Positions 1 through 64,000 of a DNA stretch of 64,000 nt are shown one piece after another. Location of the stretch: assembly GCA_964648365.1 (NCBI GenBank), contig CAZYLK010000001.1, positions 762 to 64,761 of the forward strand, given 5' to 3'. Numbering within the stretch: position 1 is the stretch's first letter; the number at the start of each line of letters is the position of its first letter. Under the pieces are notes generated by a model. It saw only the letters and a program-made list of their open reading frames with translations. It made no database searches and was not told where the DNA came from. This DNA comes from an uncultured Phycisphaeraceae bacterium. Its GTDB lineage: Bacteria; Planctomycetota; Phycisphaerae; UBA1845. The position numbers were made by a program, and so were the translations under genes.

Positions 1-542
1 CGGGCGTCGGCCAGTTTGCTCTCAATCGTTCGCTGCTCGTCTTCGAGCTGTTCCTTTTCGAGTCGCAACTCCGCGACCAGGTCGCGCTCCGCCTGCAGCG
101 TCTCGTACTCCGCCGCGGTCAGCGGATCTTCCTCGCCGTGCTCGGCCAACACCTCTTCGTAACGCTGCTGCAAGACCTGCAGGACCTGCTCGGCGCTGCT
201 GTGCTTGAGCTTGACGTCGTCGTACTTTGCCTTGATTTCGGCCAGCCGGCTCTGATGGCCGGCGATCGTGCCGCGCCGCGACCGGACCAGCGCTTCCGCC
301 TCGTCCAGGCGCGCCTTGGCGGTCTCGATCTGCGCCTCCATGGCGGACGTCTGCGTCGCGACGTAGTCCAGGTAGGACAGGCCGGACTGGGCGGACATGT
401 ACTCCGACTGGTAGTCGCGCCACGGCAGGTCGTGGTCCACGGCGATGAACCAGACAAAGGACACCAGCATCACCGCGGCCGACGCCGCGAAGATGACGTT
501 CAGGCGGTCCATCCGGTAAAGCGTATCGGTTGGTACAGGCAT
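1..542 (-). CDS. Partial CDS (N-terminus in window, runs off left edge): membrane-anchored coiled-coil protein, function unknown
   Basis: Own minus-strand translation from ATG 542-540 gives MPVPTDTLYRMDRLNVIFAASAAVMLVSFVWFIAV (one TM helix). A long E/L/Q/A-rich coiled-coil-like stretch follows and stays open to position 1. It is absent from the ORF track because no stop lies in the window. It follows the cyt b genes on the same strand. Confidence 0.55.
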   Translation of the reverse strand, partial: MPVPTDTLYRMDRLNVIFAASAAVMLVSFVWFIAVDHDLPWRDYQSEYMSAQSGLSYLDYVATQTSAMEAQIETAKARLDEAEALVRSRRGTIAGHQSRLAEIKAKYDDVKLKHSSAEQVLQVLQQRYEEVLAEHGEEDPLTAAEYETLQAERDLVAELRLEKEQLEDEQRTIESKLADA

Positions 543-570
543 CAGACTCGCTCGTGGCGGCTTGCGCCGC

Positions 571-680
571 GGGAGTAAGGGAGTAAGGGAGTGTGGGAGT
601 ACGGGAAGAGGTGGTGATTCATGACCGCGGCGCCCGCTCTTCCCTTAGTCCCTTACTTCCTTACTCCCTGTTCCCTTCTT
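571..680. repeat. Inverted pair of 8-bp tandem arrays, family A (GGGAGTRA): 571-608 forward, 639-680 reverse complement
   Basis: Read directly: gggagtaagggagtaagggagtgtgggagtacgggaag ... cttcccttagtcccttacttccttactccctgttcccttcttc. The pair fills the gap between the cyt b subunit stop (681-683) and the next gene start (542). Confidence 0.9.
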
Positions 681-1784
681 CTAAATATTGAAAAAGTACT
701 CGGTCACGGCCAGGAAGTAGTGCATGTCCAGCGTCCAGCGGGCCAGCATCTTGATCGGCACCAGCGCCATCCACAGCAGCAGCATGACGGCGATCGAGTA
801 ACGGATGAAGCCGATCTGCTTGTAGATCTTCCGCATGACCGTCACCGCCAGCAGCAGCGGCAGGACGAAGAAGTAGCCGCCCATCAGCAGCACGCCGGGC
901 AGTTCACGGATCATCCAGTCGTCCGGCAGCGCCCGGCCCAGCCCGCGCACCCAGAACAGGTCGGCCACGTTGACGTTGAGCAGCGCCGCCAGCCGGTGCA
1001 TGTCCCAGAACTCGTACGGGCCGAAGAAGTTCCAGTTCGGTCCCCGCAGGAACGTCCCGAAGACGATCAGCACCACCCAGAGGATGACCCAGCCGAACAT
1101 GAACGTCGAAATGACGAACGGGCGCTCCTTGAACGTGTAGTAGCCGTTGCCGCGCGGATTGCGGTCGATGTAAGGCAGCGCGATCAGGCCGACGATGATC
1201 AGGCCCGGCAGCAGCACGCCGGCAATCCACGGGTCGAAGTAGACCAGCAGTTCCTGCAAGCCCAGGAAGTACCAGGGGGCCTTGGCCGGGTTGGGCGCGA
1301 CGGCCGGGTCGGCCGGCTGCTCCAGCGGGGCGCGGAGCAGGATGGCCCAGACGATCAGCGCGGCCGTACACAGCGTCAGGGCGATCAGCTCGGTGTAGAC
1401 CAGGTCCGGCCAGACCAGCACCTTGTCGTCCGAGCCGGCCTCGATCAACGGCTCGCCCCGCTCCATGCGTTCGTCGTTGATCGCCGCCTGCCGGAAGGCC
1501 AGCCAGGTGCAGTAGGCGACCCCGAACATCATGATGGTGATCGGGACGTTGTCCGGTTTCTTGATGATCGACGCAAAGTTCGGATCGAAGGCGCTGACGA
1601 CGTAGAACAGCGTGAAGAGAACGCCGAACGTCAGCGCCACCGCCGGTTTGGTCAGCGTACGATAGCCGACCAGGAACACGAGCAGGGCGAGGCAACTGAT
1701 CACGAAGAAGGGCGCCGGCTCGCAGAGCGTGTTGATCAGCCCCTTGATCTGGTCGATGGTTGATTCGGCCAACAGCATGTGCAT
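681..1784 (-). CDS. Cytochrome b C-terminal domain / subunit IV-like membrane protein of a split cytochrome bc complex
   Basis: From ORF 681..1886. It has a PEWY-type region (AKAPWYFLGLQELLVYF) and many TM helices, and lies directly downstream of the cyt b6-like gene. The start was moved to ATG 1784 (MHMLLAEST) because the upstream codons translate a hairpin repeat. Confidence 0.8.
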   Translation of the reverse strand: MHMLLAESTIDQIKGLINTLCEPAPFFVISCLALLVFLVGYRTLTKPAVALTFGVLFTLFYVVSAFDPNFASIIKKPDNVPITIMMFGVAYCTWLAFRQAAINDERMERGEPLIEAGSDDKVLVWPDLVYTELIALTLCTAALIVWAILLRAPLEQPADPAVAPNPAKAPWYFLGLQELLVYFDPWIAGVLLPGLIIVGLIALPYIDRNPRGNGYYTFKERPFVISTFMFGWVILWVVLIVFGTFLRGPNWNFFGPYEFWDMHRLAALLNVNVADLFWVRGLGRALPDDWMIRELPGVLLMGGYFFVLPLLLAVTVMRKIYKQIGFIRYSIAVMLLLWMALVPIKMLARWTLDMHYFLAVTEYFFNI

Positions 1785-1820
1785 GTCAGAGTCCGTTGAC
1801 TGACGCTGGAAACTCTCGTT

Positions 1821-1903
1821 GTGGCACCGGTTGTCACCCGGTGACCTCGTGTGGCACCGGCCTTCGACCGATGCTGACCCCGGCATGAATGCCGGGGCTC
1901 TGA
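1821..1903. repeat. Hairpin repeat cluster: H1-type GTGGCACCGGTT.. (1821-1843, partial 1851-1860) plus H2 hairpin CCCCGGCATGAATGCCGGGG (1878-1897)
   Basis: Read directly. The same H1+H2 combination recurs at 7255-7299. Confidence 0.85.
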
Positions 1904-2031
1904 AACTGTGGCGCCGGCTCCCGCCCGGTGCTCAAGCGCCCCGCACGAAGCCGGGCGTCCCACACAAACTCATTCAGTCTTCTCTGCGGCTTTGCAGCTT
2001 CGCGCCTTTGCGTTGACTTCCATCCGTCCGC

Positions 2032-2883
2032 CTACAGCGGCCCGCTGATCCCGCCGTCCTTGCGAATCCGCCAGAAGTGTACCGCAATCAGCACCGACAC
2101 GACGACAGGCAGGAACACGCAGTGGAGCACGTAAAACCGCAGCAGCGCATTGGGACCAACGAACGTCCCCGCCAGCAGGCCGAAACGCGCGTCCGACCCC
2201 GCATGAACCAGGGGGACGCCGTCGATCCTGACGAACGAAGCCAGCGGACCCTCGTGACCCAGCAGCGGGGTCGCGCGGGCCATGTTCGAGCCGACCGTGA
2301 TGGCCCACATCGCCAACTGATCCCACGGCAGCAGGTATCCGGTAAACGACAGCAGCAGCGTGAGCACGAGCAGAATGACCCCGACGGTCCAGTTGAACTC
2401 CCGCGGCGGCTTGTAGCTGCCGGTCAGAAACACGCGGAGCATGTGCAGCCAGATCGAGATGATCATCGCGTGCGCGCCCCAGCGGTGGATCTCCCGCATC
2501 AGGCCCATCGAGATGACCTTGGCCCGCATGTTCTGGATGTCCACGTAAGCGTATTCGACCACCGGGCGGTAGTAGAACATCAGCAGCACGCCCGTGACGA
2601 CTTCCGCCAGGAAGAGGAAGAACGTCAGCCCGCCCATGCACCATGTGAAGGACAGGCGGATGCCGCTCTTGCGGACCGCGACCGGGTGCAGGTGGAGGAA
2701 GACGTTGCTGAGCACCGCCATGGCCCGGGTGCGGCGGTCGCGCGGGATGCCGTGGCGGAAAATGCTGTTCCAGACCTGCCCCTCGCGCACCCACGTCAGG
2801 ATGCTGCCGCCGAACAGCACCAGCACCGCCGTGCCGGCGCCTCCAGCGAGCAGAATGATCACCAGCGGTAGATACGAACCCAT
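2032..2883 (-). CDS. Cytochrome b6-like N-terminal (heme-binding) subunit of cytochrome bc complex
   Basis: 283-aa ORF that is polytopic, with His-bearing helices ([45 protein letters not shown]) typical of the cytochrome b/b6 N-terminal domain. It lies between the Rieske and subunit IV-like genes. Confidence 0.85.
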
Positions 2884-3109
2884 GAAAACTGTTTCCTGAA
2901 CCTCGCGTCGATCACCGACCCTCCGCGGCCGTGCGGAAGCCGGTTTCAGTACTGTCCGACCCGCGCCGCGTCAATCCGAACGGCCGGACACGGGCCTCCG
3001 GCCCGGTTTTGCAGCCCGTGACCGCACTCAAGCCCGGTGGCGCCGGCCTGGATCCCCGGAGGAGTACCGCCCGGGCGGCTGCGCCACGCTCCGTTCAACC
3101 GGCGGCCAG

Positions 3110-4162
3110 CTAGACCGCGATGAAACTCTCCGGATTGGCCCACTGACCCAGTTCGTGCTGGAACTTCTTGCTCTTGTCGACGATCAGCGTGCCGTCCACC
3201 ACGTTGACCTTGAACCGCTCCAGCGGTCGCGGCGTCGGGCCCTGGAAGTTGATGCCGGTGTAATAGTAGCCGCTGCCGTGACAGGGGCAGAGAAACTTGC
3301 GGTCGTTCGGCAGCCAGTTCGGGATGCAGCCCAGATGGGTGCAGATGATGTTCAGCGCCGCGATCCGGTCTTCCGTGCGGATCATCCAGATGCCCTTGGG
3401 CTTGTAATCCTCGTTGACTTCGCCCGGCGCCATTTCCATGTACTTGGAGACCGGGCCGACCCGCACCCGCGGATCCGGCTCTTCCAGGGCGTTGGGCATC
3501 AGGAATCGTTGCAGCGCCAGGCCGCTGCCGGCCGCGGTCGCCGAGAACAGGCCCCATCCCAGTCCCATCGCCAGCGCTGAACTGGACATCGCCTCGCGTC
3601 GCGACATCTCGTCTTTCGACTTCTTCGCCGTGTCGAGGGTCTTGGCGAAGCGGGCGTCGGGCGGAAGTTCGTCCGGGTCTTTCGAGTCAAGCGGGGATGA
3701 GACGCCGCCGGACTTGCGGGCGATGGCCGCGTTGCCGCCGCGGGACTTGGCCGCCCGAAGCAGCGCCTGCATGGCCGGGTCGCCGATCTCTTCCGCGACC
3801 GGCGGGGCGGGCGCCTTAGCGGCCGCCGCGGTCTTGGCGTCGTCCTTGGCCGCGCCGCCCGCCGCCTTGGCGGCCTTGGGCGCCGCGGCGGGCTTCTCTT
3901 CTGCGGGTTCGGCGGCGGCCTCGGCTTCGGAGACCTCGAACGGCGCCGTGTCGAACTTGATGACATCGACGGGGCATTCTTCCGCCGCGTCGATGATGTC
4001 CTGCGTGATCGGCTTGGTGAACTCAGCGTCCAGCGCCGCCGGACGGATGATGCACGTATCCTCGAGCACCTCGAACACCGTGGGGGCGGTGTTCTCGCAG
4101 GCGTCGCAGACGATGCAGCCTTCTTCGATCCAGACCTTGGTGACGAGTTCTTTCTTCGGCAT
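3110..4162 (-). CDS. Rieske [2Fe-2S] protein with N-terminal ferredoxin-like domain and Ala/Lys/Pro-rich linker
   Basis: Rieske boxes CTHLGC and CPCHGS lie near the C-terminus. A Tat-like motif and anchor (MSRREAMSSSALAMGLGWGLF) is internal. The N-terminal part has CIVCDACENTAP...ECPVDVI (CxxCxxC...CP ferredoxin pattern). ATG 4162 is preceded by GAGG. An in-frame internal ATG at 3607 would give a canonical short Rieske. Confidence 0.8.
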   Translation of the reverse strand: MPKKELVTKVWIEEGCIVCDACENTAPTVFEVLEDTCIIRPAALDAEFTKPITQDIIDAAEECPVDVIKFDTAPFEVSEAEAAAEPAEEKPAAAPKAAKAAGGAAKDDAKTAAAAKAPAPPVAEEIGDPAMQALLRAAKSRGGNAAIARKSGGVSSPLDSKDPDELPPDARFAKTLDTAKKSKDEMSRREAMSSSALAMGLGWGLFSATAAGSGLALQRFLMPNALEEPDPRVRVGPVSKYMEMAPGEVNEDYKPKGIWMIRTEDRIAALNIICTHLGCIPNWLPNDRKFLCPCHGSGYYYTGINFQGPTPRPLERFKVNVVDGTLIVDKSKKFQHELGQWANPESFIAV

Positions 4163-4265
4163 TTCGGATACCTCGCCGCGTCGGCGGGCGCGGCGCCGGT
4201 CAGCGTCGCGGGCCGCGTTTCTTCCGCGTGCGTCTATCGTAAACACGCGGCTTTTTCAAGCGCAC

Positions 4266-5261
4266 CTAGTCGCCTTCGTCCGTTTCGCGACCGGCCATGA
4301 CCTCGCGGACCCGGTTGACCACCTGCGGCGAAGGGTCTGTTTCCAGGGCACGCACCGCAGACCACAGTTCCTCATCGTCGAGATGCGACACGGCGTCGAT
4401 CGCTGCGATCAGATGCTCGTCGATGCGCGCCGGCGGCATGGGCGACTCGACGATCTGCCCCGGGGCGCTCTCGATTCGCATCGTCACTTTCTCGGACCAG
4501 TAGCTGCGGTCCAGCATGTCGAGAAGCTCAGCCCGCCCGGCCGGGCTGCCCAGCCGCGCCAGCGACAGCGCGGCGTTCCAGATTACCTCGCGCTGGTCCT
4601 CGCTTCCCGTGCAGATCGCCGTGAGCGCCTCGACCGCTTCCGTGTCCGTCGGATCGGCGACAAACGAGAGGGCGTAGGCCGCCACGGTCCGTACCACCGG
4701 CTCCGGATCGTCCGCGGCCAGGCGGCAGATCGGCGTCAGCCCGGCGGCTCGGACGCCCGGCACCTCGTGCATGGACGCCAACGCCTGCACGGCGCTGCGG
4801 CGAATCTCCCACAGCGGGCATTCGAGGCATCGGACGACCGGTGCGACGGCCTCGGGTCGATCGGTTCGCGCCAAGGCCGCCAGGACGAATTCAAACTTCT
4901 GCACCCCGGTCTTGCCGAGTTCGCCGGCGGAGGCAAGCATCCGGTCGCACAGCGCGGTCAGGCGCTGAACGATCACATCCAGATCCGCCGGGCTGACCTC
5001 GACCTCCTTCTTGTCGAGACGCATGGCCAGTTCGCGGGCGGCCTGCCAGATTTCCTTGTCGCGCGGCATCAGGGCCACGTCGAGGAGTTTCTCGCCGTGC
5101 GGCGACTCCACCGCGGCGAGCAGCTCGGTCACGCTCTTGTCCTTCTCGGCACTGACGCGGCCGAAGAGGATGACTACGGTGATCGCCCCCCCGACGATCA
5201 GCGTGACGATCAGCAGCGGTACTCCGACCAGCTTGAGAACGACGGAACCGCCGGACGGCAT
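4266..5261 (-). CDS. HEAT-repeat protein with N-terminal TM helix
   Basis: From ORF 4266..5360. It contains repeated HEAT-like units (EIRRSAVQALASM, DPEPVVRTVAAYALSF, DPSPQVVNRVREVM). The start is uncertain: ATG 5261 gives the TM N-terminus MPSGGSVVLKLVGVPLLIV, while 5360 is a GTG. Confidence 0.6.
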   Translation of the reverse strand: MPSGGSVVLKLVGVPLLIVTLIVGGAITVVILFGRVSAEKDKSVTELLAAVESPHGEKLLDVALMPRDKEIWQAARELAMRLDKKEVEVSPADLDVIVQRLTALCDRMLASAGELGKTGVQKFEFVLAALARTDRPEAVAPVVRCLECPLWEIRRSAVQALASMHEVPGVRAAGLTPICRLAADDPEPVVRTVAAYALSFVADPTDTEAVEALTAICTGSEDQREVIWNAALSLARLGSPAGRAELLDMLDRSYWSEKVTMRIESAPGQIVESPMPPARIDEHLIAAIDAVSHLDDEELWSAVRALETDPSPQVVNRVREVMAGRETDEGD

Positions 5262-5448
5262 GTCGGTTGTTGGAGGTCTGTCGGCCACGTCGGATTTCCG
5301 CGGGGAGCGCGGAACCCCCCGGGAGGCGTCTCTGAGTCGCTGAATTATCGGTCGAGCCACCCGGCCCGGACGGTGACTTCGTGATTTTTTTCACAAAGTC
5401 GGCAGGATTGTAGGCGGCGGGTGCGCTGGCTGCAATAGTAGTGAGGAA

Positions 5449-5472
5449 AGGCACGAAGGCACGAAGGCACAG
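5449..5472. repeat. Short 8-bp tandem repeat AGGCACGA x3
   Basis: Read directly: aggcacgaaggcacgaaggcacag, upstream of the XRE gene. Confidence 0.7.
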
Positions 5473-5504
5473 AGGGAAAAGAATACGCACGGGGAGCCCT
5501 GAGT

Positions 5505-5831
5505 ATGGCCAAGAAACGCCCACCGACGACGGATGCCGTCGAAATCCTCGACCGCCGATACTTTCGGGATCATCCGGATCGCAATGGCGAGTTGGAGGTG
5601 GAGCGAGCGAACGCGGAAGTGGCACGGAAAGTCTTCGACCTGCGCAGTTCGGCAGGGCTGACGCAGGCGCAGCTTGCTCGCCGCGTCGGTACCACGGCGT
5701 CGGTGATCAGCCGGCTTGAGGACGCCGACTACGAGGGGCACTCACTGTCGATGCTTCGGCGGATTGCCGCTGCGCTGAATCGCCGCGTGGAGATTCGGTT
5801 CGTCCGGATCGGACGTGCTGTCCGAAGCTGA
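5505..5831 (+). CDS. XRE-family helix-turn-helix protein (antitoxin-like), no partner toxin visible
   Basis: 108-aa ORF with an HTH core LTQAQLARRVGTTASVISRLE. The C-terminal LSMLRRIAAALNRRVEIRF is typical of HigA/XRE antitoxin-like proteins. Confidence 0.7.
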   Translation: MAKKRPPTTDAVEILDRRYFRDHPDRNGELEVERANAEVARKVFDLRSSAGLTQAQLARRVGTTASVISRLEDADYEGHSLSMLRRIAAALNRRVEIRFVRIGRAVRS

Positions 5832-5848
5832 CGGCGTCGTCGGCGGCG

Positions 5849-7204
5849 CTACGCAGACCGATCCCCACCGATCACCGACCGTACCTGCGCGACGAGTTCC
5901 TCGGCCTGCTGCGTGGTCGCCGCTTCGGCGATCACCCGCATGATCGGCTCCGTGTTCGATGCCCGGACGTGGACCCATCGGTCGGGCCAGGCGATGCGGA
6001 TGCCGTCCACGTCGGAATAGTCTTCGTCCATGAACGCCTTCTTCACGGCCGTGATCGCGGCCGCGATACGCTCCCGGTCGCACGCGATTTTCTGCTTGAC
6101 CATGACGTAGCGGGGCATGTCGTCCACGATTGCGCTGAGCGGGCGCTTTTCGGCCGCCATCAGGTCCAGCGTCAACGCCATGGCGACCAGGCTGTCGCGC
6201 ACGCTGCCGACCCGCGGGTCGATGACGCCGCCATTGCCCTCGCCGCCGACGACGGCCTCGTGCTCCGCCATGGCGGCGACGACGTTGGCCTCGCCCACCG
6301 GCGTACGAATCACCCGGCTCCCGGACGCCGCGGTCGCGATGTCGTCCACCATGCGCGATGTCGAGAGGTTGACGACGATCGGACCCGGGTTCAGCGCGAC
6401 GATGCGGCGGGCCGCCAGCGCCAGGGTGTATTCCTCGCCGATGTAGCGACCGTTCTCGTCAATGATCGCCAGCCGGTCCGCGTCGGGATCCTGCACGAAG
6501 CCAACCGCGACCCCGGCCTCGCCGACCTTGCGGCTGACCGCAACCAGGTTCTCCTGCGTCGGCTCTGGCGATCGCGGGAAGGCGCCGGTCGGCTCGGCGT
6601 TCTGGTGCTGGACGTGGCAGCCGAGCGCGTCGAGCAGCGCCCGGCCCACGTGGCCGCCGACGCCGTTGACGCTGTCGAGATAGACGCGGAAGCGCTTCTC
6701 GCGGATGGCCGGCAGCGACACGGTGTCCAGCACGCGGGCGACGTGATGCTCGTCGGCGCCATCGTGGGTCGTGACCGCCCCGGTACGCTCCTCCGTCGCC
6801 TGTCGCGCGGCCGTGTCGTCCAGCAGTGCGAGGATAGCCTGGGCCGTGCCAGCGTCGGGTGCGGCGCCGTGGGACGTCAGGAACTTAATGCCGTTGTACT
6901 CGATGGGGTTGTGGCTGGCGGTGATGACGACGCCGCCGTCGGCGGCCAGTTCCGTCACCATGACGCCGATCGTCGGCGTGGTGGCCGGACCCAGGTCTAC
7001 GACGTCGATGCCGCCGGTGGTGAGGCCCTTCGTGACAGCCGCCTGGAAGAGCGGCCCGCTTTCGCGCGAGTCCCGCCCGACCACGACCTTGCCGCGGCCG
7101 CCGAGATAGGCCGCGAACGCGCGGCCGGCGTCCCGCGCAAGCGATTCGGTCAGCGTGTCTCCCACCACGCCGCGTATTCCGGAGACTCCCTTCATCAGAC
7201 TCAT
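5849..7204 (-). CDS. Phosphohexomutase (phosphoglucosamine/phosphomannomutase family)
   Basis: It has the active-site loop TASHNPIEYNGIKF, the metal site FVQDPDADRLAI and an N-terminus MSLMKGVSGIRGVVG. The start was set to ATG 7204 because upstream codons overlap a hairpin repeat. Confidence 0.85.
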   Translation of the reverse strand: MSLMKGVSGIRGVVGDTLTESLARDAGRAFAAYLGGRGKVVVGRDSRESGPLFQAAVTKGLTTGGIDVVDLGPATTPTIGVMVTELAADGGVVITASHNPIEYNGIKFLTSHGAAPDAGTAQAILALLDDTAARQATEERTGAVTTHDGADEHHVARVLDTVSLPAIREKRFRVYLDSVNGVGGHVGRALLDALGCHVQHQNAEPTGAFPRSPEPTQENLVAVSRKVGEAGVAVGFVQDPDADRLAIIDENGRYIGEEYTLALAARRIVALNPGPIVVNLSTSRMVDDIATAASGSRVIRTPVGEANVVAAMAEHEAVVGGEGNGGVIDPRVGSVRDSLVAMALTLDLMAAEKRPLSAIVDDMPRYVMVKQKIACDRERIAAAITAVKKAFMDEDYSDVDGIRIAWPDRWVHVRASNTEPIMRVIAEAATTQQAEELVAQVRSVIGGDRSA

Positions 7205-7254
7205 AAGCGTTCCTGTCGACCAACTCCGGCCGGCGTCCAGCCGCCGCCCCGCAT

Positions 7255-7299
7255 GTGGCACCGGTTTTCAACCGGTGGACCCCGGCATGAATGCCGGGG
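7255..7299. repeat. H1 hairpin (GTGGCACCGGTTTTCAACCGGTG, 7255-7277) + H2 hairpin (CCCCGGCATGAATGCCGGGG, 7280-7299)
   Basis: Read directly. It lies in the divergent region between the mutase gene and the PDZ-hydrolase gene. Confidence 0.9.
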
Positions 7300-7443
7300 C
7301 TCTGAGCGCCGGTGCAACCCCGCGGCCGCGACCGCTCCGTGCAGGACTATACAGCTTCGTACACGGGCGGGCGACCGGTCGGCGATAGAATGCGGCCTCC
7401 TGAACCTCGGGTCGCGCTTCCGCGCGCATTGAAAGGATCCAAG

Positions 7444-8790
7444 ATGCGGATAGGGATGACTGGCCGGTTTCACGTGCTCGCGCTCATTACGGTTCTTGCG
7501 TCCGCAGAGATGGCCGGCGCCCAGACGCTCGGCCGGCGCGGCCTCATGGGCGTACAGCTTGCCCCGCTCGATGCGGATACTGCCGCCAGGCTCAAACTGG
7601 CATCCGCCGAGGGTGTTCTGATCGGCGGCGTCGTCCCAGGAACGCCTGCGGAAGCGGCCGGCATGAAGGCCAGCGACGTGATCGTCGGCGTGGGCGACCG
7701 CAAGACGGTCGACGTCCCGGCGCTCATCGCGGTTCTGCGCAACTACTACGCGGGCGACGTGCTGCCGCTGAAGGTCATGCGCGAAGGCGAGCCGATCGAA
7801 CTGAAGCTGACGCTGGCTGAACGCCCGAAAGAGACGTCCGACGACTTCGACGTGCTCTACGAGGCGGCCTACGTCGGCGATAAACGCGTCCGTACCATCA
7901 TCACCCGTCCCAAGGGCGAAGGCGCCCGCCCGGCGGTCCTGTTCATCCAGCCGATGTCGCAGATGTCGATGGACTTCGGCAACCGGCCGCACCCGTTCAA
8001 GCGGCTGCTGGGCGACCTGACCAAGGCCGGCTACGTGGTGATGCGGGTCGAACGCGTCGGCGTCGGCGACAGCGAGGGCGAAGACGTTCGCCAGACCGAC
8101 GTGAAGACCGACGTGGCGACCTTCCGCGGTGCGCTGGAGAAGCTCGCCACATACGACTACGTGGACAAAGACAACGTCTTCGTGTTGACGCATTCGCTGG
8201 GCGCCGCCATCACGCCCCTGGTGGCGCGCGGCGCGCCGGTGCGCGGTGTCATCACCTACGGCGCCGTCGGCGAGTCATGGATCGACGCAATGGTCGCCGC
8301 CAGCGAGCGAAGCTGGAAGCTGGAGATGATCGAGGATGAGGAAGTCGCTGCGCGATCGAAGAAACTGGCCGCGTTTCTGAAGGGCGTCGTGTCCGAAGGC
8401 AAATCGCCGCGGCAGGTGCTTGAGGCGGACGCTGACTTGCAGCAGACGTTCGACTCCTTCGTGCAAGGCGACGAGTACATCGGCGGGCAGCATTACACCT
8501 ACGTTCAGGCGATGGAGAAGCTCGACGTGGCGGGCGCGTGGAAGGCCTGCGACGGTCCCGTCCTGGCGATCTGGGGCGAGGCCGATTTCGTCGCGGCACG
8601 TGAGGACAGCGCGATGATCGCTTCCGCCGCGAAGAAGGGCACGCTGCTGGCCATGCCCGGCATCGACCACAACTTCGAGCCGGCCGCGGACCAGGAAGAA
8701 AGCTATCTGGCGGGCTTTACCAATCGATTCAATGAGACGGTCATCGAGAAGGTAACGGCGTGGATGAAGGAGAATATGAAGAAGTCGTAG
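7444..8790 (+). CDS. Secreted PDZ domain + alpha/beta serine hydrolase
   Basis: Signal peptide MRIGMTGRFHVLALITVLASAEMAGAQ. PDZ-like segment GVLIGGVVPGTPAEAAGMKASDVIVGVG. Nucleophile elbow VLTHSLGA. Confidence 0.7.
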   Translation: MRIGMTGRFHVLALITVLASAEMAGAQTLGRRGLMGVQLAPLDADTAARLKLASAEGVLIGGVVPGTPAEAAGMKASDVIVGVGDRKTVDVPALIAVLRNYYAGDVLPLKVMREGEPIELKLTLAERPKETSDDFDVLYEAAYVGDKRVRTIITRPKGEGARPAVLFIQPMSQMSMDFGNRPHPFKRLLGDLTKAGYVVMRVERVGVGDSEGEDVRQTDVKTDVATFRGALEKLATYDYVDKDNVFVLTHSLGAAITPLVARGAPVRGVITYGAVGESWIDAMVAASERSWKLEMIEDEEVAARSKKLAAFLKGVVSEGKSPRQVLEADADLQQTFDSFVQGDEYIGGQHYTYVQAMEKLDVAGAWKACDGPVLAIWGEADFVAAREDSAMIASAAKKGTLLAMPGIDHNFEPAADQEESYLAGFTNRFNETVIEKVTAWMKENMKKS

Positions 8791-8794
8791 GTAG

Positions 8795-8845
8795 GGGGGA
8801 AAGGGAGTGAGGGAGTAAGGGAGTGAGGGAGTCAGGGAAGAAGGG
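8795..8845. repeat. Family A octamer array (GGGAGTRA), solo copy just after a stop codon
   Basis: ggggggaaagggagtgagggagtaagggagtgagggagtcagggaagaaggg, a few nt after stop 8788-8790. Confidence 0.9.
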
Positions 8846-8986
8846 CGCCGGCAGCGAGCCGCGTGGCTTTTGCGCGGCGGCGGCGCAGTTCTCGTTGGGC
8901 CGCCCGGGAGAGCGCGCAATCGAAACAGGCCGACCCAGTTCATTGTGGAATGAGCGCGTGCCCGCGCTGTCATCCTGGTTTGGGCC

Positions 8987-9532
8987 ATGACCTGTCCCGA
9001 CCTCATCATCGCTGGCTACTCAGAAGCCTGCATGATGCTGCGCCAGGCGAAGATCCCCGACCTGCGCGGGGTGATCGCGATTCACGGCCAGCGGGAGTAT
9101 CCGGTCGAGTGCGACGCCCTGGCATACCGGCTGGTGCTCGAGTTTGATGATACGGAGGCGCCCAGCGAGACGGACCTGATGCAGGCCGCCCGCATCGCGA
9201 TCCGGCGGCGGCAGGCGGCCGAGATCGGTTTGCGTCTGACGCCGCCAACTTTGGAGCACGCGTCGGCGATCGTCGCGTTCGCACGCTCCGTCGCCAATCT
9301 CGACGGCGCCATCCTGTGCCATTGCCACGCCGGGATCAGCCGCTCGCCGGCCGCGGCAATACTTTGCCTGGCCGCGTGGACCGCGCCGGGCGAGGAATCG
9401 GCGTGCGTCGAGCGCGTGCTCGCGCTGCGGCCCAGCGCCATGCCGCACCGCGATCTGGTCGCCTTCGGCGATGCTGTGCTGAGTCGCGGCGGCAGGCTGC
9501 TCGACGCGCTGGACCGGCTGCGGCCGTGGTGA
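8987..9532 (+). CDS. Cys-based phosphatase (CX5R, PTP/dual-specificity-like)
   Basis: 181-aa ORF with the P-loop motif CHCHAGISRS (HCxxGxxRS). Confidence 0.6.
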   Translation: MTCPDLIIAGYSEACMMLRQAKIPDLRGVIAIHGQREYPVECDALAYRLVLEFDDTEAPSETDLMQAARIAIRRRQAAEIGLRLTPPTLEHASAIVAFARSVANLDGAILCHCHAGISRSPAAAILCLAAWTAPGEESACVERVLALRPSAMPHRDLVAFGDAVLSRGGRLLDALDRLRPW

Positions 9533-9643
9533 CATGTGCGCACGTCGGCCCGTGGGTCCAGAGCCATGGCGGTGCGAGGGCGCCAACGTATACGACGCCG
9601 AGTCCTCACTTGCTTCTCCCGCGGCTCCCTCTTTCCCCTCCGG

Positions 9644-9675
9644 CATTCGTTATTCGCCATTCGCTATTCGCCATT
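9644..9675. repeat. Family B octamer array (GAATNNCG read on minus strand), 3 nt downstream of hypE stop
   Basis: The plus strand reads cattcgttattcgccattcgctattcgccatt. The minus sense reads aatggcgaatagcgaatggcgaataacgaatg. Confidence 0.9.
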
Positions 9676-9678
9676 TCC

Positions 9679-10728
9679 TCAACATATCCTCGGCAACTGC
9701 TCGCCGGCCAGCATCGCAACTACCCGCTCGCCGCCGATCAGCGACTTCAGCGTGACGATGCCGGGGTGATCGTTGACGACCTCGCCGATGTCGGCGGCGT
9801 CGCGGCCGAGCGGGTGGGAGCGCATCGCGGCCAGCACGGCCGCGGCATCGTCCGGCGGCACGATGGCAATGACCTTGCCTTCGTTGGCGACGTAGAGCGG
9901 GTCCAGCCCCAGCATCTCACAGGCGGCGCGGACTTCCGGCCGGATCGGCAGGGCCGACTCAACCAGTTTCATCCCCACCCGGGAGGCAGCGGCGATTTCG
10001 TTAAGCGCGCTGGAGACGCCGCCGCGCGTCGGATCGCGCATGCAATGAATGCGCGGCGACGCGGACAGCATCGCGCGGGTCAGTCCATTAAGAGCGGCGC
10101 TGTCGCTGAGAAGCTGCGTCTCGAACGAGATACCCTCGCGCACCGACATGATGGCGATGCCGTGATCGCCGAGTGTGCCGGAGACGAGGATGCGATCTCC
10201 GGGGCGGGCGTTTTTCGCGGAGATGGAAGGGCGATCGGTCGGGATGACGCCCAGGCCGGTGGTGGTGATGTAGACCTGATCGCCCTTGCCACGATCGACG
10301 ACCTTGGTATCCCCGGTGACCAGCGCCACGCCGGCCGTGCGGCAGGCGTCCTGCATCGACGCACAGATCCGCCGCAGATCGTCCAAGGCGAGTCCTTCTT
10401 CGAGGATGAACGCGGCCGCGATACAGATCGGCTCGGCGCCGCCGACCGCCAGGTCATTGATCGTGCCATGCACGGCCAGCGAGCCGATGTCGCCGCCGGG
10501 GAAGAAAATCGGCCGCACGACGAAGGAATCCGTCGTGATAGCAATACGCCCGCCGCGGGTGCCGAGCAGCGCAGGATCCAGCACGGCCTGATCCTCAAGT
10601 GCGTCGAGTACGGGATTACTGAAGGCCGGGAGGAACACTTTTTCCACAAGCTGCCGGCTGAGCGTCCCGCCGCTGCCGTGACCCAGCACGACAAACCGGT
10701 CCTGCGGCAACGGCGCGGGGCAGGTCAT
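9679..10728 (-). CDS. hypE: Hydrogenase maturation protein HypE
   Basis: The N-terminal part has VVLGHGSGG, the body is AIR-synthase-like, and the C-terminus is the diagnostic ...EQLPRIC. The start was set to ATG 10728; the ORF extends to 10800. Confidence 0.9.
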   Translation of the reverse strand: MTCPAPLPQDRFVVLGHGSGGTLSRQLVEKVFLPAFSNPVLDALEDQAVLDPALLGTRGGRIAITTDSFVVRPIFFPGGDIGSLAVHGTINDLAVGGAEPICIAAAFILEEGLALDDLRRICASMQDACRTAGVALVTGDTKVVDRGKGDQVYITTTGLGVIPTDRPSISAKNARPGDRILVSGTLGDHGIAIMSVREGISFETQLLSDSAALNGLTRAMLSASPRIHCMRDPTRGGVSSALNEIAAASRVGMKLVESALPIRPEVRAACEMLGLDPLYVANEGKVIAIVPPDDAAAVLAAMRSHPLGRDAADIGEVVNDHPGIVTLKSLIGGERVVAMLAGEQLPRIC

Positions 10729-10858
10729 AGATTCCAAGGGATTGGGGTCAGGCATATCAGGACTCACGGCAGAGTGTGATCCGCAGATCTCGTAGATCAA
10801 AGAAGCATAGTGGGCTCACTGATCGCGACGGTTACGCGCGGCGGCCACTGCTTCCCCT

Positions 10859-10891
10859 AATTCGTTATTCGCTATTCGCTATTCGCCATTC
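10859..10891. repeat. Family B octamer array overlapping the 3' end of hypD
   Basis: aattcgttattcgctattcgctattcgccattc. The hypD C-terminus ...GRMANSE and its TAG stop (10872-10874) are encoded by the array. Confidence 0.9.
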
Positions 10892-11972
10892 TGCCTCTAT
10901 ACTGATAATACGCCGCGCAAGCGCCCTCCGATGAAACCATCGTCGCGCCCAGCGGCGTCTGCGGCGTGCAGCGGGTTGCGAAGGCGGGGCACTCGTGTGG
11001 CTTGCGGATGCCCTGCAAGACCTGTCCGCTGATGCACTCGGCGGATTCTCGCACGGTCAGGCCGCTTACGCCGAATCGACGGCCGGCATCGTAGTCAGCG
11101 TACTCGGGGCGAAGGTGATAGCCGCTCATCGGGATCGATCCGATCCCGCGCCAGGTGCGATCGCCGATCTCGAAGACGTCGATGATCACGCGCAACGATT
11201 CGACGTTCGCCTCCCGACGCACGGCTCGGGCATACTGATTTTCGACGCCGACGCGACCCTCTTCTAACATGCACACGCATCGGTAGACCCCCTCCAGCAG
11301 GTCGAGCGGCTCGAAACCGGTCACGACGATCGGGATGTGAAACCGCTCCGCCAGCTCCTCATATTCAGTGAATCCCATAACGGTACACACGTGTCCGGCC
11401 GCCAGGAATGCCTGCACACGGTTAGTGGGAGATGAGAGGATCGCCGTGATGGCAGGCGGGACGAGCACGTGGGAGACGAGTACAGAGAAGTTCGTCAGTC
11501 CCAGCCGCTTCGCCTGCCACACGGCCATGGCATTGGCCGGTGCGGTCGTCTCGAAGCCGACGGCGAAGAATACGACGGACTTGTCCGGGTTCGTAGCCGC
11601 GATCTTCAAACAGTCCAGCGGCGAGTAGACGATGCGCACGTCGCCGCCGCCGGCCTTGACGCTGAGCAGATCGCCGCAGCTTCCCGGCACGCGCAGCATA
11701 TCGCCGTAGGAGCAGAAGATCACGTCCGGCCGGGCGGCGATGATCAGGGCCTGGTCGATCACCTCCAGCGGCGTGACGCACACCGGGCAGCCCGGCCCGT
11801 GGATGAGCGTGATCTGCCGCGGCAGCAGATCGTCGATGCCGTACTTGACGATTGTGTGCGTCTGCCCGCCGCAGACTTCCATGATCGCCCATGGCCGCGT
11901 GGTCTTGGCGTGGATCAATTCGCACAGTTGCTGCGCTGCCGCCGGGTCGCGATATTCGTCGAGATATTTCAT
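10872..11972 (-). CDS. hypD: Hydrogenase maturation protein HypD
   Basis: MKYLDEYRD..., [10 protein letters not shown] and [10 protein letters not shown] motifs are present. It has a 4-nt overlap with hypC. Confidence 0.92.
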
Positions 11973-12229
11973 GGCGCGTCCGGCTCGCCGTGGCGAAGTT
12001 CGTCGAGTTCGTTCATGGAATCAAGAAACGAAAAGACCAGCCCGGCTTCGTCCTCGTGTACACGCGACAGCGCAAAGCCGACGTGAACGATGGCGTATTC
12101 ACCGACTTCGAGGTCGGGCACGTGGGCGAGGCAGACGGACTTCGTAATCCCTCCGAAGTCCACCTTGCCCATCGGCAGGCCGTTCTCGTCGTACTTGGCC
12201 GTCAGTTTTCCGGGTATTCCGAGGCACAT
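11969..12229 (-). CDS. hypC: Hydrogenase maturation chaperone HypC
   Basis: [10 protein letters not shown]-terminus, 86 aa. The tracked ORF 11969..12589 is an artefactual 5' extension through a repeat array. Confidence 0.9.
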
Positions 12230-12242
12230 GGTTTGGCTTCGC

Positions 12243-12302
12243 GGGGAGTCAGAGAGAATAGGGAGTAAGGGAACAAGGGAGTAAGGGAGTAAGGGAAGAA
12301 GG
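12243..12302. repeat. Family A octamer array between hypF stop and hypC start
   Basis: ggggagtcagagagaatagggagtaagggaacaagggagtaagggagtaagggaagaagg. In the hyp (minus) sense it reads as TTACTCCC units ending 13 nt before the hypC ATG. Confidence 0.9.
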
Positions 12303-12585
12303 CATCGGCTTCTTTGTATGAGAAGTATGCAGTTGGGAACGCCTGGCCGTCCTGTCGTGAGTTTCCCGCAAGAAGAACAGGTCGATATAAGCGGCAATGT
12401 GCATTGCCCCGAAGGGGCTGAACATGCCAGCCCAGGGCAACGCCCTGGGTGAGCGTGGCCCGTGAGGAGCCAGCCCTGTAAGGGCGACACATCGCTGTCG
12501 CGGCCCGTTCGGGGCGGCGCGCTGCGGGGCGGGTGCAGCTCGGGGAAGCGTGTTCTTGGTTGGTACACCTCGGCGTGGTCATATC

Positions 12586-15336
12586 TCATCCCGATTGCAG
12601 GGCCACGTCCTTCGCTGCTACCGCCGCTGCAATGGCAAGCTGGCCCAGGCTCAGGCCGCCGTCGTTGGGGGGAACCTGGCGATGGCGGATGACGCGGAAT
12701 CCGTCGCGTTGAAGCCGCGCCGTCGCCCCTTCCAGCAGCAAAACGTTCATGAACACTCCCCCGCTGAGGGCCACCAGGCTAACGCCGGTCTGCGCACGCA
12801 GCCGCCCACACACGTCGACGATCAGTTCGACCAGCGTGGCGTGGAACCGGCGGGCGATCACGGCCGGGTCCACCGATGCCCGCACGGCGCACAGGACGTT
12901 GCGGATCAGCGGGCGGGTGTCGATGATCATAGGCGCGTCAGAATGATCAGGCTGTCGGTCCGCCGCCGCGGGCGTGACGGCGTACGCGTAGGCATCATCG
13001 GGCTGTTGTGCTACCGCCGATCCGCCATGTCCGCGGAGTGACACCGAGTTCGAGCCGGTGGAATCACGGGCTGGAAGCCCGTGCCACACCGCCTCGTTCG
13101 GGCTGCCGTTTAGCGGCGGTGTGGACGCCGCCCATTCCAATTCGATGGCGGCCTGTCCCTCATACGCGGCCGTCTGGCGAATGCCGGCCAGCGCCGCCAC
13201 GGCATCGAACAGGCGGCCCATGCTGGACGTAAGTGGTGCATTGATGCGCTGCCGGATCATCCGCTCGATCACGCTCAGCTTCTGTCGCGACACGTGCCGC
13301 TGGAGCGCCTCGCAAAAGCCGACCGCGTCGATCAGATGCGCGGCGGCCATGCGCCAGGGCTCATGGATCGCCTGCTCGCCGCCGGGCATGGGCACGTAGC
13401 GCAGATGCGCCGCGCGACGGAAGCTGGACAAATCGCCGACCAGAAACTCGCCGCCCCAGACCGCGCCGTCTAGGCCGTAGCCGGTTCCGTCGAAGATCAC
13501 CCCAATGGCCGTCTCGGTCGATCCGTTCTCCGCCAGGCAACTCGCGAGGTGGGCGTGATGGTGCTGCACGGCGAGCCGCCGCGGCGTGCGGTTTGCGAGC
13601 GTCGGTCCCTGCAAATCCGCGCGGGCACAAGCCCGCGGCTCGCTTGAATTGCCGGATTCGCATCGCTGCAGCGCGTATCGCGTGGTCGCGTAGTCCGGGT
13701 GCAGGTCGTGCACGAGCAGCGCCGGCTGAATGTCGAAGAACCGCTCGAAGTCGTCGATGGCCTGCGTGTAGGCTCGAAACGCAGAGAAGTCGTCCAGGTC
13801 GCCGCCGTGGTGGCTGAGCATCGCCTGATGGCCGGCGCCCAGCGCGAACGTCGCTTTTAACTGCCCGCCGACGGCCAGGATGGGGATGCGGCAGTCGCTC
13901 GGCAGCGACAGCGGCTGCGGCACGTACCCCCGCGAGCGCCGCAGGATCAGCGGCGCCCCGCCGGTGACGCGGACGATCGAGTCGTCGCAGCGGCGGTGGA
14001 TCGGCCGGTCGTGCGTCAGCAGCAGATCGGCCAGACCGGCGAAGCGTTGGCGGGCGTCGGAGTCCTCGTAGGCGATCGGCTCGTCGGACAGGTTTCCGCT
14101 GGTCATCACCAGCGGCGTGCCGTCCATCTCGGCCATGAGCAGATGGTGCAGCGGTGTATACGGCAGCATCACGCCCAGCAGCGGATTACCCGGCGCGACG
14201 GCATCGGCGATGGGGTATACAAGCGAGCCGCGGGCTTCAGCCCGCGCGGATTCCCGGCACGGAAAACCCGTCCCGTTCGCAATCGACACGCCCTTACGGA
14301 GCGCAACGTCGCCCACTGACGCCGACGCCAAATCCAGCCCCGGCCGCAGAATGCCGAGTGTGGTTGCTGGAACGAGTGGAGAGCCAAACGAGTCAGGTGA
14401 CGCGGAGTTTCGCCGAACGTCCGCGCGGGCTGAAGCCCGCGGCTCGCTTTCGCTCGTGAGTTCTTCTGCATGGCCGGATCGCCGCTTCAGCAGCACGATC
14501 GGTCGGCGCACATCCTCCAGCAGCCGCGCCTCATCGTACGACACCTCGCAGATCGCCTCGGCCGCGGCCAGATCGCGGACCATGATCGCGAACGGCTTTT
14601 CCTCGCGATGCTTGCGGCCGCGGAGCCTCTCAACGGCGGCTCCGTCCGACGCCAGGCAGGCGAGGTGATAGCCGCCCAGCCCTTTGATCGCCACGATGGC
14701 GCCGCGGCGCAGGGATTCGGCCGCGGCGCGCAGCGGGTCATCTGTGGCTGCCGCGGTACCGTCGGGGGTCTCAAGCGCCAGTCGCGGCCCGCACACCGGG
14801 CAGGCGGTCGGCTCGGCGTGAAAGCGGCGGTTGGCCGGATCCTCATATTCCCGGCGGCAGGCGTCGCACATGTCGAACCGCGACATCGTTGTCTGCGCGC
14901 GGTCGTAAGGGACGCCGGTGATGATCGTCAGCCGCGGTCCGCAATGGGTGCAATTCAAGAACGGGTAGCGATAGCGGCGGTCGGCCGGGTCGAAGAGTTC
15001 GGTCAGACATTCCGGGCACGTCGCCACGTCGGCCGGTACGGACACGCGCGACCCGCCGTCCGGTTCGCTGGCGACGATCTCAAATGCCCGGTCGTGTTGC
15101 GGCGGGCAGTCCTGCCACTCAACCCGGTCGATGCGGGCCAGCGGCGGGAGACGATCCGTCAACGCTTGTTGGAACCGGCTCAGGGTGGCGGCCGCGCCCT
15201 CGACTTGGATGAGTACGTGCGAGCCTTCGTTGCGCACGAAGCCGGTCAGGCCAAGCTGTGAGGCAACACGGTGGACGAAGGGGCGGAACCCGATCCCCTG
15301 CACCAGACCCGTGACTTTGGCACTTCGCCGGACCAT
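12586..15336 (-). CDS. hypF: Carbamoyltransferase HypF, enlarged by in-frame repeat-derived insertions
   Basis: Acylphosphatase N-terminus VTGLVQGIGFRPFV. Two zinc-finger pairs (CPECLTELFDP...CTHCGPR; CDACRREYEDP...CPVCGPR). YrdC-like and Kae1-like parts (GVMLPYTPLHHLL, VQHHHAHLAS). The start was set to ATG 15336. The product is 916 aa versus about 750 aa in E. coli HypF. Confidence 0.9.
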   Translation of the reverse strand: MVRRSAKVTGLVQGIGFRPFVHRVASQLGLTGFVRNEGSHVLIQVEGAAATLSRFQQALTDRLPPLARIDRVEWQDCPPQHDRAFEIVASEPDGGSRVSVPADVATCPECLTELFDPADRRYRYPFLNCTHCGPRLTIITGVPYDRAQTTMSRFDMCDACRREYEDPANRRFHAEPTACPVCGPRLALETPDGTAAATDDPLRAAAESLRRGAIVAIKGLGGYHLACLASDGAAVERLRGRKHREEKPFAIMVRDLAAAEAICEVSYDEARLLEDVRRPIVLLKRRSGHAEELTSESEPRASARADVRRNSASPDSFGSPLVPATTLGILRPGLDLASASVGDVALRKGVSIANGTGFPCRESARAEARGSLVYPIADAVAPGNPLLGVMLPYTPLHHLLMAEMDGTPLVMTSGNLSDEPIAYEDSDARQRFAGLADLLLTHDRPIHRRCDDSIVRVTGGAPLILRRSRGYVPQPLSLPSDCRIPILAVGGQLKATFALGAGHQAMLSHHGGDLDDFSAFRAYTQAIDDFERFFDIQPALLVHDLHPDYATTRYALQRCESGNSSEPRACARADLQGPTLANRTPRRLAVQHHHAHLASCLAENGSTETAIGVIFDGTGYGLDGAVWGGEFLVGDLSSFRRAAHLRYVPMPGGEQAIHEPWRMAAAHLIDAVGFCEALQRHVSRQKLSVIERMIRQRINAPLTSSMGRLFDAVAALAGIRQTAAYEGQAAIELEWAASTPPLNGSPNEAVWHGLPARDSTGSNSVSLRGHGGSAVAQQPDDAYAYAVTPAAADRQPDHSDAPMIIDTRPLIRNVLCAVRASVDPAVIARRFHATLVELIVDVCGRLRAQTGVSLVALSGGVFMNVLLLEGATARLQRDGFRVIRHRQVPPNDGGLSLGQLAIAAAVAAKDVALQSG
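13065..13087. repeat. H3-type hairpin (CACGGGCTGGAAGCCCGTGCCAC) inside hypF coding sequence
   Basis: Read directly. It shares the gaatcacggg...cccgtgccac frame with the intergenic copies at 15399-15421 and 15467-15489. Confidence 0.8.
13616..13641. repeat. H4-type hairpin (TCCGCGCGGGCACAAGCCCGCGGCTC) inside hypF coding sequence
   Basis: Read directly. It is translated as ...SSEPRACARAD... in HypF. Confidence 0.85.
14225..14445. repeat. MITE-like 221-bp segment bounded by inverted H4 hairpins (14225-14250 and 14420-14445) inside hypF
   Basis: gagccgcgggcttcagcccgcgcgga at the left end and its reverse complement tccgcgcgggctgaagcccgcggctc at the right end. The whole segment stays in frame in HypF. 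Confidence 0.8.
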
Positions 15337-15367
15337 CGCATCACAGTCCACCAGCAGGATGCCGGAG

Positions 15368-15489
15368 CACCGGTTGAAAACCGGTGCCACAAGAGAATCA
15401 CGGGCAAGATGCCCGTGCCACACGTGCCACACAGACGCCGGTTGCAAACCGGTGCCACAGGAGAATCACGGGCAAGATGCCCGTGCCAC
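15368..15489. repeat. Duplicated composite hairpin unit [H1 + H3] x2 between hypB stop and hypF start
   Basis: The four modules are caccggttgaaaaccggtgccac (15368-15390), cacgggcaagatgcccgtgccac (15399-15421), ccggttgcaaaccggtgccac (15438-15458) and cacgggcaagatgcccgtgccac (15467-15489). Confidence 0.9.
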
Positions 15490-15494
15490 GGGGG

Positions 15495-16193
15495 TCACCG
15501 GTGACAAGCCGGCGCCACGGTTTCGCGACCGGCGGTGACCAATTCGATCACTTCATCGACGCCGACCCCGTTGCGGACGGATGTTTCGATGACCCGCATT
15601 CCCGGTCGGACCCGCCAGATGGCGTCGAGCATCGCGCGGCTGTCGAACCCCGCGGCCGCGGCCAGATCCACTTTCGTCAGCACGCACACGTCGGCCGTGT
15701 TGAAGATCGTCGGGTACTTCAGCGGCTTGTCCTCGCCTTCGGTGGTCGACACGAGGACCAGCCGCAGATCTTCGCCGAGGTCGTAACTGGCCGGGCAGAC
15801 GAGGTTGCCGACGTTTTCGATAAACAGAAAATCAAGCTCATCCAGGCGCCACGGTTGCTCTGCTTCATCGCCACCGGCCAGCGCACGTTCGATCATTGCC
15901 GCTTCCAGATGGCAGACGGTTCCCGTGACGATCTGCCGCACGGCCGCGCCGCTGGCGGAAAGCCGCCTGGCGTCGTTGTCCGTCGCCAGATCGCCGACCA
16001 GCGCCGCGACGCGATGGGCTCTGCCCAGGCGTCGGAGCACCTCGCAGAGGAGCGACGTCTTGCCCGCGCCCGGGCTGGAGACGAGGCTGACGACGAACGT
16101 TCCCGCCTCGTGAAACCGACTCCGCAGCGCGCGTGCGACCACGTCGTTGTGCTTGAGGATCTGCCGGCGTACTTCGACCAGGCGCGTTGTCAT
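15495..16193 (-). CDS. hypB: Hydrogenase nickel-incorporation GTPase HypB
   Basis: P-loop SSPGAGKTSLL and a G3E-family layout. It has a 4-nt overlap with hypA. Confidence 0.9.
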   Translation of the reverse strand: MTTRLVEVRRQILKHNDVVARALRSRFHEAGTFVVSLVSSPGAGKTSLLCEVLRRLGRAHRVAALVGDLATDNDARRLSASGAAVRQIVTGTVCHLEAAMIERALAGGDEAEQPWRLDELDFLFIENVGNLVCPASYDLGEDLRLVLVSTTEGEDKPLKYPTIFNTADVCVLTKVDLAAAAGFDSRAMLDAIWRVRPGMRVIETSVRNGVGVDEVIELVTAGRETVAPACHR

Positions 16194-16537
16194 TCGAGCA
16201 CCTCCAGCGCGGCGATTTCCAGTTCCCGCCCGGCCACCACCTGCGTCGATGGCGTCCCACAGACGACGCAGCGAGGCTCATAGTCCGATACCGCGGCCTG
16301 TTCGCGGCCGCAGCCATCGCAGTAGATCCGCAGCGGCACCTCCTCGATGGTCAGCGCGGCGTCGGCGACGGCCGAACCCTGCCGGGCCAGCTCGAACGCG
16401 GACGTCAGAGCCTCCGCGACGACGCCGGCCAGCCGGCCCAGCCGCACGCGGATCGCCGCGACGTGCAGGCCGCCCGCCGCGGCGGCCTCCTGGCTCGCCA
16501 AGTGGACGATATTGAGCGCGATTGACAGCTCGTGCAT
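16190..16537 (-). CDS. hypA: Hydrogenase nickel insertion protein HypA
   Basis: MHELSIA N-terminus and a zinc site CDGCG...CVVCG, 115 aa. Confidence 0.9.
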   Translation of the reverse strand: MHELSIALNIVHLASQEAAAAGGLHVAAIRVRLGRLAGVVAEALTSAFELARQGSAVADAALTIEEVPLRIYCDGCGREQAAVSDYEPRCVVCGTPSTQVVAGRELEIAALEVLE

Positions 16538-16696
16538 GGCCCCGCGGCTCCAGGGGACGGTCCCATGCGGAGGTGTGGCAACACGCGTGCCAGCCTCCCG
16601 AACGGTGACCCACCTGGCTCAAAGGGCTATGCCGGTGGTAGACGTGCAGGTCAGGCCGTCGGTTGAACACCGAGGGGCTGAACCGGCCGGGGGGTG

Positions 16697-16921
16697 TTAC
16701 CGCCGGTAGATGATCCGCCCGCGATTGAGGTCGTAGGGGGAGACTTCGATCAGGACGCGGTCGCCCGGCAGGATGCGGATGTAGTGCTTCCGCATCTTGC
16801 CCGAGATGTGGCACAAGACCCGGTGCTTGTCCTGACCGACGTCCACCTCGATGGTGAACATCGCGTTCGGCAGCGCCTGGACCACCGTACCCTCCATCTC
16901 GATGACTTCAGCTTTCGCCAT
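16697..16921 (-). CDS. infA: Translation initiation factor IF-1
   Basis: [26 protein letters not shown]...[33 protein letters not shown]. The start was set to ATG 16921. Confidence 0.95.
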
Positions 16922-17244
16922 AGGCTCCCTGCTTCGCATCCACGCCCGCCGCCGCGGCCGGCGACTCCCGGACCGCACGACCCCGGCGGGGTCTCAAATC
17001 GAAGGGGGGAGTATACGGGCGCTTCCCCGCTGCCTCAACCCGGCGTCTTATCGGCGCCGCGACGGGGAGTAGCGGGGGGCGGCCGTGGACGGCGACCGCG
17101 TCGGCCGGCCCTTTCGAGGGAGCCGCGCAAAGCCTCATCGGCCTCAGAGTGTCGCGGCGGATGTAAGTGCGGGTTCCATCGGACGGTGCGTCCCTGCCGG
17201 CGCCGGGCGGTGCGAGCGCGTCGTCGCTGCCTGAGCCGTCGCCA

Positions 17245-18495
17245 TCAACCGCAGCTTTCGCGGACGCCGCGCACTTTCCTGCACGCGCCGGCGCCCCCGT
17301 CCGGGCAGTCGATCTTGCGGAGCTTCAACTTTTTGTCGCATTCCGCGATCTGCTCGCAGCGTGTGTCAGAGGCGAAACGGTCGCCGCGTGCCGGGCACGC
17401 ATCGCATCCGCCGCGGGCCTTGGATGCATGCTTGAGGGAGTAGACGCACCGGTTTCCCGGTTCGACGACTTCCGCCAGATCCGGCCGGTAGCTCTCCAGC
17501 GTGCAGCGGATGCGACGCGCCTGCTGAGCCGTGAACTCCGTCATGCACAGATCGTCGGTGTAGTCCATGTAGTTCGTGTAGGGGTCGGGCGTGGAACACG
17601 AGACGGGGTTGCGCGGGCAGTCGTAATTCGGTTCTCGCTGCGTGTTCGTGTCGCAGATCGTGTCGCCGCGGGTGAAGCACTGCCCCTCGTTGTGGCAGCC
17701 GCCGTCAAACGTGTGCCACAGGCCGAGGTAGTGGCCGACCTCGTGCGTGGCAGTGCGGCCCTGGTCGTACGGCGCCTCAGGCGCGTTGCGTCCGAAGACG
17801 CTGTGCAAAATCACCACGCGGTCGGACTTGCCGCCGACGTTGCCGTCCTGGGGCAGGAAGGGCACGTAGCCGAGGGCGCCGCGCGGCGAGTTGGTGTAGA
17901 TGTTCATGTAACGGTGCGGATCCCACGCCAGTTCGCGGTAGTAGTCGCCGTCGTCGTCGAACCAGGTGTTGTTGACGGTTCGGGTGATGCCGGTGGTGGG
18001 GTTGCCGTCGGGGTCGGTCGTGGCCAGGAAGAACTCGATCTGGATGTCCGTGCCGTCCTGGCCGTTGGTGCCCGGCAGGGCGAGGAAATCCTCGTTGAGG
18101 ATGTCGATCTGGCTGCGAACCCGTTCGTCAGGGATCGCCCCGCGGCCGTTGGTGCGCTCGATCACGTGGACGACGACGGGGATGCGGTACCGGCGGACAC
18201 CGGGGTCGTACACGTCTCTCGGGTTTGTGGACGAGTAGCCGCAATCGTCGTTGAGCGCGCCCGGCCCGGCCTCTCCGGCGGGCGGCGTGGCGCAGCGCAT
18301 TCCGTGCGTCCGAAACAGGTCGGATTCGAGGTAATCGGACCATGAGGCAAACGTCCGCCCGGCGGCGACGACGGCGCCGTCCTCGCGCTCTTCGAACGCA
18401 GGGAGGTCGGGGCGCTGGGCGAAGGCCGTCGCGACCGGCGATGCCGCGGCAACGAGGAGCGAGAGCGATAGAATCGTACGGCTGGGCGTCTTCAT
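17245..18495 (-). CDS. Secreted zinc metallopeptidase (M43/pappalysin-like HExxHxxGxxH) with C-terminal 8-Cys domain
   Basis: Signal peptide MKTPSRTILSLSLLVAAASPVATAFA. Zinc site THEVGHYLGLWHTF. C-terminal Cys-rich tail CVYSLKHASKARGGCDACP...CDKKLK...CRKVRGVRESCG. Confidence 0.8.
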   Translation of the reverse strand: MKTPSRTILSLSLLVAAASPVATAFAQRPDLPAFEEREDGAVVAAGRTFASWSDYLESDLFRTHGMRCATPPAGEAGPGALNDDCGYSSTNPRDVYDPGVRRYRIPVVVHVIERTNGRGAIPDERVRSQIDILNEDFLALPGTNGQDGTDIQIEFFLATTDPDGNPTTGITRTVNNTWFDDDGDYYRELAWDPHRYMNIYTNSPRGALGYVPFLPQDGNVGGKSDRVVILHSVFGRNAPEAPYDQGRTATHEVGHYLGLWHTFDGGCHNEGQCFTRGDTICDTNTQREPNYDCPRNPVSCSTPDPYTNYMDYTDDLCMTEFTAQQARRIRCTLESYRPDLAEVVEPGNRCVYSLKHASKARGGCDACPARGDRFASDTRCEQIAECDKKLKLRKIDCPDGGAGACRKVRGVRESCG

Positions 18496-18777
18496 GTCAT
18501 AGGCTCCGGGGCGACCACCGTCGGCCTTTCCCATTGTAGCAAACCCGAGCCCTCAAGGTGACCGAAGGCCCGGTGCGTTTCGACGTGGTCGGATCGTGAC
18601 GATGAGGCTCGACGGCGCAGCGTCCCGCTCGTGCCTCTCGGGCATGGCGGTGGGAACGCGGAAACGATGGGGGCTTCCGACGGCGCGGCCGGCGGGGTAG
18701 ACTAGGCGTATGAGTTTTCACTGGGCATTTGATGCAGGGACTCACCACGCGGGTGAATGCTCAACCGAGGCGGAATC

Positions 18778-19008
18778 ATGGACTGGCGGAAACGAATCGT
18801 AGTAGACCCGGCCATCCTCGTCGGGAAGCCGGTGATCAAGGGGACACGAATCAGCGTGGAACTGGTGGTGGACTTGCTGGCGCGCGGATACACGATACAG
18901 GATGTGCTCCGACAGTATCCGCACATAACAGCGGAGGACGTACAGGCGTGCCTTGCGTACGCCAGCTACGTGCTGCGTTCGGAACGGGTCTACGCCCACC
19001 CCGCATGA
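18778..19008 (+). CDS. DUF433-type antitoxin
   Basis: MDWRKRIVVDPAILVGKPVIKGTRISVELVVDLLARGYT is the typical DUF433 signature. A DUF5615-like gene starts 12 nt downstream. Confidence 0.8.
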   Translation: MDWRKRIVVDPAILVGKPVIKGTRISVELVVDLLARGYTIQDVLRQYPHITAEDVQACLAYASYVLRSERVYAHPA

Positions 19009-19019
19009 TGAGGTGACGA

Positions 19020-19394
19020 ATGCGGTTCCTCGCGAACGAGAACTTTCCCGGCCCGGTGGTGGAGGCGCTCCGCAGTCGTGGCGAAGACGTGAGTTGGATC
19101 GCCCAGGAATCGCCTGGCGCTCGCGACGATGTTGTCTTGGCGCGGGCTCAGATGGAACAACGAATTCTGGTGACCTTTGACAAGGATTTCGGCGAGTTGG
19201 CGTTCAGGTCGCGCCTTCCCGCCGCATCTGGAGTCGTACTGTTTCGGCTCAACGGTGCCAGTCCGTCTGAAGACAATGCGCGGGCGTTGTCGGCGCTCGC
19301 CGAGCGACTGGACTGGGCCGGTCACTTCGCCGTCGTGCATGACGATCGCATTCGCATGCGACCCCTGCCGCACCTGCAGAATGAGGATCCTTGA
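19020..19394 (+). CDS. DUF5615-type PIN-like toxin
   Basis: MRFLANENFP...VLARAQMEQRILVTFDKDFGEL matches the pattern of Mut7-C/PIN-like partners of DUF433. Confidence 0.75.
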   Translation: MRFLANENFPGPVVEALRSRGEDVSWIAQESPGARDDVVLARAQMEQRILVTFDKDFGELAFRSRLPAASGVVLFRLNGASPSEDNARALSALAERLDWAGHFAVVHDDRIRMRPLPHLQNEDP

Positions 19395-19535
19395 TCGGCG
19401 TTGGCGGTCGAAGTCGTTGCGGCGGGCGCTGATCACGTCACGCCCATCATTGGGGGCGCGACGCCCCGCGCGGCGCTCGCATACGGCGCCGCGCGGGGAT
19501 ACCCACACACATGTTTCAGACGGGGCAGGGGGCGG

Positions 19536-20927
19536 CTACGGGAAAATCCCCCGCTCCTTGTAGATCTTCTCCAGCCGGCTCAGCGCCAGCACGTACGCGG
19601 CCGTGCGCCAATCAATCGACAGTTCGCGGGCCTTGTCGCGCACGCGATCGTAGGCGAGGTTCATCTTCTTTCGCAGCTTGAAGTCCACCTCTTCCAGATC
19701 CCAGAACTCGCTCCGCTTGTTCTGCAGCCACTCGAAGTAGCTGACCACCACGCCGCCCGCGTTGCACAGGATGTCCGGGACGACGTCGATGCCTTTCTTC
19801 TGCAGGATCTCGTCCGCTTCGGGTGTGGTCGGGCCGTTGGCCGCTTCGGCCACCACCGAGACGTTCAGCCAGGGGGCCGTGGTGGCGTTGATCTGGTTCT
19901 CCATGGCCGCGGGCACGAAGATGTCGGCCGGCGTCTGCATGAACATGATGTTGTCCACGAACTCGCCGCCGGGATAGCGGGCGACGCCGCCGTGAACGCT
20001 GACGTAGCGGAGCAGGTCTTCCGGGTCGAGGCCGTTGCGGTTGCGCACGCCTCCGGTCACATCCTGAACGGCGATCAACTTGGCGCCCATGCCGGCGATG
20101 AGGCGGGCCGCCCAGGAGCCGACGTTGCCGAACCCCTGCACGGTGAACGTCGCCTCTTCCAGCGGTCGGCGATGCTCCTGCGCCCAGCGCTGCACACAGT
20201 ACGCGACGCCCTGGCCGGTGGCCTTGTCGCGCCCGGCGCTGCCGCCGGCCGCCACCGGCTTGCCCGTGACGACGTGGACGTGTCGCTGCCGTTCGTGCGG
20301 GGGCAGCGTGGACAGATACGTGTCCAGGATCCACGCCATGATCTGCGGATTCGTGTTCACGTCCGGGGCGGGGATGTCGTAGTCAGGCCCGATGTTGTCG
20401 CCCAATGCGTAGGCGAATCGCCGCGTGATGCGTTCCAACTGCGTGGCGGAGTACTTCGACGGGTCGATCTGGATGCCCCCCTTGGCCCCGCCGAACGGGA
20501 TGTCGACCAGGGCGCACTTGAAGGTCATCCACGCCGCCAGTGCCCGGGCTTCGTCGATGTCGAGTTGCGGATGAAACCGCAGCCCGCCCTTGAAGGGACC
20601 GAGCGCGTCGTTGTGCTGCACGCGATAGCCGGTGAAGACCTCGACGTCACAGCCGTTCATCTTCACCGGGAAGTTGACGACGATTTCGTTTTCGGTGCTG
20701 CCGATGATCTTCCGGATATTGGGATCGAGCCGCATGAGGTCCGCCGCCCGGTCGAGCCGCGTCATCACGTCGGCGAACAGCGACCGCGGCGCCGCGGGCG
20801 CGGCCGGGGGGGGCGGCGGCTGTGGTGCGCGCGGCCGATCGTCCCTGGGTTCCACGCGAGGCGCTTTTCGTTCCTCGAGCACGCCGGGTGACGTGCTCGA
20901 CTGTTCGATGATGGTATGCGTTGCCAT
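19536..20927 (-). CDS. gdhA: Glutamate dehydrogenase (Glu/Leu/Phe/Val dehydrogenase family)
   Basis: GPFKGGLRFHP and IPFGGAKGG motifs. The start was set to ATG 20927. About 45 aa of N-terminal Pro-rich extension remain. Confidence 0.9.
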   Translation of the reverse strand: MATHTIIEQSSTSPGVLEERKAPRVEPRDDRPRAPQPPPPPAAPAAPRSLFADVMTRLDRAADLMRLDPNIRKIIGSTENEIVVNFPVKMNGCDVEVFTGYRVQHNDALGPFKGGLRFHPQLDIDEARALAAWMTFKCALVDIPFGGAKGGIQIDPSKYSATQLERITRRFAYALGDNIGPDYDIPAPDVNTNPQIMAWILDTYLSTLPPHERQRHVHVVTGKPVAAGGSAGRDKATGQGVAYCVQRWAQEHRRPLEEATFTVQGFGNVGSWAARLIAGMGAKLIAVQDVTGGVRNRNGLDPEDLLRYVSVHGGVARYPGGEFVDNIMFMQTPADIFVPAAMENQINATTAPWLNVSVVAEAANGPTTPEADEILQKKGIDVVPDILCNAGGVVVSYFEWLQNKRSEFWDLEEVDFKLRKKMNLAYDRVRDKARELSIDWRTAAYVLALSRLEKIYKERGIFP

Positions 20928-21049
20928 GGCATCAACTGCCTTTCTGGACGGATGCAGCGGGCCGGCCACACCGGGTCGCACCGCTGCATCCGGGTTTGTG
21001 TTTTTCTTTCGGTCGGCGAACCCCGTACCGGCACGCTGCGCGGCGTGCG

Positions 21050-21469
21050 TTATTCGAACTCCTCGCAGTGCCACACGCCGCCTTCAGGACGGGGGTATGT
21101 GCAACTGTCGCGCTTGACGCAGGTGGCGCACAGCCCGCGAGCCCGCGATTCGGCGCCGAGTTCGAGCTGCGACGCCGCGATCGGCTCCGACCGCCGCATG
21201 GCGACCGGCGCCTGAATGCCGTCGAACTCGTCACAGAAGATCACCGGCCGGACGGCGCCGAGTCGATAGGTACAGGTCCGCGCCAGCGTGCAGCTTATGC
21301 ACAAGCCGCGCGGCACGTCCGGTTCGGGTCGCGTGCTACGGCGCTCCTCGGACGCGGCCGGCGACGTGGACGGGGCCGGTGCGGCGGGCGCCGTCTCCCG
21401 CGGGCGATCCGCCGGGCTGACCCGTTTCCGGTGGATGACAGTCGTTGCTTGAGTCTTCGGGTCGTACAT
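21050..21469 (-). CDS. Small protein with two copies of a 4-Cys motif (GLCxxCxxxxxCTY...C[DE]EF[DE]), function unknown
   Basis: 139-aa ORF. The two copies are RGLCISCTLARTCTYRLGAVRPVIFCDEFD and RGLCATCVKRDSCTYPRPEGGVWHCEEFE. GGAGG lies 7 nt before the ATG. Confidence 0.6.
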   Translation of the reverse strand: MYDPKTQATTVIHRKRVSPADRPRETAPAAPAPSTSPAASEERRSTRPEPDVPRGLCISCTLARTCTYRLGAVRPVIFCDEFDGIQAPVAMRRSEPIAASQLELGAESRARGLCATCVKRDSCTYPRPEGGVWHCEEFE

Positions 21470-21470
21470 C

Positions 21471-21560
21471 GCACACCTCCAGGTCGATCCTCATGGATCA
21501 TCCGACGGTCTCGAATCGCAACATCGACGGCCGTCAACGGTAAATGGGCAGGAGGTGTGC
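21471..21560 (-). promoter_or_regulatory. Possible SD-sequestering stem in the 5' leader of the Cys-rich gene
   Basis: Perfect 10-nt inverted repeat: gcacacctcc (21471-21480) and ggaggtgtgc (21551-21560). In mRNA sense the upstream arm GCACACCTCC can pair with the GGAGGTGTGC that contains the RBS. Confidence 0.3.
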
Positions 21561-21834
21561 CGGGGGAAGGGGTGATAAACGCATCCGTGCCGCGAACGGC
21601 GGCAGGCGGGTTAACGCCTTGAATTGAAGCAGGTTACGAGCGCGCGCCCGTTTGCGATGCTGCGCGAGACTGCGATGCCGAATGGCTGGGAAGGCGGGGC
21701 GAAATGTACCGGCGGGGAGTAGCGCACCGCGCGGCGTTCGCGCGATGGCTCAGCGGATCAGGTCGACTTCTAACGGCCGGCCCGTACCCGTCCTCGCGTG
21801 GAACCTCGCTACCCGTCCGCGGCCGACCGCTGCC

Positions 21835-22248
21835 TCATGACAGAGCAGACGCCGTTGGTACGAAGCTCGTCACCGCGGCGATCTCCTGCGCGATCGACTT
21901 CTGCGCCGGCTTGTCGCCGGGCCAGCCGGATACATCGGCGTGGTTCGGGTTGCCCTCGATGGGCGCCGCTCTGACAACGAGTTGATGCTTCAAGCAGACA
22001 GCGGTACGAAAGTCGCCCCGCCCATAGAGGGTCCTGCCTCTCGCCCCGGCGATTTGCTGTCCTACCGACCAAACTTCGGCGTCGGTCGCGAGGATGTGCC
22101 GGGTAACGGACAGATCCGTGTGAGGATGGGGGATGAACGCATCGGGCTTCAGGGTCTGATCGCTGCCGCGAATGTGGCTTCGCTGAAGGACGTATCGCGC
22201 CAACAACTCATCGCTTCCCACATCAGGTACGTTCGCCGGGTCGATCAT
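21835..22248 (-). CDS. Hypothetical protein, third gene of overlapping three-gene cassette
   Basis: The start ATG 22248 overlaps the upstream stop (ATGA). The 137-aa sequence runs MIDPANVPDVGSDELLARYVLQRSHIR...NPNHADVSGWPGDKPAQKSIAQEIA. I cannot name a family. Confidence 0.6.
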   Translation of the reverse strand: MIDPANVPDVGSDELLARYVLQRSHIRGSDQTLKPDAFIPHPHTDLSVTRHILATDAEVWSVGQQIAGARGRTLYGRGDFRTAVCLKHQLVVRAAPIEGNPNHADVSGWPGDKPAQKSIAQEIAAVTSFVPTASALS

Positions 22249-22697
22249 GCGGCGTAGACCCTCTGGATCAACTCGATGATCTCTGTGGGAACGTCGCCAA
22301 AGAAGACTTGTGTCCCGTAGACTCGATTGGGTCCGATCAACGCGGCGAAGTGCAGTTCGTCGTCGGGACTGACGCTCACGGACAGCGTTCGGCGGGCCGA
22401 CCGATGCCACTCAAATGTAATCTCGCCGTCCGGCTCGGCGCCGACTGAGGGAGCGGGATAGCCAAGCGGGAATGATTCGAGGAAGAGATACGCATTTCGC
22501 AACGCGCAGGGCGCGACGGGAAGCGCATCGTGGCCATCCCAGTTCGGCTCGCGACATTCCTCCCAGACGGTCCCCAACTCATCTCGGAGTGCGCTCGCGA
22601 TGCCGAACACGTTTGACGTGTGTAGTTCACGGCGACTGAGCCGCGTGGAATCCTCAACGTACTGCGCCGCGTCACTGAATCCACAAGTATATATCAT
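22245..22697 (-). CDS. Hypothetical protein, second gene of three-gene cassette
   Basis: 150-aa ORF with ATGA overlaps at both ends. It contains EPNWDGHDALPV and PDGEITFEW segments. I cannot name a family. Confidence 0.6.
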   Translation of the reverse strand: MIYTCGFSDAAQYVEDSTRLSRRELHTSNVFGIASALRDELGTVWEECREPNWDGHDALPVAPCALRNAYLFLESFPLGYPAPSVGAEPDGEITFEWHRSARRTLSVSVSPDDELHFAALIGPNRVYGTQVFFGDVPTEIIELIQRVYAA

Positions 22698-23455
22698 TGC
22701 TTCTGTCGCTTGAACGAGTTAATCGCCGCTTTGCTCATGAGGCTGAAGAACGCCTTGTTCTTGAACCATCTCATCTTGGGCAGTAGCTCCTGTAGGATAC
22801 CATCGTCCGGCGGAAATCCACGCGTCGTGAACACATCGATGTCAACGATCAGTCCGACTCCGCCACTTCCTGGAGGGACCGGTGGTTGGATCGCCTGCAC
22901 AACCTTGATTCGCAGGGGCTCATTCGGAATGTCGTGCAGACTCTGATACAAGAAACTGCTTAGCGGCAGTCCCAAGGGCTCCAGGCACTGTGGCGGCGAC
23001 GCGAGACTGCGAGCCACCGCAGGCAGCTCGATCGGGAGGACGCGATTGATGAACCTTACGCCGAGCCTCTGGATCTCGGTAGGTTGGGCCAACTCCAAGA
23101 AGACCCGCCAGACGCGCTGGCCTTCTGCGGCGAAAGCGTCCCAGCGCTCGTAGGGCGTCAGTCGGCTGAATGCCACGCCGTCCCGTGTAAACTGGACGAT
23201 CTGCCGGCCATCCTCCGAGGTCAGCCGAAGTCCGTGCCCGGTATCGCGCCGAAGAACCGTCGAAGCAGACTCGCCTTCTAGCTGTGCCTGGAACTCGAGG
23301 TAATGCTGGGGTTGGCACTTAGGATACTCCGGAAGGCGCCGAGTGAGTAGTTCCTGTAGTTCGTGCGGCTGCAGCGATCTCGCCGCCCTCGCTCGCCAGT
23401 GAATAACGGCCTCGACTATCGGCGCGGCGGTCAGATTGGGAAAGGTCTCAGCCAT
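22694..23455 (-). CDS. TIGR04255-like uncharacterised protein, first gene of three-gene cassette
   Basis: MAETFPNLTAAPIVEAVIHWRARA..., Y.RW.AF and RLGVRFINRV segments resemble the TIGR04255 family pattern. This rests on recollection, not a search. The start was set to ATG 23455. Confidence 0.55.
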   Translation of the reverse strand: MAETFPNLTAAPIVEAVIHWRARAARSLQPHELQELLTRRLPEYPKCQPQHYLEFQAQLEGESASTVLRRDTGHGLRLTSEDGRQIVQFTRDGVAFSRLTPYERWDAFAAEGQRVWRVFLELAQPTEIQRLGVRFINRVLPIELPAVARSLASPPQCLEPLGLPLSSFLYQSLHDIPNEPLRIKVVQAIQPPVPPGSGGVGLIVDIDVFTTRGFPPDDGILQELLPKMRWFKNKAFFSLMSKAAINSFKRQKQ

Positions 23456-23662
23456 GTCGAGTTTGAACTTCGGAACTCGCGAACGCGAGGTACGGCCGGC
23501 CGTGCTCGCCCCCACCGTTCGTGTCCGGCGCCTGTCCCCTGCCGCCTGTCGTGCCGGGCGCTTCCCCATCGTCGATTCTCTACTGGCCATCGTCGTATCA
23601 TAGCCTTATCGGGAACTCCGCTCCAACGCGCTGACCGCGTCATCGATCAGGCGCGCTTCCAG

Positions 23663-25009
23663 TCAGTCCCCGCCCTCCTCCACCGCCTTCAGCTTCTCCC
23701 GCAGCGTCTTGCGGTCGATGCCGAGCAGTTCGGCGGCGCGGGTCTTGTTGCCCTGCACAGCGTCGAGGACGAAGCGGATGTGGTTCATCTCGACTTCGGC
23801 CAGCGTGGTGATCTCGCGCGGCGGGCCGGCGGCGGAGAAGCGCATCAGCGCGGGCAGGTCGCTGACGTCGATCGTGTCCGAGTCGGCCATGACCACCAGC
23901 CGGTGGACGACGTTTTCCAGTTCGCGCACGTTGCCCGGCCAGTTGTGGCCGCGCAGGGCTTCGATGGCCGCGGGCGTGAACTGCGGCACGGGCTTGTCCT
24001 GCTGCCGGGCGAAGCCGGCCGCGAACCGGTGCAGCAGCGCCAGCACGTCGTCACCGCGCTCGCGCAGCGGCGGCAGTTCGAGCGTGACGATGTTGAGGCG
24101 GAAGAAGAGGTCGTCGCGGAAGAGGCCCTTTTTCACCAGGGTTGCCAGGTCTTTGTTGGTGGCGGCGATGATGCGGACGTCCACCTCGCGCGGCCGGGCG
24201 GCGCCGACCATCTGCACCTGCCGGTCCTCGATGACGCGCAGCAGCTTGGCCTGCATCGGCATGGTCAGCTCGGCGATCTCGTCGAGGAAAATCGTGCCGT
24301 GATCGGCGGTGATGAAAAAGCCCGCCCGCGTGGTGACCGCGCCGGTGAACGCGCCCTTCACGTGTCCGAACAGTTCGCTTTCGACCAATCCGTCCGGAAT
24401 GCCGGCGCAGTTGACGGGCACGAAGGGCGCGGCCGCGCGTGCGCCGTGATAGTGAATCGCCCGCGACACCAGTTCCTTGCCGGTGCCGCTCTCGCCGGTC
24501 ACCAGGACGGTCGCATCGGCCGCGGCCGCCTTGGCGATGGCGCGAAACACCTTGCGCATGACGGGCGAGTCGCCGACGATGCCGAACTGCTCGCCGAGGG
24601 CGTGGTCGAAATCAGCCAGCGCCGCCCGCCGCAGACGGACCTTCTCCAGGGCGCTGCCCACGGCCGCCAGCAACTCCTCGTCCGTAAATGGCTTGGACAG
24701 ATAATCCTCGGCGCCCTCTTTGACCGCGGACACGGCGCTGTCGATCGAGGCATAGCCGGTGATCATGATGACGGCGGTGAACTCGAAATGGGCGCGGACG
24801 TGGCGGATCAGGTCCAGCCCGGTTGCCTTCGGCATGCGCAGATCCGTGATGACCAGGTCGATCGGCATGGTCTCGAGCATGCGCACCGCTTCCGCCACGC
24901 CGCTGGTGGCAAAGACGGTGTAGCCGCGCGTCGACAGCGTCCGCTGCAAGACCTCGCGGGCGTCTGCCGAGTCATCCACCACCAGGATGCGTTCGCCGCG
25001 GTCCGTCAT
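23663..25009 (-). CDS. Sigma-54-dependent response regulator (NtrC family: REC + AAA+ + Fis-HTH)
   Basis: REC domain (ILVVDD...[10 protein letters not shown]). Walker [15 protein letters not shown] loop (HVKGAFTGA). C-terminal [22 protein letters not shown]. Confidence 0.92.
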
Positions 25010-26724
25010 GGGCTCGCCTCCTGTGCAGATCCGAACTTCGGAAAGCGGCAGGTCACCGTCGTGCCCTCGCCCGGTGTGCTCTGAACCGCGATCGTCCCGC
25101 CGTGCGCGGTGACGATCCCATGCACGACGCTCAGCCCCAGGCCCGTTCCCTCGCCGACGTCTTTGGTGGTGTAGAACGGCGTAAAGAGATTCGCCAGCGC
25201 CTGCTGGTCCATGCCGACCCCGGTATCTGCGACGGTCAGCACGACCACGTCTGCCTCGGCTTCAACGGTCACCTTCAACGCCCCGCCTCCCGGCATGGCC
25301 TGGACCGCATTGAGCGCCAGATTCAGCACGACCTGGCGAAGCTGCACGGCGTCGCCCCTGATCGTTGTGGCCGCTTCGCCTGCTGAAACCGTCAACGCGA
25401 CGCCCGCCGCCGCGCAGCGCGCCTCCACCATCGAAAGCGCCTCGCCCACGACGCGCGGCACGTCCACTTCGGCCGACTTCATCGGCTCCTGCCGGGCGAA
25501 CAGCACCAGCTTGCGCACGATCTCGCGGGCGTGCAGCGAAGCGGTGACGATCCTGTCGATGTCCTGACGCTGCCCCTCGGGGATGGCCGGCGAGCCGCGC
25601 AGAAGCTGGGCGAAGCCCAGGATGCTGCCCAGCGGCTCGTTGATCTCGTGGGCGACTCCCGCCGCAAGCTGACCGATCAGCGACAACCGGTCGGCGTGCC
25701 GCAGCCGTGCTTCAAGCTGCTGCCGCTGTTGCCGCAATTCGTTTCGTTCAACGGACTGGGCGATCTCGCGGGCGATGCCGTCGATCAGACTGCGCTCCTC
25801 GGCCAGAAAAGGGCTGCTGACGAACTCGGGGCGGTGATTGTGATACGCGACCTCGACTCGTCCGCACGTCGCCCCGCCGATGACGATGGGCGCATCGATC
25901 CGGTGCGGCGTCCCGGCGATCGAGCCGGTCTCGTATACCCGCCCGCGCAGTTCGATGCGGGCGACCGCCGCTTCCGGATACTGCCAGGCGGCCGGCAGGC
26001 GCTCCACGATGCGCTGCAGTCGTTCTTCCTCGGGCCGGTCCGTATCCGCGTTGATCTGCGAGATCTGATAAAGACAGGTCAGCTCTTTGACGCGTTCGCG
26101 CAGCGACGCCTGAGCGCGGCGATCGGCGATGGCCAGCGCCAGCGTCTGGGCGACGGATTCGAACAGTTCGATGCTCTCCGGGCTGAAGAAGTTCGCGGCC
26201 GCACTGCCCAGCGACAGCGTGCCGCGGTCGGCCGTGTTGAGGTCGAACGGGACGATCAGCAGCGAGCGCATTGACGCCCGTTCCACATCCGCCGTCGCCG
26301 TCTCGCCGCCCGGCGCTGCGCCGCCGGGTGCGGAGCCGTCGAGCGCCCGCAGCACCTGCGGCAGGTCGCCCGTCCAGAAGCTGCCGTGCCGGGTCATGCA
26401 GGGCGCCGTGCGGTCCAGTTCGCCACGCGACACGGCCTCGACCAGCCGGCCGACCACCGCGCACTCGTGAGCGCCCTGCGGATCGTAGCCGAACGATTCC
26501 GGAGGTCCGGCCTCGGCCGCCCACCGGAACGTGAAGTCCGGGTTCTTCAACCAGATGTCGAGCCGGTCGCACCGGCTGAACCGCAAGAGGATGCGCGACA
26601 CGTCGCGAAGGAACTCGAATCGCGGCGAACCCAGGTTGGCCAGATGCAGAATGGTCCGCGACAGCGCGATGAAGTCGCGCGGCGCCGGCTCGACGGCGGC
26701 TGGGTTGGCTGGAGCGGGCTTCAC
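25006..26724 (-). CDS. Sensor histidine kinase with GAF-like N-terminal regions
   Basis: H-box VAHEINEPLGSILGF and ATPase boxes DTGVGM and GTGLGLS. It has a 4-nt overlap with the regulator gene. The start is uncertain: GTG 26724 was chosen because ORF sequence up to 27072 is R/P-rich and looks non-coding. Confidence 0.75.
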   Translation of the reverse strand: MKPAPANPAAVEPAPRDFIALSRTILHLANLGSPRFEFLRDVSRILLRFSRCDRLDIWLKNPDFTFRWAAEAGPPESFGYDPQGAHECAVVGRLVEAVSRGELDRTAPCMTRHGSFWTGDLPQVLRALDGSAPGGAAPGGETATADVERASMRSLLIVPFDLNTADRGTLSLGSAAANFFSPESIELFESVAQTLALAIADRRAQASLRERVKELTCLYQISQINADTDRPEEERLQRIVERLPAAWQYPEAAVARIELRGRVYETGSIAGTPHRIDAPIVIGGATCGRVEVAYHNHRPEFVSSPFLAEERSLIDGIAREIAQSVERNELRQQRQQLEARLRHADRLSLIGQLAAGVAHEINEPLGSILGFAQLLRGSPAIPEGQRQDIDRIVTASLHAREIVRKLVLFARQEPMKSAEVDVPRVVGEALSMVEARCAAAGVALTVSAGEAATTIRGDAVQLRQVVLNLALNAVQAMPGGGALKVTVEAEADVVVLTVADTGVGMDQQALANLFTPFYTTKDVGEGTGLGLSVVHGIVTAHGGTIAVQSTPGEGTTVTCRFPKFGSAQEASP

Positions 26725-27107
26725 GATGCAGCTTCCAACACGTCGGGCGATCCGCAGACGACGGATGGCGTGCGAAGCGCCCTCCGGCCGCGGCCGTGCA
26801 AATCCACGCTGATCCGGGCGTTTCGCCCGCGGGCACGATTCGCCGGACAATCTAACGCTGGTTGATAAGGAGCGAAACGGTGTTGCCTTCGCTGGCGGCG
26901 ATACACAGATCCAGATCGCCCTCGCCACCGAGATCCCCGGTGGCGAGGGCGACGGGCGTGCGCCCGACGCCGGACGGGGTCCGGCTTCGCCGCCGCCCGC
27001 CTCCCGAAGCCTCCGACGGACGACCCGGCGCGACAGGTCGGGCGCTCCGCGGGGGGGATGAAGGCTGCGCAAAAAAACAGGCGTCTGCGGACCGGCGGTC
27101 GGTTATC

Positions 27108-30086
27108 ATGCGGCGAGTCCCGGCCCGGAGAGGTGTCTTGCCCGACCGACTGAGCGCCGAACAGATTCGTCAGCACGCCAGCAAGATGCAGGCCGAGGAG
27201 CGCGACGCCTACCTGACGCTCGCCTGCGGCGACGATCTACAACTACGACGCCGGGTTGAGTCGCTGTTGGGCCATCACCCGCCGACGGTGGCAGCGATCC
27301 AAACCGTAACGTCGCCGCCGGGGGATCCCGACGCGACGATTCCGCAGGAGGAGGCGCGCTGGCCGGGACGGCAGCACCTCGCCCCCTCAGAGCACCCCGG
27401 CCAGACCATAAGCCGCTACACGCTGCGCGAGCAGATCGGGGAAGGGGGGTTTGGCGCCGTCTGGCTCGCCGAGCAAAAGGAACCCGTCCGGCGAGACGTT
27501 GCGCTCAAGATCATCAAGCTCGGCATGGACACCCGGCAGGTCATCGCCCGTTTCGAGCAGGAGCGACAGGCGCTGGCCGTGATGGATCACGCCAGCATCG
27601 CCAAGGTGCTCGACGCCGGAACGACCGAAACCGGACGGCCCTACTTCGTGATGGAACTCGTCAGGGGCGAGCGGATCACGGACTACTGCGATCGGAACAG
27701 GCTCTCCATCGCCGCGCGGCTGGAGCTGTTCATGCAGGTGTGCCACGCGGTGCAGCACGCCCACCACAAGGGCATCATCCACCGCGACATCAAGCCGTCG
27801 AACGTGCTCGTTTCGACGCAGGACGGCCGGCCGCTGGCGAAGGTCATCGACTTCGGCATCGCGAAGGCCACGGCCGCGCGGCTGACGGACAAGACCCTTT
27901 ACACCGAGCAGCGCACGCTCATCGGCACGCCGGAGTACATGAGTCCCGAGCAGGCGGAAGGGCTCATCGACATCGACTCGCGGACCGACGTCTATTCGCT
28001 GGGAGTGCTGCTCTATGTGCTGCTGACCGGTGTGACGCCGTTCGATTCCAGGTCGTTGCGATCGGCGGTGCCGGGCGAATTGCAACGCTTCATCCGCGAA
28101 GTCGATCCGCCGAAGCCCAGCACGCGGCTCAGCCAGTCGGCCCAGACACTGGAAGGTATCGCCGCCAGCCGCCGAATCGAGCCGCGACGGCTCAGCTCTA
28201 CCATCCGCGGAGAACTTGACTGGATCGTGATGAAATCGCTGGAGAAGGACCGAGCCCGCCGTTACGAGACGGCGAATGGTCTGGCGATGGACATCCAGCG
28301 CTATCTCAGCGGAGCGCCTGTCGTCGCGGCGCCGCCCAGCACGGCCTATCTGATGAAAAAGTTCGTCCGCCGCCATCGCGGCAGCGTCACGGCGGCCGCG
28401 GCCGTGGCAATGGCGCTGGTCACAGGCATCGTCGGCTTCGCCTGGCAGGCGACCGTCGCGCGCGATCAGCGCGACCGCGCGGTCCGCGCCGAAGGCGAGG
28501 CTCGCAAGCGAGCGGAAGAACTCAAAGTCGTCTCCGAGTTTCAGGAGCGGATGCTCAGACAGGTGGACCCCACCAGCGCGGGCGTCCTGCTGTCCGACGA
28601 CGTGATCACGAAGTTTGAGCAGGCCCTGGCTGCCACGCTCCCGCCGGTGCCCGAAGCTGAACGGGCGGCGCAATTGGAGCAGTTTCGCCGCCTGTGGCAG
28701 CGCGTGAATGCCACCGACGCCGCCCGCGACCTGATCGACCAGACCATCCTCCGTCCGGCGATCATCGCGATCGACAAGCAGTTCAAGCAGCAGCCGCTGG
28801 TCGATGCGCAACTGCGTCAGGTGCTGGCCGATCGCTACGTGGATCTCGGGCTGTATGACGCCGCGCTGCCGCTGCAAACCAGCGCGCTGGCGACGCGCCG
28901 GGGCGCTTTGGCGGAAGACGATCCCTCCTTGCTTGCGTCACAGGTTGGTATGGGTCGGGTGCTGCACGCACGAGGCGACCTCGATGAGGCCGAAGGCCAT
29001 CTCCGCGACGCGTTGGAAAAGTGCGAGCGCACCCTCGGCAAGGACCACCCGGACACGCTTCATGCGATGATCGAACTGGGGGATCTTCTGCGCGACCAGG
29101 GAAAGCTGGATGAGGCCGCACCATACCTGTACGCGGCGATGGAAACGTCGCGCCGCCTGCTGGGTGACGACGATCCCGACACGATCACGGCGATCAGCAA
29201 TGTCGGCATATTGCTGCACTCGCAGCGTAAGCTCAGCGAGGCGGAACCTCTTCAGCGCGAGGTGATGGAGAAGCGCCGACGGGTACTCGGCGAGGATGAC
29301 CCGAGCACGTTAATCGCCATCGGCAACCTGGGAAATCTCCTGCGCGACCTGGGCAAACTCGACGAGGCGGAACCGTACCTGCGCGAGGCGATGGAAGGTC
29401 GCCGGCGCGTTCTGGGCGAAGAGCACATGCTCACGCTCAACTCGATCAACAACCTCGCCGTCCTGCTGCGGGCCCGGGGCAAGCTCAGTGAGGCCGAGCC
29501 CTACGTTCGCGAGACGCTGGAAAAACTACGCCGCGTGCTCGGCGATGAGCACCCGGCCACACTGGTCGTGATGAGCAATCTCGGGGGCATTCTGCGCGAC
29601 GAAGGAAAGCTCGAGGAAGCCGAGCCGTTCGTACGCGAGGCGCTGGAGAAGCGCCGGCGCCTCCTGGGCGATGCCCACCGCGGCACGCTCCTCTCCACGC
29701 TGACCATGGGCTCCCTGCTGGAGGCTCAGGGCAAGTTTGCCGACGCGGAGGAACTGCTGGCCGCCAACGAGGAGCACTTTCGGGCCGCCTTCACCGGGTC
29801 CGACGCCTGGCAGTTCGCCGGGATGCTGGTGACGCTGTCCAAGGTGCGGATGGCGCAGGGCGAGTACGCCGCCGCGGAGGCAAACCTGCTCGAAGCCCAC
29901 GGGCTGTTCGCCCAGACCCCGGGCCCTTTCCCAGGCCGGCAGCTCGACTGCGTCCGAAAACTCGTGGACCTCTACGCCGCGTGGCACGAGGCTGACCCCG
30001 GCGCAGGCCACGACGCGGCGGGAGCGGAGTGGCGGGAGCAATTGGACGCCGCCGCGGGGGACGAGCCGCTGGCGGAGGGCGAGTAG
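27108..30086 (+). CDS. Hanks-type Ser/Thr protein kinase with TM segment and long C-terminal TPR array
   Basis: GEGGFGAVWLA, VALKII, HRDIKPSNVL, DFGIAK and GTPEYMSPEQ motifs. These are followed by repeated LGxDHPDTL / LxEAEPxxREAL TPR units. Confidence 0.9.
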   Translation: MRRVPARRGVLPDRLSAEQIRQHASKMQAEERDAYLTLACGDDLQLRRRVESLLGHHPPTVAAIQTVTSPPGDPDATIPQEEARWPGRQHLAPSEHPGQTISRYTLREQIGEGGFGAVWLAEQKEPVRRDVALKIIKLGMDTRQVIARFEQERQALAVMDHASIAKVLDAGTTETGRPYFVMELVRGERITDYCDRNRLSIAARLELFMQVCHAVQHAHHKGIIHRDIKPSNVLVSTQDGRPLAKVIDFGIAKATAARLTDKTLYTEQRTLIGTPEYMSPEQAEGLIDIDSRTDVYSLGVLLYVLLTGVTPFDSRSLRSAVPGELQRFIREVDPPKPSTRLSQSAQTLEGIAASRRIEPRRLSSTIRGELDWIVMKSLEKDRARRYETANGLAMDIQRYLSGAPVVAAPPSTAYLMKKFVRRHRGSVTAAAAVAMALVTGIVGFAWQATVARDQRDRAVRAEGEARKRAEELKVVSEFQERMLRQVDPTSAGVLLSDDVITKFEQALAATLPPVPEAERAAQLEQFRRLWQRVNATDAARDLIDQTILRPAIIAIDKQFKQQPLVDAQLRQVLADRYVDLGLYDAALPLQTSALATRRGALAEDDPSLLASQVGMGRVLHARGDLDEAEGHLRDALEKCERTLGKDHPDTLHAMIELGDLLRDQGKLDEAAPYLYAAMETSRRLLGDDDPDTITAISNVGILLHSQRKLSEAEPLQREVMEKRRRVLGEDDPSTLIAIGNLGNLLRDLGKLDEAEPYLREAMEGRRRVLGEEHMLTLNSINNLAVLLRARGKLSEAEPYVRETLEKLRRVLGDEHPATLVVMSNLGGILRDEGKLEEAEPFVREALEKRRRLLGDAHRGTLLSTLTMGSLLEAQGKFADAEELLAANEEHFRAAFTGSDAWQFAGMLVTLSKVRMAQGEYAAAEANLLEAHGLFAQTPGPFPGRQLDCVRKLVDLYAAWHEADPGAGHDAAGAEWREQLDAAAGDEPLAEGE

Positions 30087-30232
30087 TGCAGGAGACTCCG
30101 CATCCGCCGGGCCTCGGCGCGATCCCGTGCTGCCACGCGATCCGCCGGAGGTACCACTCTGACGGCCAAGATGTACTAATTCGTCGAATTAGCGCAAGTA
30201 TACTTTACTTGGCGCCGATCAATAGGTAGTTT

Positions 30233-31693
30233 ATGCCTATGATCGCCTCACGAGCCGAGCTCTTCGCGGTGCTGCGCCAGTTCAACCCCTGGTGGCGGGG
30301 GCGGCGATTCCCGGACCTCCCGGACTGGCACCGGGCGGCGCTTCGGCAGATTTTAGCGTGGGCCGACGAACCGCCGGGTGGGCGTGCGCTCCTGCTCTCC
30401 GGTGCCCGCCAGGTCGGCAAGACGACGCTTTTCCTCCAAGCGATCGACCACCTGCTCGAGCATGACGTCCCACCCGCGAACGTGCTCTATGCCACGTTTG
30501 ATCATCCTCTGTTGAAGCTGGCCGGGTTGGAGGCCGTGATGCGGCTTTGGCGTGAGTATGAGCCGGCGCAGCCGGGCGCGGAATTCCTGTTCCTGGACGA
30601 GATCCAGATGACCAAGGACTGGCAGACCTGGATCAAGCACCAGGTTGACTTTGCCAAGGGACGTCGCGTCGCCGTGACCGGCTCGGCGACGCCGCTGGTT
30701 CGCGAGGGCCAGGAGTCGGGCGTCGGGCGATGGCAGACGATTCGTCTGGCAACGCTTTCGTTCTACGAGTATCTCCAACTGAATAAGCTACAGATCCCCG
30801 AACTGCCCGAGGGTCGATCACTACGCGAGATGTTCGGATGGAGTCCGCCGCAATTGGCTCAGCTTGCCGAAGACGCCCGGCCGCTGACCGCCCACTTCCA
30901 TGAATACCTCCTTCGCGGCGGCTTCCCGCAGACGGCGCTCAAGCGGAGCATCCCGGAGGCTCAGAAGCTGATGCGTGAGGACATCGTCGACAAGGTGCTC
31001 AAGCGCGACATGACTGCCCTGTTCGGCGTGCGGCGTATTCTCGAACTGGAGCAATTGTTTCTGTACCTGTGCCTGCATGACGGGGGTCAGCTTGACGTCG
31101 CCGAACTTTGCTCCGCGCTGGAGATGAAGCGCCCCACCGTCAACAGCTTTCTCGACCTTCTTGAGGCAACGCACCTCGTGTATCGCCTGAGGCCGTTCGG
31201 TTACGGCAAGCAGGTGCTGCGCGGGCGTCCGAAGTTCTACCTGGCGGACGCCGCCATCGCGCCGGGGGTGATGCTGAAAGGCAAGAGTCTTCTTGAGGAC
31301 GCGCCCGCACTCGGACGCGCCGTGGAGACGGCCTTCTTCAAGCACGTCTTCACTCGCTACTACACGCAGAGCATCGGCTTCTCCTATTGGCGTGGAAAGC
31401 ATGGCCACGAGGTAGACATCATCGCCGATGTCGAGGGTGAGCTGGTTCCGTTTGAGATCAAGTACAGAGAGCGTACGCACACGGGCACCGCCGAACTGAA
31501 GGGGATCGTCGAGTTCTGCCAAGCCCGCGGCGTCGAACGCGGCTACGTGATCACGCGCGACCCGACCGATTTTTCAGTTCACGACGTTGACCACGATGCT
31601 GGTCGCACAAGGCTGCTGACGATCCCCGCGCCGCTGGCGTGCTTCTGGTTGGGGCGATCGGAGTTGTCGGGGCCGGCAGTTGACAGTGCGTGA
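30233..31693 (+). CDS. AAA ATPase of the DUF4143 / COG1373 type
   Basis: FNPWWRG N-terminal motif, Walker A GARQVGKTT and Walker B FLFLDEIQ. The C-terminal GHEVDII...FEIKY is a restriction-endonuclease-like segment. Confidence 0.8.
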   Translation: MPMIASRAELFAVLRQFNPWWRGRRFPDLPDWHRAALRQILAWADEPPGGRALLLSGARQVGKTTLFLQAIDHLLEHDVPPANVLYATFDHPLLKLAGLEAVMRLWREYEPAQPGAEFLFLDEIQMTKDWQTWIKHQVDFAKGRRVAVTGSATPLVREGQESGVGRWQTIRLATLSFYEYLQLNKLQIPELPEGRSLREMFGWSPPQLAQLAEDARPLTAHFHEYLLRGGFPQTALKRSIPEAQKLMREDIVDKVLKRDMTALFGVRRILELEQLFLYLCLHDGGQLDVAELCSALEMKRPTVNSFLDLLEATHLVYRLRPFGYGKQVLRGRPKFYLADAAIAPGVMLKGKSLLEDAPALGRAVETAFFKHVFTRYYTQSIGFSYWRGKHGHEVDIIADVEGELVPFEIKYRERTHTGTAELKGIVEFCQARGVERGYVITRDPTDFSVHDVDHDAGRTRLLTIPAPLACFWLGRSELSGPAVDSA

Positions 31694-31707
31694 CGTGAGT
31701 TCGCTGC

Positions 31708-32973
31708 TCAACTCCGGACCGCCATCGATCGCGCCGCGCGCAGGTCGTCGTGCTCGAACGCAGTTGCCATACGTTCGATCTGACTGGCCGTAAGACCGAG
31801 TCCGGCAGCTACTTCGCGCCAGCGCCCGACGGCGTGCCCGACTTCGCCGGTGACCGACCGAGCCTCGACCGGCGGCAGCTCGAAGTACGATGCAACACTC
31901 AACGCGAGCTCCAACGAGGCCGTGCAGTCTTCCGTGTCAATGGCGGTCGTCAGAATGCGCGGCTTGACGTCGACCGGCACCGGATTCAGATCATAAGCGG
32001 GGGACAGTTTCCAGCCGTTCTGTCCCTCGTACAGGAAGCCATGATTGCGAAGATGATCGTCACAGTTGGAGATCAGCACGCTGAACACGATCCGCCGCCA
32101 GACGGCCTGCATGTCCTCTCTGGGTGTCGCGCCGTACTGCCGCAGTGCATCGGCGAACTCCAGGTAACTCCGTGTTTCTCCATCGGCCGCGCCAAGCATG
32201 CTCATCGCGGACAGGAACGGGATCCTTCCCTGTCCGGAGCGGTCAAACCGGGTGAGCAGCAGCACGACCCTGCCCGCGGCCACTTCGATGCGCCAATCCG
32301 GAACCCAAATGCCTGCCATTCCCGCCAGGCTCAGGGCTACCGCTTCCCATCGCACCGTGTCATAGTCGTCGTCCTTGTGCGGGAATTTGGCGATCGCCAG
32401 TCGGCCGTCTTTGTCACGCACGGACGCCTTCGGCCGTGCGCCGCCCAGCGACGACCCCGGAGCGAGCAGGAGGCGCAGATCCTCGTCAGTGTCCGACTCT
32501 GCGCCGACCCGCTCGGCAGCAGACAGCAACTTCGGCAGATCGACGAGCGGCGGAATGGGGGTTGCATCACCCGCCGCGAGGGACGGGCCACCGGGCTCCA
32601 GCGCGAAGCGCAGGGCGCCCTGTCGCGCCGCGTCACTGACCATCAGGAGGTAGTCGATCTCCCGCAACGACCGTGGCGTCGTCCCGGTACGTTCCGCACG
32701 GCGTCGCTCAGCGCGCCGCATCAGCACGCGTCCCCACCGATCCGGCGCAGAATCTCCGAGCGCGCCGAACATGACCCTGTCGGCCGCAGTGTGAAACGGA
32801 CCGGGGCCGAGCTGCAGAGCAGGCTCCAGCGCGAAGCGTTCCGGATGCTTCAGCCACGCTGCGTCGTACTCGAAGCTCGCGCTTTCACGGCCCTTACGCG
32901 TGCGCGCCCACAGACGGCCCACCGGCACCGCCTCCCCGCCCAGATCAACGTAAACAAGGGCTTCCGTGTCCAT
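31708..32973 (-). CDS. hipA: HipA-family toxin kinase
   Basis: 421-aa ORF with the N-terminal coupling domain (LVYVDLGGEAVPVGRLW) and kinase core (GGARPKASV..., DDHLRNHGFL). It is preceded by an XRE gene. Confidence 0.85.
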   Translation of the reverse strand: MDTEALVYVDLGGEAVPVGRLWARTRKGRESASFEYDAAWLKHPERFALEPALQLGPGPFHTAADRVMFGALGDSAPDRWGRVLMRRAERRRAERTGTTPRSLREIDYLLMVSDAARQGALRFALEPGGPSLAAGDATPIPPLVDLPKLLSAAERVGAESDTDEDLRLLLAPGSSLGGARPKASVRDKDGRLAIAKFPHKDDDYDTVRWEAVALSLAGMAGIWVPDWRIEVAAGRVVLLLTRFDRSGQGRIPFLSAMSMLGAADGETRSYLEFADALRQYGATPREDMQAVWRRIVFSVLISNCDDHLRNHGFLYEGQNGWKLSPAYDLNPVPVDVKPRILTTAIDTEDCTASLELALSVASYFELPPVEARSVTGEVGHAVGRWREVAAGLGLTASQIERMATAFEHDDLRAARSMAVRS

Positions 32974-32981
32974 CAGCGTCC

Positions 32982-33311
32982 CTAGGTCTCGCCGGAAGGG
33001 CCGGACGTGCGTTTCGTCCGCCGACGAATCCGCTGCGGCAGGCGCTCCTCGTCCAGTTCCAGCCCGACCGAATCGGTCGTCACGTCGGCAAGTGTGGCCA
33101 GTCGATCCGACAGACCCAGGACGAACAGCACCGTGGCGTAATTGCCCAGCGAAACGCCGGGATGGCCCTTTTCAATCTTGCTGAGCGTCGTCCGGCTGAT
33201 CGACGCACGCTCCGCCATCACCGACGTGGCGATCCGCCGTCGCAGCCGAGCGTCGCGGATATCCCGGCCCAGCCTGTGGAGGGCTTGCTTGACCGGGATG
33301 GGCAGCTTCAT
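32982..33311 (-). CDS. hipB: HipB-like XRE antitoxin/repressor
   Basis: HTH MAERASISRTTLSKIEKG. It lies 9 nt upstream of hipA. The start was set to ATG 33311. Confidence 0.8.
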   Translation of the reverse strand: MKLPIPVKQALHRLGRDIRDARLRRRIATSVMAERASISRTTLSKIEKGHPGVSLGNYATVLFVLGLSDRLATLADVTTDSVGLELDEERLPQRIRRRTKRTSGPSGET

Positions 33312-33368
33312 GTCGCGTCGGTGTGCGTCCATTCTGTAGCGTCCATGAATGCGCTCGTAATTGGTTGT

Positions 33369-33397
33369 AATGTATGCTATAATGGACGTAAAGTCAA
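33369..33397 (-). promoter_or_regulatory. Candidate sigma-70-type promoter for hipBA (TTGACT-17 nt-TACATT on minus strand) with flanking GCGTCCAT repeats
   Basis: agtcaa at 33392-33397 and aatgta at 33369-33374 on the plus strand. GCGTCCAT or its complement occurs at about 33326, 33339 and 33382, making these possible HipB operators. Confidence 0.3.
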
Positions 33398-33607
33398 GAC
33401 GCTCGCGTCCGGCGCGTTCGACGAGTTATCGGGCCAGCCAGCTTCGCGCGCGATAGCCAGCCCTATTCCAGCTCTGGTTCAGTGTTCAGTCGGGTGCCGT
33501 TGACGCGCCCTGCAGCAGTCCCGCACGGTTGAGGATCGCCGGCTCCCGTACGGCTCGACACGCCGATTCGGAGGACTCGTGCCGGACTTTCTTGAGGTGA
33601 TTCCGCG

Positions 33608-33850
33608 CTACGTTGGCTTCCGCCGCTCGGAGGGCTTCCCGTTGCCAACCCCGATCGACGCGACGAGCAACAGGTCGATGACCTTCGCAGACTCGTCGGA
33701 CACCGCGACGTAGATGGTCCGACTGGCTCTGGGCGGATACCAGAGGAACTCTGGATGCGGCACGCTTACCTCATCGCCGTTGGCCAACTGCAGCTTGAAC
33801 GGCTGAAACGGCTCCGCCCGGTGAACTTCGCGCAGTTGGTCGATTGTCAC
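33608..33850 (-). CDS. Small hypothetical protein (80 aa)
   Basis: ORF with a GTG start. The sequence MTIDQLREVHRAEPFQPFKLQLANGDEVSVPHPEFL has protein-like composition. I cannot name a family. Confidence 0.45.
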   Translation of the reverse strand: MTIDQLREVHRAEPFQPFKLQLANGDEVSVPHPEFLWYPPRASRTIYVAVSDESAKVIDLLLVASIGVGNGKPSERRKPT

Positions 33851-33896
33851 GCGTGCCTCCGTCCCGGCTCAGACGCGCACACATGGCGCCCTCTGT

Positions 33897-33937
33897 CATT
33901 CGACATTCGCCATTCGCCATTCGCCATTCGCCATTCA
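33897..33937. repeat. Family B octamer array 2 nt downstream of rpoD stop
   Basis: The plus strand reads cattcgacattcgccattcgccattcgccattcgccattca. The minus sense reads GAATGGCG units. Confidence 0.9.
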
Positions 33938-33939
33938 AC

Positions 33940-35655
33940 CTACACCGCCTGCGGCTCATCCGGGCTGAGCGTGTCCAGGAAGCCCTCCAGCTTCCGCGCG
34001 CGGACCGGGTGCTGGAGCTTGCGGATGGCTTTGGCTTCGACCTGCCGCACGCGCTCGCGGGTGACCTTGAAGATTTTGCCGACCTCTTCCAGTGTGTAGG
34101 TGTAGCCGTCGCCGATGCCGTAGCGGAGCTTGATGATCTCGCGCTCGCGGTAGGTGAGCGTCTTGAGCACCTCTTCGATCCGGTCGCGGAGCATCTCGCT
34201 GCCGGCCGTGGTGATGGGCGACTCGGCCGCGTCGTCTTCGACGAAATCGCCGAAGTAGGAGTCCTCGCTCTCACCGACCGGGCGGTCCAGCGAGATGGGC
34301 TGGCGCGAAATCTTCAGCACGCGCCGCACTTCCGACAGCGGCATCTTGGCCTTCTTGGCGATCTCGTCGATGGTCGGCTCGCGGCCCAGATCCTGGAGCA
34401 ACTCGCGGTGCATGTTGCGCAGCCGGCTCATCGTCTCGATCATGTGGACCGGGATGCGGATGGTGCGGGCATGATCGGCGATGGCGCGGGTGATGGCCTG
34501 ACGAATCCACCACGTCGCATACGTGCTGAACTTGTAGCCGCGCTTGTACTCGTACTTGTCGACGGCGCGCATCAGTCCCGTGTTGCCCTCCTGGATGATG
34601 TCGAGGAAGGACAGGCCGCGGTTGCGGTATTTCTTGGCGATGCTGACCACCAGGCGCAGGTTGCCGCCGGAGAGTTGCCGCTTGGCGTGCTCGTACTCGC
34701 CGAAGACTCGCTGGATCGACTTGAGTGATTCGCCCAGATCCTTCGGCTTGGCCAGGCACAGCGACTGGATCCCCGCCAGTTCCTCCTTCATGGCGACCAG
34801 GTCTTCGTACGGAATCGACTGCCGCTTGGACTGGCCCGAGAGCCGGCGTTCAAGCTGAAGCATCTTGGAGTGCAGGCCGCGGGCCCGCTTCATCAGGGGC
34901 TGGATGCGACTGGTCCGCAGCGAAAGCTCTTCCAGCAGCTTGGCGACCCGGCGGCACCGCTGCTTCATGGCTTTCTGGATTTCCTTCTTCTTCGCGGCCG
35001 CCACGCGCGGCGCGTTCAGCTCCTCCCAGGCTTCCTCGTTCTTGTCGAGCATGGCTCGGACGCTGGCGAGGTTGCCGGGCATGCGGGTGAGGATGCGGGT
35101 CTTGGCGGCGTGCTCCGACGTGGAGATTTTCATCGTCCGGTCGAACGGCAGCCGGCTGTCCTGCACCTGTTCGAGGATGTCGACGGCCAGGCGCGAGGCG
35201 TAGTGAATTTCGAGCACTTTCTGGCGGAACGCCATGCGGGTCAGCTCGATCTTCTTGGCGAGGCGGATTTCCTCGTCCCGCGTCAGCAGCGGGATCTCGC
35301 CCATCTGGGTGAGGTACATCCGGACCGGGTCGTCGATGCGCTTGCCCGACGACTCGGCGGCCGGCGCCGACTCCTCGTGGGAGGACTCGTCCGTGCCGTC
35401 GCCCTCGCCACGGCCCTTGCCCTTGTTGGGCCGGCGACGGCGTTCGAAGGCGATGGCATCGAGTTCGTCAAGAACCTCGATTTTCGCCTCTTCAAATCGC
35501 GCAAGAAGCTGCTCGACCACGTCCCGGTCGATCGCGTCGTCCGGGAGGACGTTGTTCATGTCGTCCCAGGTGACGTACCCGCGCTGCGCTCCCCGCTCCA
35601 TCAGCGTCCCGATCGCAGCTTCGATCGGATCCGCGATGACTGCCGTTTCGCTCAT
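33940..35655 (-). CDS. rpoD: Primary sigma factor RpoD (sigma-70)
   Basis: Region 2 [27 protein letters not shown] and region 4 [27 protein letters not shown]. The ATG at 35655 was chosen over the GTG at 35670. Confidence 0.95.
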
Positions 35656-35851
35656 TGAAGAAGACTCCACTCTCTCTCGCCGCCCTGTCTTAATGAAATC
35701 TTAATGTCCTTGATACGCCGCCGTGCCCCGGTTGCACAATGGTGATTATGCCGCAAATTGCCAGGTCAGAAGCGATCTGTTCCACCACCGTTGCCGCTGT
35801 CTCGATACCCTCGAGCCCTGCCGTTGCTTCCGCCGATCGGATGCCGTCGCG

Positions 35852-37672
35852 CTACGGCGACGGCGGCGGACCGGGCTCCGCACCCGTCCCGGAAAGCGTC
35901 CGGATCACGCGAGACTTCCTTGCCCCCAGAAACCTCGATCCCCGTCGCGCGTGTTCTCCCACGAGCGCCAGGTCGCTACGGTTATCATCCACGAGGCGTC
36001 GCCTCGCAATTTCCTCCAGCCGGAAGCGGGCTGCTTCGATCAGGCCGGCAAAGTCGCTGTCCGCCGGACGCCGCGTCGCCAGGTCGGTGACCCGCGCGGC
36101 CAGATCCGGCTCTTCACACAGCGAGAGCACCTCCGAGAGGTGAAACTCGCCGAAGTCATCTGCCATGCGGCGGACCATCTGTCCGATACGCCGGTCGCGC
36201 GCATCCGCCAGCCGGTCGGGCTCAAACACTTCCCGACACGTCTCCAGAAGCGCAGGTTCATTCAGAAGGACTTCCAGAATCTGGGTCAGTCCCGCCTGTT
36301 CCGCGTCGGTCGGCCGGGTATCGCGCGACGAAGCCCCCTCCGGAGCCGTCCGCCCCGACGGACGGCGGCGTCGAAGGTGCTCCCTCAGGAGCTTCTCCGC
36401 CTCGTCCGGCGTCATGTGGACGATCCGTGCGACCGGATCCAGGAGCGTGCCTCGGTCGACATCAGGCACGGCGCCCGAAATCAACGCGTCGGCGACCAGC
36501 TCGAAGACCTCGTCAACAGCCTCCCGCCTGCGGCGACCGTCCGCCTCTTCCCCGAAGCGCTGGCGCGTCCGCCGCCACTTGAATTCTAGCGCGTCCTCGG
36601 CCGAATTCAAAACGCCCATAAACTTCTCAGCCGACTGCGTTTGGAAGAACTCAGCCGGGTCTTTGCCGTCCGGAATCCGGGTCAGCTTGACTGTCAGGTG
36701 CCGGGGCATGGCCACGCGGATGGCCCGTTCCGCGGCCGCGTCCCCGGCGGCGTCCGCGTCGAACAGGACGACCACCGTTTCGGCATAGCGCCGGAGCAGG
36801 TCGACCTGCTGGTCGGTCAGGGCCGTCCCCAGCGTGGCGACCGTCTCCGTGAAACCGGCCTGGTGCGCCGCCAAGCAATCCGTGTACCCCTCGACCAGGA
36901 TTGACCGCTTCCGCTCGCCGATCGGCCCGCGGGCCAGGTGGATCCCATAGAGGTTGCGACCCTTGTCAAACAGGGCATTCTGGCGCGTGTTGAGATACTT
37001 GGCCGGGTCATCGGCCAGCGTCCGGCCGCCGAAACCGATCGTGCGGTTCATCACGTCGTGAATCGGGAACATGAGCCGGTTGCGAAAGGTGCAGTACAGG
37101 CCGCGCTCGTTGGTACGCACGAGGTCGGCCGCCTCCAGCGCCTTGGGGACGAAGCCGGCCTGCTGGGCGGCGCCGAGCAGGGGCTCGAGTTCACCCGCCG
37201 CGAAACCCAGACCGAAGCGTTCCGCGGTCTGGCCGCTGATGTTCCGACCCGCCACGTACTGCCGTGCGTGGGCGGCGGCCGGCGACGAGGCCAACTCCCG
37301 CCGGAAGAACGTCAACGCCCACGCGCAGACTTTGGCGACGTCTGCGCGGCCGGGTTCACCCGCGGGCCGCGGGCGGCCGGTCAGGTGCATCTCGACACCG
37401 GCGCGGTCGGCCAGGATGCGCAGCGCCTCCTTGAAGTCCACGTTCTCAGCCAGTTGGATAAACGTGAAAGCGTCGCCGCCGCGGCCGCAGCCGAAGCACT
37501 TGAAGAAGCCCTTGTCGGCGATCACGTGGAACGACGGCGTCTTCTCGGAGTGGAAGGGGCACAGGCCGATCCAGCGCCCGCCCCGCTGGCGCAGGGACAC
37601 GCGATCGCGGACGACATCCACGATGGTGATCCGTGAGAGGATCTCCGCCTTGATGGACTCAAGACTCGACAA
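35852..37672 (-). CDS. dnaG: DNA primase DnaG
   Basis: Zinc finger CPFHSEKTPSFHV...CFGCG and Toprim motif VEGYTDCL. The apparent start is a TTG at 37672. Confidence 0.92.
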   Translation of the reverse strand: MSSLESIKAEILSRITIVDVVRDRVSLRQRGGRWIGLCPFHSEKTPSFHVIADKGFFKCFGCGRGGDAFTFIQLAENVDFKEALRILADRAGVEMHLTGRPRPAGEPGRADVAKVCAWALTFFRRELASSPAAAHARQYVAGRNISGQTAERFGLGFAAGELEPLLGAAQQAGFVPKALEAADLVRTNERGLYCTFRNRLMFPIHDVMNRTIGFGGRTLADDPAKYLNTRQNALFDKGRNLYGIHLARGPIGERKRSILVEGYTDCLAAHQAGFTETVATLGTALTDQQVDLLRRYAETVVVLFDADAAGDAAAERAIRVAMPRHLTVKLTRIPDGKDPAEFFQTQSAEKFMGVLNSAEDALEFKWRRTRQRFGEEADGRRRREAVDEVFELVADALISGAVPDVDRGTLLDPVARIVHMTPDEAEKLLREHLRRRRPSGRTAPEGASSRDTRPTDAEQAGLTQILEVLLNEPALLETCREVFEPDRLADARDRRIGQMVRRMADDFGEFHLSEVLSLCEEPDLAARVTDLATRRPADSDFAGLIEAARFRLEEIARRRLVDDNRSDLALVGEHARRGSRFLGARKSRVIRTLSGTGAEPGPPPSP

Positions 37673-38046
37673 CGGGGGGAGATTCTAAAGTCTTGGGCAA
37701 TCTCGGCTCGACGGCGACCGCAGATCCTCGCGTCGGCCGGAAAAGAAAAACCGGAAGTACCGATGTCTGCCGTCGCTCCTGACGCAGACCGGGAAGTATA
37801 CACCGACATTAAGAATGCGTCAAACCGGCGCGAAGATTCCGGCAAATCTCCGGATGCTCGCGGGTGGAGCGCCGCAGCCCGGCCGAGCCGCGCACCGGCA
37901 CGTCCGCGCGGGTCGCCTGTTGAATCGCGGACACCGTTTCAAGTACGATGCTGGCACGGTTCTTGCTGGCGCGGGCGCCGCGATCTGAGCGTGTCAGCCG
38001 TCGGCGTCTGCGGCGTATCATCCGTCTGCTTGGGAGGATCACTGAA

Positions 38047-38880
38047 ATGAGAAACTGGGTTAAGTCGTGCGCGGCCCTCGTGGTGGCCGCGGGTCTGGTT
38101 CAGGTCGCGCTGGCCGGAGGCTCGACGCAGGTGCCCGCCGGATATCCCGGATCGGACTACGTGGGCTTCGAGTCCGTCCAGGGCCCGCAGGCGTCGGGCT
38201 GTCTTGAACTGGACATGAACCTGGGCCGCGGGGCCTACTCGAACATCGGCGAGACGGACCGCAGCGTCGCGGTGGACATCAACAGCCAGGTCAGCGTCAA
38301 CGCGATGGGAATCGTGTACCAGTCGGGCGCCGATCACGATCTCCTCTGCATCATCCGCGAGGTGAACGGCAACGTCCGCGGGAACGAACTGGCCCGTGAG
38401 CAGATCTTCGTGCCGGCCGGCGGGGGGATGGAGTATCACGACGTGCCGATCAACTTCACCTTTCAGCCCGGCACCCGCTACGACATCGCCTTCCAGGCTG
38501 TGCCCGACTGGGGCTTCAATGTTCACAGCATGGAGCTTCTGAACTTCAACAACCCGAACCTGGACCCGAACCAGGGGTTTGACGTGGGTCCGTTCAAGGT
38601 GCTGGACGGCGGCGCCGACCGGGCGAGCGGCTACTCGAACTTTCTGATGCCTCGAGTGCAGGTCTGCGAAGGCGGCGCCGGCTGCGTCTACACGATCAAG
38701 AAGAGCGCCGGCAAGAAGGGCTGCCAGACCTGTCCGGAGCGGGGCGCGGATCTGCGTACGCAGATCGAGTGCGAGGACGTCAACGACTGCGACAAGAAGG
38801 TTAAGACCCGCCTGTCCTGCCCGGGCGGCGGGAACGGATTCTGCAAGGTGAAGGGCAAGCGCTCGTCCTGCGGCGGGTGA
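38047..38880 (+). CDS. Secreted protein of unknown function with C-terminal 8-Cys domain
   Basis: Signal peptide MRNWVKSCAALVVAAGLVQVALA. C-terminal tail CVYTIKKSAGKKGCQTCP...CDKKVK...CKVKGKRSSCGG, paralogous to the tails at 17245-17451 and 63759-63960. Confidence 0.7.
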   Translation: MRNWVKSCAALVVAAGLVQVALAGGSTQVPAGYPGSDYVGFESVQGPQASGCLELDMNLGRGAYSNIGETDRSVAVDINSQVSVNAMGIVYQSGADHDLLCIIREVNGNVRGNELAREQIFVPAGGGMEYHDVPINFTFQPGTRYDIAFQAVPDWGFNVHSMELLNFNNPNLDPNQGFDVGPFKVLDGGADRASGYSNFLMPRVQVCEGGAGCVYTIKKSAGKKGCQTCPERGADLRTQIECEDVNDCDKKVKTRLSCPGGGNGFCKVKGKRSSCGG

Positions 38881-39442
38881 TCCGCGACGCGGATGAGCGT
38901 GCGCGCTCACATGTTCGATGCACGCGACCGGCCCGGCGGACCACCCGTCGGGCCGGTTGGCTGTTTGCAGTTGCACGACGAGCCGGCTGGGCCGTCGGCT
39001 TACGACCCATTGCCCTGCGCGACCCGCCGCTGGTCTGGAGATCAGACGGGCCGAGCAGTCGCTCGACTTCGGTTTCGTGCACGCCGATGCGTACCGGACC
39101 GAAGTGGCCGGGGCGCAGGAACGTCTCCAAACTCACGTGTACCACCGGTCGCCTCCCCGGTCTCTGCGCGGCCGCGACCCTGCCCCTGCGATTACGAGCG
39201 GACGGTCGCCGGAACTGCCTTGTCGAGACCATCGCCGGAAACCCGCGTCCGGCATCATGGCCCCGTCAGCACGGAGGCTCCAGGTCGCCGTGATAATCGC
39301 ACCGCCGACGGTGTAATTGACGGAATCGGTCGAATGCCGCATAACCCCGGCATCAGGTCGCGCCGGGGGGCGGTCAACCCGGCGGCGGCTCGTGTCGCGG
39401 GGCCACCGTCTGGTGGCCTCCATCCCGAAAGGCGGTCGGACC

Positions 39443-40201
39443 ATGATTCTCGGCAAGTTCTGGCATGTGGTGATGGCGCAGATCAACAAACTGGCCAACA
39501 TTTTCTGGACGGCCGATCCCATCGCTCAGATGCAATACGAGTACGACCAGGCAGTCGCCCAGATGAAGGAAGGCCGCGAGGGATTAGAGCAGTACCGCGC
39601 CCTGGTGGAACGGGTCAGCCGTCAGGTCGCGACGACGAAGCGGCACGTCGCCAACCTGGAGGCCAAGGTCAAAGCCTACCTGCAAGCCGGCGATCGCGAG
39701 ACGGCCGCCAAGTTCGCGCTGGAACTTCAGAAGGCCCGGGCGGAACTCGTCGAGAACGAAGAGCAGCTCACGCTGCACGAGACGGCCTACAACAACAACC
39801 TGACCAAGATCAAGCACGCTACCGGCAAGCTGGCCAAGGTACGTGAGAAGATCCAGAAGTACGACGCCGAACTGAAGATGAGCAAGGCCGAGGGTGAGAT
39901 GGCCAAGCTGGCTCAGTCGTTCAACTTCGACGTGACGACGGACTTCGGCGCCATCGAATCGGTCATTCAGGACAAGATCAGCCTCAACCGGGCCAAGGCG
40001 CGGGTCGCATCGGATCTTTCCAGCGAAGGCATTGTGGACGTGCAGCGCGAGCAGGCGATGGAACAGGCCATGGCCGATCAGGCCCTGCGCGAGTTCGAGA
40101 TGGACCTCGGGCTGGTGACGCCGGAGACGTCGTCTGTTGCCGATGAGACAAAGCAGCTTGGACCGGCCGTGACCGAGGCGAATACGCAGACGCAGGGGTG
40201 A
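39443..40201 (+). CDS. pspA: PspA/IM30 (Vipp1) family protein
   Basis: 252 aa, MILGKFWHVVMAQINKLANIFWTADPIAQMQYEYDQAV... with long coiled coil typical of PspA/IM30. The start was set to ATG 39443. Confidence 0.85.
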   Translation: MILGKFWHVVMAQINKLANIFWTADPIAQMQYEYDQAVAQMKEGREGLEQYRALVERVSRQVATTKRHVANLEAKVKAYLQAGDRETAAKFALELQKARAELVENEEQLTLHETAYNNNLTKIKHATGKLAKVREKIQKYDAELKMSKAEGEMAKLAQSFNFDVTTDFGAIESVIQDKISLNRAKARVASDLSSEGIVDVQREQAMEQAMADQALREFEMDLGLVTPETSSVADETKQLGPAVTEANTQTQG

Positions 40202-40560
40202 GGAAGAAGGGAGTAAGGGAGTGAGGGAGTAAGGGAGTAAGGGAAGAGGAACGATGCAACATTGTTCTACATCGCGCGGTTCTGCCGGCTCGCGAATCGC
40301 TTCCCCATCGCACCTGAAACAGCGTGCGCGATCACGCGCCAGCGCCGAGCCGCGGGCTTCAGCCCGCGCGATCCCCCCGGAAGTGAAGCGGCTACGAATC
40401 GCGCACTGTGATTTAGAAGAAGGCACCTCGGAAAAAGGACTGAGTCGGATGCGGAAACGTCGGGATGTCAGATTCGACGTGCCATCCGCTCTTCCCTTAC
40501 TCCCTCACTCCCTTACTCCCTCACTCCCTTCTTCGGGAACTCCCTCACTCCCTCCTTCCG
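40201..40560. repeat. Intergenic repeat complex: family A array forward (about 40209-40250), H4 hairpin (40347-40371), family A array reverse complement (40490-40560)
   Basis: The forward array reads gggagtaagggagtgagggagtaagggagtaagggaag. The hairpin reads gagccgcgggcttcagcccgcgcga. The reverse array reads cttcccttactccctcactcccttactccctcactcccttcttcgggaactccctcactccctccttcc. Confidence 0.9.
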
Positions 40561-40571
40561 AGGAGTCCTAA

Positions 40572-42473
40572 GTGGAACGCTCTACGACGCCGGTCGCACC
40601 CAGCACGCTGCCCGACTGGTATCCCGCCTGGGCGCGGGAGCTGGCGAATCTTTATTTCTCCGGCACGACCTGCGTCTTTCTGCTGCACGGCAATGTACAC
40701 GATCTGGTTCGGGTCGAGGCCGGCGGGCGCATTGAGCATACGAACGTACTCGATTTTCTCGCGTCGCAGATCTTCGGCTCTTGGGACGTGGTGCTGCAAT
40801 ACGACCTGGCGGCCGGCACGCGGCCCAAGGCCGGCAGCGACCAGAAGCGCCTCCGAGATATGGTTGCGTATCTGACTGCCCGGCTGGGCGACATGGGGCA
40901 GTGGACGCGCGAAGCGGGCAAAAACCTGCTGCTCTTTGACAAGCTGCTGGAACGCAACCTGGTCGAAGACAAGCCGGCCGAGCGGCGCAGCATCGCGCTG
41001 CTGTTCGATTACGCCCAATATCTGGTTCCGGCGGGGGGGGCCGGGATGATGAGCGCCGCGGCCGGGGCAAACCTCGTGCGGCTGCTGAGTTGGGCGCAAA
41101 GTCCCTACCTGAAGAAGGTCAACGTCGCCATCTGCCTGGTGGCCGACAAACTGGCCGAGATCAACGATCGGCTCGTGCAAAGCCCGCACGTGGCGACGGT
41201 CGAGATTCCGATGCCCGATACCGAGGCGCGGCGGCGGTTTATCGAGTCGGAGCACGTCGAGATCGCCGCCGGGCGATGCGGATTGTGCGGAGCGACCGCC
41301 GAAGGCAGCGGTCCAGACCGCGCGGCAGAGGGCGGCGCCGCCGCCGGGGGGGGCGGTGCGGAGGCCGCCGGGCGTCACGCTGGCGATCACGGTCAGGGCG
41401 GCCATGACCATGACGGCCACGACGCCGCGGAACTGGCCGAAATGTCGAACGGCCTCAGCCTGATAAACCTGAACGTGATCCTCTCCCGCGCACGTCAGAA
41501 GGGTGGCCCGATCGACGCGTCCGGCTTCCGCCGGGCCAAGAAGGATCTGATCGAGCGGCAATGCGAGGGGCTGCTCGAGTTCATCACGCCCAAGCACACG
41601 CTGGACATGGTGGTCGGGCTGGAGGCCGCCAAGAGCCGGCTGCGGGCCGATGGCGACCTGCTGACCCGCGGCCACCTCGACGCCGCCCCCATGGGATACC
41701 TGGTCAGCGGACCGGTCGGCACCGGCAAGACGTTTCTGGCTGAGTGCTACGCCGGCTCGATCGGCGTGCCGTGCGTCAAGCTGCGGAACTTCCGCTCCAA
41801 GTACGTGGGCGAAACCGAAGGGAATCTCGAGCACGTGCTGACCGTGCTGCGGTCGCTGGGTCCGGTGGTGGTCATCATCGACGAGGCGGACGCGGCCCTC
41901 GGTGATCGCGATAACTCCGGCGATTCCGGCACGTCGAGCCGCGTCTTCTCGATGATCGCCAGCCAGATGGGCGACACGCGCTACCGCGGACGGATCGTGT
42001 GGATGTTGCTGACCTGCCGACCCGACCTGCTGCCGATCGACCTGAAGCGCCAGGGGCGGGCGGAGGTTCACATTCCGCTGTTCTATCCGCAGAGCGACGC
42101 AGAACTGGCGGAAATGATCCAGGTCATGGCCCGCAAGAACCGCATCGGGTTCGAACGGCCCATCGAAGCCGCGGCCATGCCCCACCGCGAGATGAGCGGG
42201 GCGGACATCGAGAGCGTGCTGGTGCTGGCGCGGCGGTGTGCACTGACCGACGGCCGCGAGAAAGTTCGGCCGGAAGACGTGGAGGCGGCCCTGGCGGATT
42301 TCATCCCGTCGGTGCAGGGGCTGGAAAAGGAGATGCAGGAACTCGCGGCCGTGCTGGAGTGTACGCAACTGAGTTTCCTGACGCCGGCCTGGCGTGAGAA
42401 GGTGGAAAAACCAGACGGCCGCACCCGCTTGCAGGAGCGGATGGTCGCGATCCGACAGTTGATTGAGCAGTGA
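40572..42473 (+). CDS. AAA+ ATPase, classical clade C-terminal module with large N-terminal region (possibly a degenerate AAA-like domain)
   Basis: The GTG start is preceded by AGGAG. Walker A GPVGTGKTF, Walker B VVIIDEAD, and SRH-like TCRPDLLPIDLKRQGRAEVHIPLFYP. There is an internal Gly/His/Asp-rich insertion. Confidence 0.8.
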   Translation: MERSTTPVAPSTLPDWYPAWARELANLYFSGTTCVFLLHGNVHDLVRVEAGGRIEHTNVLDFLASQIFGSWDVVLQYDLAAGTRPKAGSDQKRLRDMVAYLTARLGDMGQWTREAGKNLLLFDKLLERNLVEDKPAERRSIALLFDYAQYLVPAGGAGMMSAAAGANLVRLLSWAQSPYLKKVNVAICLVADKLAEINDRLVQSPHVATVEIPMPDTEARRRFIESEHVEIAAGRCGLCGATAEGSGPDRAAEGGAAAGGGGAEAAGRHAGDHGQGGHDHDGHDAAELAEMSNGLSLINLNVILSRARQKGGPIDASGFRRAKKDLIERQCEGLLEFITPKHTLDMVVGLEAAKSRLRADGDLLTRGHLDAAPMGYLVSGPVGTGKTFLAECYAGSIGVPCVKLRNFRSKYVGETEGNLEHVLTVLRSLGPVVVIIDEADAALGDRDNSGDSGTSSRVFSMIASQMGDTRYRGRIVWMLLTCRPDLLPIDLKRQGRAEVHIPLFYPQSDAELAEMIQVMARKNRIGFERPIEAAAMPHREMSGADIESVLVLARRCALTDGREKVRPEDVEAALADFIPSVQGLEKEMQELAAVLECTQLSFLTPAWREKVEKPDGRTRLQERMVAIRQLIEQ

Positions 42474-42489
42474 TCTGGTGTGGCACCAT

Positions 42490-42512
42490 GTGGCACCGGT
42501 TTTCAACCGGTG
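42490..42512. repeat. H1 hairpin just downstream of AAA ATPase stop
   Basis: gtggcaccggttttcaaccggtg, preceded by a partial gtggcacc. Confidence 0.9.
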
Positions 42513-42693
42513 AGCTCTGGAGCCGGTCTGAGGCCGGCGCCACGCGATCAGCACCGTCCGCGCCGGGCGGATCGGGGAGCGGCCGCACCGGAGTACCTGG
42601 TTCGGCGCAGCCAGCACAGTGATCCCAGCGACGACCGCGTCCGGTCGCCGCGGCCGAAATATCGACCGACTCGAAACACGAAGGATTTTTCGC

Positions 42694-43290
42694 ATGGCCA
42701 GAAAGAAAAAAGTCGCGAAAAAGAAGGCAAGCAAGAAGCGAGCCGCCGGTGGCTCCGGGAAGAAGGCCGCCAGGCGCCCGGCCGCAAAGAAGCGCGGCTC
42801 TGCGAAGAAGAAAGGCGCCGCCCGGAAAACTGCCGGCAGCGGCAAGAAGGCAGCCGGCAAGAAGAAGAGCACGGGCAAAAAGGCCGCCGCGCGGGGGACG
42901 GCCGGCGCTGGCGGGAAGAAGTCGAAGCGCGGCGCGAAGCCCGCATCTCGAAAGGGAACATCCACGCGGCGGGCGGCTGCTCCCGGCCGCAGCTTCCACG
43001 ACCGCCCGTCAAGCTGGCTCGACGCCAACGCGGACGTGCCCGTGATCGAACAGGCGGCCCGAACCATGACGACGTTCATGGAGGCGATGGCCGACGGCGT
43101 CATCGACGATGGCGAAGTGCAGGCGCAGGAGCGGCGGCTGGTGGCGCTGATGAAGGAGATCGAGCCGCAACTTGACGACGAACTGCACGCATCGGTCACG
43201 AAACTGCTGGCCGAACTGACCGCGTACGACCTGATGCAGGTGCTGTGCGCCATGCACAAGGCCCGCGGTCAGACGACGTTTCAGGGGTGA
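42694..43290 (+). CDS. Histone H1-like Lys/Ala/Gly-rich protein with helical acidic C-terminal domain
   Basis: MARKKKVAKKKASKKRAAGGSGKKAARRPAAKKRG... continues for about 110 aa. Next comes EAMADGVIDDGEVQAQERRLVALMKEIEPQLDDEL, a TerB-like ADG..D..E pattern that is tentative. Confidence 0.65.
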   Translation: MARKKKVAKKKASKKRAAGGSGKKAARRPAAKKRGSAKKKGAARKTAGSGKKAAGKKKSTGKKAAARGTAGAGGKKSKRGAKPASRKGTSTRRAAAPGRSFHDRPSSWLDANADVPVIEQAARTMTTFMEAMADGVIDDGEVQAQERRLVALMKEIEPQLDDELHASVTKLLAELTAYDLMQVLCAMHKARGQTTFQG

Positions 43291-43472
43291 CGTGGGGCGG
43301 TGGCCGCGGTCGCGCGGGTTTGGCGCTGCCTGCTTCGGAAGGGCTCTGTGCGGCCGTCGGTGCAGCGCCATCCTTCCCCAGAGATGGGCGCCGCGGAGTG
43401 CCAGGAGGCGAGCGAAGGAGCAGACCGGGCGACGCGCCTGCCGTCGACTCGCGAGGACAGGAGGTGACTTGA

Positions 43473-44279
43473 ATGAGGTCGGCGACCGGACAATCTCGAC
43501 AACTCGCACGGCTGTGTTCGCTGGGCGTCGTCTCGATCGCGGCGCTCATCATGTTCTTTCCAAGTTGCGACCGTGACTCGTCGTCATCGACCGGAGGTCG
43601 GTCCCCGTCGCGCCAGTCGGGCAAGCGCGTCAGCGCCGGCCCAATCGACCTGCCCCAGGCGGACCAGCGGCTGTGCACGGGTGTCGTGCTGCTGGTGGAC
43701 ACGTCGGGCAGCATGAACCAGAAGGTGCGCGATCGCGGCGGCGCGGAACAGCCCAAGCACGTGATCGCTCGAGCGGCGATCGACCGGATCGTGGCGTATA
43801 CCGATCAGTGGCAAACGCAGCATCCCGACCGCGTGCTGCACCTCGGCGTGCTCAATTTCAGCAGCTCCGCCCATACGGTCATGCCGCTGGCGGCGTTTGA
43901 CGCTGCCACGGCCGCGGAGGCCGCGACGCGCATACCGGCGCCGGGCGGAGGAACCGCCATCGGCTCAGCCCTGCAGGAAGGCTTCAAGGCGCTCTATGCC
44001 TCCGGCTGCGTGCGGAAGTACGTCGTCTGCATCACCGACGGCGAGAACACGTCCGGCCCGCCGCCCGACCGGGTCGCCCGCGCGCTGCACGGCCAGACGG
44101 AAGGCGACGTCGAGATCCACTTTGTTGCATTCGACACGTCGCCCGCTAAGTTCGCATTCCTGTCGAAGGTCAACGGCTACGTCGTCGAGGCGGCGGACGG
44201 GGCGCAGCTCGACGCGCGGCTGGCCGATATCTATGAGAAACGGATCCTGGCGGAGGCGATGACGCTCGAAAAGGAATAG
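43473..44279 (+). CDS. von Willebrand factor A (vWA) domain lipoprotein
   Basis: RBS AGGAGGTG. Lipobox-like MFFPSC. MIDAS motif LVDTSGSM. GGGTAIGSAL and ITDGENTSG segments. Confidence 0.85.
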   Translation: MRSATGQSRQLARLCSLGVVSIAALIMFFPSCDRDSSSSTGGRSPSRQSGKRVSAGPIDLPQADQRLCTGVVLLVDTSGSMNQKVRDRGGAEQPKHVIARAAIDRIVAYTDQWQTQHPDRVLHLGVLNFSSSAHTVMPLAAFDAATAAEAATRIPAPGGGTAIGSALQEGFKALYASGCVRKYVVCITDGENTSGPPPDRVARALHGQTEGDVEIHFVAFDTSPAKFAFLSKVNGYVVEAADGAQLDARLADIYEKRILAEAMTLEKE

Positions 44280-44563
44280 CGAATGTCGAATAGCGAATAA
44301 CGAATGAAGCTCGCGCCGGTGCAGCGATCCTTCAGAACGGGGAGCGTAAACGACCGGCTGCGGAGGAATGTCGAATGTCGAATGAAGAGCAAATCGGAGC
44401 GGAGCGGCGCTATCCGGGCCGGAGCCGGAGACCACTGACAGAGGAAATGGGGATCGAGAATGGAGCCGTCTGACGCTGGAGCAGCATGTTCGTCTTCTCT
44501 GCATTCGACATTCGACATTCGCCATTCGACATTGAACCTTAGCCATTCGCCATTCGACATTCC
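44275..44563. repeat. Family B octamer arrays: forward 44275-44309 and 44366-44387, reverse complement 44502-44562
   Basis: The forward arrays read aatagcgaatgtcgaatagcgaataacgaatgaag and gaatgtcgaatgtcgaatgaag. The reverse array reads cattcgacattcgacattcgccattcgacatt..agccattcgccattcgacattcc. The vWA stop TAG (44277-44279) lies in the first unit. Confidence 0.9.
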
Positions 44564-44603
44564 CAACGCTGGTAGCGTTGGATAGTTAGACAGGAGATAC
44601 ACT

Positions 44604-46376
44604 ATGGCAGGAAAGCCGAAAGCATCTTTTTTCGTGGTTATGGCCATCGTTGTGATTGGCCTTGTGGGCTTCGCGGGGTATCGGCTGATGAGTTCCGGCG
44701 ACGACGCCGGGGACGGAGCGCGCACCGCCGCAACGCAGCCGCCCGCGTCCGACTCGTCGCCGTCGACGACGCCACCGGCCCAGCCCGCGGATGGCGCGGC
44801 CGAGGCGCCCGACGCCGCCGGCGTCACCACCGTCAAGGAATACAAGTTCGTTCCCAGCGAGCGGCTGCCGGAAGTTCGTGGCATCTCGGGATATGAGCTT
44901 GAAGACAACACGGTCCGCTTCGCGCTGAACGTGTGGGCCGGGTGGGGGCCGATTATCTTCGCCAACGATGGCTTCCGCGCCGGCAAGGAGTGGAAAACGC
45001 CGGACGGCCAGACCTTCAAGGTGGAACTGGTCTTGATCGACAACCCGGTCGCCATGCGCGACGCCTACGCGGCCGGGAGCGTGCAGATCGGCTGGGCGAC
45101 GCTGGACATGGTGCCGCTGTTTATGGAGGGGTTTGTCGATACCAACGGCCGGCCGCGCGACTCGCGGGTCATGCCGCGCATCTATCAACAGGTCGACTGG
45201 TCGAACGGCGGCGACGGCATCGTCGTCCGGGAGAACATCAAGACGGTCGCCGACCTGCGCGGCAAGACGATTGCACTGGCACAGAACTCGCCCTCGCAGT
45301 ATTTCGCGCTGAACATGCTGATCGCCGGGGGCATTCAGCCGTCAGAGGTGCAGTTCGTTTACACCGAGGACGCCTTCCAGGCGGCGGCGGCGTTTAATGC
45401 TCAGCAGTCGATCGCGGGCGCCGTTTCCTGGGCGCCGGACATCTACAACCTTGAAAGCGTGCGCGGCAACCGGATGCTGGTGACTACGGCGACCGCGAAC
45501 AAGCTGATCGCCGACGTGTGGTTTGCCCGTGCGGACTTCGCCAAGGACCATCCCGGCATCGTCGAGGGACTGGTGCGCGGCATTTTCGACGCCATGATCG
45601 ACCTGAAGGACGAGTCGAACCGCAAGCACTGCGCGGAACTGATGGCGACCGGTTACAACCTGCCGCCCAGCGACACCCTCGCCATGTTCGGCGACGCCCA
45701 CAGCACGAACTGGGCCGAGAACTATCAGTTCTTCGTCAATCAGAACAACCCGGCCAACTTCGAGCGGGTCTGGAACCAGGCCTATTACCTCTATCGCCGG
45801 ATCGGCGCGATCACGCATCAGCCGGTGCCGTTCGATCAGGTGATGGATTACTCGATCATCGACAAGCTGGGCAAAGAGCCGAAGTACTCGAGCCAGAAGG
45901 ACGAGTACAAGATGCAGTTCACGCCGACGACGGTGGGCGAAATCCGGGCCGAGGAAGAGATTCTTACCAACACGGTCTTTATCCACTTCTTCCCCAACAG
46001 TTGGGATCTTCACAAGAAGGTCACCAAGAAGGTGGACGGCAAAGATGTCGAGGAAATGTATGATCCGAACGTTGATTTCGTACTGGAGGATATCGCCAAG
46101 CTGGTCGGGCAGTTCGGCGCGGCTCGCATCGTCATCGAAGGGCACACCGACAGCTCGATGAAAGGGAAAGTCCCGCCCAGCTTGGTGAAAGAGTTGTCCT
46201 TGCATCGCGCCAAGTCGGTCATGGAGCAGCTTGTACAAAAGTACAGCCTTGATCCCAACCAGTTCGGCGTCGAGGGTATGGGCTGGGACCGGCCGGCGGA
46301 TTCCAACGACCCGGAGAACCACGCCAAGAACCGCCGCGTCGAGGTGAAAGTCTACCCGGCCGAGGCGGGGGGGTAG
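44604..46376 (+). CDS. NitT/TauT-type ABC substrate-binding protein fused to a C-terminal OmpA-like domain
   Basis: The N-terminus is a TM/signal anchor. The SBP body is NrtA/SsuA-like (GKTIALAQNSPSQYFALNML). The C-terminal part GHTDSS...LSLHRAKSV...NRRVEVKV is the OmpA/MotB peptidoglycan-binding signature. AGGAG lies 7 nt before the ATG. Confidence 0.8.
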   Translation: MAGKPKASFFVVMAIVVIGLVGFAGYRLMSSGDDAGDGARTAATQPPASDSSPSTTPPAQPADGAAEAPDAAGVTTVKEYKFVPSERLPEVRGISGYELEDNTVRFALNVWAGWGPIIFANDGFRAGKEWKTPDGQTFKVELVLIDNPVAMRDAYAAGSVQIGWATLDMVPLFMEGFVDTNGRPRDSRVMPRIYQQVDWSNGGDGIVVRENIKTVADLRGKTIALAQNSPSQYFALNMLIAGGIQPSEVQFVYTEDAFQAAAAFNAQQSIAGAVSWAPDIYNLESVRGNRMLVTTATANKLIADVWFARADFAKDHPGIVEGLVRGIFDAMIDLKDESNRKHCAELMATGYNLPPSDTLAMFGDAHSTNWAENYQFFVNQNNPANFERVWNQAYYLYRRIGAITHQPVPFDQVMDYSIIDKLGKEPKYSSQKDEYKMQFTPTTVGEIRAEEEILTNTVFIHFFPNSWDLHKKVTKKVDGKDVEEMYDPNVDFVLEDIAKLVGQFGAARIVIEGHTDSSMKGKVPPSLVKELSLHRAKSVMEQLVQKYSLDPNQFGVEGMGWDRPADSNDPENHAKNRRVEVKVYPAEAGG

Positions 46377-46385
46377 ACCTCTGGC

Positions 46386-46576
46386 GTGGCACCGGTTCCG
46401 GTGTGGCACCGGTTTCCAACCGGTGAGTCCGGTGTGGCACCGGTTTGCAACCGGTGAGTCTGATGTGGCACCGGTTTGCAACCGGTGGATCACCTTCCGG
46501 GGTCTGATGCAGGGTTACGCGCACTGGTTGCAAACCAGTGCCACAATTGAAGACACCGGTTGAAAACCGGTGCCAC
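46386..46576. repeat. H1 hairpin array (one partial and three full forward copies, two reverse copies) between SBP gene and permease gene
   Basis: Forward copies gtggcaccggtttSCaaccggtg lie at 46403, 46434 and 46465 with a 31-bp period. Reverse copies are cactggttgcaaaccagtgccac at 46522 and caccggttgaaaaccggtgccac at 46554. Confidence 0.9.
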
Positions 46577-46608
46577 ATAAGAGGGTGCATCGCAGCACTC
46601 GGACGGAC

Positions 46609-47712
46609 ATGGACCAACCACCGGACAATCCACCGCAGGCATCCAAGGCTCCAAGCGCGCGGAAGCCCGAAGACGACCTGGCCGCGGCCGTCGATCATCG
46701 CCCGCTGACGCCCAAGGCGGGGACATCCGGCGGCGCTTCGAGTCACGGCGCCGCGGGCGCCCAAAGCGCCCGCTGGTTCGGCCTGCGCAAGCCCGCCGGC
46801 CGGGTCCAGATCATTCTTCTGGGCATCGCCTGCATCGTCTGCGTCTTCGGCGCCTGGTCGATCCTGACCTCCGGCGTGCCGGAAGAGCGCATCTGGGGGC
46901 CGACCGTCCTGCCCAGCCCGTCCGAGACCTTTAACGCATTCCCGACCCTGTGGACCGACCGCGAACTGATGCGCAATACCGGCGTCACGCTCAAGCGGGT
47001 GGTGCTGGGATTCGCCCTCGCCTGCATCGTCGGCGTTCCCATCGGCGTCGCGTGCGGCTGCTTTGGCCCGATCGGGGCATTCATGGCGCCATTGACGCTG
47101 GTGGGGCGAAACATCCCCATCGCCGCGCTGATTCCGCTGACGTTTTCGCTGTTCGGCATTGGCGAGCAGCAGAAAATCATGTTCATCTTCATCGCATGCG
47201 TCGCCTTCATCATCGCCGACACGGCCGGGGCCATTGCGGACGTGGAGGAGCGATACGTCGATACGGCCTTTACACTCGGCGCGAGGACGCGGCAGATCAT
47301 CATGAAGGTGCTCGTGCCGCTGGCGATCCCATCGGTGTTCAACTCGCTGCGAGTGCTGTTCGGCCTGGCGTTCGGCTACATCATGCTGGCGGAACTGGTC
47401 AAGTTCGGCGGCGAGGCGGGCGGACTCGGCGACATCATCATCATGTCCCAGCGCCGCGGCCAGCGCGAGCACATCCTGCTCGTCCTGATGATCATCCCGC
47501 TGATCGCCCTGGGGCTGGACCGCATCCTGTTTCTCATCCAACGCAGCCTCTTCCCGCATCGCTACGGCGGGCGCGGAATGCTCAATCGCGGGTTCGCTGT
47601 CGTGGTGCATCGCTGGGAGGACTTCAAGGGGCTGTTCTGGACATCCGGCGCAGGGGCATCGGCTGACGGTCCGGGTGCGAGCTCCGACAACGCGCGAGGG
47701 ACCGGCGCATGA
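46609..47712 (+). CDS. ABC transporter permease (NitT/TauT family)
   Basis: Polytopic, with an EAA-like loop region (TLGARTRQIIMKVLVPLAIPS). Its stop overlaps the ATPase start (ATGA). The start was set to ATG 46609. Confidence 0.85.
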   Translation: MDQPPDNPPQASKAPSARKPEDDLAAAVDHRPLTPKAGTSGGASSHGAAGAQSARWFGLRKPAGRVQIILLGIACIVCVFGAWSILTSGVPEERIWGPTVLPSPSETFNAFPTLWTDRELMRNTGVTLKRVVLGFALACIVGVPIGVACGCFGPIGAFMAPLTLVGRNIPIAALIPLTFSLFGIGEQQKIMFIFIACVAFIIADTAGAIADVEERYVDTAFTLGARTRQIIMKVLVPLAIPSVFNSLRVLFGLAFGYIMLAELVKFGGEAGGLGDIIIMSQRRGQREHILLVLMIIPLIALGLDRILFLIQRSLFPHRYGGRGMLNRGFAVVVHRWEDFKGLFWTSGAGASADGPGASSDNARGTGA

Positions 47713-48611
47713 GCGGCGCAACTCCGCATCGCAATACCGGCGACTCCGGCGCGAGAAGCGTGACCGATTCCACGGCCACGGTTGACCGGCCCCGTGCCGC
47801 GCCGGCATCGCCCCTCCCCCCCGTCGTCGAGTTTCGCAACGTCACCAAGACCTACGCCGCCGGTACGCCCAAGGCCTACACCGCCATCAAGGACGTGACC
47901 TTCACCGTCGAAGACCTTGTCGATCATGGCGAGTTCATCACCGTCCTCGGCCCCAGCGGCTGCGGCAAAAGCACGATCCTTCGACTGATCGCCGGGCTGG
48001 CCCCCCAGCACCCGCCGACGACCGGCGACGTACTCGTCCTGGGCAGCCCCGTGACCGGCCCCGGCGCCGACCGCGGCATGGTTTTCCAGGACTACACCAG
48101 CTTCGACCACCGGACCGTGCTCGACAACGTCACCTTCGGCCTGGAGTGCCGCGGCGTGCCGCGCGATGAGCGCTATGCCATCGGCCGCGAGTGGATCCGC
48201 CGCGTCGGCCTGGCGGAGGCCGATGAGCACAAATACCCGCACCAGCTTTCCGGCGGGATGCGGCAGCGCGTCGCCATCGCCCGCACGCTGGTCCTGCGGC
48301 CGCGGATCATCCTGATGGACGAGCCGTTCGGAGCCCTCGACCCACAGACTAGGATGCACATGCAGGATCTGCTCGTGTCTTTGTGGCGGAACGTCCAAGC
48401 CACGGTGTTTTTCGTGACCCACTCGATCGAGGAGGCGGTCTACCTGGGCGACCGGGTGTACGTCCTCAGCAGCGCCCCCGGCCGGCTGGTCGAGGAGCGA
48501 AAAGTCCCCCCGCCCGACCGCCCCGCCCTGGCGATGCGCAAGGAGCGTGAATTTCAGGAGACGGTGGCGTACATTCGCGACCTTGTGACCCGACTGGACG
48601 AGGGAAGCTGA
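47709..48611 (+). CDS. ABC transporter ATP-binding protein (NitT/TauT family)
   Basis: Walker A GPSGCGKST, signature LSGGMRQRVAIARTL and Walker B ILMDEPFGALD. Confidence 0.92.
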   Translation: MSGATPHRNTGDSGARSVTDSTATVDRPRAAPASPLPPVVEFRNVTKTYAAGTPKAYTAIKDVTFTVEDLVDHGEFITVLGPSGCGKSTILRLIAGLAPQHPPTTGDVLVLGSPVTGPGADRGMVFQDYTSFDHRTVLDNVTFGLECRGVPRDERYAIGREWIRRVGLAEADEHKYPHQLSGGMRQRVAIARTLVLRPRIILMDEPFGALDPQTRMHMQDLLVSLWRNVQATVFFVTHSIEEAVYLGDRVYVLSSAPGRLVEERKVPPPDRPALAMRKEREFQETVAYIRDLVTRLDEGS

Positions 48612-48616
48612 CGCGC

Positions 48617-49504
48617 ATGCGCCGCCCGGCCGGAAAACTCGGCACCTATCTGAAGGCAGCGTTCACCCACCACTGGAACCTGCTGGCCTTTTTCGGTGCG
48701 CTGGGTTTTTCCCTGCTCAGCGGCATGCCGGACGTGCTGATCCCTCTGGTGGTGGCCGGCGAGATGGTCTATGTGGGCGGGCTGGCCGCGCATCCGAAGT
48801 TCCAGGCCTACATCGACGCCCAGGCGGCCAAGGCGGTCCGGCAGGACGGCTCGTCCCGCTCGCAGCAGATGCTCAATACCATGCTGCGCCGGCTCCCGCC
48901 GCGCACGATTGACCGGTTCGAGACGCTGCGCAACCGCTGCCTGGAACTGCGACAACTCGCCCTGGAACTGAAAGACCCCGGCCACACCGGCGGCGCGCGC
49001 CCGCTCGACGACATGCAGATGTCCGGCCTGGACCGGCTGCTGTGGATCTACCTGCGGTTGCTGTTTACCGAGCATTCGCTGGAGCGCTTCCAGGAGCGCA
49101 CCCACCCGTCGCAGGTCGAAGCGGACATCGAGGCGCTGGAGGCCCAGCTTTCCGACAGCGCGTCGATCGCCGACGACATTCAGCGGCAGAAGGTTCAGCG
49201 CACCCTTCAGGACAACCTCCAGACCTGCCGCGACCGGCTCGCCAACCTGCAGAAAGCCCGTGACAACCTCACGGTGGTCAAGCTCGAACTCGACCGGCTG
49301 GAAAACAAAATCCGCGCCTTAAGCGAACTGCCCCTCAACCGCCAGGAGCCCGACTACATCACTGCCCAGGTGGACGCGGTGGCATCGAGCATGGTGCAGA
49401 CCGAGCAGACGATGAACGAACTGCAATTCGCCACCGGCCTGGAAACGGCCGACGAAGCCGTGCCGCCGCTGATGAGCCGGCCGGTGGCGATGATGCAGGA
49501 ATAG
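48617..49504 (+). CDS. Hypothetical membrane protein with two N-terminal TM helices and long coiled coil
   Basis: 295-aa ORF 6 nt after the ABC ATPase gene. It has WNLLAFFGALGFSLLSGMPDVLIPLVVAGEMVYVGGL followed by Q/L/E-rich heptads. Confidence 0.6.
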   Translation: MRRPAGKLGTYLKAAFTHHWNLLAFFGALGFSLLSGMPDVLIPLVVAGEMVYVGGLAAHPKFQAYIDAQAAKAVRQDGSSRSQQMLNTMLRRLPPRTIDRFETLRNRCLELRQLALELKDPGHTGGARPLDDMQMSGLDRLLWIYLRLLFTEHSLERFQERTHPSQVEADIEALEAQLSDSASIADDIQRQKVQRTLQDNLQTCRDRLANLQKARDNLTVVKLELDRLENKIRALSELPLNRQEPDYITAQVDAVASSMVQTEQTMNELQFATGLETADEAVPPLMSRPVAMMQE

Positions 49505-49534
49505 CGAATAGCGAATGGCGAATAACGAATGAAG
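49500..49534. repeat. Family B octamer array spanning a stop codon and the argH start codon
   Basis: aatagcgaatagcgaatggcgaataacgaatgaag. The TAG at 49502-49504 ends the upstream gene, and the ATG at 49529-49531 (unit GAATGAAG) starts argH. Confidence 0.9.
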
Positions 49535-50890
49535 AAAGGCGATTCCCAACCCACTCCGTCGCGCCTCTGGGACAAGGGCGACGCGCTCGATCGGTTGATC
49601 CATGCATTTACCGTCGGTGACGATCCGCAGGTGGACCTTCACCTGGTGTACTGGGACTGCCTCGGCTCGGCCGCACATGCGCGGACGCTGGAGAAGGCCG
49701 GCGTGCTCACGAGCGAGGAGTGCGCCGGGCTGATCGCCGGGCTTGCCGAAATCGCACGGCTTGCGTCGGAGGGCCGATTCGAGATTCCGCTCGAACTGGA
49801 AGATTGTCACACGGCCATCGAGGCGCACCTCACGACAACCGCAGGCGAGGCGGGGCAGAAGATTCACACGGGGCGCTCGCGCAACGACCAGGTCGCGACC
49901 GCGATGCGGCTCTACATGCGCCATCACGCGCTGCGGTGGATGGAACTGCTCGACCGGTTTGCGTGTGCCTGCCTGGAGCGGGCGCGGCGCGACGGCGACG
50001 TGCCGATGCCGGGGTATACGCATCTGCAACCGGCGATGCCGTCGAGCGTCGGGTTGTGGCTGGCGGCGTGGGCAGAGGCTGCCGTCGAGCACATGGCATC
50101 CGGGCTGGATCTGCTCCATCGCCTCGACCGCTGCCCGCTGGGGACCGGGGCCGGCTTCGGGATATCGCTGCCGCTGGATCGCCAATGGACGGCGGAGTTG
50201 CTCGGCTTTTCGAAGATTCAGCGCAATCCGATCGACGTGCAAAACAGCCGCGGGCGGTTCGAGACGTATTTCCTGCGCGTTGGCGTGGACGTTGCGGGAA
50301 TGCTAGAGAAGCTGGCCGTGGATCTGGTGCTGTTTGCGACGCGCGAGTTCGGTTTCGTCAAGCTGCCGGTCGAGATGACCACCGGTTCGTCCATCATGCC
50401 GCAGAAGCGCAATCCGGACGTGGTGGAACTGGTCCGCGGCCACGCGGGCGTGGTTCGCGGGCGGCTGGCGCAGCTCGAATGGGTCTGCGCGAAGTTGCCG
50501 TCGAGCTATCACCGCGACCTGCAATTGACCAAGGCGCCGGTCGTGGCTGGGGTGCAAGACGTGGATGCCATGCTGACCGTCATGACGCGCGTCGTGGACG
50601 GCCTCGCTTTTGACGCACAGCGGCTGCGTGCCGCGATGTCCGACGAACTGTACGCGGCAGATGCGGCCTACGCCCTGGTGCGCCAGGGCGTGCCGTTTCG
50701 CGAGGCGTATCGCCGCGTCGGCGCCGACATCGCTGGTGGCGCGTTTTCGGCCCCGGATGGGGCGGGCCATTCAGCCGGAAGCGTTCAGCCGCAGGCGCTG
50801 GGAGATCTCAACGAAGAACGCGCACGGCTGCTGGCCGCCGCGGAGGCGTTCCGCGGGCGGGAGCGGACGTGCAGTGCGTTGTTGAAATAG
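49529..50890 (+). CDS. argH: Argininosuccinate lyase
   Basis: Fumarate-lyase signature TGSSIMPQKRNPDVVEL and an N-terminus LWDKG...FTVGDD typical of ArgH. Confidence 0.92.
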   Translation: MKKGDSQPTPSRLWDKGDALDRLIHAFTVGDDPQVDLHLVYWDCLGSAAHARTLEKAGVLTSEECAGLIAGLAEIARLASEGRFEIPLELEDCHTAIEAHLTTTAGEAGQKIHTGRSRNDQVATAMRLYMRHHALRWMELLDRFACACLERARRDGDVPMPGYTHLQPAMPSSVGLWLAAWAEAAVEHMASGLDLLHRLDRCPLGTGAGFGISLPLDRQWTAELLGFSKIQRNPIDVQNSRGRFETYFLRVGVDVAGMLEKLAVDLVLFATREFGFVKLPVEMTTGSSIMPQKRNPDVVELVRGHAGVVRGRLAQLEWVCAKLPSSYHRDLQLTKAPVVAGVQDVDAMLTVMTRVVDGLAFDAQRLRAAMSDELYAADAAYALVRQGVPFREAYRRVGADIAGGAFSAPDGAGHSAGSVQPQALGDLNEERARLLAAAEAFRGRERTCSALLK

Positions 50891-51069
50891 CGAGCACGAC
50901 GGATGGCCGGCGACCGCTTCGCGACGACCGCCCCACACGTCACCGGCTGCGTCGCGGCGATCCAACAGTACGCCGATCACGCTGGGCAAATCGCAGCCGG
51001 ATTCGACCGTCAAGCGCCGCCCGGGCTGACGCCCACGGCTCGCGGCCGGCGCGTGTTCATGCACAATGA

Positions 51070-51420
51070 TCAGGCTGAACTTGCGGCCTTGACGCCTTTG
51101 TCGAGCGATCGGAACCAGTTCACCGCGTCCCGCCCGTAAAGGGGCACGACGTAGTCGTTGTGGTGTTTGTAATCGCGGCCCGGGGTCAGGCCCACCTCGC
51201 GCAACGCCTTCTTGACTTCGGTGACCTCCTTCTTGGTGGATACGCCAAGCCGAACCTCGTAGCCCTTCTTGTAGGCCGTGCCCATTGACTCGCGCCGCTG
51301 GGGATCCGGTGCGCGCACGTAGCCTCGTTCGGCGAAGACGCGCTGAAGGACGCGCCGGGCCGACGACTTTCCTGCACGCGCACCTCCATTTCTGGACGCC
51401 CGTGACTTGCTGGTCGCCAT
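51070..51420 (-). CDS. Small basic hypothetical protein (116 aa)
   Basis: Only the last 116 codons of tracked ORF 51070..54228 look protein-like (MATSKSRASRNGG...YKKGYEVRLGVSTKKEVTEVKKALREVGLTPGRDYKHHNDYVVPLYGRDAVNWF). The rest is antisense to the helicase gene. Confidence 0.5.
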   Translation of the reverse strand: MATSKSRASRNGGARAGKSSARRVLQRVFAERGYVRAPDPQRRESMGTAYKKGYEVRLGVSTKKEVTEVKKALREVGLTPGRDYKHHNDYVVPLYGRDAVNWFRSLDKGVKAASSA

Positions 51421-51528
51421 TCCGTCTCTCCCTGTGTACTCGCGGCGCGGGTGTGACGGACCACGCCCCAAGCCGCGGAACTCCCTTTTTGGCTCCGGTC
51501 CGTCTCCTATGTTAGGATCGCTCCACCG

Positions 51529-54500
51529 ATGTCGGCAATAGCGCCCACGCCCCAACAGCGCCAGGCGATCGAAACCGCCGGGTGTGAAGTGATCGTTTCC
51601 GCGGCCGCGGGATCGGGCAAAACCTCCGTACTGGCCGGACGTTGCGCGTATCTGGTCTCCGAGGCGCCGGCGCCGTGGCGCTGTGATGCGGATGCACTGC
51701 TGGTGCTCACTTTTACCGAGGCCGCGGCGGCGCAGATGCGCTCGCGGATCGTGGATCGGCTGCGGGAGCGGGTTCGCCAGCGCCCGGAGGATGCACGGCT
51801 CCGACGGCAGTTGTCGCTGATCGACCTCGCAGAGATCGGCACGCTCCACGCGTTCTGCCTGTCGCTTGTGCGGCGCTATTTTTCGACACTGGGCGTCGAC
51901 CCGGACGTCCGCGTCCTGGATGCGGACGAGGCGGCGCTGATCGAGCGTGACGCCATGGACGGCTTGTTCGAGCGCCTCTACGCGCGTCAAGCCGTCGGTG
52001 TGACAGGCGCGTCGGGGGGGGGGAACGCGGGCGCCGACGCCGGCAGGGGGGTGGCGGACGTTCTGGCCGGTCGGTTTGTCGAGCTGGTTGAGGTCTACGG
52101 ACTGGGGCGCGACGCTGCGATCGCGGAGGCGGTGCTGCGCCTGAGTCGTTTTCTCGACAGCCTGCCCGACCCCGAGGGATGGCTGCACACACATGTCCAC
52201 GCCGCGGCTGCCAACCCCGCCGGCCTGGTGGATCGCAAACTGGCTCAACTTCGTGACGAGCTGGCGCGGCAACTCGAACATCTGCGGGCGCAGTGGGCGG
52301 CGATCGACGGGCAGGAGAGCCGATGCCGTCTGGTCAAAGATGCGCTGCGGGCGTACGGCGTCCAACTGAACGAATGGGCGGCGATGGCCGCCGCGCCCGC
52401 CGAAGGGGCCGATGCCGCCAGCGCCGGCGCCTGCCTGGATCGCCTGCGCGGCGCGATGGCGGCCTTCGAGTTCAAAAAACCGCACGGTGTCCGGCGCCGG
52501 CCGGGCGAAGAATTGCCGCCGCATGTGCGGTATGCGGTGGAGACGTTCGACGAGGTGCAGAAGGGCCTTTTCAGCGGACGGCTGATGAAAGCGTTCGGGC
52601 GGTTCAGCACGGCCGAGTGGATCGCGGGGGCGGGGGCCGTCGTGCCGCACGCCGCCGCGCTCGCGGACCTGGCGATCGAGTTTCGTGCGGAGTACCTGGC
52701 CCGCAAGCGGGCGCTGGGCGCGATCGACTTTTCCGATCTTGAGCGGCTGGCGTATACGCTGCTGTCGGCGGACGGAGAGGGCGGGGGCCAGGTCGCCGAG
52801 GAGCTTCGTGCTCGATTCGCGCACGTCTGCGTCGACGAGTTTCAGGACATCAACCCGCTGCAGGCGGCGATCATCCGTGCGGTGAGCCGGACCGGCGACG
52901 GGGCGAACCTCTTCGTCGTCGGCGATGTGAAGCAGAGCATCTATCGCTTCCGCCTCGCCGAGCCGGAGCTTTTTCTCGAGGCGTGGCGGCAGGGCCGCCA
53001 AACCGATCGAGGGGGGGCGATCCCGCTGCAGAGCAACTTCCGCAGCCGCAGCGAGGTGATCGGTTTTGCCAATCTGCTCTTCGAACAGTTGATGCGGCCG
53101 GGCGCGGGGGCGGTCGTGTACGATGATCACGCCCGGCTGGTCGCCGGCCGCGCCGACGCCGCTGCGCCGCCGCCGCAACTCGTCGAACTCCACCTGCTGG
53201 CTCGACGTCTGGACGCTGCGCCCGGCTCGGAAAATGCGGACGAATCGGGCGAGCACGCCGTCGACTCGCCCCCCCCCGACGGCGACGACGCGGTTCGCGC
53301 CTTTGATCCCACCGACCCGGCCGAGTGGAACCCGATCGAGCGCGAGGCGTTCCTGATCGGCCGCCGCATCGGGCAACTGATGACCGACGGATCCGTGACG
53401 CCCGATGGAAAGCGCCTCCAGTATCGCGACATCGCGATCCTGCTGCGGTCGACGAAGGTGAACGCCGCACAGGTCGCGGCCATGCTGACGTCGATGGGCA
53501 TCCCCGTCCACAGCGACGCCGCCGTGCCCTTCCTGTCGTCGCAGGAAGTTCGCGAGATGCTCGATGCACTGCGCGTGCTCGACAACCCGCGTCAGGACAT
53601 TCCCCTGGCCGGGGTCATGCGAACCGGCGTCCTGGGCGAGTCGTTTACGGAAGACGAACTCGTTGAGATTCGCGCGATGGATCGTTCCGTGGCGTTCCAC
53701 CAGGCGGTGCATCGATTCGGGCAGTCGGGTCCGGCCGGTGCGACGCAGCGGAAGCTGTCCCGCCTGCTGGCGACGATTGATCAGTATCGGCACGAGGCCG
53801 GCACGCGCCCGCTGGCCGACGTCGTCTGGGACATCTACGACCGCGGCGGCTATCTGGCGCACGTCGGCGGGTTGCCGCGCGGGCTTCATCGCCGTGCCAA
53901 CCTGATTCACCTGCACGAGCGCGCCCGCCGGTTCGGTACGTTCCGCCGGCAGGGGCTGCACTACTTCCTGCGTTACATCGAGCTGCTGGAATCGCGCGAC
54001 GCCGATCTGAGCGACTCCGCGCCGTCGCCCGGCGCGGAGGACGCGGTGCGGATCATGTCCATCCACATGGCCAAGGGTCTGGAGTTTCCCGTCGTGTTCC
54101 TGGCGGGCACCGGAACGCGGTTCAACATGCAGGACAGCCGCGGCATGATCCTGTTCAGCCGCCGGAGCGGCATCGGTCTGCGCGTCGTCGATCGAGACAA
54201 GTACGTTCACTATCCGGGGCTGGCGCATTCACTGGTCGTCGATGAGGTCGAGCGGGACGCCCGCGAAGAAGAGCTGCGCGTGATGTACGTCGCGCTCACT
54301 CGGGCGCGCGAGAAGCTCATCGTCATCGGAACGCCCGTCTGCAAGGACATCGATGAGTGGGTCGCCGCCGCCCGGGGTACGGGTCGGCCGCCCACGCTCT
54401 ACGCCGTGGACCGCGCCGGCTGCATGTTGGACTGGATCGTGCCGTGCATGGCGTCCGCGCCGGTCGGCGATGTCGCGTGGCCGGAGGGCGCCTCTTCAAC

Positions 54501-55497
54501 GACAGTCGGGGCGCAGCCGGCGCGGGTGGGCCGCCTCGCCAATGTCCATGTTCATTCCGCCGACGATATGCGGGCCTGGCGCGTCGAGTCCAATGGGAAC
54601 CGGCAGGAGGAGGCCGTCCGCCATGCCGCGGCGGTGCTGGCGCCGCTGCCGCCGGCCGAACCTGTTGCGGCCGCCCATCCGCGCGTCGAAGCCGTGGTGC
54701 GCCGACTGGACGCGCGCTACCCGTCGCTTGCAGTCACGTCCGTCCGTGCCGTCGTCGGCGCCAGCGAGGTCAAGCGTACGGCCGACGCCAGTGGAGATTC
54801 CGAGCGAGCCGCGGGCCTCAGCCCGCGCGGACGCACCGGTCAGACATCGGCGGCGGCGGCGCAGGCGCCCGCAACGAAGCAGACCGCCCAGTCGGCGGGG
54901 CAGGCCCGGCCCGATCTGGAGGCGCCTTCCGCGCGCGCGGTTGCATCGGCTCGCGGGGAAGACGCCCGCCGTCGTGGCATCCTGACGCATCTCGTCTTGC
55001 AGCACGTGGATCTGTCCGCGGCGCGCGATCGCCCCGGCGTGGAGGCCGAAGTCGCCCGACTGGTTGACGCCGGGACGCTAGCGGCGGAGGACGTGGAGCA
55101 CGTCGATGCAGACGGCATCGGCTGGTTTGTGACCACCGACCTGGCCGATCGCCTGCGCAGCGCGGGCGGCGCCTATCGCCGCGAGTTCCCCTACATCGCC
55201 CGCGAGGATCCGGCGTTCTTCGACCCGCAGGTGCGGGCGGAGGATGACGAGGATCAGGTGCTCGTGCGCGGCATTATCGACGGCGTCCTGGAATCGCCCG
55301 ACGGGGTGGCCGTGGTCGACTTCAAGACCGACCGGGTCGAACCGGGTGCTGTCGTGGAACGCGCTTTGCAATATCATGGGCAGATGGCGCTGTACGCGCG
55401 GGCGCTGGAGCGACTCCTGCGCAAACCGGTCGCGGCCGCCCACCTGGTGTTCCTGTCGCCCCGGGTGATTCACAGGATCGATGCGCCCGGTCGCTGA
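51529..55497 (+). CDS. UvrD/PcrA-family helicase with C-terminal PD-(D/E)xK nuclease (AddA-like)
   Basis: Walker A AAAGSGKTSVL, VDEFQDINPLQ, SIHMAKGLEFPVVF and VALTRAREKL motifs. The C-terminal nuclease motif is RGIIDGVL...VVDFKTD. No AddB-like gene is in the window. Confidence 0.85.
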   Translation: MSAIAPTPQQRQAIETAGCEVIVSAAAGSGKTSVLAGRCAYLVSEAPAPWRCDADALLVLTFTEAAAAQMRSRIVDRLRERVRQRPEDARLRRQLSLIDLAEIGTLHAFCLSLVRRYFSTLGVDPDVRVLDADEAALIERDAMDGLFERLYARQAVGVTGASGGGNAGADAGRGVADVLAGRFVELVEVYGLGRDAAIAEAVLRLSRFLDSLPDPEGWLHTHVHAAAANPAGLVDRKLAQLRDELARQLEHLRAQWAAIDGQESRCRLVKDALRAYGVQLNEWAAMAAAPAEGADAASAGACLDRLRGAMAAFEFKKPHGVRRRPGEELPPHVRYAVETFDEVQKGLFSGRLMKAFGRFSTAEWIAGAGAVVPHAAALADLAIEFRAEYLARKRALGAIDFSDLERLAYTLLSADGEGGGQVAEELRARFAHVCVDEFQDINPLQAAIIRAVSRTGDGANLFVVGDVKQSIYRFRLAEPELFLEAWRQGRQTDRGGAIPLQSNFRSRSEVIGFANLLFEQLMRPGAGAVVYDDHARLVAGRADAAAPPPQLVELHLLARRLDAAPGSENADESGEHAVDSPPPDGDDAVRAFDPTDPAEWNPIEREAFLIGRRIGQLMTDGSVTPDGKRLQYRDIAILLRSTKVNAAQVAAMLTSMGIPVHSDAAVPFLSSQEVREMLDALRVLDNPRQDIPLAGVMRTGVLGESFTEDELVEIRAMDRSVAFHQAVHRFGQSGPAGATQRKLSRLLATIDQYRHEAGTRPLADVVWDIYDRGGYLAHVGGLPRGLHRRANLIHLHERARRFGTFRRQGLHYFLRYIELLESRDADLSDSAPSPGAEDAVRIMSIHMAKGLEFPVVFLAGTGTRFNMQDSRGMILFSRRSGIGLRVVDRDKYVHYPGLAHSLVVDEVERDAREEELRVMYVALTRAREKLIVIGTPVCKDIDEWVAAARGTGRPPTLYAVDRAGCMLDWIVPCMASAPVGDVAWPEGASSTTVGAQPARVGRLANVHVHSADDMRAWRVESNGNRQEEAVRHAAAVLAPLPPAEPVAAAHPRVEAVVRRLDARYPSLAVTSVRAVVGASEVKRTADASGDSERAAGLSPRGRTGQTSAAAAQAPATKQTAQSAGQARPDLEAPSARAVASARGEDARRRGILTHLVLQHVDLSAARDRPGVEAEVARLVDAGTLAAEDVEHVDADGIGWFVTTDLADRLRSAGGAYRREFPYIAREDPAFFDPQVRAEDDEDQVLVRGIIDGVLESPDGVAVVDFKTDRVEPGAVVERALQYHGQMALYARALERLLRKPVAAAHLVFLSPRVIHRIDAPGR
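54806..54831. repeat. H4 hairpin inside the AddA-like coding sequence
   Basis: gagccgcgggcctcagcccgcgcgga, translated in frame as SERAAGLSPRGR. Confidence 0.85.
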
Positions 55498-55516
55498 CCG
55501 GGGGATGGAATGCTGT

Positions 55517-58500
55517 ATGCGAGTGCTTGGCGGCTACGACGCGCAACTGGATGCACGGGTGCGGGAACTCGGCCGTGAGATCTTCGAGCGGGCGGCCGAC
55601 GCGACCCCGCGGTTCGGGCAGCGCGCCTGGGCGCTGGAGAAGCTGACCTCCTGGGTGGACAGCGACCCGAAGCTCAAGGCGGCGGCCTTCGAGTTCGTGG
55701 CGACGCTGCCGTCGCTGCGGGATGACCATGACATCGCCCGCCACCTGGCGGAGTTCATGGCACAGCGCGAGGTTGATCTGCCGCTGCCGGCGCGGTGGGC
55801 GCTGGGGCTGGGTTCAGACCACCGGTTGCAAACCGGTGCCACATCGGATCACCGGTTGCAAACCGGTGCCACATCGGATCACCGGTTGCAAACCGGTGCC
55901 ACACCGGATCACCGGTTACAAACCGGTGCCACACCGGATCACCAACTGGAGACCGGTGCCACAGGGGACCACCGGTTGCAAACCGGTGCCACAGGTGACG
56001 GCAATGCGACGTTGCTCTCGTCGCTGATCGGCGTGATGGCCCGTCGCGGGGCGTCCGCGATGGCGGAGCGCTTCATCACCGGGCACGACGAGGCCAGCGT
56101 CACGGCGACCCTGGAGCGATTCCGCTCGCAGGGCATGACGTTCACGCTCGACGTGCTGGGCGAGTCTACGACCAGCGATGCCGTAGCGGAACGATATCTC
56201 AACACCTACCTCGAACTGATCGAGCACCTGTGCCCACGCGCGGCCACGTGGTCGAACGCGCCGACGATTGACCGGACCGATCGCGGACAGCAGCCGCGGG
56301 TCAACATTTCCATCAAGCTGACCGGCCTCGATCCGCACTTCGACCCCGTCGATCCGCAGCGTTCCATTGACGAAGTCTGCGCCCGCATCACGCCGCTCCT
56401 GCGCCGGTCGCGGGAACTCGGCGCGTTCGTCAACGTGGACATGGAGGCCTTCCGCTATCGCGACCTGACGCTCGACCTGTTTGAGCATCTGATGATGCGA
56501 CCGGAATTCCGGGATTGGGAAGATGTCGGCATCGTGGTTCAGGCCTACCTTGCGGACGGCGAGCGTGACCTGGCCCGTCTGCTCGACTGGGGTCGCAATC
56601 GCGGTTCGCGGTTCGCGGTGCGACTCGTCAAGGGCGCTTATTGGGACACAGAGGTCGCGCTGGCGGCGGAGGCGGGTCTGCCTCCGCCGGTGTGGACGCA
56701 GAAGTGGCAGTCCGACGCCTGCTACGAGCGCATGACGCGCGTCATGCTCGCCCATACGGATGTCATTCGACCGTGCTTCGCCAGCCACAACGTCCGCTCG
56801 CTGGCTCACGTGCTGGGCACGGCCGAGCGATACGGACTGACGCCGCGGTCGTATGAAGTCCAGATGCTCTACGGCATGGGCGACCCTCTCAAGGATGCGA
56901 TGGTTCGCATGGGCCAGTGCCTGCGCGTCTACTCGCCCTACGGCGACATGATCCGCGGCATGGCCTACCTGATCCGCCGGCTTATCGAGAACACGTCGAA
57001 CGACTCGTTCCTGAAGCAGGGCTTCACGCATCGTGCGGGCTACGACCGTCTGCTCGCCGATCCCGCGATCGCCGGGCCGGCGAGGAACGGGCGGGGCGGC
57101 AGCGGCAATGGCGCGGATTCAGGTGCGCCCGAGGCATCGACGCCCGGAGTCGCGCAATCCGACTTCGGCCGTCGCGAAACCCGCGACGCCATGACCGCCG
57201 CGCTGAAGCGCCGGGGCGACGTTCCGACGTTCATGCCCTACGTCGCCGGTCGGTTTATCACCGCGACGGCGACGGAGGATGCCGCGGATGCGTCGCGCCC
57301 GGGCGTCGCCATCGCCAGGATCGGTCTGGCCCGGCCGGCGGACGTGGACGATGCCGTCGCCGCGGCCCGAACCGCCGCTGCCGCGTGGTCTGCACGCAGC
57401 GATGCGGAGCGCCGGGAGGCGGTGGCAGCGCTGACGGAACGCATGATCACCCGGCGGATGGAACTGGCGGCGTGGCTGATCCGCGACGCTGGGATGACAT
57501 GGCGTGCGGCGGACATCGAAGTGGCGGCCGCGATCCGTGCCTGTCGCCGGTGGGGGGCGACCCTGCCTGCCGCGACTCGCCCGGGCGGCAGGGTCTGGGC
57601 AGCGTTACTGCCCTGGAACGCGCCGCTGTCGGTGGCTGCGGAAGTGCTGGCCTGCGGGTTGGCCGCCGGACGGGCCGTCATACTCAAGCCGGATCTGCGC
57701 GCCGCTTGCGCCGCCTGCGTGCTGGCGACGCTCGTCGACGAGTTGGAGCTGCCCGCGGGTCTTGCAGCGATTGTTGCCGGGCCTGATCCCGCTACGGCTG
57801 GACGCCTGACGCGGCATACCGGCGTCGACCGCCTGATTCGTATCGGCCCGCCCGATCCCGACCTGGACGCCGCATCCGGCGAGGGGGCCGGGCGTGCCTT
57901 CGGCCGGACGTTTGTGCCCGATTCGGTGGTTGTCGTCGGGCACACGGCCAATCTCGACGCAGCCGTGTGGGGTGCGGTCCAGTCGGCGTACGACTTCGCC
58001 GGGCAGTCGTTCTCCGCCGCCAAGCGGATTATCGTCGATGCGGCGGTCCACGACGCGTTCGTCGAGCGGCTGAAGGAGGCGGTCGAAAGCCTGATGATCG
58101 GGCCGGCCGATGCCCCGCTGACGCTGGTCGGGCCGATGATCGACGAGGCGGCGAGGGAGCGGTTTCGGCGATCCGTCGCAGCCGTGGCCTCGATCTCTCG
58201 GATCGTCGTCGATCGCACCGCTGCCGCTGACGCGGCGTCCGGCTGCGTCGGTCCACTGCTTCTGACGGGGGCGCAGCTCGCGCCCGCGGCGATCGGCCCC
58301 GTGGCCTGCGTCTACAGAGCCGCCAGTTTCGAGCAGGCGTTGCGGATGGCGAACGCACGCCCCGCACCCGCGGCGGCGGTCTACACCCGCACGCCGTCGC
58401 AGCTTCGCGCCGCTCGCATCGCCCTGGCGGAATCGGAGGTTACGATAAACACGCCGGTGGCTGGCGGAGGCTGGGGCGGCCTGGGGCAGTTGGTTCTATC

Positions 58501-58606
58501 GGAGTCCGGCGCCGAATCCGGCATCGTGGCTTCCGCGGCAGGCCCGGTGACGGCCGCAAGCGGGACAGGTCGGGATCGCGCCCCGACGGGCGCAGGCGCG
58601 CATTGA
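55517..58606 (+). CDS. putA: PutA-like fusion: proline dehydrogenase domain + aldehyde-dehydrogenase-like domain (the latter apparently lacking catalytic residues)
   Basis: N-terminal arm KAAAFEFVATLPSL. ProDH barrel motifs VRLVKGAYWD and RVYSPYGD...YLIRRLIENTSNDSFL. ALDH fold markers LLPWNAPL and VILKPD, but GQSFSA stands where GQxCxA is expected. Start alternatives are 55481, 55505 and 55517. Confidence 0.8.
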   Translation: MRVLGGYDAQLDARVRELGREIFERAADATPRFGQRAWALEKLTSWVDSDPKLKAAAFEFVATLPSLRDDHDIARHLAEFMAQREVDLPLPARWALGLGSDHRLQTGATSDHRLQTGATSDHRLQTGATPDHRLQTGATPDHQLETGATGDHRLQTGATGDGNATLLSSLIGVMARRGASAMAERFITGHDEASVTATLERFRSQGMTFTLDVLGESTTSDAVAERYLNTYLELIEHLCPRAATWSNAPTIDRTDRGQQPRVNISIKLTGLDPHFDPVDPQRSIDEVCARITPLLRRSRELGAFVNVDMEAFRYRDLTLDLFEHLMMRPEFRDWEDVGIVVQAYLADGERDLARLLDWGRNRGSRFAVRLVKGAYWDTEVALAAEAGLPPPVWTQKWQSDACYERMTRVMLAHTDVIRPCFASHNVRSLAHVLGTAERYGLTPRSYEVQMLYGMGDPLKDAMVRMGQCLRVYSPYGDMIRGMAYLIRRLIENTSNDSFLKQGFTHRAGYDRLLADPAIAGPARNGRGGSGNGADSGAPEASTPGVAQSDFGRRETRDAMTAALKRRGDVPTFMPYVAGRFITATATEDAADASRPGVAIARIGLARPADVDDAVAAARTAAAAWSARSDAERREAVAALTERMITRRMELAAWLIRDAGMTWRAADIEVAAAIRACRRWGATLPAATRPGGRVWAALLPWNAPLSVAAEVLACGLAAGRAVILKPDLRAACAACVLATLVDELELPAGLAAIVAGPDPATAGRLTRHTGVDRLIRIGPPDPDLDAASGEGAGRAFGRTFVPDSVVVVGHTANLDAAVWGAVQSAYDFAGQSFSAAKRIIVDAAVHDAFVERLKEAVESLMIGPADAPLTLVGPMIDEAARERFRRSVAAVASISRIVVDRTAAADAASGCVGPLLLTGAQLAPAAIGPVACVYRAASFEQALRMANARPAPAAAVYTRTPSQLRAARIALAESEVTINTPVAGGGWGGLGQLVLSESGAESGIVASAAGPVTAASGTGRDRAPTGAGAH
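55820..55993. repeat. Six tandem 30-bp copies of the H1 hairpin inside putA, in frame
   Basis: caccggttgcaaaccggtgccaca + 6 nt, with copies starting at 55820, 55850, 55880, 55910, 55940 (degenerate) and 55970. They are translated as DHRLQTGAT[SPG] x6. Confidence 0.95.
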
Positions 58607-58686
58607 GCGGGGGTGCGACGGCGGAGCCGCAAGGGGTTATAATTCAGGAGTTGATCCCGGTAGCCGCTGCGAGCGATGAGACTGTC

Positions 58687-59076
58687 ATGGATGCAGCCCA
58701 GAATAAGCCTTTCCGACTCACCTGCGCGGCCGTCGGTGTCACCGTGCTCCTTCTGGTCGTCACCGGCTGTCACGGCCCGAACTACGACGCCACCCGCGCG
58801 AGGCGGGACGCGAACATTCGGTACGCGATCGGCGTTCACGAGACGCGCGAGGCCCGCAGCGATCAGAACCGCAGCGAAGTCGCCGCGTTCTGCGATGCAC
58901 GGGAAGCCTATCACGCCCGCCGCCTGGTCCGGACGCAGGGCTACCTCGCGTCTGAAGTGGAGCGGCGCGACCGCCAGTGGCACGAGCGGCAGCCCATGTA
59001 CCGGCGGTGGATCGACAAGGCCTTCGAGGGCGACGAGGACACCGCCCGCCGGGCCTTCTTCAAGATCGTCGAGTGA
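58687..59076 (+). CDS. Small lipoprotein, function unknown
   Basis: MDAAQNKPFRLTCAAVGVTVLLLVVTGC (lipobox VTGC) followed by an R/E-rich helical sequence. The start was set to ATG 58687. Confidence 0.55.
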   Translation: MDAAQNKPFRLTCAAVGVTVLLLVVTGCHGPNYDATRARRDANIRYAIGVHETREARSDQNRSEVAAFCDAREAYHARRLVRTQGYLASEVERRDRQWHERQPMYRRWIDKAFEGDEDTARRAFFKIVE

Positions 59077-59310
59077 TCGCTTGCGTTGATTGTCCCGCGG
59101 CCAACCGCTAGATTGCCCGTGGCGGCGTCGGCGGCGCGGTGTGGACGCCCCACAAGCGGGGCGTTCTGCGTTGTTCCCCGCCCCAAGGCGAAGCGTGTTC
59201 GGCGGACGATCGGGGCTGCCGCTGTCGGCGCGGCACGCGGTGTGCTTCCCGTCTCGCCGGTTCCGCGGGCGACGGCCCGCGCTGCTTCAACCGTGACGGA
59301 GATCGGGGCA

Positions 59311-60099
59311 TTGAGAATCGCGACAATCATCAAACAGGTGCCGGACTCAAACGCGGCCATCCGCGTCACCGGCGCCGGCGACGGCATCGAGACCGCGGGT
59401 CTGAAAATGGTGGTGGACCCGTTCGACGAGTTCGGCGTGGAACTGGCCGTCCAGTTGCGCGAGAAGCGCTCCGACGTCGAGGAAATCGTTGTTTTCACGC
59501 TCGGTCCGGAGAAGGCGTCCGAAGCGCTTCGCACCGCGCTGGCGATGGGTGCGGATCGGGCCGTTCACGTCAATGACGAGTCGCTGGTGAGCTGCGATGA
59601 GGTCTATTCCGCGGCGGTACTGGCGGCTGCCATCCGCGCCGAGGGAGACTTCAACCTCGTCCTCTGCGGCAAGTACAACATCGACCTCGACGCCGGCGCC
59701 GTCGGCCCGGCCGTGGCGGAGTTCCTTGGCATCCCGCACATCGGCGCCGTCACGGGACTCGATATCGAGTCCGATGGCCGCTCGTTCGTGGCCCGGCGTC
59801 GCATCGAAGGTGCGGAAGAGGTGCTGGCCGGCGGCACTCCGGTCGTTCTGACCATTGAGAAGGGCCTCGTCGAGCCGCGCTACCCGTCGCTGCCGAACCT
59901 GATGAAAGCCAAGAAGAAGCCCGTGGCTGCAAAGAAGGCCGGCGACCTGCCCGGCGTGGCTGGGCTCAAGCCGACGCTTACGCTTGAGTCGATGAGCCCG
60001 CCGCCGCCGCGTCCGGAGTGCAAGTTCATCGAGGGCGAACCCGCCGACATGGCGCGGGAACTGGTGCGGCTGTTGCGGGAAGAGGCCAAGGCGATCTGA
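59311..60099 (+). CDS. etfB: Electron transfer flavoprotein beta subunit
   Basis: The N-terminus is (L)RIATIIKQVPDSNA. The body is ETF-beta-like (VLCGKYNIDLDAGAVGPAVAEFLGIPH). A probable TTG start lies at 59311, in frame with ORF 59086..60099. Confidence 0.85.
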   Translation: MRIATIIKQVPDSNAAIRVTGAGDGIETAGLKMVVDPFDEFGVELAVQLREKRSDVEEIVVFTLGPEKASEALRTALAMGADRAVHVNDESLVSCDEVYSAAVLAAAIRAEGDFNLVLCGKYNIDLDAGAVGPAVAEFLGIPHIGAVTGLDIESDGRSFVARRRIEGAEEVLAGGTPVVLTIEKGLVEPRYPSLPNLMKAKKKPVAAKKAGDLPGVAGLKPTLTLESMSPPPPRPECKFIEGEPADMARELVRLLREEAKAI

Positions 60100-60116
60100 A
60101 GCGAGTGACCGAAGCC

Positions 60117-61109
60117 ATGAGCAAGAACATTCTCGTCGTCGTCGAGCAGCGTGAGGGAAAGGTTCTCCCCGCGTCGTTGCAGTTGTTCACCGTTGCCCGG
60201 TCGCTCGCGGGTTCGATGGGCGGCAGCGTTGATGCCTGCCTCCTCGGCCCCGACGCCGCCGGATTGACCGGCGCCGTCTCGGCGTATCAGCCGGCGCGCA
60301 TCTTCACCGTTGCCAGCGCGGAACTGCGCCACTATCGCGCGATGCCGTTTACCGGCGCGATCTGTGCCGCCATCGACGCGGCCGGCGCGGGGCTCGTACT
60401 GATGACCAACAGCGCGCTGGGTCGCGACGTGGCCGCGCGGGTGGCGGCGCGGAAGCGGGCGGCTCTGGCGATGGACTGCACGGAACTGGCTGATCAGGGC
60501 GGACGGCTGATCGCCGCCACGAGCAACTATGCCGGCAAAACGCTGGCGAAGTATGCGCTGGCGACCGATGGTCTGAGGGTCGCCACGATTCGGGCCAACG
60601 CCTTCACTGCGCCCGACCCCAACCCGGGCCACACCGCGGAGGTGCAGGCGCTGGCCTTCGAGCCTGCCGACACTGACAAGCGCCTCACCGTCAAGGAGGT
60701 CGTGCAGACCGGCTCCGGCATCAAGGACGTGACCGAGGCGGACATCGTCGTTTCGGGCGGACGCTCGCTGAAGAGCCAGGAGGCCTTCGAAAAGGTGATT
60801 TTCCCGCTGGCCCAAGCGCTGGACGGCGCCGTGGGCGCATCGCGTGCGGCGTGCGACGCGGGCTATCAGCCGCATTCGCGCCAGGTGGGCCTGACCGGCA
60901 AGGTGGTCACGCCGGTGCTGTACGTCGCCTGCGGCATCGACGGCGCGATCCAGCATCTGGCGGGCATGCGGGGCAGCAAGGTGATCGTCGCGATCAACAC
61001 CAAGAAGGAGGCGCCGATCTTCGGCGTCGCCACCTACGGCTGCGTGGCGGACCTGTTTGCGGTGGTGCCGGCGTTGACGGAGGAAGTGCGCAAGCTGCGC
61101 GCGGGGTAA
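60117..61109 (+). CDS. etfA: Electron transfer flavoprotein alpha subunit
   Basis: MSKNILVVVEQREGKV N-terminus and the C-terminal FAD-binding signature GASRAACDAGYQPHSRQVGLTGKVVTPVLYVACGIDGAIQHLAGM. Confidence 0.9.
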   Translation: MSKNILVVVEQREGKVLPASLQLFTVARSLAGSMGGSVDACLLGPDAAGLTGAVSAYQPARIFTVASAELRHYRAMPFTGAICAAIDAAGAGLVLMTNSALGRDVAARVAARKRAALAMDCTELADQGGRLIAATSNYAGKTLAKYALATDGLRVATIRANAFTAPDPNPGHTAEVQALAFEPADTDKRLTVKEVVQTGSGIKDVTEADIVVSGGRSLKSQEAFEKVIFPLAQALDGAVGASRAACDAGYQPHSRQVGLTGKVVTPVLYVACGIDGAIQHLAGMRGSKVIVAINTKKEAPIFGVATYGCVADLFAVVPALTEEVRKLRAG

Positions 61110-61124
61110 CGGGCGAACGGCGAC

Positions 61125-61772
61125 ATGGCGAACGGGTTTCGGATCACTATTACGGCCGGGGCGGGGCTGGTCGGTTCGACCGTTCCGCTGAAGCCGGACG
61201 ATTCCACGACGATCGGCACGCGATCTACCTGCTCACTGGTCACGCCGTCGGACCGGGTGGCCCCCGTCCATTGTCGCATCAGGCGTGAGGGCGCCGACTG
61301 GATGCTGCGCTGCGAGGTCGATCCGCGCACCGGCAAGCCGTGCAGCGTGATCGTCAACGACGGCCGGTGCTCCGAGACGCCGCTGCGGCAGGGCGATCGC
61401 ATCGAGATCGGCTGCTACCGGCTCCGTTTCGATGAACCCGACGCCCCTCCCGATCCGTTCGAGGCGCTGGCGCCTCCCGTTACGCTGTCGGTGGTTCCGC
61501 CGCCCCAGGCGCCGACGCCGCGCGTCACCGCGCTCGCCGGGGAGCGCGTCTTGATCGGCAGCAGCCAGACGGCCCTCTGGCGCCTGCCGGACCGAACGGT
61601 TTCACGTCACCACTGCCGCGTCGAGTTTGACGGCAAAGCCTGGCAGGTCCGCGACCTCCAGAGCCGTAACGGAACCTACGTCGACGGCTACCGCGTGGCG
61701 TCCGGTGCGCTCGAGCACGGATCGCGGGTACTAGTCGGGCGGTATCGGATCGACGTGGCGATCGAGGCGTAA
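61125..61772 (+). CDS. Protein with two FHA domains
   Basis: There are two copies of the FHA pattern: TIGTRSTCSLV...VHCRI...VNDGR, and LIGSSQTALWRLPDRTVSRHHCRVEFDGKAWQVRDLQSRNGTYVDG. Confidence 0.8.
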   Translation: MANGFRITITAGAGLVGSTVPLKPDDSTTIGTRSTCSLVTPSDRVAPVHCRIRREGADWMLRCEVDPRTGKPCSVIVNDGRCSETPLRQGDRIEIGCYRLRFDEPDAPPDPFEALAPPVTLSVVPPPQAPTPRVTALAGERVLIGSSQTALWRLPDRTVSRHHCRVEFDGKAWQVRDLQSRNGTYVDGYRVASGALEHGSRVLVGRYRIDVAIEA

Positions 61773-61797
61773 GCACGGTGCATTGCGCGCCGCCCGC

Positions 61798-62262
61798 TCA
61801 GCGAGATGTTGCGGGCGGTCTGCGCCGCCGACTACAGTGCTTCGCGATAAGCCGCCGGTGCGAAGCATTCTGGTACACGCTCCCTTTCGGAGACAGTATC
61901 CGGGGGTTCGTGAAGTCGGCGTGGAGGTCGGTGTCGTTGGAACACAACAGGCGGACCCCCGACACGCGGGCAACTGCGAGAATGTGCTCGTCGTCGGAGC
62001 GGCAGAGTCCTTCCCGCGTCAGATGCATGGCCTCGCCATCGACGGCGCCGTCATCGAGCTGTCGGCAACGGCCGGCCCGGTCCAACTCGAGAATGATCGG
62101 CTGGATGCTCCGCAGACGCTCGTATTCGAAGCGCATTCGCGTCCCGCCGATCACGGCGACAGCCCGGCCGCGCTTCAGCGCGTCGTAAACAGCGCGAAAT
62201 GGACCGGTGGCGGGCGCTGCGAAGACGTCCGGAGCGACGTTCGTATCAACGACCAGACACAT
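61798..62262 (-). CDS. PIN-like domain protein (putative nuclease), translationally coupled to upstream ATPase gene
   Basis: MCLVVDTNV (first acidic motif), SDDEHILAVA and LLCSNDTDL (PIN-like acidic residues). Its ATG shares one base with the ATPase stop (TGATG at 62260-62264). Confidence 0.65.
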   Translation of the reverse strand: MCLVVDTNVAPDVFAAPATGPFRAVYDALKRGRAVAVIGGTRMRFEYERLRSIQPIILELDRAGRCRQLDDGAVDGEAMHLTREGLCRSDDEHILAVARVSGVRLLCSNDTDLHADFTNPRILSPKGSVYQNASHRRLIAKHCSRRRRPPATSR

Positions 62263-63557
62263 CAGCCGCGGGTCCGGTGAAGGAGGCTTGCCGTTTCATC
62301 GAGGAAAAACTGGCGATAGGCCGGAGGCGCATCCACCACGTTCCCCAACGGATCAAGTGTGATGGGGTAGACGGTGGTTTCGGACCGCGGCCGGTAAAAG
62401 AAGAGTATCATGACCTCGTCCGCGCCGATGGTTCCCGCCGCCACCTCCCGCCGCACCCGATCCACCAGATGATCGCTGTGCGTCTCGATCACCGCCATCC
62501 GATTTTTCGCGCCTGCGACAAGACGGGCGAAGAACGTCCCCAACGCCGCCTGTGCGCGGGGATGGAGATGAACCTCCGGTTGCTGCATAAGAAGGGTTGC
62601 GTCTTCGTCATGCAGCACGCTCTGCACGACGATGGGCAGGGCCTGACTCACGCCGTAGCCGACGTCGGTCAGGTTGACAGCGGCACCGCCGACCCGTACG
62701 CGCAACTGGAACGGGTCGGATGCCTGCTTGCCGAGCCGCTTGACATCTACCTGCCTAAAAAGCCCCGACTCGCCCCCGAACGCTCGAAGCGCGCTCAGCA
62801 CGCGCTGGCCGGCGGGGGATGATTCCTCGCGGTCCAGCAGGCGGGCCAGCAACGTCGGGACATGGTCGCCCTCCGGGCTGTATTCTTCACTGAATTCATC
62901 GTATGTCCGGCGTGGCTTGGAACGGATAGGCGCGGTGGAGCGGGCCTGCGCGCCTGGCGCCAGCATTTGGGCGATCATCCGGTCCGCCAGACGCAGGCTC
63001 TCTGTTGTCCAATGACTGCCGTTGTCCTTTGTCCACCGTTGCACGATGTCGTACACGAGCAGCATCAACGGAATTCCGCTTCGCAATCGCTCGGCATCGA
63101 AGGGCGCGTCCAGTTCGGCCGCCGGCGCCGCAAGGCCGTGGGGCGTCAGCGATATCCGGATGGATGCGTCGCCGATCGACAGATCGATCGTGCCTGACGC
63201 GCCTGTTCCTCGAAAACCTCGAAGCAACGTGTTGCCGGAGTCGCTGCCATAGCGCGCCAGAACCTCGTGGTCGGTTTGCCCGGCGGCCTCTGCGATCGCG
63301 TATCCGAGGCTGAAGTGGTCGGCGTGCCGGTTCCCGCTGCCAAGCGAGGTTGCAATGGTGTCGTACGTGCCCAGATTGTAGGGTGGATCATTGAACCCGG
63401 GGCTGAGCGGGAAACCGATGCCGTCCATGACGCCGTTCAGCGCGGCCAGCATCGTGGTCTTGCCGGAACTGTTCTCGCCGACCAGAAAGGTCAGCGGGCG
63501 GAGCGGAATCCGATGCATCCCCGCGAAACTGCGGACGTTTTCGAGTATTAGTTCCAT
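62262..63557 (-). CDS. ABC/AAA15-type ATPase with DUF3696-like C-terminus
   Basis: MELILENVRSFAG...FLVGENSSGKTT (Walker A), LLMQQPEVHLHP (Walker B) and IETHSDHLVDRVRREV (H-loop plus DUF3696-like tail; family name from recollection). The ATG at 63557 was chosen over the GTG at 63575. Confidence 0.75.
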   Translation of the reverse strand: MELILENVRSFAGMHRIPLRPLTFLVGENSSGKTTMLAALNGVMDGIGFPLSPGFNDPPYNLGTYDTIATSLGSGNRHADHFSLGYAIAEAAGQTDHEVLARYGSDSGNTLLRGFRGTGASGTIDLSIGDASIRISLTPHGLAAPAAELDAPFDAERLRSGIPLMLLVYDIVQRWTKDNGSHWTTESLRLADRMIAQMLAPGAQARSTAPIRSKPRRTYDEFSEEYSPEGDHVPTLLARLLDREESSPAGQRVLSALRAFGGESGLFRQVDVKRLGKQASDPFQLRVRVGGAAVNLTDVGYGVSQALPIVVQSVLHDEDATLLMQQPEVHLHPRAQAALGTFFARLVAGAKNRMAVIETHSDHLVDRVRREVAAGTIGADEVMILFFYRPRSETTVYPITLDPLGNVVDAPPAYRQFFLDETASLLHRTRG

Positions 63558-63649
63558 GCCGGGCTTCGGCTCCACCGTGTCCCGCAGCCAACGAGGTTAT
63601 TGGGATTCCGCACCACTCTAGGCGCAAGACGCCCCCGCGTCGAGCGCGG

Positions 63650-63691
63650 CCGAAACCAAAGCAGGCCGGCACCGGATGTCCGGCGCCGGCC
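63650..63691 (-). terminator. Intrinsic terminator-like hairpin downstream of the right-edge gene
   Basis: The minus sense reads GGCCGGCGCCGG-ACAT-CCGGTGCCGGCC followed by TGCTTTGGTTTCG. It lies about 70 nt after the stop at 63759-63761. Confidence 0.6.
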
Positions 63692-63758
63692 TGAACGTGC
63701 TCTGACCGTCGTCACTGGGCGGTCGGCCCTCGCGAACTCGACCTCCGATACCGACCAA

Positions 63759-64000
63759 TCAGCAATCCGACCGCTTGCCCTTGATCTTGCAGGTGCCGTT
63801 GCCCTGCGGGCAGCCGATGGTCGTCTTAATCTTCTTGTCGCAGTCCTTGACGTCTTCGCAGCGTGCTTCGCTCCGGTAGGCGCCGCCCTTCGGCGGGCAC
63901 AGGTCGCAGCCGCCCTTGGCCTTGCTCTTCTTGATGGTATAGGTGCAGCGTGAGCCGCCCAGCGTTACGTAGGCAAGACCGTCGTGGGCGCCGAGGCCGC
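63759..64000 (-). CDS. Partial CDS (C-terminus only): third protein carrying the 8-Cys C-terminal domain
   Basis: Own minus-strand translation gives ...GLGAHDGLAYVTLGGSRCTYTIKKSKAKGGCDLCPPKGGAYRSEARCEDVKDCDKKIKTTIGCPQGNGTCKIKGKRSDC, with the stop at 63761-63759. It is not in the ORF track because its start lies beyond the window. Confidence 0.75.
   Translation of the reverse strand, partial: GLGAHDGLAYVTLGGSRCTYTIKKSKAKGGCDLCPPKGGAYRSEARCEDVKDCDKKIKTTIGCPQGNGTCKIKGKRSDC

Follow-up and report, generated by a model that had tools for sequence, protein, structure and literature searches.

Octamer repeat arrays in a Phycisphaerales planctomycete belong to a widespread class of G-rich intergenic tandem repeats and pair as the arms of hairpin-type elements

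Between pspA and an AAA ATPase gene of a Phycisphaerales planctomycete lies a 361-bp element bounded by inverted arrays of an 8-nt unit, GGGAGTRA. The element is part of the 64-kb stretch of DNA that was analysed as a whole (hereafter the window), and it consists of the following parts:

40200-40560, plus strand: whole element, 361 bp, between the pspA stop and the AAA ATPase GTG (40572)
40196-40251, plus strand: left G-rich arm, GAAGAA-(GGGAGTRA)x5-GGGAAGAGG
40252-40485, plus strand: loop, 234 nt between the arms, with no ORF that has family support
40486-40562, minus strand: right arm (C-rich on the plus strand), CTCTTCCC-(TYACTCCC)n-TTCTTC, then two more units

The pspA stop codon (40199-40201) falls inside the left arm and abuts the array, and the right arm ends 11-17 nt 5' of the AAA GTG, a start that the orthologue confirms. 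In the minimum free energy (MFE) fold of 40196-40575 (-195.3 kcal/mol, z = -9.7), the left arm pairs with 40486-40562 in a predicted stem of ~55 bp. The last CUCCU of the right arm pairs in the same fold with the AGGAG of the AAA gene (40561-40565), and this modelled local hairpin could mask the Shine-Dalgarno (SD) sequence of that gene. The loop sequence was not found at the other array sites described below; only arrays are common between sites. One copy of a dispersed GC-rich repeat occupies ~40330-40385 of the loop, and the same motif was spotted by eye at 8848-8880 and in L110 and L112. A known RNA family was ruled out, as Rfam gave no match at gathering thresholds in the window and chance-level matches only across 40150-40620. 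An intrinsic terminator was also rejected, with no terminator-like site in 40000-40800 or at the hairpin at 571-680, and promoters were looked for in the elements and none found.

Throughout the window, GGGAGTRA octamers form six arrays at four intergenic sites, with 3.6-7.8 copies and a period of 8. A two-unit search allowing at most 2 mismatches gave 20 matches, compared to a mean of 0.02 in 100 dinucleotide shuffles, none of which reached 20. The octamer features are:

about 571-606, 8795-8845, 12243-12302 and 40207-40250: octamer arrays, G-rich on the plus strand
about 641-680 and 40493-40561: octamer arrays, reverse complement on the plus strand
8803-8834 and 12261-12300: cores of clean units, within arrays 8795-8845 and 12256-12302 respectively
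565-686, minus strand: second octamer hairpin, arms 571-611 and 634-680, loop of ~22 nt
8791-8845, plus strand: single G-rich array directly 3' of the PDZ-hydrolase stop (8788-8790)
12243-12302, plus strand: single array, C-rich on the coding (minus) strand

The second hairpin sits between the cyt b stop (681-683) and the next minus-strand gene, and the minus-strand fold of 540-690 reaches -65.2 kcal/mol (z = -4.95). A sequence-only reading of this DNA had placed GGGAGTRA arrays at gene boundaries, in inverted pairs that could form very long stems, and the match counts and the two folds bear it out on both points. The array at 8791-8845 is without a partner array before the next gene (8987). 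The array at 12243-12302 is separated by 283 nt from the hypF stop and by 14-26 nt from the hypC ATG (12229), which lies downstream of it; the array sequence is identical in two independent Logan assemblies and is therefore no assembly artefact. Logan runs SRR9016297/8 contain this organism. The same inner end, GGGAAGAG, and a higher-order repeat of 16 bp (GTGA/GTAA) recur in arrays at different sites, and the right arm at pspA-AAA matches the reverse complement of array 8801-8841 at 97.6% identity over 41 nt, GTGA/GTAA alternation included. From this shared higher-order repeat and inner end, the octamer arrays appear to be dispersed copies rather than products of independent slippage. Every GGGAGTRA unit contains TAA or TGA, and the 8-nt period brings a stop into each of the three frames within 24 nt.

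The window also carries arrays of 7-nt units:

44274-44563, plus strand: heptamer inverted pair, GAATRRC arrays 44274-44309 and 44366-44389 and inverted CATTCGA array 44497-44563
33897-33936, minus strand: single heptamer array with coding-strand unit GCGAATG, 3 nt beyond the sigma-70 gene stop
9644-9675, minus strand: single heptamer array following the minus-strand gene at 9679-10800, 3 nt beyond its stop
10860-10891, minus strand: single heptamer array, overlapping the hypD stop (10872)
49499-49534, plus strand: heptamer array filling a whole 24-nt junction

The heptamer pair lies between VWA and OmpA genes, with the upstream stop inside its first unit, and is the heptamer counterpart of the octamer-pair architecture. 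In the 49499-49534 array, the upstream TAG and the downstream ATG both fall within units. The GCGAATG arrays share the architecture of the octamers without SD likeness and are unable to form a G-quadruplex (G4).

One placement rule covers octamers and heptamers: an array lies between genes, mostly co-directional ones, and, read along its G-rich strand, begins next to an ORF end, meaning a stop on the coding strand or a start on the non-coding strand. All 12 octamer and heptamer arrays of the window obey it. That G-rich arrays begin close to stops had been proposed from the window, and this was reproduced in 107 foreign octamer loci, where the distance from a same-strand ORF stop to the G-rich array downstream of it has a median of 5 nt (42/74 within 10 nt), as compared to 71 nt for the opposite orientation (2/55 within 10 nt). 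Close octamer pairs are G-rich-first and convergent in eight of eight cases (6 foreign loci, 2 in the window), and the window contains two octamer inverted pairs and one heptamer inverted pair. Since an inverted repeat reads A-loop-A' on both strands, the gene-relative orientation of paired arrays is automatic; similarly, where a unit carries stops in all frames, any ORF must end at the array edge. The companion proposal that C-rich arrays end 11-28 nt before starts stands for the AAA gene and hypC at the distances given above; the third example, a gene start at 542, is doubtful, as the annotation of SURF_32 (GCA_003597935.1, the closest relative) matches a CAT near 510-512, which would place the array ~59 nt away, not 28. 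Gene calling is affected as well, as arrays close all frames and can supply a neighbour's stop or even its start codon.

The GGGAGTRA octamer occurs in at least ten phyla and is abundant in heterocystous genera that bear STRR repeats; a full-text literature search for GGGAGTAA returned only unrelated primer and nucleosome-template papers. These data show that the arrays of this Phycisphaerales planctomycete are octamer representatives of a widespread class of G-rich tandem 7-8-nt intergenic repeats that includes the STRR and 'quadruplex-forming heptamer' repeats, and that an array pair forms both arms of a hairpin-type element.

Comparison with relatives dates the arrays differently from site to site. 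In SURF_32, pspA and the AAA gene are 9 bp apart (junction TAAggggcgaacGTG), a clean indel relative to the window, and the corresponding junctions of two outgroups measure 10 bp and 135 bp and hold no arrays. Because the 361-bp element is absent from SURF_32 and both outgroups, it is a lineage-specific derived gain, with no clear target-site duplication evident at the indel; the GTAAGGGG at the empty SURF_32 site resembles one octamer unit, and local expansion from it is a possible origin of the gain. SURF_32 retains three of the four octamer sites and the three comparable heptamer sites, with units and copy numbers altered. The 571-680 hairpin is kept (L112 3487-3616, -76 kcal/mol) and, among consensus pairs, shows two compensatory pairs and no broken pair; the PDZ-hydrolase site carries a decayed array; the hypC-upstream array is kept, and a different heptamer array, (CCTTCAA)n, occupies the rest of its spacer. 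The sigma-70 array has the same position with ~3.5 copies as compared to 5.7 in the window, the 49499-49534 junction has a diverged array at the same place, and the VWA-OmpA junction has the left array only, in a 68-bp spacer. The GGGAGTRA unit is also present in SURF_32, and several unrelated units occur within one genome. Unit sequence and copy number differ between close relatives, and whole-unit slippage probably alters copy number.

PF05635 is a four-helix-bundle protein that was first found inside 23S rRNA intervening sequences (IVS), and we know of no function for its genes. In 5 of the 107 octamer loci (Chloroflexota, Verrucomicrobiota, Rhizobiales), a PF05635 ORF lies directly beside or between the arms. 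A set of 80 PF05635 loci was chosen by protein similarity alone, with a three-sequence alignment as query, and represents the closest relatives of a Brucella-type query and not a sample of the whole family: 7-8-bp arrays stand on both sides of the gene in 55 and on one side in 20, and in 14 of the 80 one flank is shorter than 200 bp. Close to the PF05635 gene there are 4.29 arrays per kb and elsewhere in the loci 0.28 per kb, a 15-fold difference. The upstream arm is G-rich in 64/65 and the downstream arm C-rich in 63/65, and the arm units are exact reverse complements in 36 of the 55 two-sided cassettes, as compared to 1.2% between loci (null). In other bacteria, PF05635 genes sit almost universally within the arrangement (unit)n - loop - (reverse-complement unit)n, and the two arms of a cassette stay complementary, probably through some DNA-level copying between arms.

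The units that flank PF05635 genes include the window's GCGAATG, the STRR1 unit CCCCAGT and the Brucella HOOF unit, which we take to be AGGGCAGT. Unit similarity tracks PF05635 protein identity, and arrays elsewhere in a PF05635 locus share the cassette unit within 1 mismatch in 14 of 31 cases (null ~7%). The two isolates examined agree with this: Gemmatirosa has arrays on both sides of its PF05635 gene, and in Nostoc PCC 7120 one arm remains beside an ISL3 transposase gene. A location of these loci inside 23S rRNA genes was rejected by a crude test, a search of the fetched loci for four 23S motifs, none of which was found. A six-frame profile search of the window found neither a PF05635 gene nor a remnant of one, and 64 kb of SURF_32 likewise contain none; a motif noticed by eye had made the 40252-40485 loop a candidate for a decayed PF05635 gene, and nothing in the window scored below E = 1. 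The link between PF05635 genes and these arrays is apparently new: we found no paper stating it in an incomplete library, and it may be noted elsewhere.

This larger set also shows how far the properties of the octamer unit can be generalised. The proposal that an array closes all frames within 24 nt is correct for GGGAGTRA and is not general to the class: PF05635-flanking units carry stops on the G-rich strand in 64/130 and on the C-rich strand in 47/130, and arrays are closed in all three frames in 42 vs 35 of 130, a weak excess on the entering strand which led us to reject all-frame stops as the reason for periods 7 and 8. Likewise, the resemblance to SD and anti-SD sequences is real for the octamer sequence and is no class property, with an SD core in 32/130 flanking arrays (25%) and GCGAATG arrays lacking it. 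G4 potential, predicted for the octamer by a canonical G3N5 motif in 5 of the 6 window arrays, is not general to the class either: only 45/130 flanking arrays have at least four GGG tracts.

Taken together, these observations suggest that the window hairpins are gene-less versions of the PF05635 cassette, to which they are linked by architecture. Lying inside an operon without its own promoter or terminator, the element at 40200-40560 is probably co-transcribed with pspA and the AAA gene. Its RNA would fold into a stem of ~55 bp, a substrate for RNase III in the manner of 23S intervening sequences; cleavage would separate the pspA and AAA cistrons, and the stop-rich G arm would end upstream translation at the edge of the stem. 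Processing by RNase III of the 23S-IVS kind is thus our leading, analogy-based proposal for function. A sense RNA hairpin under selection should show G-U pairs that favour one strand; across 55 cassettes, arm pairing was equally good on both strands (27 vs 27) with G-U pairs at 5-6%, and each of the three window hairpins folds more stably as antisense. Neither these 55 cassettes nor the three window hairpins bore an RNA-specific signature, an outcome that speaks neither for nor against an RNA role. The explanation as a whole (membership of the repeat class, a hairpin element, a gene-less PF05635-type cassette and IVS-like processing) is the one towards which we lean, with slightly better than even confidence.

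Among the alternatives, we considered that the arrays are putative binding sites for a multimeric protein, the PF05635 protein or another regulator, acting on DNA or RNA with each unit matching its own protein. Tandem periodicity suits a multimer, PF05635 proteins have a weak Pfam match to the DGR accessory protein bAvd, and paired octanucleotides of Geobacter were proposed as sites of a global regulator (PMC2700814). The tracking of protein identity by unit similarity, and the recurrence of the cassette unit in other arrays of the same loci, also fit; however, co-divergence is equally expected from simple co-inheritance, 128 kb of the lineage contains no PF05635 gene, and one genome holds several unrelated units. 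We regard binding sites as a possible but unlikely explanation.

Still less probable, in our judgement, is that the arrays are plain microsatellites, expanded by slipped strands from a stop-plus-SD junction (TAAGGGAG) and without function or relation to any element or gene. Unit sequence and copy number do vary between close relatives, the empty GTAAGGGG junction of SURF_32 is close to one unit, and gene junctions universally have a stop with an SD-like purine run behind it, from which the octamer could arise independently in many phyla. But slippage alone would not be expected to give strict inverted pairing, complementary arms and a fixed G-rich-first polarity, nor a 16-bp higher-order repeat and an inner end common to different sites; the gain at pspA-AAA also brought 234 nt of unrelated loop, and the 15-fold enrichment around PF05635 genes is left unexplained.

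We hold a G4 or i-motif function, the view of Rehm et al. (2015) in which a G4 in DNA or RNA modulates transcription, replication or translation near gene ends, to be similarly improbable. Octamer arrays account for 5 of the 8 canonical G4 motifs of the window, one of them at 40209-40235 in the left arm, the G-rich polarity is nearly invariant, and related heptamers form G4 and i-motifs in vitro (PMC4692102). Against this, only the 45/130 arrays noted above have the tracts for it, the GCGAATG arrays have the same architecture and cannot form G4, and in paired arrays a duplex of ~55 bp competes with it. Finally, we consider it very unlikely that G-rich arrays are decoy ribosome-binding sites with C-rich arrays masking downstream SDs: GGAG lies in each unit, UCACUCCCUUA matches the 16S tail UCACCUCCUUA at 9/11 positions by sequence, and CUCCU pairs with the AAA gene AGGAG as described, but the SD core is confined to a quarter of class arrays and missing from the window heptamers, the arms of a pair would neutralise each other, and G-rich arrays hug stops with the next start 148-327 nt away and not 5-10 nt downstream, as an SD site or anti-SD element would need.

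The reading of the window hairpins as gene-less PF05635-type cassettes can be taken a step further, more tentatively: perhaps 7-8-nt intergenic repeats in general are the arms of one widespread cassette, whose complete form encodes an Avd-like PF05635 four-helix-bundle protein that recognises its own arms or helps to copy them. If true, this would explain how arms remain exactly complementary despite fast unit turnover, why the G-rich 5' polarity is invariant and why units and proteins co-diverge; gene-less hairpins such as 40200-40560 would be non-autonomous derivatives; and a single family would unite 23S rRNA intervening sequences with STRR, the Xanthomonas G4 repeats and the HOOF loci of Brucella. 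With the window arrays, a known repeat class now reaches Planctomycetota and takes in an 8-nt unit that recurs in at least ten phyla, which is of modest interest alone. The PF05635 context is the more useful result, a possible genetic home for the class and, if the link holds, a tie between two old puzzles, the intergenic heptamer repeats and the role of the '23S IVS protein'.

Several known systems resemble these elements. MITEs, REP/BIME and the window elements are alike in being small, non-coding, intergenic and hairpin-forming, and in their presence or absence between relatives, the pspA-AAA element being missing from SURF_32 and the two outgroups. Unlike MITEs and REP/BIME, the window elements are without a common internal core and their arms are tandem arrays, not unique terminal repeats; we know of no transposase partner for them, and a MITE with a shared core was rejected, arrays alone being common to sites with unrelated loops. 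The STRR, reportedly described by Mazel and colleagues in 1990 (cited in PMC2670836 and PMC2858038), are said to be tandem heptamers dispersed between genes of heterocystous cyanobacteria, and to our knowledge no hairpin or cassette model is attached to them; STRR1 CCCCAGT is the arm unit of PF05635 cassettes L128 and L190. Published work ranks tandem 7-8-nt intergenic repeats first in abundance among periodic repeats between prokaryotic genes, and sees 'no clear clue' to their function.

The closest precedent is the G-rich heptamers of Xanthomonas (GGGAATC) and Nostoc (GGGGA(C/T)T), which are genome-dispersed and intergenic between aligned ORFs, with some overlapping a stop codon, and which keep their position while copy number varies between species (Rehm et al., 2015; PMC4692102). 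Xanthomonas genomes have 70-75 convergent inverted pairs each, and the study found no association with mobile elements and leaves PF05635 genes unmentioned (PMC4692102). The sequence-only reading knew of no named feature class for the arrays; this does not hold, given that Rehm et al. report the same placement rule, pairs and copy-number pattern. The window arrays differ from the Rehm repeats in their 8-nt unit, their planctomycete host and their far longer predicted stems (~55 bp enclosing 234 nt).

Brucella HOOF-Print VNTRs have an 8-bp G-rich unit at eight or more loci with hypervariable copy number, and are presented as typing markers only, with no structural or functional model (PMC1183211). 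GGGAGTAA arrays are present in Brucella/Ochrobactrum, two of them bracketing PF05635 genes (L086, L101), and locus L042 has AGGGCAGT beside GGGAGTAA-type arrays, while in L114 a PF05635 gene is flanked by AGGGCAGT. In Geobacter metallireducens, 4-5 tandem 7-8-nt units form opposite-strand pairs at variable distance, in many copies per genome, and were read as binding sites of a global regulator (Aklujkar et al., 2009; PMC2700814); their units (GTTGCTYN, MTYCTGA) differ from the window octamer.

The 23S intervening sequences offer the nearest structural parallel to the processing proposed here. The Coxiella IVS has a 28-bp stem of terminal inverted repeats with an S23p ORF in the loop and is cut by RNase III in mid-stem, and ORF-bearing IVS of Coxiella and Leptospira, with loops of ~400 nt, are regarded as selfish and horizontally acquired (PMC4990558). 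Whereas 23S IVS are inserted in helix 9, 25 or 45 of 23S rRNA, the spacer that contains the window element belongs to an mRNA (no rRNA is present in the window), and unlike the ORF-bearing IVS the element is without an ORF. Its stem is made of tandem repeats. The element shares with the IVS the terminal inverted repeats and a long predicted stem (~55 bp), and the PF05635 cassettes of other genomes carry the same ORF in the loop.

The tandem GGGAGTRA arrays in the window are real and non-random: reading the sequence revealed them at the positions given by the sequence-only reading, the window holds 20 matches to a two-unit pattern (≤2 mismatches) as compared to 0.02 expected from shuffles, and the array 5' of hypC has the same sequence in two independent assemblies.

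Arrays and adjoining genes in the window (genes from a Pfam- and GC3-based map; octamer arrays from reading the sequence)
571–606, plus strand: G-rich octamer array
641–680, G-rich on minus: reverse-complement octamer array
681–1886, minus strand: cyt b-like gene
end at 8790, plus strand: PDZ hydrolase gene
8795–8845, plus strand: G-rich octamer array
9644: heptamer array, GCGAATG/GAATRRC type (second array family)
10860: heptamer array, same type
11969–12229, minus strand: hypC
12256–12302, plus strand: G-rich octamer array
12586–15447, minus strand: hypF
33897: heptamer array, same type
39443–40201, plus strand: pspA
40207–40250, plus strand: G-rich octamer array
40493–40561, G-rich on minus: reverse-complement octamer array
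40572–42473, plus strand: AAA ATPase gene
44274–44563: heptamer arrays, inverted pair, same type
49499: heptamer array, same type

Stop codons lie 0–10 nt before a G-rich array, and C-rich arrays end 11–28 nt before the next start, counting an uncertain start at 542 whose true position may be near 512. The heptamer arrays have the same architecture, their purine-rich strand touching or overlapping the stop of the upstream gene; at 49499 the array occupies the entire junction, with the upstream stop and the next start both inside it. The octamer arrays read as copies of a single sequence type and not as separate slippage runs, because they have features in common beyond the unit itself: several show a 16-bp higher-order alternation (GGGAGTGA / GGGAGTAA), they end in GGGAAGAG(G) on the inner side and GAAGAA on the outer side, and the arm at 40490–40530 matches 8801–8841, in reverse complement, at 97.6% identity. 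A short AAGGCACG octamer array (5448–5470) also lies just 5' of a small ORF (5505–5831) whose product, by eye, resembles an XRE-type helix-turn-helix protein (…LTQAQLARRVGTTASVISRLE…).

Folding bore out the suggestion that paired arrays could form very long stems: 40196–40575 folds at -195.3 kcal/mol (z = -9.7), with a ~55-bp stem around 234 nt, and the minus strand of 540–690 at -65.2 kcal/mol (z = -4.95). An array–loop–inverted array reads the same way on either strand, so the consistent orientation of these two pairs relative to genes stems from their own structure. What is genuinely asymmetric is the order of the arms, the G-rich one leading in 8/8 close pairs (two in the window and six foreign pairs among the matches listed).

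We compared the window with two syntenic loci (L110 and L112) of Phycisphaerales bacterium SURF_32 (GCA_003597935.1), whose AAA ATPase and PDZ hydrolase orthologues are 88% and 85% identical. The SURF_32 pspA-AAA junction is 9 bp (TAAggggcgaacGTG), giving a clean 361-bp indel in the alignment, and the junctions of two more distant genomes (10 bp and 135 bp) have no arrays; the lineage of the window therefore gained the element at 40200–40560. The remaining three octamer sites have arrays in both genomes: the 571–680 hairpin is retained in SURF_32 (-76 kcal/mol), with two pairs changed on both sides and zero broken; the array 3' of the PDZ gene has decayed there; and the array 5' of hypC is retained, followed by a different heptamer array. 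Heptamer arrays keep their positions between the two genomes with unequal copy numbers. This site-by-site comparison thus indicates that most array sites are old, that internal turnover is fast and that arrays arise at new junctions from time to time. In SURF_32, (CCTTCAA)n heptamers (L112 15000–15062) fill the hypF-hypC spacer beside the octamer array, and at least three unrelated 7–8-mer units therefore occur in one genome.

The 234-nt loop of the pspA-AAA element gave zero matches to Rfam, no supported ORF, no similarity to spacers beside other arrays, and no terminator or promoter. By eye, it contains a dispersed GC-rich motif (...GCGCCRGCRSCGAGCCGCGGGCTTCAGCCCGCGCG...) with a small hairpin (40330–40385), found again at 8848–8880, directly 3' of the single array at 8795–8845, and in SURF_32 (L110 ~4205–4270, L112 ~20385–20420). 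Two other repeats occur in both genomes. One is a short intergenic hairpin, CCCCGGCATGAATGCCGGGG (window 1878–1903, 7277–7305; L112 4851–4880, 17905–17925). The other, a third repeat family, has 30–31-bp units around the palindrome CACCGGTT(G/T)CAAACCGGTG, adjoining GTGGCAC, in tandem runs of 1–6, mostly close 5' of gene starts and conserved in SURF_32:

Palindrome repeat family
window: 46397–46487, 55820–55993, 42489–42514, 7253–7277, 15439–15460, 46554–46575
SURF_32: L110 12620–12714; L112 4740–4850, 9775–9860, 17930–18060

This family looks like an operator or REP-like element. Its run at 55820–55993 falls within a long ORF (55481–58606), the true start of which may lie downstream.

An exact scan for three consecutive GGGAGTRA units, with one genome per species, returned at least 107 loci; among the matches listed, the hosts are heterocystous cyanobacteria, Brucella/Ochrobactrum, Mesorhizobium, Phyllobacterium, Planctomycetota, Verrucomicrobiota, Lentisphaerota, Acidobacteriota, Bacteroidota, Chloroflexota, Gemmatimonadota (Longimicrobium), Paenibacillus and Halomonas. 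Among these matches, the stop of a same-strand ORF (≥100 aa) lies a median of 5 nt upstream of the G-rich array (≤10 nt in 42/74), as compared to 71 nt in the opposite orientation (≤10 nt in 2/55), a proximity partly forced by the unit itself, which closes all three frames. The placement and orientation rule noted in the window thus recurs in foreign loci, and it is the rule published by Rehm et al. (2015; PMC4692102) for tandem G-rich heptamers between aligned ORFs in Xanthomonas and Nostoc. These heptamers, which contradict the view that no named feature class fits the arrays, are conserved in position and variable in copy number between species, form G4 in vitro, and make 70–75 convergent inverted pairs per Xanthomonas genome (PMC4692102); heptamers close to recF and recO change expression in Nostoc. 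Tandem heptamers are also the commonest intergenic periodic repeat of prokaryotes in the SPADE survey, whose authors saw 'no clear clue' to function, and related repeats include TAACTGA in Beggiatoa, paired octanucleotide sites in Geobacter (PMC2700814) and HOOF octamer VNTRs in Brucella (PMC1183211). The window arrays are a new member, octameric and from Planctomycetota, of a known repeat class.

The most interesting outcome of the follow-up is that arrays of this class near-constantly bracket PF05635 genes. In foreign pairs from Verrucomicrobiota (L099) and Brucella sp. (L086), the ~390-bp 'loop' is an ORF of 121–122 aa matching PF05635 (E = 3e-14 and 2e-34, respectively), the 23S rRNA-intervening sequence (IVS) protein family, equivalent to TIGR02436, 'four helix bundle protein'. 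Three further PF05635 ORFs, recovered by profile search, directly adjoin octamer arrays, each with an inverted variant-unit array beyond it. For a test blind to arrays, we used protein similarity only to pick 80 PF05635 loci out of metagenome contigs and scored arrays with TRF (period 7 or 8, ≥2.9 copies, ≤200 bp from the gene): arrays flank both sides in 55/80, one side in 20/80 and neither in 5/80, counting 14 loci whose flank on one side is shorter than 200 bp. Array density is 4.29 per kb near the gene vs 0.28 per kb elsewhere in the same loci. Upstream and downstream units are exact cyclic reverse complements of each other in 36 of the 55 cassettes (PF05635 genes between inverted arrays), as compared to 1.2% between different loci, and 12 more cassettes come within one mismatch; the upstream arm is G-rich in 64/65 and the downstream arm C-rich in 63/65.

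Units vary among these loci and track protein identity, being ≤1 base apart in 18/26 locus pairs at 70–90% identity and in 4.7% below 55%; further arrays within a locus often have the cassette's own unit. Examples are GCGAATG, the window's heptamer (L124), GGGAGTG (L129) and CCCCAGT (L128 and L190), the cyanobacterial STRR1 unit; the arm unit of L114 is presumably the Brucella HOOF unit. Where both neighbours could be called, they are co-directional in 36/50 loci and divergent in 2. Isolates agree with the metagenome pattern: a Gemmatirosa isolate has arrays on both sides of its PF05635 gene, and in Nostoc PCC 7120 one arm is left next to an ISL3 transposase gene. Plasmid-borne PF05635 genes are overwhelmingly from heterocystous cyanobacteria. 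We found no paper reporting this association, within incomplete literature coverage.

The Nostoc sp. PCC 7120 four-helix-bundle protein WP_010994075.1 is encoded on two plasmids, gamma and alpha (L194 / L195), where its gene is preceded by sequence that the L194 annotation gives as an ISL3 transposase gene, the right CTCTGCC array is retained and the left arm is apparently displaced. In L128, CCCCAGT-type (STRR1-type) arrays (1046–1076, 1460–1491, 1853–1885, 2743–2776) are nested as A ... A - PF05635 gene - A' ... A'. More sequence lies within the outer pair on either side, an arrangement suggestive of stacked cassettes. In Brucella tritici (L042, 3515–3800), one pair has unlike arms, the left built of (GGGGAATA)n and the right of (CTTACTCC)n, with AGGGCAGT-type units, which we take to be the HOOF unit, directly upstream. 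Paired arms can thus diverge, and different unit families can be neighbours.

The 130 arrays flanking PF05635 genes (94% heptamers) separate properties of the unit from those of the class. Only minorities have a Shine-Dalgarno (SD) core (25%), ≥4 GGG tracts (35%) or a stop triplet in the unit (49% on the G-rich strand, 36% on the C-rich strand), and thus mimicry of SD sites, the potential to form G4 and the closure of reading frames belong to GGGAGTRA and not to the class. The earlier SD/anti-SD reading is probably incidental, and the claim of stops in all frames holds for this unit without extending to the class. What stays constant across the class is the period (7 or 8), the leading position of the G-rich arm and the complementarity of the arms.

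The pspA-AAA element is a hairpin-type insertion within an operon, without a promoter or terminator of its own and with the complementarity of its arms maintained. By analogy with the 23S IVS, its transcript would form double-stranded RNA that RNase III would cleave, separating the pspA and AAA messages. Comparing the two strands speaks neither for nor against an RNA hairpin: arm pairing is equal on both (27 vs 27 in 55 cassettes), G-U pairs are rare, and in 3/3 window hairpins the antisense strand gives the more stable fold. Complementarity may thus be kept at the DNA level by arm-to-arm copying rather than by RNA selection.

No PF05635 gene was found in the window or in 64 kb of SURF_32. Since PF05635 genes are near-constantly bracketed by such arrays, analogy suggests that the window hairpins are related to an IVS-like cassette but lack its gene. 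In the classical 23S IVS, terminal inverted repeats form a stem that RNase III cuts midway, and the loop contains an S23p ORF (PMC4990558). That stem is 28 bp as compared to ~55 bp in the pspA-AAA element, and the loop of the latter, unlike that of the 23S IVS, holds no supported ORF.

Follow-up and report, generated by a model that had tools for sequence, protein, structure and literature searches.

A pspA gene beside a tandem AAA+ ATPase gene belongs to a conserved eight-gene bacterial cluster with a possible role in membrane remodelling

In the 64,000-nucleotide stretch that we analyzed (the window), from a contig of an uncultured Phycisphaeraceae bacterium, an ORF check located four genes on the + strand, which encode a PspA, a 633-aa ATPase, a Lys-rich protein and a vWA lipoprotein, at the coordinates at which an original prediction made from the letters alone had placed them. 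We found that these four genes are half of a conserved bacterial cluster of eight, which extends over 39443-49504 of the + strand (Table 1). Beyond the vWA gene come genes for a fusion of a TauA/SsuA-like binding protein with OmpA, for the permease and the ATPase of an ABC transporter, and for a coiled-coil protein with two TM segments (TMcc). The four-gene module initially proposed was real and its genes are linked, but the half with the ABC importer and the coiled-coil protein had been missed. The permease and ABC ATPase genes overlap by 4 nt. In the window dnaG lies on the upstream flank of the cluster and an argininosuccinate-lyase-like gene on its downstream flank; in the closest relative (locus L081) the flanks carry rpoD and dnaG. 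Neither a PspB or PspC domain nor a PspF-type bEBP was detected in the eight cluster proteins by Pfam and NCBIfam.

Table 1. Features of the cluster, in positions of the window
Feature	Position	Strand	Basis or remark
pspA	39443..40201	+	252-aa PspA/IM30 (ESCRT-III superfamily); Pfam PF04012
Spacer, 370 nt	40202..40571	.	Repeat insertion
Tandem (type II) classical AAA+ ATPase, 633 aa	40572..42473	+	Pfam, NCBIfam, PDB phmmer, Foldseek
Small partner protein, 198 aa	42694..43290	+	Core directly downstream of ATPase in 70/72 loci
vWA lipoprotein, 268 aa	43473..44279	+	Pfam VWA_2/VWA, signal peptide + Cys
Membrane-anchored solute-binding protein, 590 aa	44604..46376	+	Pfam OmpA, NMT1, Phosphonate-bd
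ABC importer permease (BPD_transp_1), 380 aa	46570..47712	+	Pfam 4.7e-16; kept across loci
ABC transporter ATPase, 300 aa	47709..48611	+	Pfam ABC_tran 9e-27
TM coiled-coil protein (TMcc), 295 aa	48617..49504	+	Counterpart of the 'SIG+TM+Snf7' gene in the operon description of Ravi et al. 2024

The first gene had been read as PspA/IM30, and its product indeed matches Pfam PspA_IM30 (PF04012) over aa 1-217 (E 1.6e-14; 54.5 bits against a cut-off of 33.9), the match by which we assign it to the ESCRT-III superfamily. The family profile also matches Synechocystis Vipp1 (sll0617) weakly, over aa 5-200 (E 0.17). The N-terminus is hydrophobic and contains Trp (MILGKFWHVVMA...). Reaching beyond the Pfam match is a conserved C-terminal extension (aa ~205-245; ALRxFExxxGxxTPxT...KxLG), in which L215, E219, G223, P227, K237 and G240 are invariant in the family alignment; compared with solved peptide complexes for a MIM-like recruitment motif, it gave no match. 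Identity to the PspA proteins encoded upstream of the ATPase gene in other loci is 54-79%, and the mean column identity of the cluster PspA is 75%. Conservation of this degree, the dedicated C-terminal extension included, suggests that PspA has a specific partner.

The C-terminal module of the ATPase was expected to be of the classical clade, which is borne out by a Pfam AAA (PF00004) match at aa 377-502 (2.2e-22) and by the presence of the motifs GPVGTGKTF, VVIIDEAD and RPDLLPIDLKRQGRAEVHIPL; AAA_lid_3 gave a weak, sub-threshold match at aa 541-571. This D2 domain (aa ~370-580) is intact, with GPVGTGKT, DEAD, the pore loop KYVG and Arg fingers R493/R496; its Walker A, Walker B, pore loop and Arg fingers are invariant across 40 homologues, and a conserved C-terminal helical extension follows it. 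For the N-terminal half the original prediction had offered two options, MIT-like or degenerate AAA, and alignments, the AF2 model and Foldseek agree in rejecting a MIT domain and in favouring a degenerate AAA. Within this D1 domain (aa ~19-330), HGNVHD occupies the place of Walker A and LLFDYAQ that of Walker B, and the alignments show neither the Walker A Lys nor the Walker B Glu; a Gly/Ala/His-rich insert at aa ~228-285 is lineage-specific. The AF2 model (pLDDT 73.9) begins D1 at about aa 19 and contains no separate N-domain.

The best PDB phmmer match of the ATPase was Cdc48 (6.9e-34), and Foldseek aligned the model with Rix7/NVL, p97, Afg2 and Pex1/6 over 610-680 columns (E 1e-16 to 1e-14), at an identity of about 15-18% in the structural alignments with Cdc48/p97/Rix7-type proteins. 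By sequence and predicted fold, the protein is a classical-clade, Cdc48/Rix7-like tandem AAA+. It shares the tandem D1-D2 fold and the D2 motifs with Cdc48/p97/VAT, Afg2/Drg1, Rix7/NVL and Pex1/Pex6, but differs from the Cdc48 type in having no N-terminal double-psi barrel or N-domain and no nucleotide-binding motifs in D1. A single catalytically active ring, as proposed below for the cluster ATPase, is a feature also of Pex1/Pex6 (D1) and NSF (D2). Orthology to Vps4, as a stricter form of the likeness first suggested, was rejected: the best matches are Cdc48, p97, Afg2 and Rix7, no Vps4 chain is among the 60 best PDB matches listed, and NCBIfam CdvC scores 32.8 bits against a cut-off of 650.

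The Lys-rich ORF ends at 43290 and starts at 42619 or 42694. Its first 105 aa, a polybasic tail of low complexity, contain 28 K, 13 R and 1 acidic residue, and its last 93 aa (~95) make up a conserved acidic three-helix domain. The tail is lineage-variable and absent from most orthologues, and only the C-terminal ~95 aa are conserved. AF2 predicts three helices at moderate confidence (pLDDT 71.8), and the core had no Pfam, PDB-sequence or Foldseek match. The earlier 'H1-like' label arose from composition only; with 21.3 bits for NCBIfam hist_H1_lk_Burk against a cut-off of 80, and with a basic region that most orthologues do not have, we discarded a histone H1-like or nucleoid protein.

Pfam VWA_2 (6e-13) and VWA (4e-12), the MIDAS motif DTSGS and a signal peptide with Cys (FPSC) uphold the identification of the fourth product as a vWA lipoprotein, predicted to be periplasmic. 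Homologues lie at the equivalent position in loci L001, L002, L005 and L081 and directly upstream of pspA in L080, L082, L084 and L085, with identities of 39-57% (81% in the close relative L081), and a weaker vWA gene (29%) lies further downstream in L021. All vWA homologues have a signal peptide and a lipobox Cys, and the vWA protein is a recurrent component of the cluster. Because it is exported, it is not a MoxR-style partner of the ATPase, which is itself a classical PF00004 protein and not of the MoxR type; a MoxR AAA+/vWA pair was therefore rejected, and the analogy once drawn with bacterial AAA+/vWA pairings does not hold.

The solute-binding protein consists of an N-terminal TM segment (aa 7-25), a TauA/SsuA/NMT1-type domain and a C-terminal OmpA-like peptidoglycan-binding domain, and its PDB matches are TauA (1.1e-9), SsuA and Omp38. 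In TMcc a long coiled coil comes after a hydrophobic N-terminus (aa ~20-58), which we interpret as two TM helices; a hydrophobicity window scan flags aa 28-58, and the earlier segment is seen in the family alignment. It is 40% identical to the product of L080:9058-9951. Pfam, a PDB profile and hhalign gave no Snf7/PspA signal in TMcc, and the Snf7 assignment in the operon description of Ravi et al. was not reproduced.

The spacers between the first four genes measure 370, 220 and 182 nt and bear repeats, just as had been described. In the 370-nt spacer, 8-nt units (GGGAGTAA/GGGAGTGA) occupy 40203-40248 and recur as their reverse complement at 40489-40534, which gives inverted arms of 46 nt, and the predicted RNA fold of the spacer has -198.6 kcal/mol (z -10.3). 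The same 8-nt unit occurs in the window at about 571, 8795 and 12261, and the repeats of the cluster spacers are generic intergenic elements found genome-wide and across the window. The pspA-ATPase spacer is here the largest of 71, with a median of about 100 nt, and measures 9 nt in L081; the 370 nt found here represent a repeat insertion specific to this lineage. Terminator-like sites were not found in the + strand spacers. As a whole, the cluster spacers in this genome are long and strongly structured.

The neighbourhood survey comprised 80 related genome loci, 74 of which are informative for the position of pspA. In 68 of these 74, pspA lies immediately upstream of the ATPase gene on the same strand, and in three (L014, L018 and L071) it is missing from the flank; this linkage is far above chance expectation. 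In 70 of 72 loci the next gene downstream of the ATPase encodes the small helical protein. In 39 of 54 loci an OmpA-fused binding protein gene is found no more than 3 kb downstream; 15 of the 54 have no ABC module nearby, and coupling to transport is therefore not obligatory. The ATPase-pspA cluster is present across many Planctomycetota lineages, in which the order is pspA-AAA-small-[vWA]-PBP_OmpA-permease-ABC-TMcc. A second order, vWA-pspA-PBP_OmpA-permease-ABC-TMcc-AAA-small, was found in Gemmatimonadota, Acidobacteriota and further metagenome relatives, which carry all eight genes at an ATPase identity of 47-49%. In this order the end of TMcc touches or overlaps the beginning of the ATPase gene (spacing -13 to +46 nt), and pspA lies ~4.4 kb upstream of the ATPase. 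Since pspA adjoins the ATPase gene in one order and TMcc does so in the other, each candidate polymer protein abuts the ATPase gene somewhere. These results demonstrated that the adjacency on which the original prediction hinged is conserved across Planctomycetota, that the gene set is found also in Gemmatimonadota and Acidobacteriota, and that the conserved linkage spans at least three phyla.

It has been previously noted in a comparative genomics study (Ravi, Anantharaman, Aravind and Gennaro, mSystems 2024; PMC11237479) that PspA, an inactive and an active classical AAA+, PBPB-OmpA, an ABC transporter and TM-Snf7 form an operon type, with OGG56892.1 (Candidatus Handelsmanbacteria) and AEY64321.1 (Clostridium) as examples. 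Both sets of features described there are present here, namely PspA with an inactive/active AAA and an OmpA-fused binding protein with permease and ABC ATPase; common to the two are thus PspA, a degenerate-N/active-C classical AAA, the OmpA-fused binding protein, permease, ABC ATPase and a membrane-anchored helical protein. In the Gemmatimonadota and Acidobacteriota relatives the genes stand in precisely the order published there, of which the planctomycete order is a permutation. The ~95-aa three-helix protein and the vWA lipoprotein are extra recurrent members, unnamed in that operon description. The same paper independently proposed a membrane-remodelling or stress role for the operon type, in agreement with the role first suggested for this locus, and its account of the operon is a prediction without experiments; in the literature searched we found no experimental test of the cluster. 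The functional idea is therefore a published prediction and the cluster is not the discovery of a new class, so that what our analysis adds is the complete set of eight genes, the two orders in which they occur and two components that had not been remarked on.

In archaea and eukaryotes, the disassembly and recycling of ESCRT-III polymers is the job of Vps4. Like the ESCRT-III/Vps4 pairs (archaeal CdvB/CdvC, eukaryotic CHMP/VPS4), the cluster places an ESCRT-III-superfamily gene beside a classical AAA+ with an intact pore loop, and the conserved C-terminal extension of PspA could act as a docking element. Unlike Vps4, the cluster ATPase has neither a MIT domain nor the Vps4 beta-domain and is tandem rather than a single AAA cassette, and unlike ESCRT systems the cluster has an ABC importer instead of ESCRT-I/ESCRT-II components. 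The ATPase would therefore be at most an analogue of Vps4, not an orthologue. The proteobacterial Psp system (PspF-PspABC) likewise encodes PspA beside an AAA+ in an envelope-stress context, but PspF is a sigma-54 enhancer-binding AAA+ with an HTH, and the cluster ATPase has no HTH and is not of the NtrC type. A further precedent is chloroplast Vipp1/IM30, which is disassembled by the chaperones HSP70B-CDJ2. There, as proposed for the cluster ATPase, an ATP-driven chaperone remodels a PspA-family polymer; HSP70B-CDJ2 is, however, an Hsp70 system, not an AAA+, and is not operon-linked.

From what the genes encode, their domain architectures, the predicted topology and a linkage kept in at least three phyla, we propose, with a probability of roughly 0.5, that the eight genes make up a single conserved envelope system whose ATPase remodels PspA polymers. 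PspA, possibly with the membrane-anchored TMcc, would polymerize in the manner of ESCRT-III on the cytoplasmic side of the inner membrane. The tandem AAA+ would assemble into a Cdc48-like hexamer that hydrolyses ATP in D2 only, with the degenerate D1 serving as an assembly or docking ring, and would thread or extract polymer subunits through the D2 pore, so that the polymer would be remodelled or recycled as Vps4 does for ESCRT-III. This is consistent with the resemblance of the ATPase, in sequence and fold, to the substrate-threading unfoldases Cdc48, p97, Afg2, Rix7 and Pex1/6. Because the ATPase has no N-terminal recognition domain, we propose that substrates are recognized through the small protein and/or the PspA extension: the three-helix protein may be an adaptor or regulator, held in some lineages on anionic membrane by its polybasic tail, and the extension may alternatively or additionally be a docking element. 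The peptidoglycan-tethered binding protein, the ABC importer and the vWA lipoprotein may couple this activity to the uptake or sensing of a presumed small solute at the wall, which suggests a role in envelope or osmotic stress. Against this mechanism weigh the lack of Vps4 orthology or a MIT domain, the 3/74 loci without flanking pspA and the 15/54 without a nearby ABC module; to these are added the moderate model of the small protein (pLDDT 72), which has no informative homologue, the ESCRT-III nature of TMcc, which was not reproduced, and, with regard to co-transcription in this genome, the length and strong structure of the spacers.

The ATPase could instead act mainly on TMcc or the ABC transporter as a Cdc48/Msp1/FtsH-like extraction or assembly chaperone, with PspA co-expressed as a passive stress protein that seals the membrane, not as a substrate. 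The non-planctomycete order, in which TMcc and not the distant pspA meets the ATPase start, speaks for this reading, as do the closeness of the ATPase to general unfoldases and the framing of AAA+ partners as chaperones for membrane-complex assembly in the operon description of Ravi et al. (PMC11237479). We nevertheless consider it unlikely, though deserving of serious attention: in Planctomycetota it is pspA that abuts the ATPase gene (68/74 loci; 9 nt in L081) and TMcc that lies at the far end, and the conservation of PspA, including its C-terminal extension, points to a specific partner.

Rather improbable is that PspA regulates the ATPase and is not its substrate, so that damage to the envelope would draw PspA off to the membrane and free the ATPase for other clients. 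The pspA-ATPase pair is tightly linked, and there is a precedent in E. coli, where PspA inhibits the AAA+ protein PspF by binding to it (PMC7619361). The cluster ATPase, however, is classical-clade and has neither sigma-54 activator features nor an HTH, the conservation of its pore loop and Arg fingers fits a threading enzyme, and the adjacent adaptor-like protein would be left unexplained.

The spacers of 182-370 nt with strongly folding repeats, and the absence of the ABC module from the flank in 15/54 loci, would also fit genes that are adjacent but functionally unrelated, with the ABC importer and pspA/AAA being separate syntenic units transcribed independently here. We regard this as very improbable, since the full set of eight reappears, differently ordered, in distant phyla with an ATPase identity of 47-49%, spacers elsewhere are short, the repeats are generic, and the + strand spacers showed no terminator-like sites. 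AAA+/vWA pairs are common and the AAA domain weakly matches IetA/IteA defence ATPases, but we give almost no credence to an anti-phage defence or MoxR-like AAA+/vWA system, because the IetA matches are generic to the AAA domain (45-51 bits against a cut-off of 510 for NCBIfam IteA), PADLOC gave no other specific match, the vWA protein is an exported lipoprotein and the ATPase a classical PF00004 protein, and the phylum-wide conservation and housekeeping flanks are unlike a mobile defence island.

Planctomycetota are a phylum noted for elaborate membrane invaginations. Returning to an ATPase that remodels PspA polymers, a bolder form of the proposal, which we put forward tentatively and with some doubt, is that the tandem AAA+ with its three-helix adaptor is a dedicated bacterial ATP-driven remodeller of ESCRT-III-type polymers, a non-orthologous Vps4 analogue that would take apart or reshape PspA and a second, membrane-anchored helical polymer, wired to the peptidoglycan-tethered importer and the vWA lipoprotein as a trans-envelope repair or remodelling machine. 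A 2025 review states that a Vps4-like ATPase appears to be absent in bacteria (PMC7619361); if true, such a remodeller would contradict that statement. The link of an ESCRT-III-type protein to a wall-tethered ABC importer also echoes the archaeal ESCRT locus type of Makarova et al., which contains a gene for the solute-binding protein ProX, and this parallel hints at a common logic of solute uptake and membrane repair. The cluster thus offers a concrete, widely conserved candidate for the disassembly and recycling of bacterial PspA/Vipp1 polymers, and the parts of the candidate machine are purifiable: PspA with its extension, the Cdc48-like tandem AAA+ and the always-adjacent small protein.

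We found that the four same-strand genes of the original prediction (pspA, AAA+ ATPase, Lys-rich protein and vWA protein) are present as described, and that the conserved cluster is twice as long, with four further genes (44604-49504) beyond the vWA gene. In the window, an argininosuccinate-lyase-like gene comes next after that for TMcc, a TM coiled-coil protein. Upstream of pspA (37948-38880) lies a gene for a 310-aa, Cys-rich, predicted secreted protein that matched neither Pfam nor NCBIfam and is found in none of the related loci; its place is taken in the closest relative by a 1348-aa FG-GAP protein.

Genes of the cluster and intergenic repeats, in window coordinates
Feature	Position	Strand	Remarks
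pspA	39443-40201	+	Pfam PspA_IM30, E 1.6e-14, over the curated cut-off
ATPase, 633 aa	40572-42473	+	classical AAA domain, aa 377-502
Lys-rich small-protein ORF	most plausible start ATG 42694 (MARKKK...)	+	28 K and 13 R in a 105-residue tail
vWA gene	43473-44279	+	VWA_2/VWA matches; DTSGS MIDAS motif
PBP_OmpA	44604-46376	+	N-terminal TM anchor, TauA/SsuA/NMT1-type solute-binding domain at aa ~90-440, OmpA peptidoglycan-binding domain
permease	46570-47712	+	BPD_transp_1
ABC ATPase	47709-48611	+	
TMcc, 295 aa	48617-49504	+	hydrophobic N-terminus, interpreted as a pair of TM helices, then a long coiled coil
repeat family 1			8-nt tandems GGGAGTAA/GGGAGTGA
repeat family 2			7-nt tandems CGAATGT/CGAATAG
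repeat family 3			31-nt unit with palindrome GTGGCACCGGTTTGCAACCGGTG; REP-like, at most 5 tandem copies
repeat sites in the cluster	40203-40248 / 40489-40534; 42484-42514; 44272-44401 / 44497-44564; 46380-46582; 49497-49534		first pair inverted, in the pspA-ATPase spacer
repeat sites elsewhere in the window	~571, 8795, 12261, 1821, 7255, 15368, 55820-55992		

With one genome scanned per species, 80 ATPase-encoding loci were recovered, mostly from Planctomycetota (Gemmataceae, Pirellulales, Planctomycetaceae), with some from Gemmatimonadota and Acidobacteriota. When the window proteins were compared with these loci by tblastn, a same-strand pspA lay directly 5' of the ATPase gene in 68/74 loci with enough flank and the conserved core of the small protein directly 3' in 70/72, while homologues of PBP_OmpA (≤3 kb away) and of the ABC ATPase (≤7 kb away) were found in 39/54 and 23/37, respectively. 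On the first two counts, therefore, adjacency is clearly conserved in related genomes, and the proposed linkage of pspA to the ATPase holds. No pspA was present upstream of the ATPase in three loci, L014 and L071 (Pirellulales) and L018; in L014 and L071 we saw an upstream, divergently oriented pair instead, encoding a ~200-aa ECF-sigma-factor-like protein and a ~850-aa protein (identified by eye only). Seven loci from MAG records titled Chitinophagaceae, Chitinophaga or Candidatus Kuenenia (L025, L060, L031, L033, L036, L037, L064) carry operons nearly identical to freshwater Pirellulales ones, which suggests that their contigs are mislabelled or misbinned.

The window ATPase (P0001) is 88% identical to a protein of a Phycisphaerales MAG. 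The closest relative, GCA_003597935.1, whose locus was located via P0002 (88% identical) standing in for P0001, has an eight-gene order identical to that of the window. Inside Planctomycetota the vWA gene looked sporadic (window and loci L001, L002, L005 and L081, the last being the closest relative). The same genes occur in a second order, vWA-pspA-PBP_OmpA-permease-ABC-TMcc-AAA-small, in Gemmatimonadota, Acidobacteriota and further metagenome relatives, and thus all eight, vWA included, are recurrent members of one system with two gene orders. It has been previously reported, in the operon passages of Ravi, Anantharaman, Aravind and Gennaro (mSystems 2024, PMC11237479), that PspA in bacteria is occasionally accompanied by a protein with two AAA+ domains, of which the N-terminal one is inactive, and that such genes may form part of longer operons that also encode a PBPB+OmpA protein, a permease and an ABC ATPase; the order given there is the second order found here, and the proposal is ATP-dependent membrane remodelling comparable to Snf7/VPS4. 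The window cluster is a further example, with permuted gene order, of this operon type, which is known as a prediction and for which we found no experimental follow-up in the literature searched. Two of its components are not named in those passages.

The original prediction had also raised the intergenic spacers of the first four genes as a sign of independent transcription. Their lengths (370, 220 and 182 nt) and repeat content were borne out: they hold three short-repeat families set as inverted pairs, and these families are dispersed elsewhere in the window and are therefore generic intergenic elements. The pspA-ATPase spacer, with its inverted pair, folds at -198.6 kcal/mol (z -10.3); among 71 such spacers (median ~100 nt) none is longer; that of the closest relative measures 9 nt and lacks the repeat pair. 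The length of the spacers thus reflects a lineage-specific insertion and is no evidence for separate units. A scan of the spacers for promoters and terminators, uninformative in a planctomycete of ~65% GC, detected neither sigma-70-like sites nor + strand terminators, and the sole Rfam match was a chance miRNA (E 0.063).

Within the ATPase, the C-terminal AAA domain (D2) has an invariant Walker A (GPVGTGKT), Walker B (DEAD), pore loop (KYVG) and R493/R496 over 40 homologues, and is nearest by sequence to Cdc48, Afg2, p97, NVL and Rix7; aa 541-571 gave a weak, sub-threshold Pfam match to AAA_lid_3 (19.9 bits against a 27.2-bit cut-off). The N-terminal half, for which an MIT-like or a degenerate AAA domain had been considered, proved to be the latter. 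Pfam found no match in aa 1-343; sequence motifs, an AF2 model (mean pLDDT 73.9, pTM 0.69) and Foldseek all rule out an MIT-like N-terminus in favour of a degenerate AAA domain, D1: strand 1 and the P-loop are replaced by ...TTCVFLLHGNVHDL and Walker B by LLFDYAQYL, the sensor-1 and SRH region reads ICLVADKL...VATVEIPMPD, the model has no separate N-domain (D1 begins at ~aa 19), and 610-680 columns align to tandem AAA+ proteins (Rix7/NVL, p97, Afg2, Pex1/6) at E about 1e-16. A lineage-specific low-complexity insert rich in Gly, Ala and His (aa ~228-285; 41250-41430) separates the D1 core from its lid; it is confined to the window ATPase and the relative of 88% identity, and is predicted to be disordered (pLDDT <50 for aa 240-280). 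At E≤1e-3 the D1-domain family comprises 1077 representative clusters, of which 433 remain at E≤1e-10; some members (P0282, P0288, P0315) of 818-856 aa have ~250 extra N-terminal residues ahead of the degenerate domain and may represent a form equipped with a recognition domain of its own. NCBIfam ranked PAN, CDC48 and FtsH over CdvC (32.8 bits against a 650-bit cut-off). Membership tests did not place the window system with Vps4, and its likeness to ESCRT-III/Vps4 is one of analogy at most; according to a 2025 review (PMC7619361), bacteria seem to have no Vps4-like ATPase.

In either gene order the small protein comes directly after the ATPase, which makes it the tightest genomic partner of that enzyme. 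The label "H1-like" is to be dropped: the NCBIfam match is a matter of composition (21 bits, where the cut-off is 80) and the basic tail is missing from most orthologues, which are mostly 96-110 aa long. Conservation is limited to the last ~95 aa, an acidic core with three predicted helices (AF2, pLDDT 71.8) and invariant positions that include W3, D29, G30, E36, Q40, E52, P53, H60 and Y73. Pfam, PDB sequence search and Foldseek found no relative of this core (best Foldseek match EsxB, E 1.6). Pfam over 42 members gave nothing significant (DUF533 and DUF1707 in 2 members each, E 0.03 or weaker), a PDB profile search gave no match, and assignment as MIT, TerB, SHOCT or EF-hand-like, prompted by an ADGxVDxxE motif, was unsupported by Pfam, PDB profile and Foldseek. 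We propose that the protein is an adaptor or regulator of the ATPase.

In every vWA homologue a signal peptide precedes a Cys (ATGC, GTGC, ASGC, ILGC; FPSC in the window); these proteins are therefore predicted exported lipoproteins. The lipoprotein assignment thus stands and the protein is a recurrent member; the suggested AAA+/vWA pairing does not stand, since with the vWA protein exported and the ATPase cytoplasmic and not MoxR-type, a MoxR-style pair would be impossible.

Several readings of these data compete. One is that the ATPase acts on TMcc or on the transporter; in the second gene order the ATPase start is abutted or overlapped by the TMcc stop. TMcc was not confirmed as Snf7/ESCRT-III, with hhalign probabilities of 0.3% against the PspA profile and 0.6% against yeast Snf7 (an approximate query sequence), and no such match by PDB profile or Pfam. 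Another reading is that PspA regulates the ATPase. Independently of these readings, mean column identity within the PspA subfamily is 75%, and past the PspA_IM30 match lies a conserved C-terminal extension (aa ~205-245; 40055-40180), ALRxFExxxGxxTPxT...KxLG, which is a candidate docking element; we gave no weight to a possible resemblance of it to the yeast Snf7 C-terminus (...ALRELQAEMGL). Coincidental synteny would have to account for both the adjacency counts and the two gene orders. A defence system was rejected, as PADLOC matched only generic AAA and MotB domains. The best-supported reading, to which we give a probability of about one half, is a trans-envelope system in which a Cdc48-like tandem AAA+ protein remodels PspA: D2 alone would be active, the small protein would assist in the remodelling of PspA and possibly of TMcc, and this activity would be linked with an ABC importer tethered to peptidoglycan and with the vWA lipoprotein.

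Follow-up and report, generated by a model that had tools for sequence, protein, structure and literature searches.

The tandem arrays found in the spacers of this DNA are made of a heptanucleotide simple-sequence repeat, CGAATRN, and we hold with moderate confidence that they represent a lineage-specific family of such repeats, dispersed between the genes of a Phycisphaerae-type planctomycete. Seven arrays, distributed over five spacers, were located in the window, i.e., the 64-kb stretch that constitutes the examined part of the source genome; they lie outside Pfam-supported genes or touch just their last codons. All the arrays listed in a preliminary description are present, with coordinates displaced by 1–2 nt. 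The octamer unit proposed there was wrong: TRF returns a period of 7 at every array site, and matches to GAATNNCG begin at 7-nt steps, neighboring matches sharing a G. The unit is thus the heptamer CGAATRN, or GAATNNC as written on the purine-rich strand. Lone matches to GAATNNCG are not enriched (64 in the window vs. 51 ± 7.6 expected). It is their tandem arrangement that is enriched, since at least four exact CGAAT at 7-nt spacing occur in six arrays and no such array of at least four units appeared in 100 first-order Markov simulations. The start of two arrays is recovered in independent short-read assemblies, which break off at that point. In practical terms, these repeats interrupt short-read assemblies at gene ends.

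The five gene-adjacent arrays are all in the sense orientation and start between −20 and +3 nt from a native stop codon. Array A1 (44274–44309, + strand), with five units (GGAATAG, CGAATGT, CGAATAG, CGAATAA, CGAATGA) followed by AG, holds the TAG of the vWA gene (44277–44279) inside its first unit. In the same way, the first of the five units of A3 (49499–49534, +) includes the TAG (49502–49504) of a gene here called X (48617–49504). This array makes up the whole spacer between gene X and the argininosuccinate lyase gene: it fills the 24 intercistronic nucleotides and ends in the next start codon, the ATG at 49529–49531 lying within its last unit. A6 (10858–10892, −; five units) covers the last six codons of hypD and its TAG (10872–10874, inside unit 3), the start of hypE being 58 nt further on. 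In turn, the TGA of hypE (9679–9681) precedes A7 (9643–9677, −; five units) by 1–3 nt; the HypE C-terminus is native (canonical PRIC, then TGA), and the A7 spacer is convergent with a + strand gene at 8987–9532. Finally, the rpoD TAG (33940–33942) stands 2 nt ahead of A5 (33896–33937, −), whose seven units are TGAATGG, four CGAATGG, CGAATGT and CGAATGA.

Polarity with respect to transcription and anchoring at stops, as first described, thus hold in five of five cases in the window, and also at three orthologous sites and in a census of 218 arrays. The array strand tracks the gene strand and not the replication strand; a replication-strand polarity was rejected, GC skew being positive over most of the window (cumulative from about 0 to 0.49) with arrays on both strands. 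A preference for TAG, which ends four of the five array-bearing genes against 15 of 45 genes overall, was likewise set aside as being of marginal significance only (P ~0.04).

The arrays were also said to end with a conserved terminal unit, a claim that stands in part. GAATAACGAAT forms the 3′ end in four of the seven arrays, each of them with exactly five units, and the terminal GAATAACGAAT(G/T)AAG recurs in the relative described below (L193, 9899–9913; L197, 17723–17737 and 17839–17853). It is not universal, as GAATAACGAATGAAG forms the 3′ end in two of the seven. Furthermore, the units of the five-unit arrays follow a fixed order (xG, AG/GT, xG, AA, GA/GC/TA), shared by four paralogous arrays and the L193 ortholog.

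The census of CGAATRN arrays spans many phyla, and its counts are to be read with crude gene calls and loci picked by the motif itself in mind. Arrays overlapping a stop codon or lying at most 10 nt from one are sense in 46 cases and antisense in 7; among non-overlapping arrays at 0–10 nt the figures are 17 and 7. Within called ORFs antisense arrays prevail (25 vs. 8 sense), whereas between co-directional genes sense arrays do (34 vs. 18 antisense), and ORF-internal and co-directional intergenic arrays taken together show no global strand bias in the census. The polarity is limited to arrays touching gene ends. Inverted pairs are convergent in 52 cases and divergent in 5, with gaps mostly of 5–70 nt. 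Their derivation from two convergent genes, each with its own array, was rejected because it would account for just 6 pairs, vs. 25 between co-directional genes. A role as start-codon donors applies to the argininosuccinate lyase gene, but no start-codon enrichment exists among the 218 arrays, where long ORFs number 11, 7 and 12 in the three frames, with no excess in that of the last-unit ATG. The commonest units across phyla are CGAATGA, CGAATAG and CGAATAA. A single special family spread over phyla was also considered and rejected: in viral contigs, eight loci carry four CGAATGA copies, vs. three, zero and five for composition-matched control heptamers, a count too close to the controls for the unit to be clearly special. 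For this reason, the wide distribution probably reflects a general heptamer-repeat phenomenon.

The association with stop codons is partly built into the arrays. With a period of 7 and TAG, TAA or TGA on the GAAT strand, all three frames are closed within three units, so that any ORF entering a sense array ends there. A coding filter would account for part of the polarity: no frame of the opposite strand is closed, whereas the GAAT strand has stops that recur at a period coprime to 3, so that it can lie against or across a gene end with no lengthening of the protein. However, such a filter alone does not predict arrays placed 1–3 nt past the intact stops of hypE and rpoD, nor the sense excess of 17 vs. 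7 at 0–10 nt; the Xanthomonas heptamer GGGAATC, free of stops in every frame, also speaks against it, as its stop-proximal bias to the coding strand is the same. A second cause would act at the level of transcription or of the transcript: each array would open the 3′ UTR or intercistronic RNA with a single-stranded stretch that is rich in purines and poor in C. Regarding their origin and spread, replication slippage would be complemented by recombination or gene conversion among copies, and the arrays may act as modules within a mosaic of other short repeats.

The closest relative is a Phycisphaerales MAG, in which orthologous sites were compared in L193 and L197. Arrays occur there at the orthologous vWA, gene X and rpoD stops. 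The A1 ortholog in L193 has five units and 33 of 36 identical positions, the gene X array is present in L193 with no lyase downstream, and the rpoD array counts seven units here and four in L197, indicating that copy number varies. Over the orthologous arrays, 81 of 88 positions are identical (~92%), against a fraction of 0.624 at 1363 four-fold sites (P = 2e-10). The closest relative has no arrays at hypD and hypE, both genes being intact; none was seen at the hypD stop in L120, L122 and L123 or downstream of hypE in L120. More distantly, L194, L195 and L198 lack arrays, though C-terminal lengths are equal. Array-free orthologous loci, with the same genes, the same stops and about 80% protein identity, are one half of what the preliminary description had named as counter-evidence to its reading, and this half was indeed found. 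These comparisons show that the arrays were gained exactly at native stops in an ancestor common with the closest relative, protein length remaining unchanged, and that homogeneous arrays later change their copy number while interrupted five-unit arrays keep unit number and order. The high conservation and fixed order resemble those of a selected sequence or recognized element more than those of a slipping microsatellite.

The spacer between the vWA gene and the transporter (SBP) gene is the most complex of the five. As had been reported, forward arrays are followed there by an inverted one. Between A1 and A2 (44366–44387, +; GGAATGT, CGAATGT, CGAATGA, then AG) lies a 28-nt core, TCAGAACGGGGAGCGTAAACGACCGGCT (44332–44359, +), which belongs to a separate dispersed repeat family; BLAST finds this core again in L120/L121, in L130/L131 and several times in L197, where two copies come immediately after heptamer arrays and the array plus core is duplicated. 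The inverted copy, A4 (44501–44562, −), has nine units, two of them degenerate; it converges with A1 and A2, is antisense to the genes on either side, and is missing from L193, L194 and L195. It is adjoined by the small hairpin CCAACGCT-GGT-AGCGTTGG (44563–44581, +), whose 8 bp were confirmed; located 22 nt upstream of the SBP start codon, it has no counterpart in the L193 spacer. The sequence downstream of A4 and this hairpin is ATAGTTAGACAGG. A2 is a perfect 19-nt complement of 44502–44520, and in the predicted fold 44281–44307 pairs with 44536–44562 and 44366–44384 with 44502–44520 (−125 kcal/mol for the paired region, z = −2.6). According to the model, a long nested, two-tier stem can therefore form where an inverted copy was added. 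Another repeat family of the window, the octamer GGGAGTRA, also has its purine-rich strand in the sense orientation after stops, and the spacer between PspA and AAA, bordered by convergent octamer arrays, measures 370 nt here and 9 nt in L193.

A possible, if tentative, alternative to a dispersed simple-sequence repeat is that the arrays are a selected strand-specific signal acting on the transcript or on transcription. It may take two forms. In the first, the purine-rich tract right after the stop would be a putative platform for RNA-binding proteins. In the second, it would be a C-poor “anti-rut” tract, and its complement, (CAUUCGN)n, rich in C/U and poor in G, would be where Rho is loaded on antisense or read-through transcripts. 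Solo arrays would then keep antisense transcription out of gene ends, and convergent pairs would halt transcription arriving from either side. The orientation of the arrays along the gene strand, their abutting of intact stop codons, the conservation at 92% vs. 62% at four-fold sites, the constancy of unit order and the predicted single-strandedness of solo arrays all argue in its favor. So do the convergent bias of the inverted pairs, most of them between co-directional genes, and the composition of the complement of GAATGGC, which, read from the sequence, has three C and one G per unit. Moreover, the GGGAGTRA octamers and the GGGAATC heptamers of Xanthomonas, discussed below, show the same purine richness of the sense strand downstream of stops. 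Against it, two of the five arrays are missing from the closest relative with the genes intact, and concerted evolution could account for the conservation. Besides, the C-rich array of the vWA–SBP spacer is predicted to be base-paired, so that a rut site would be masked. The more definite proposition, namely that selection maintains the arrays as strand-specific signals just past the translation stop, with, for instance, the sense tract shielding the 3′ UTR from Rho and its complement loading Rho, seems to us unlikely. If true, it would offer a general functional explanation for the long-unexplained stop-proximal heptamer excess in G+C-rich bacteria such as Xanthomonas and planctomycetes.

It is doubtful that the arrays are terminal inverted repeats or remnants of small non-autonomous elements of the MITE, foldback or REPIN type that insert at gene 3′ ends, solo arrays being half-elements. 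Both the arrays at 44366–44562 in the vWA–SBP spacer and the octamer arrays at 40194–40561 are convergent with matching polarity, as terminal inverted repeats are. In the former, the “start” GGAAT lies outside and GAATG(A/C)AGAG inside, and the part from A2 to A4 is absent in L193, L194 and L195; to this may be added the difference in length of the PspA–AAA spacer, the predominance of convergent pairs with short gaps, and the occurrence of array and core modules at non-orthologous sites too. Nevertheless, a target-site duplication is not evident between filled sites and the empty sites of L193, the junctions being short and diverged. Solo arrays are in the majority, the units lack palindromic symmetry, and no transposase, RAYT included, is linked to the arrays among the proteins scanned, a part of those of the 64-kb window. 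Internal sequences are also single-copy within the window, where neither the 58-nt nor the 116-nt segment has a second copy. A multi-copy MITE was accordingly rejected. Elsewhere, further copies exist of the 28-nt core only, which acts like a repeat in its own right.

That the arrays are transcription terminators or hairpins stabilizing mRNA 3′ ends is improbable. Their location at gene 3′ ends, the two-tier stem at 44274–44562 and the inverted copies found 5–70 nt downstream at many loci elsewhere would suit such a role. However, of the five gene-adjacent arrays, four stand without a partner, and folding predictions show solo arrays to be unstructured as RNA: their MFE of −3 to −11 kcal/mol (z-scores from −0.3 to +2.2) is no better than that of shuffles. 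The scan of 43400–45000 for terminators detected no hairpin plus T-run either at the arrays or after them, and Rfam 15 gave no match at the gathering threshold in the whole window and none at E ≤ 1 in 44150–44700. In addition, A3 is an intercistronic spacer of 24 nt running into the next start codon, and the closest relative is devoid of the paired architecture. An intrinsic (Rho-independent) terminator, which calls for a G+C-rich hairpin and a T-run, was thus discarded, and the suggestion that the arrays themselves terminate transcription was not borne out. Least of all do we expect the arrays to be back-up stops in three frames, releasing ribosomes after read-through or frameshift: units that bring a TAG, TAA or TGA every 7 nt do close every frame within three units, an argument also made for other repeats (PMC4679880), and CGAATGA, CGAATAG and CGAATAA prevail across phyla, but the rpoD array, of GAATGG and GAATGT units, offers no in-frame stop for 14 codons past the TAG and GGGAATC has no stops at all (PMC4692102). 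A single extra stop being enough, five to seven units would not be needed.

The arrays provide concrete constructs for reporter or Term-seq work. In the intergenic DNA of bacteria, no other long simple-sequence repeats are as over-represented as heptamers. Their record goes back to the cyanobacterial STRR and, to our knowledge, neither function nor origin has been established for any of them. The planctomycete family is useful in this respect due to its gain at native stops, its recurrent five-unit architecture with a distinct terminal unit in unrelated genes and in a sister genome, and a conservation far above that of synonymous sites. Together, these features argue against regarding every heptamer array as nothing but slippage debris.

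Among known dispersed repeats, REP and REPIN sequences of proteobacteria are short and extragenic, lie 3′ of genes and occur as singlets or as hairpin-forming inverted doublets whose copies are kept similar. REP units are imperfect palindromes tied to RAYT transposases. In contrast, CGAATRN units are direct 7-nt repeats, not palindromic and without self-complementarity, and with the z-scores of solo arrays given above they do not fold on themselves, so that membership of this group was rejected.

Closer relations are found among heptamers, for which a general excess among prokaryotic SSRs has been described (Mrazek, 2007, as cited in PMC4692102). The STRR (short tandemly repeated repetitive) heptanucleotides of Calothrix and Nostoc, as cited in the same article, are also tandem, scattered in intergenic DNA and represented by several unit families per genome. 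They differ in units and phylum, and that article's account of them mentions no conserved terminal unit (PMC4692102). The TTTTGAT heptads in the ctxAB promoter of Vibrio cholerae are tandem as well, and a DNA-binding regulator is sensitive to how many of them there are, according to a preprint account (bioRxiv 10.1101/2021.05.14.444153). Those heptads, however, are placed upstream, in a promoter, and act on DNA, whereas the CGAATRN arrays follow stops on the coding strand. The TAACTGA direct repeats of marine Beggiatoaceae, cyanobacteria and Bacteroidetes resemble our arrays in being heptamers of 2–6 copies, nearly all intergenic and with a scattered phylogeny. Every frame of their forward strand is closed by stops, which limits the overlap with ORF ends to a few codons (MacGregor, 2015; PMC4679880). 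Nevertheless, most TAACTGA sets finish 1 nt short of a start codon, with a proposed role in translation initiation (PMC4679880). The CGAATRN arrays are anchored at stops, only A3 touches a start codon, and the unit is another one; they were consequently not assigned to that network.

The nearest counterpart is the GGGAATC heptamer of Xanthomonas campestris and X. axonopodis (Rehm et al., 2015; PMC4692102). There too, in a genome of ~65% G+C, tandem 7-nt intergenic units with a purine-rich coding strand lie at most 50 bp from a stop codon or overlap it, about four units are preferred, 70–75 inverted pairs are convergent, and positions are mostly kept between the two species while lengths differ. 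GGGAATC has no stop in any frame and yet shows a stop-proximal coding-strand bias (PMC4692102). The units differ: Xanthomonas G-tracts form G-quadruplexes (PMC4692102), whereas GAATAGC, GAATGGC, GAATGTC and GAATAAC have no GGG tract and thus do not share this property. Most CGAATRN units carry stops, and the five-unit arrays have a fixed variant order and a distinct terminal unit. Tandem 7-mers, dispersed loci, a stop-proximal sense strand, convergent pairs and a conserved context with length variation are common to both, and the planctomycete CGAATRN arrays are a new example of this already known class of heptamer repeats in bacterial intergenic DNA.

Seven arrays of a CGAATRN heptamer are present in the window, at 44274-44581 and at the other sites where a preliminary description had placed them. 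That description was sound overall, but took the unit for an octamer; Tandem Repeats Finder gives a period of 7 at every site, and matches to the octamer word, GAATNNCG, start once per 7 nt, the G being common to neighbours. On the forward strand lie A1 (44274-44309; GGAATAG CGAATGT CGAATAG CGAATAA CGAATGA AG), A2 (44366-44387; GGAATGT CGAATGT CGAATGA AG) and A3 (49499-49534; GGAATAG CGAATAG CGAATGG CGAATAA CGAATGA AG); on the reverse strand lie A4 (44501-44562; nine units, two degenerate), A5 (33896-33937; TGAATGG, CGAATGG x4, CGAATGT, CGAATGA), A6 (10858-10892; AGAATGG CGAATAG CGAATAG CGAATAA CGAATTA) and A7 (9643-9677; GAAATGG CGAATAG CGAATGG CGAATAA CGAATGC). It is the tandem arrangement that is enriched and not the isolated word: six arrays hold at least four exact CGAAT at 7-nt spacing, against 0 in 100 first-order Markov simulations, whereas isolated GAATNNCG words show no enrichment in the window (64 observed, 51 +/- 7.6 expected).

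The starts of A1 and A6 are recovered with 100% identity in short-read contigs of two sequencing runs, so that the arrays are not an artefact of one assembly. These contigs end there, and the arrays are indeed break points of short-read assemblies. The Logan contigs of the same organism (L119, equivalent to window 42775-44301, L124 and L125) have their ends inside A1 and A6; such assemblies thus fragment precisely where genes end, at the 3′ side, and will contain too few of the repeats found at such positions.

The identity of the flanking genes was confirmed by Pfam. Each of the five gene-adjacent arrays runs in the sense of the gene upstream of it, whose stop codon it touches, as had been described. 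GAA TAG inside the first unit ends both the vWA gene (43473-44279, +) and gene X, of unknown function (48617-49504, +). The TAG of hypD (10872-11972, -) lies in unit 3 of A6; HypE (9679-10800, -) ends with the canonical Pro-Arg-Ile-Cys followed by TGA, A7 beginning 1-3 nt after, and the TAG of rpoD (33940-35670, -) is 2 nt ahead of A5. The six final hypD codons (R M A N S E, window 10872-10892) are array-encoded. The first unit of A6, AGA ATG GCG, reads R-M-A, also found in the HypD of the closest relative, and matches the conserved codons CGG ATG GCT of that genome (L120, 11080-11098), which suggests that A6 may have been seeded at, or inserted via microhomology with, a pre-existing GAATGGC-like sequence. 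Furthermore, GC skew is positive over most of the window (cumulatively, from about 0 up to 0.49) and arrays occur on either strand, so that orientation tracks transcription, and a polarity set by the replication strand is ruled out.

Part of the link with stop codons is built into the repeat. Since seven and three share no factor and TAG, TAA or TGA occurs in most heptamer units, the GAAT strand closes every frame within three units, and an ORF that enters a sense array has to terminate in it. The complementary strand has no stop in any frame. The same all-frame-stop argument was made by MacGregor for TAACTGA repeats (PMC4679880). Built-in stops do not account for hypE or rpoD, since their native stops precede their arrays, nor for unchanged protein length: vWA proteins have six residues past the conserved ILAEA in the window genome and in three relatives (L193, L194, L195) alike, and the HypD tail past the conserved QY has eight residues in the window genome against seven in L120.

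The DNA comes from a planctomycete of the Phycisphaerae, whose best protein matches are labelled Phycisphaerales or Phycisphaerae MAGs. The closest relative (JGI 3300007351, contig Ga0104751_1000554; its hyp contig is also GCA_003597935.1) is syntenic with most of the window, and more distant relatives, at about 80% identity, were also compared. At the vWA stop the closest relative (L193) carries a 5-unit array, GGAATAG CGAGTGG CGAATAG CGAATAA CGAATTA AG, identical to A1 at 33/36 positions, and at the gene X stop a related 5-unit array; neither was found in the more distant L194 and L195. At the rpoD stop its locus L197 has 4 units against 7 in the window genome, and no array was found in the distant L198. 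At the hypD and hypE stops no GAATNNC array was found in L120, nor any array at the hypD stop in L123, where hypD has no hypE after it; in L122, hypD overlaps hypE. This pattern of presence and unit counts at orthologous stops shows that a recent ancestor of both genomes acquired arrays at its stop codons, that they are gained or lost gene by gene, and that copy number changes in the homogeneous type, not in the interrupted 5-unit type. Polarity and stop-codon anchorage are real and extend to this sister genome (L193 and L197 arrays).

With moderate confidence, we propose that the arrays are heptanucleotide simple-sequence repeat modules, which were installed at native stop codons and whose origin and spread would be due to slippage and recombination. 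Their sense orientation would persist because the GAAT strand cannot extend the upstream protein, a coding filter, and also through a further cause that may act on the transcript. The chief alternative is that selection maintains the arrays as a strand-specific signal, which may be a platform for a protein or an asymmetry of sense and antisense related to Rho. Three results favour such a signal, namely the fixed order of units, the placement of arrays after intact stops and their conservation; against it speaks that the sister genome has lost two arrays. Four-fold degenerate sites are 62.4% identical between the window genome and its closest relative (n=1363, seven genes), whereas three orthologous arrays are identical at 81/88 positions (P = 2e-10 vs four-fold sites), which shows that the family sequence was maintained in both lineages; paralogous arrays in the same genome resemble each other about as closely as orthologous ones do, so this conservation fits selection and gene conversion between copies alike.

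The whole spacer between the gene X stop and the start of argininosuccinate lyase (49529-50890, +) is A3, and the sole possible lyase start is the ATG of its last unit; two codons upstream, an in-frame TAA in the penultimate unit closes the frame. This terminal unit supplies the start (49529-49531) plus the second codon (ATG AAG). No Shine-Dalgarno-like sequence was seen in the 24-nt spacer, and the lyase aligns to solved lyases from residue 19 on. In L193 the gene X array is present without a lyase after it, so the lyase gene was joined to it in the lineage of the window genome.

The spacer between vWA and SBP, a substrate-binding/OmpA fusion gene (44604-46376, +), is 324 nt long in the window genome vs 116 (L193), 65 (L194) and 71 (L195). 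Common to the L193 spacer are A1, about 20 nt behind it and the ribosome-binding region GACAGGAGATA; the window genome alone has A2, a unique stretch of 116 nt, the inverted A4 and an 8-bp hairpin. In RNA, A1 is predicted to pair with distal A4 and A2 with proximal A4, in a nested stem of -125 kcal/mol (z = -2.6). Another insertion occupies the PspA-AAA spacer, which measures 370 nt in the window genome vs 9 nt in L193, the whole block, bounded by GGGAGTRA arrays, being therefore inserted. That both insertions are bounded by convergent arrays favours a reading as transposon ends, but no target duplication was evident at their short, diverged junctions in comparison with L193, and no transposase was linked to the arrays. 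A multi-copy MITE fails on the internal sequence, which is unique within the window, and a REP unit on the lack of a palindrome. An intrinsic terminator also fails: no T-run follows the A4 stem, no terminator-like site was found at the vWA-SBP spacer, and solo arrays are predicted to fold no better than shuffled sequence (z -0.3 to +2.2). Rfam gave no match at the gathering threshold, nor at E <= 1.

The 58 nt separating A1 and A2 hold a 28-nt core (44332-44359) that is a dispersed repeat in relatives. Copies of this core, CCGAACCGGGAGCGTAAGCGACCGGCT, lie at L197 17761-17788, 17880-17907 and 20094-20559, at L120 7785-7982, as six 33-nt (11-codon) tandem copies within the hypF ORF, and in the census loci L130/L131. 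L197 has it as a 75-nt-period array and also as a duplicated module behind heptamer arrays: GAATAACGAATTAAG plus core follows directly the stop of a ResB-like gene, the stop being inside TGAAT, and recurs 119 nt on, behind a 7-unit array. The heptamer arrays are thus a single component among several short repeat families that together form a mosaic.

A second tandem family, with the 8-nt unit GGGAGTRA (571-606 / 641-669, 8801-8845, 12256-12302, 40194-40251 / 40493-40561), behaves in the same way. Its sense arrays start 0-10 nt past the stops of 681-1886 (-), 7312-8790 (+) and 39317-40201 (+), two sites have convergent inverted partners, and all arrays are closed by GGGAAGAG/GGGAAGAA, which resembles the heptamer-array end GAATGAAGAG; those at the cytochrome-b end and upstream of hypC are conserved in L120. 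Moreover, tandem 28-31-nt units, each with a hairpin (GTGGCACCGGTTTGCAACCGGTG), are common to the window genome (46397-46487, 55820-55993, 42479-42497, 15384-15489) and the relative (L120 6568-6776, 14814-14897, 19819-19938), stand directly behind the stops of 40572-42473 and 44604-46376, and resemble REP elements. One of these arrays (55820-55993, period 30) falls within the long ORF 55481-58606; either it is coding or the start of that ORF was called too early. In L120, the hypD-hypE spacer is 660 nt long (11099-11757) vs 71 nt in the window genome, with GCAGAT(G/T)-type short repeats right from the stop and several inverted repeats, and an AAGGTTG heptamer/octamer array behind hypF (9606-9673) begins at the stop codon.

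An exact scan for CGAATRN arrays, with one genome per species, returned at least 118 stretches; among the matches listed are Verrucomicrobiota, Planctomycetota, Chloroflexota, Bacteroidota, Acidobacteriota, Proteobacteria, Cyanobacteria and one archaeon. A metagenome scan for GAATRGCGAATRGCGAATAACGAAT added 67 more, at 36-70% G+C. In viral contigs four CGAATGA copies occur at 8 loci, and composition-matched control heptamers at 3, 0 and 5, so that the unit is not clearly special; its wide distribution probably reflects a general heptamer-repeat excess in bacteria. The census comprised 218 de-duplicated arrays across phyla, with simple gene calls that reproduced the Pfam-supported genes of the window. 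The upstream ORF stop lay inside the array in 29 sense and 0 antisense cases (the latter impossible by construction on a strand without stops), 0-3 nt before it in 8 and 2, 4-10 nt in 9 and 5, and >30 nt in 36 and 61, respectively. Within called ORFs arrays are mainly antisense (25 vs 8 sense); polarity is therefore real, yet confined to arrays touching gene ends. Over the census loci L001-L118 and L126-L192, these 25/218 antisense arrays, in long called, putative ORFs, would encode HSPFAIR- or SFVIRH-type heptapeptide repeats. Inverted pairs at most 300 nt apart are convergent (GAAT strand first, on either strand) in 52 cases vs 5 divergent, the majority between co-directional genes, and the last-unit ATG has no general use as a start codon across the 218 arrays.

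Among the long simple-sequence repeats of bacteria, heptamers are over-represented, and tandem heptanucleotides received an early description in Calothrix (both as cited in PMC4692102). Rehm et al. reported GGGAATC repeats in two Xanthomonas species, with 4 units preferred, a strong coding-strand bias for repeats that overlap the stop codon or lie no more than 50 bp from it, 70-75 convergent inverted pairs, and 83% positional conservation between species, though with differing repeat lengths, most repeats being transcribed (PMC4692102). In turn, the TAACTGA sets of MacGregor lie between genes in forward orientation, leave no reading frame open and for the most part sit immediately before start codons (PMC4679880). 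The CGAATRN family has the defining features of this published class, and its arrays belong to it, as a described but functionally unexplained class of heptamer repeats. They differ in unit sequence, in having no G-tracts and hence no quadruplex, in their anchorage at stops rather than starts, and in a fixed plan of five units, of which the first (GGAAT), the penultimate (CGAATAA) and the last (CGAATGA-AG) are distinct.
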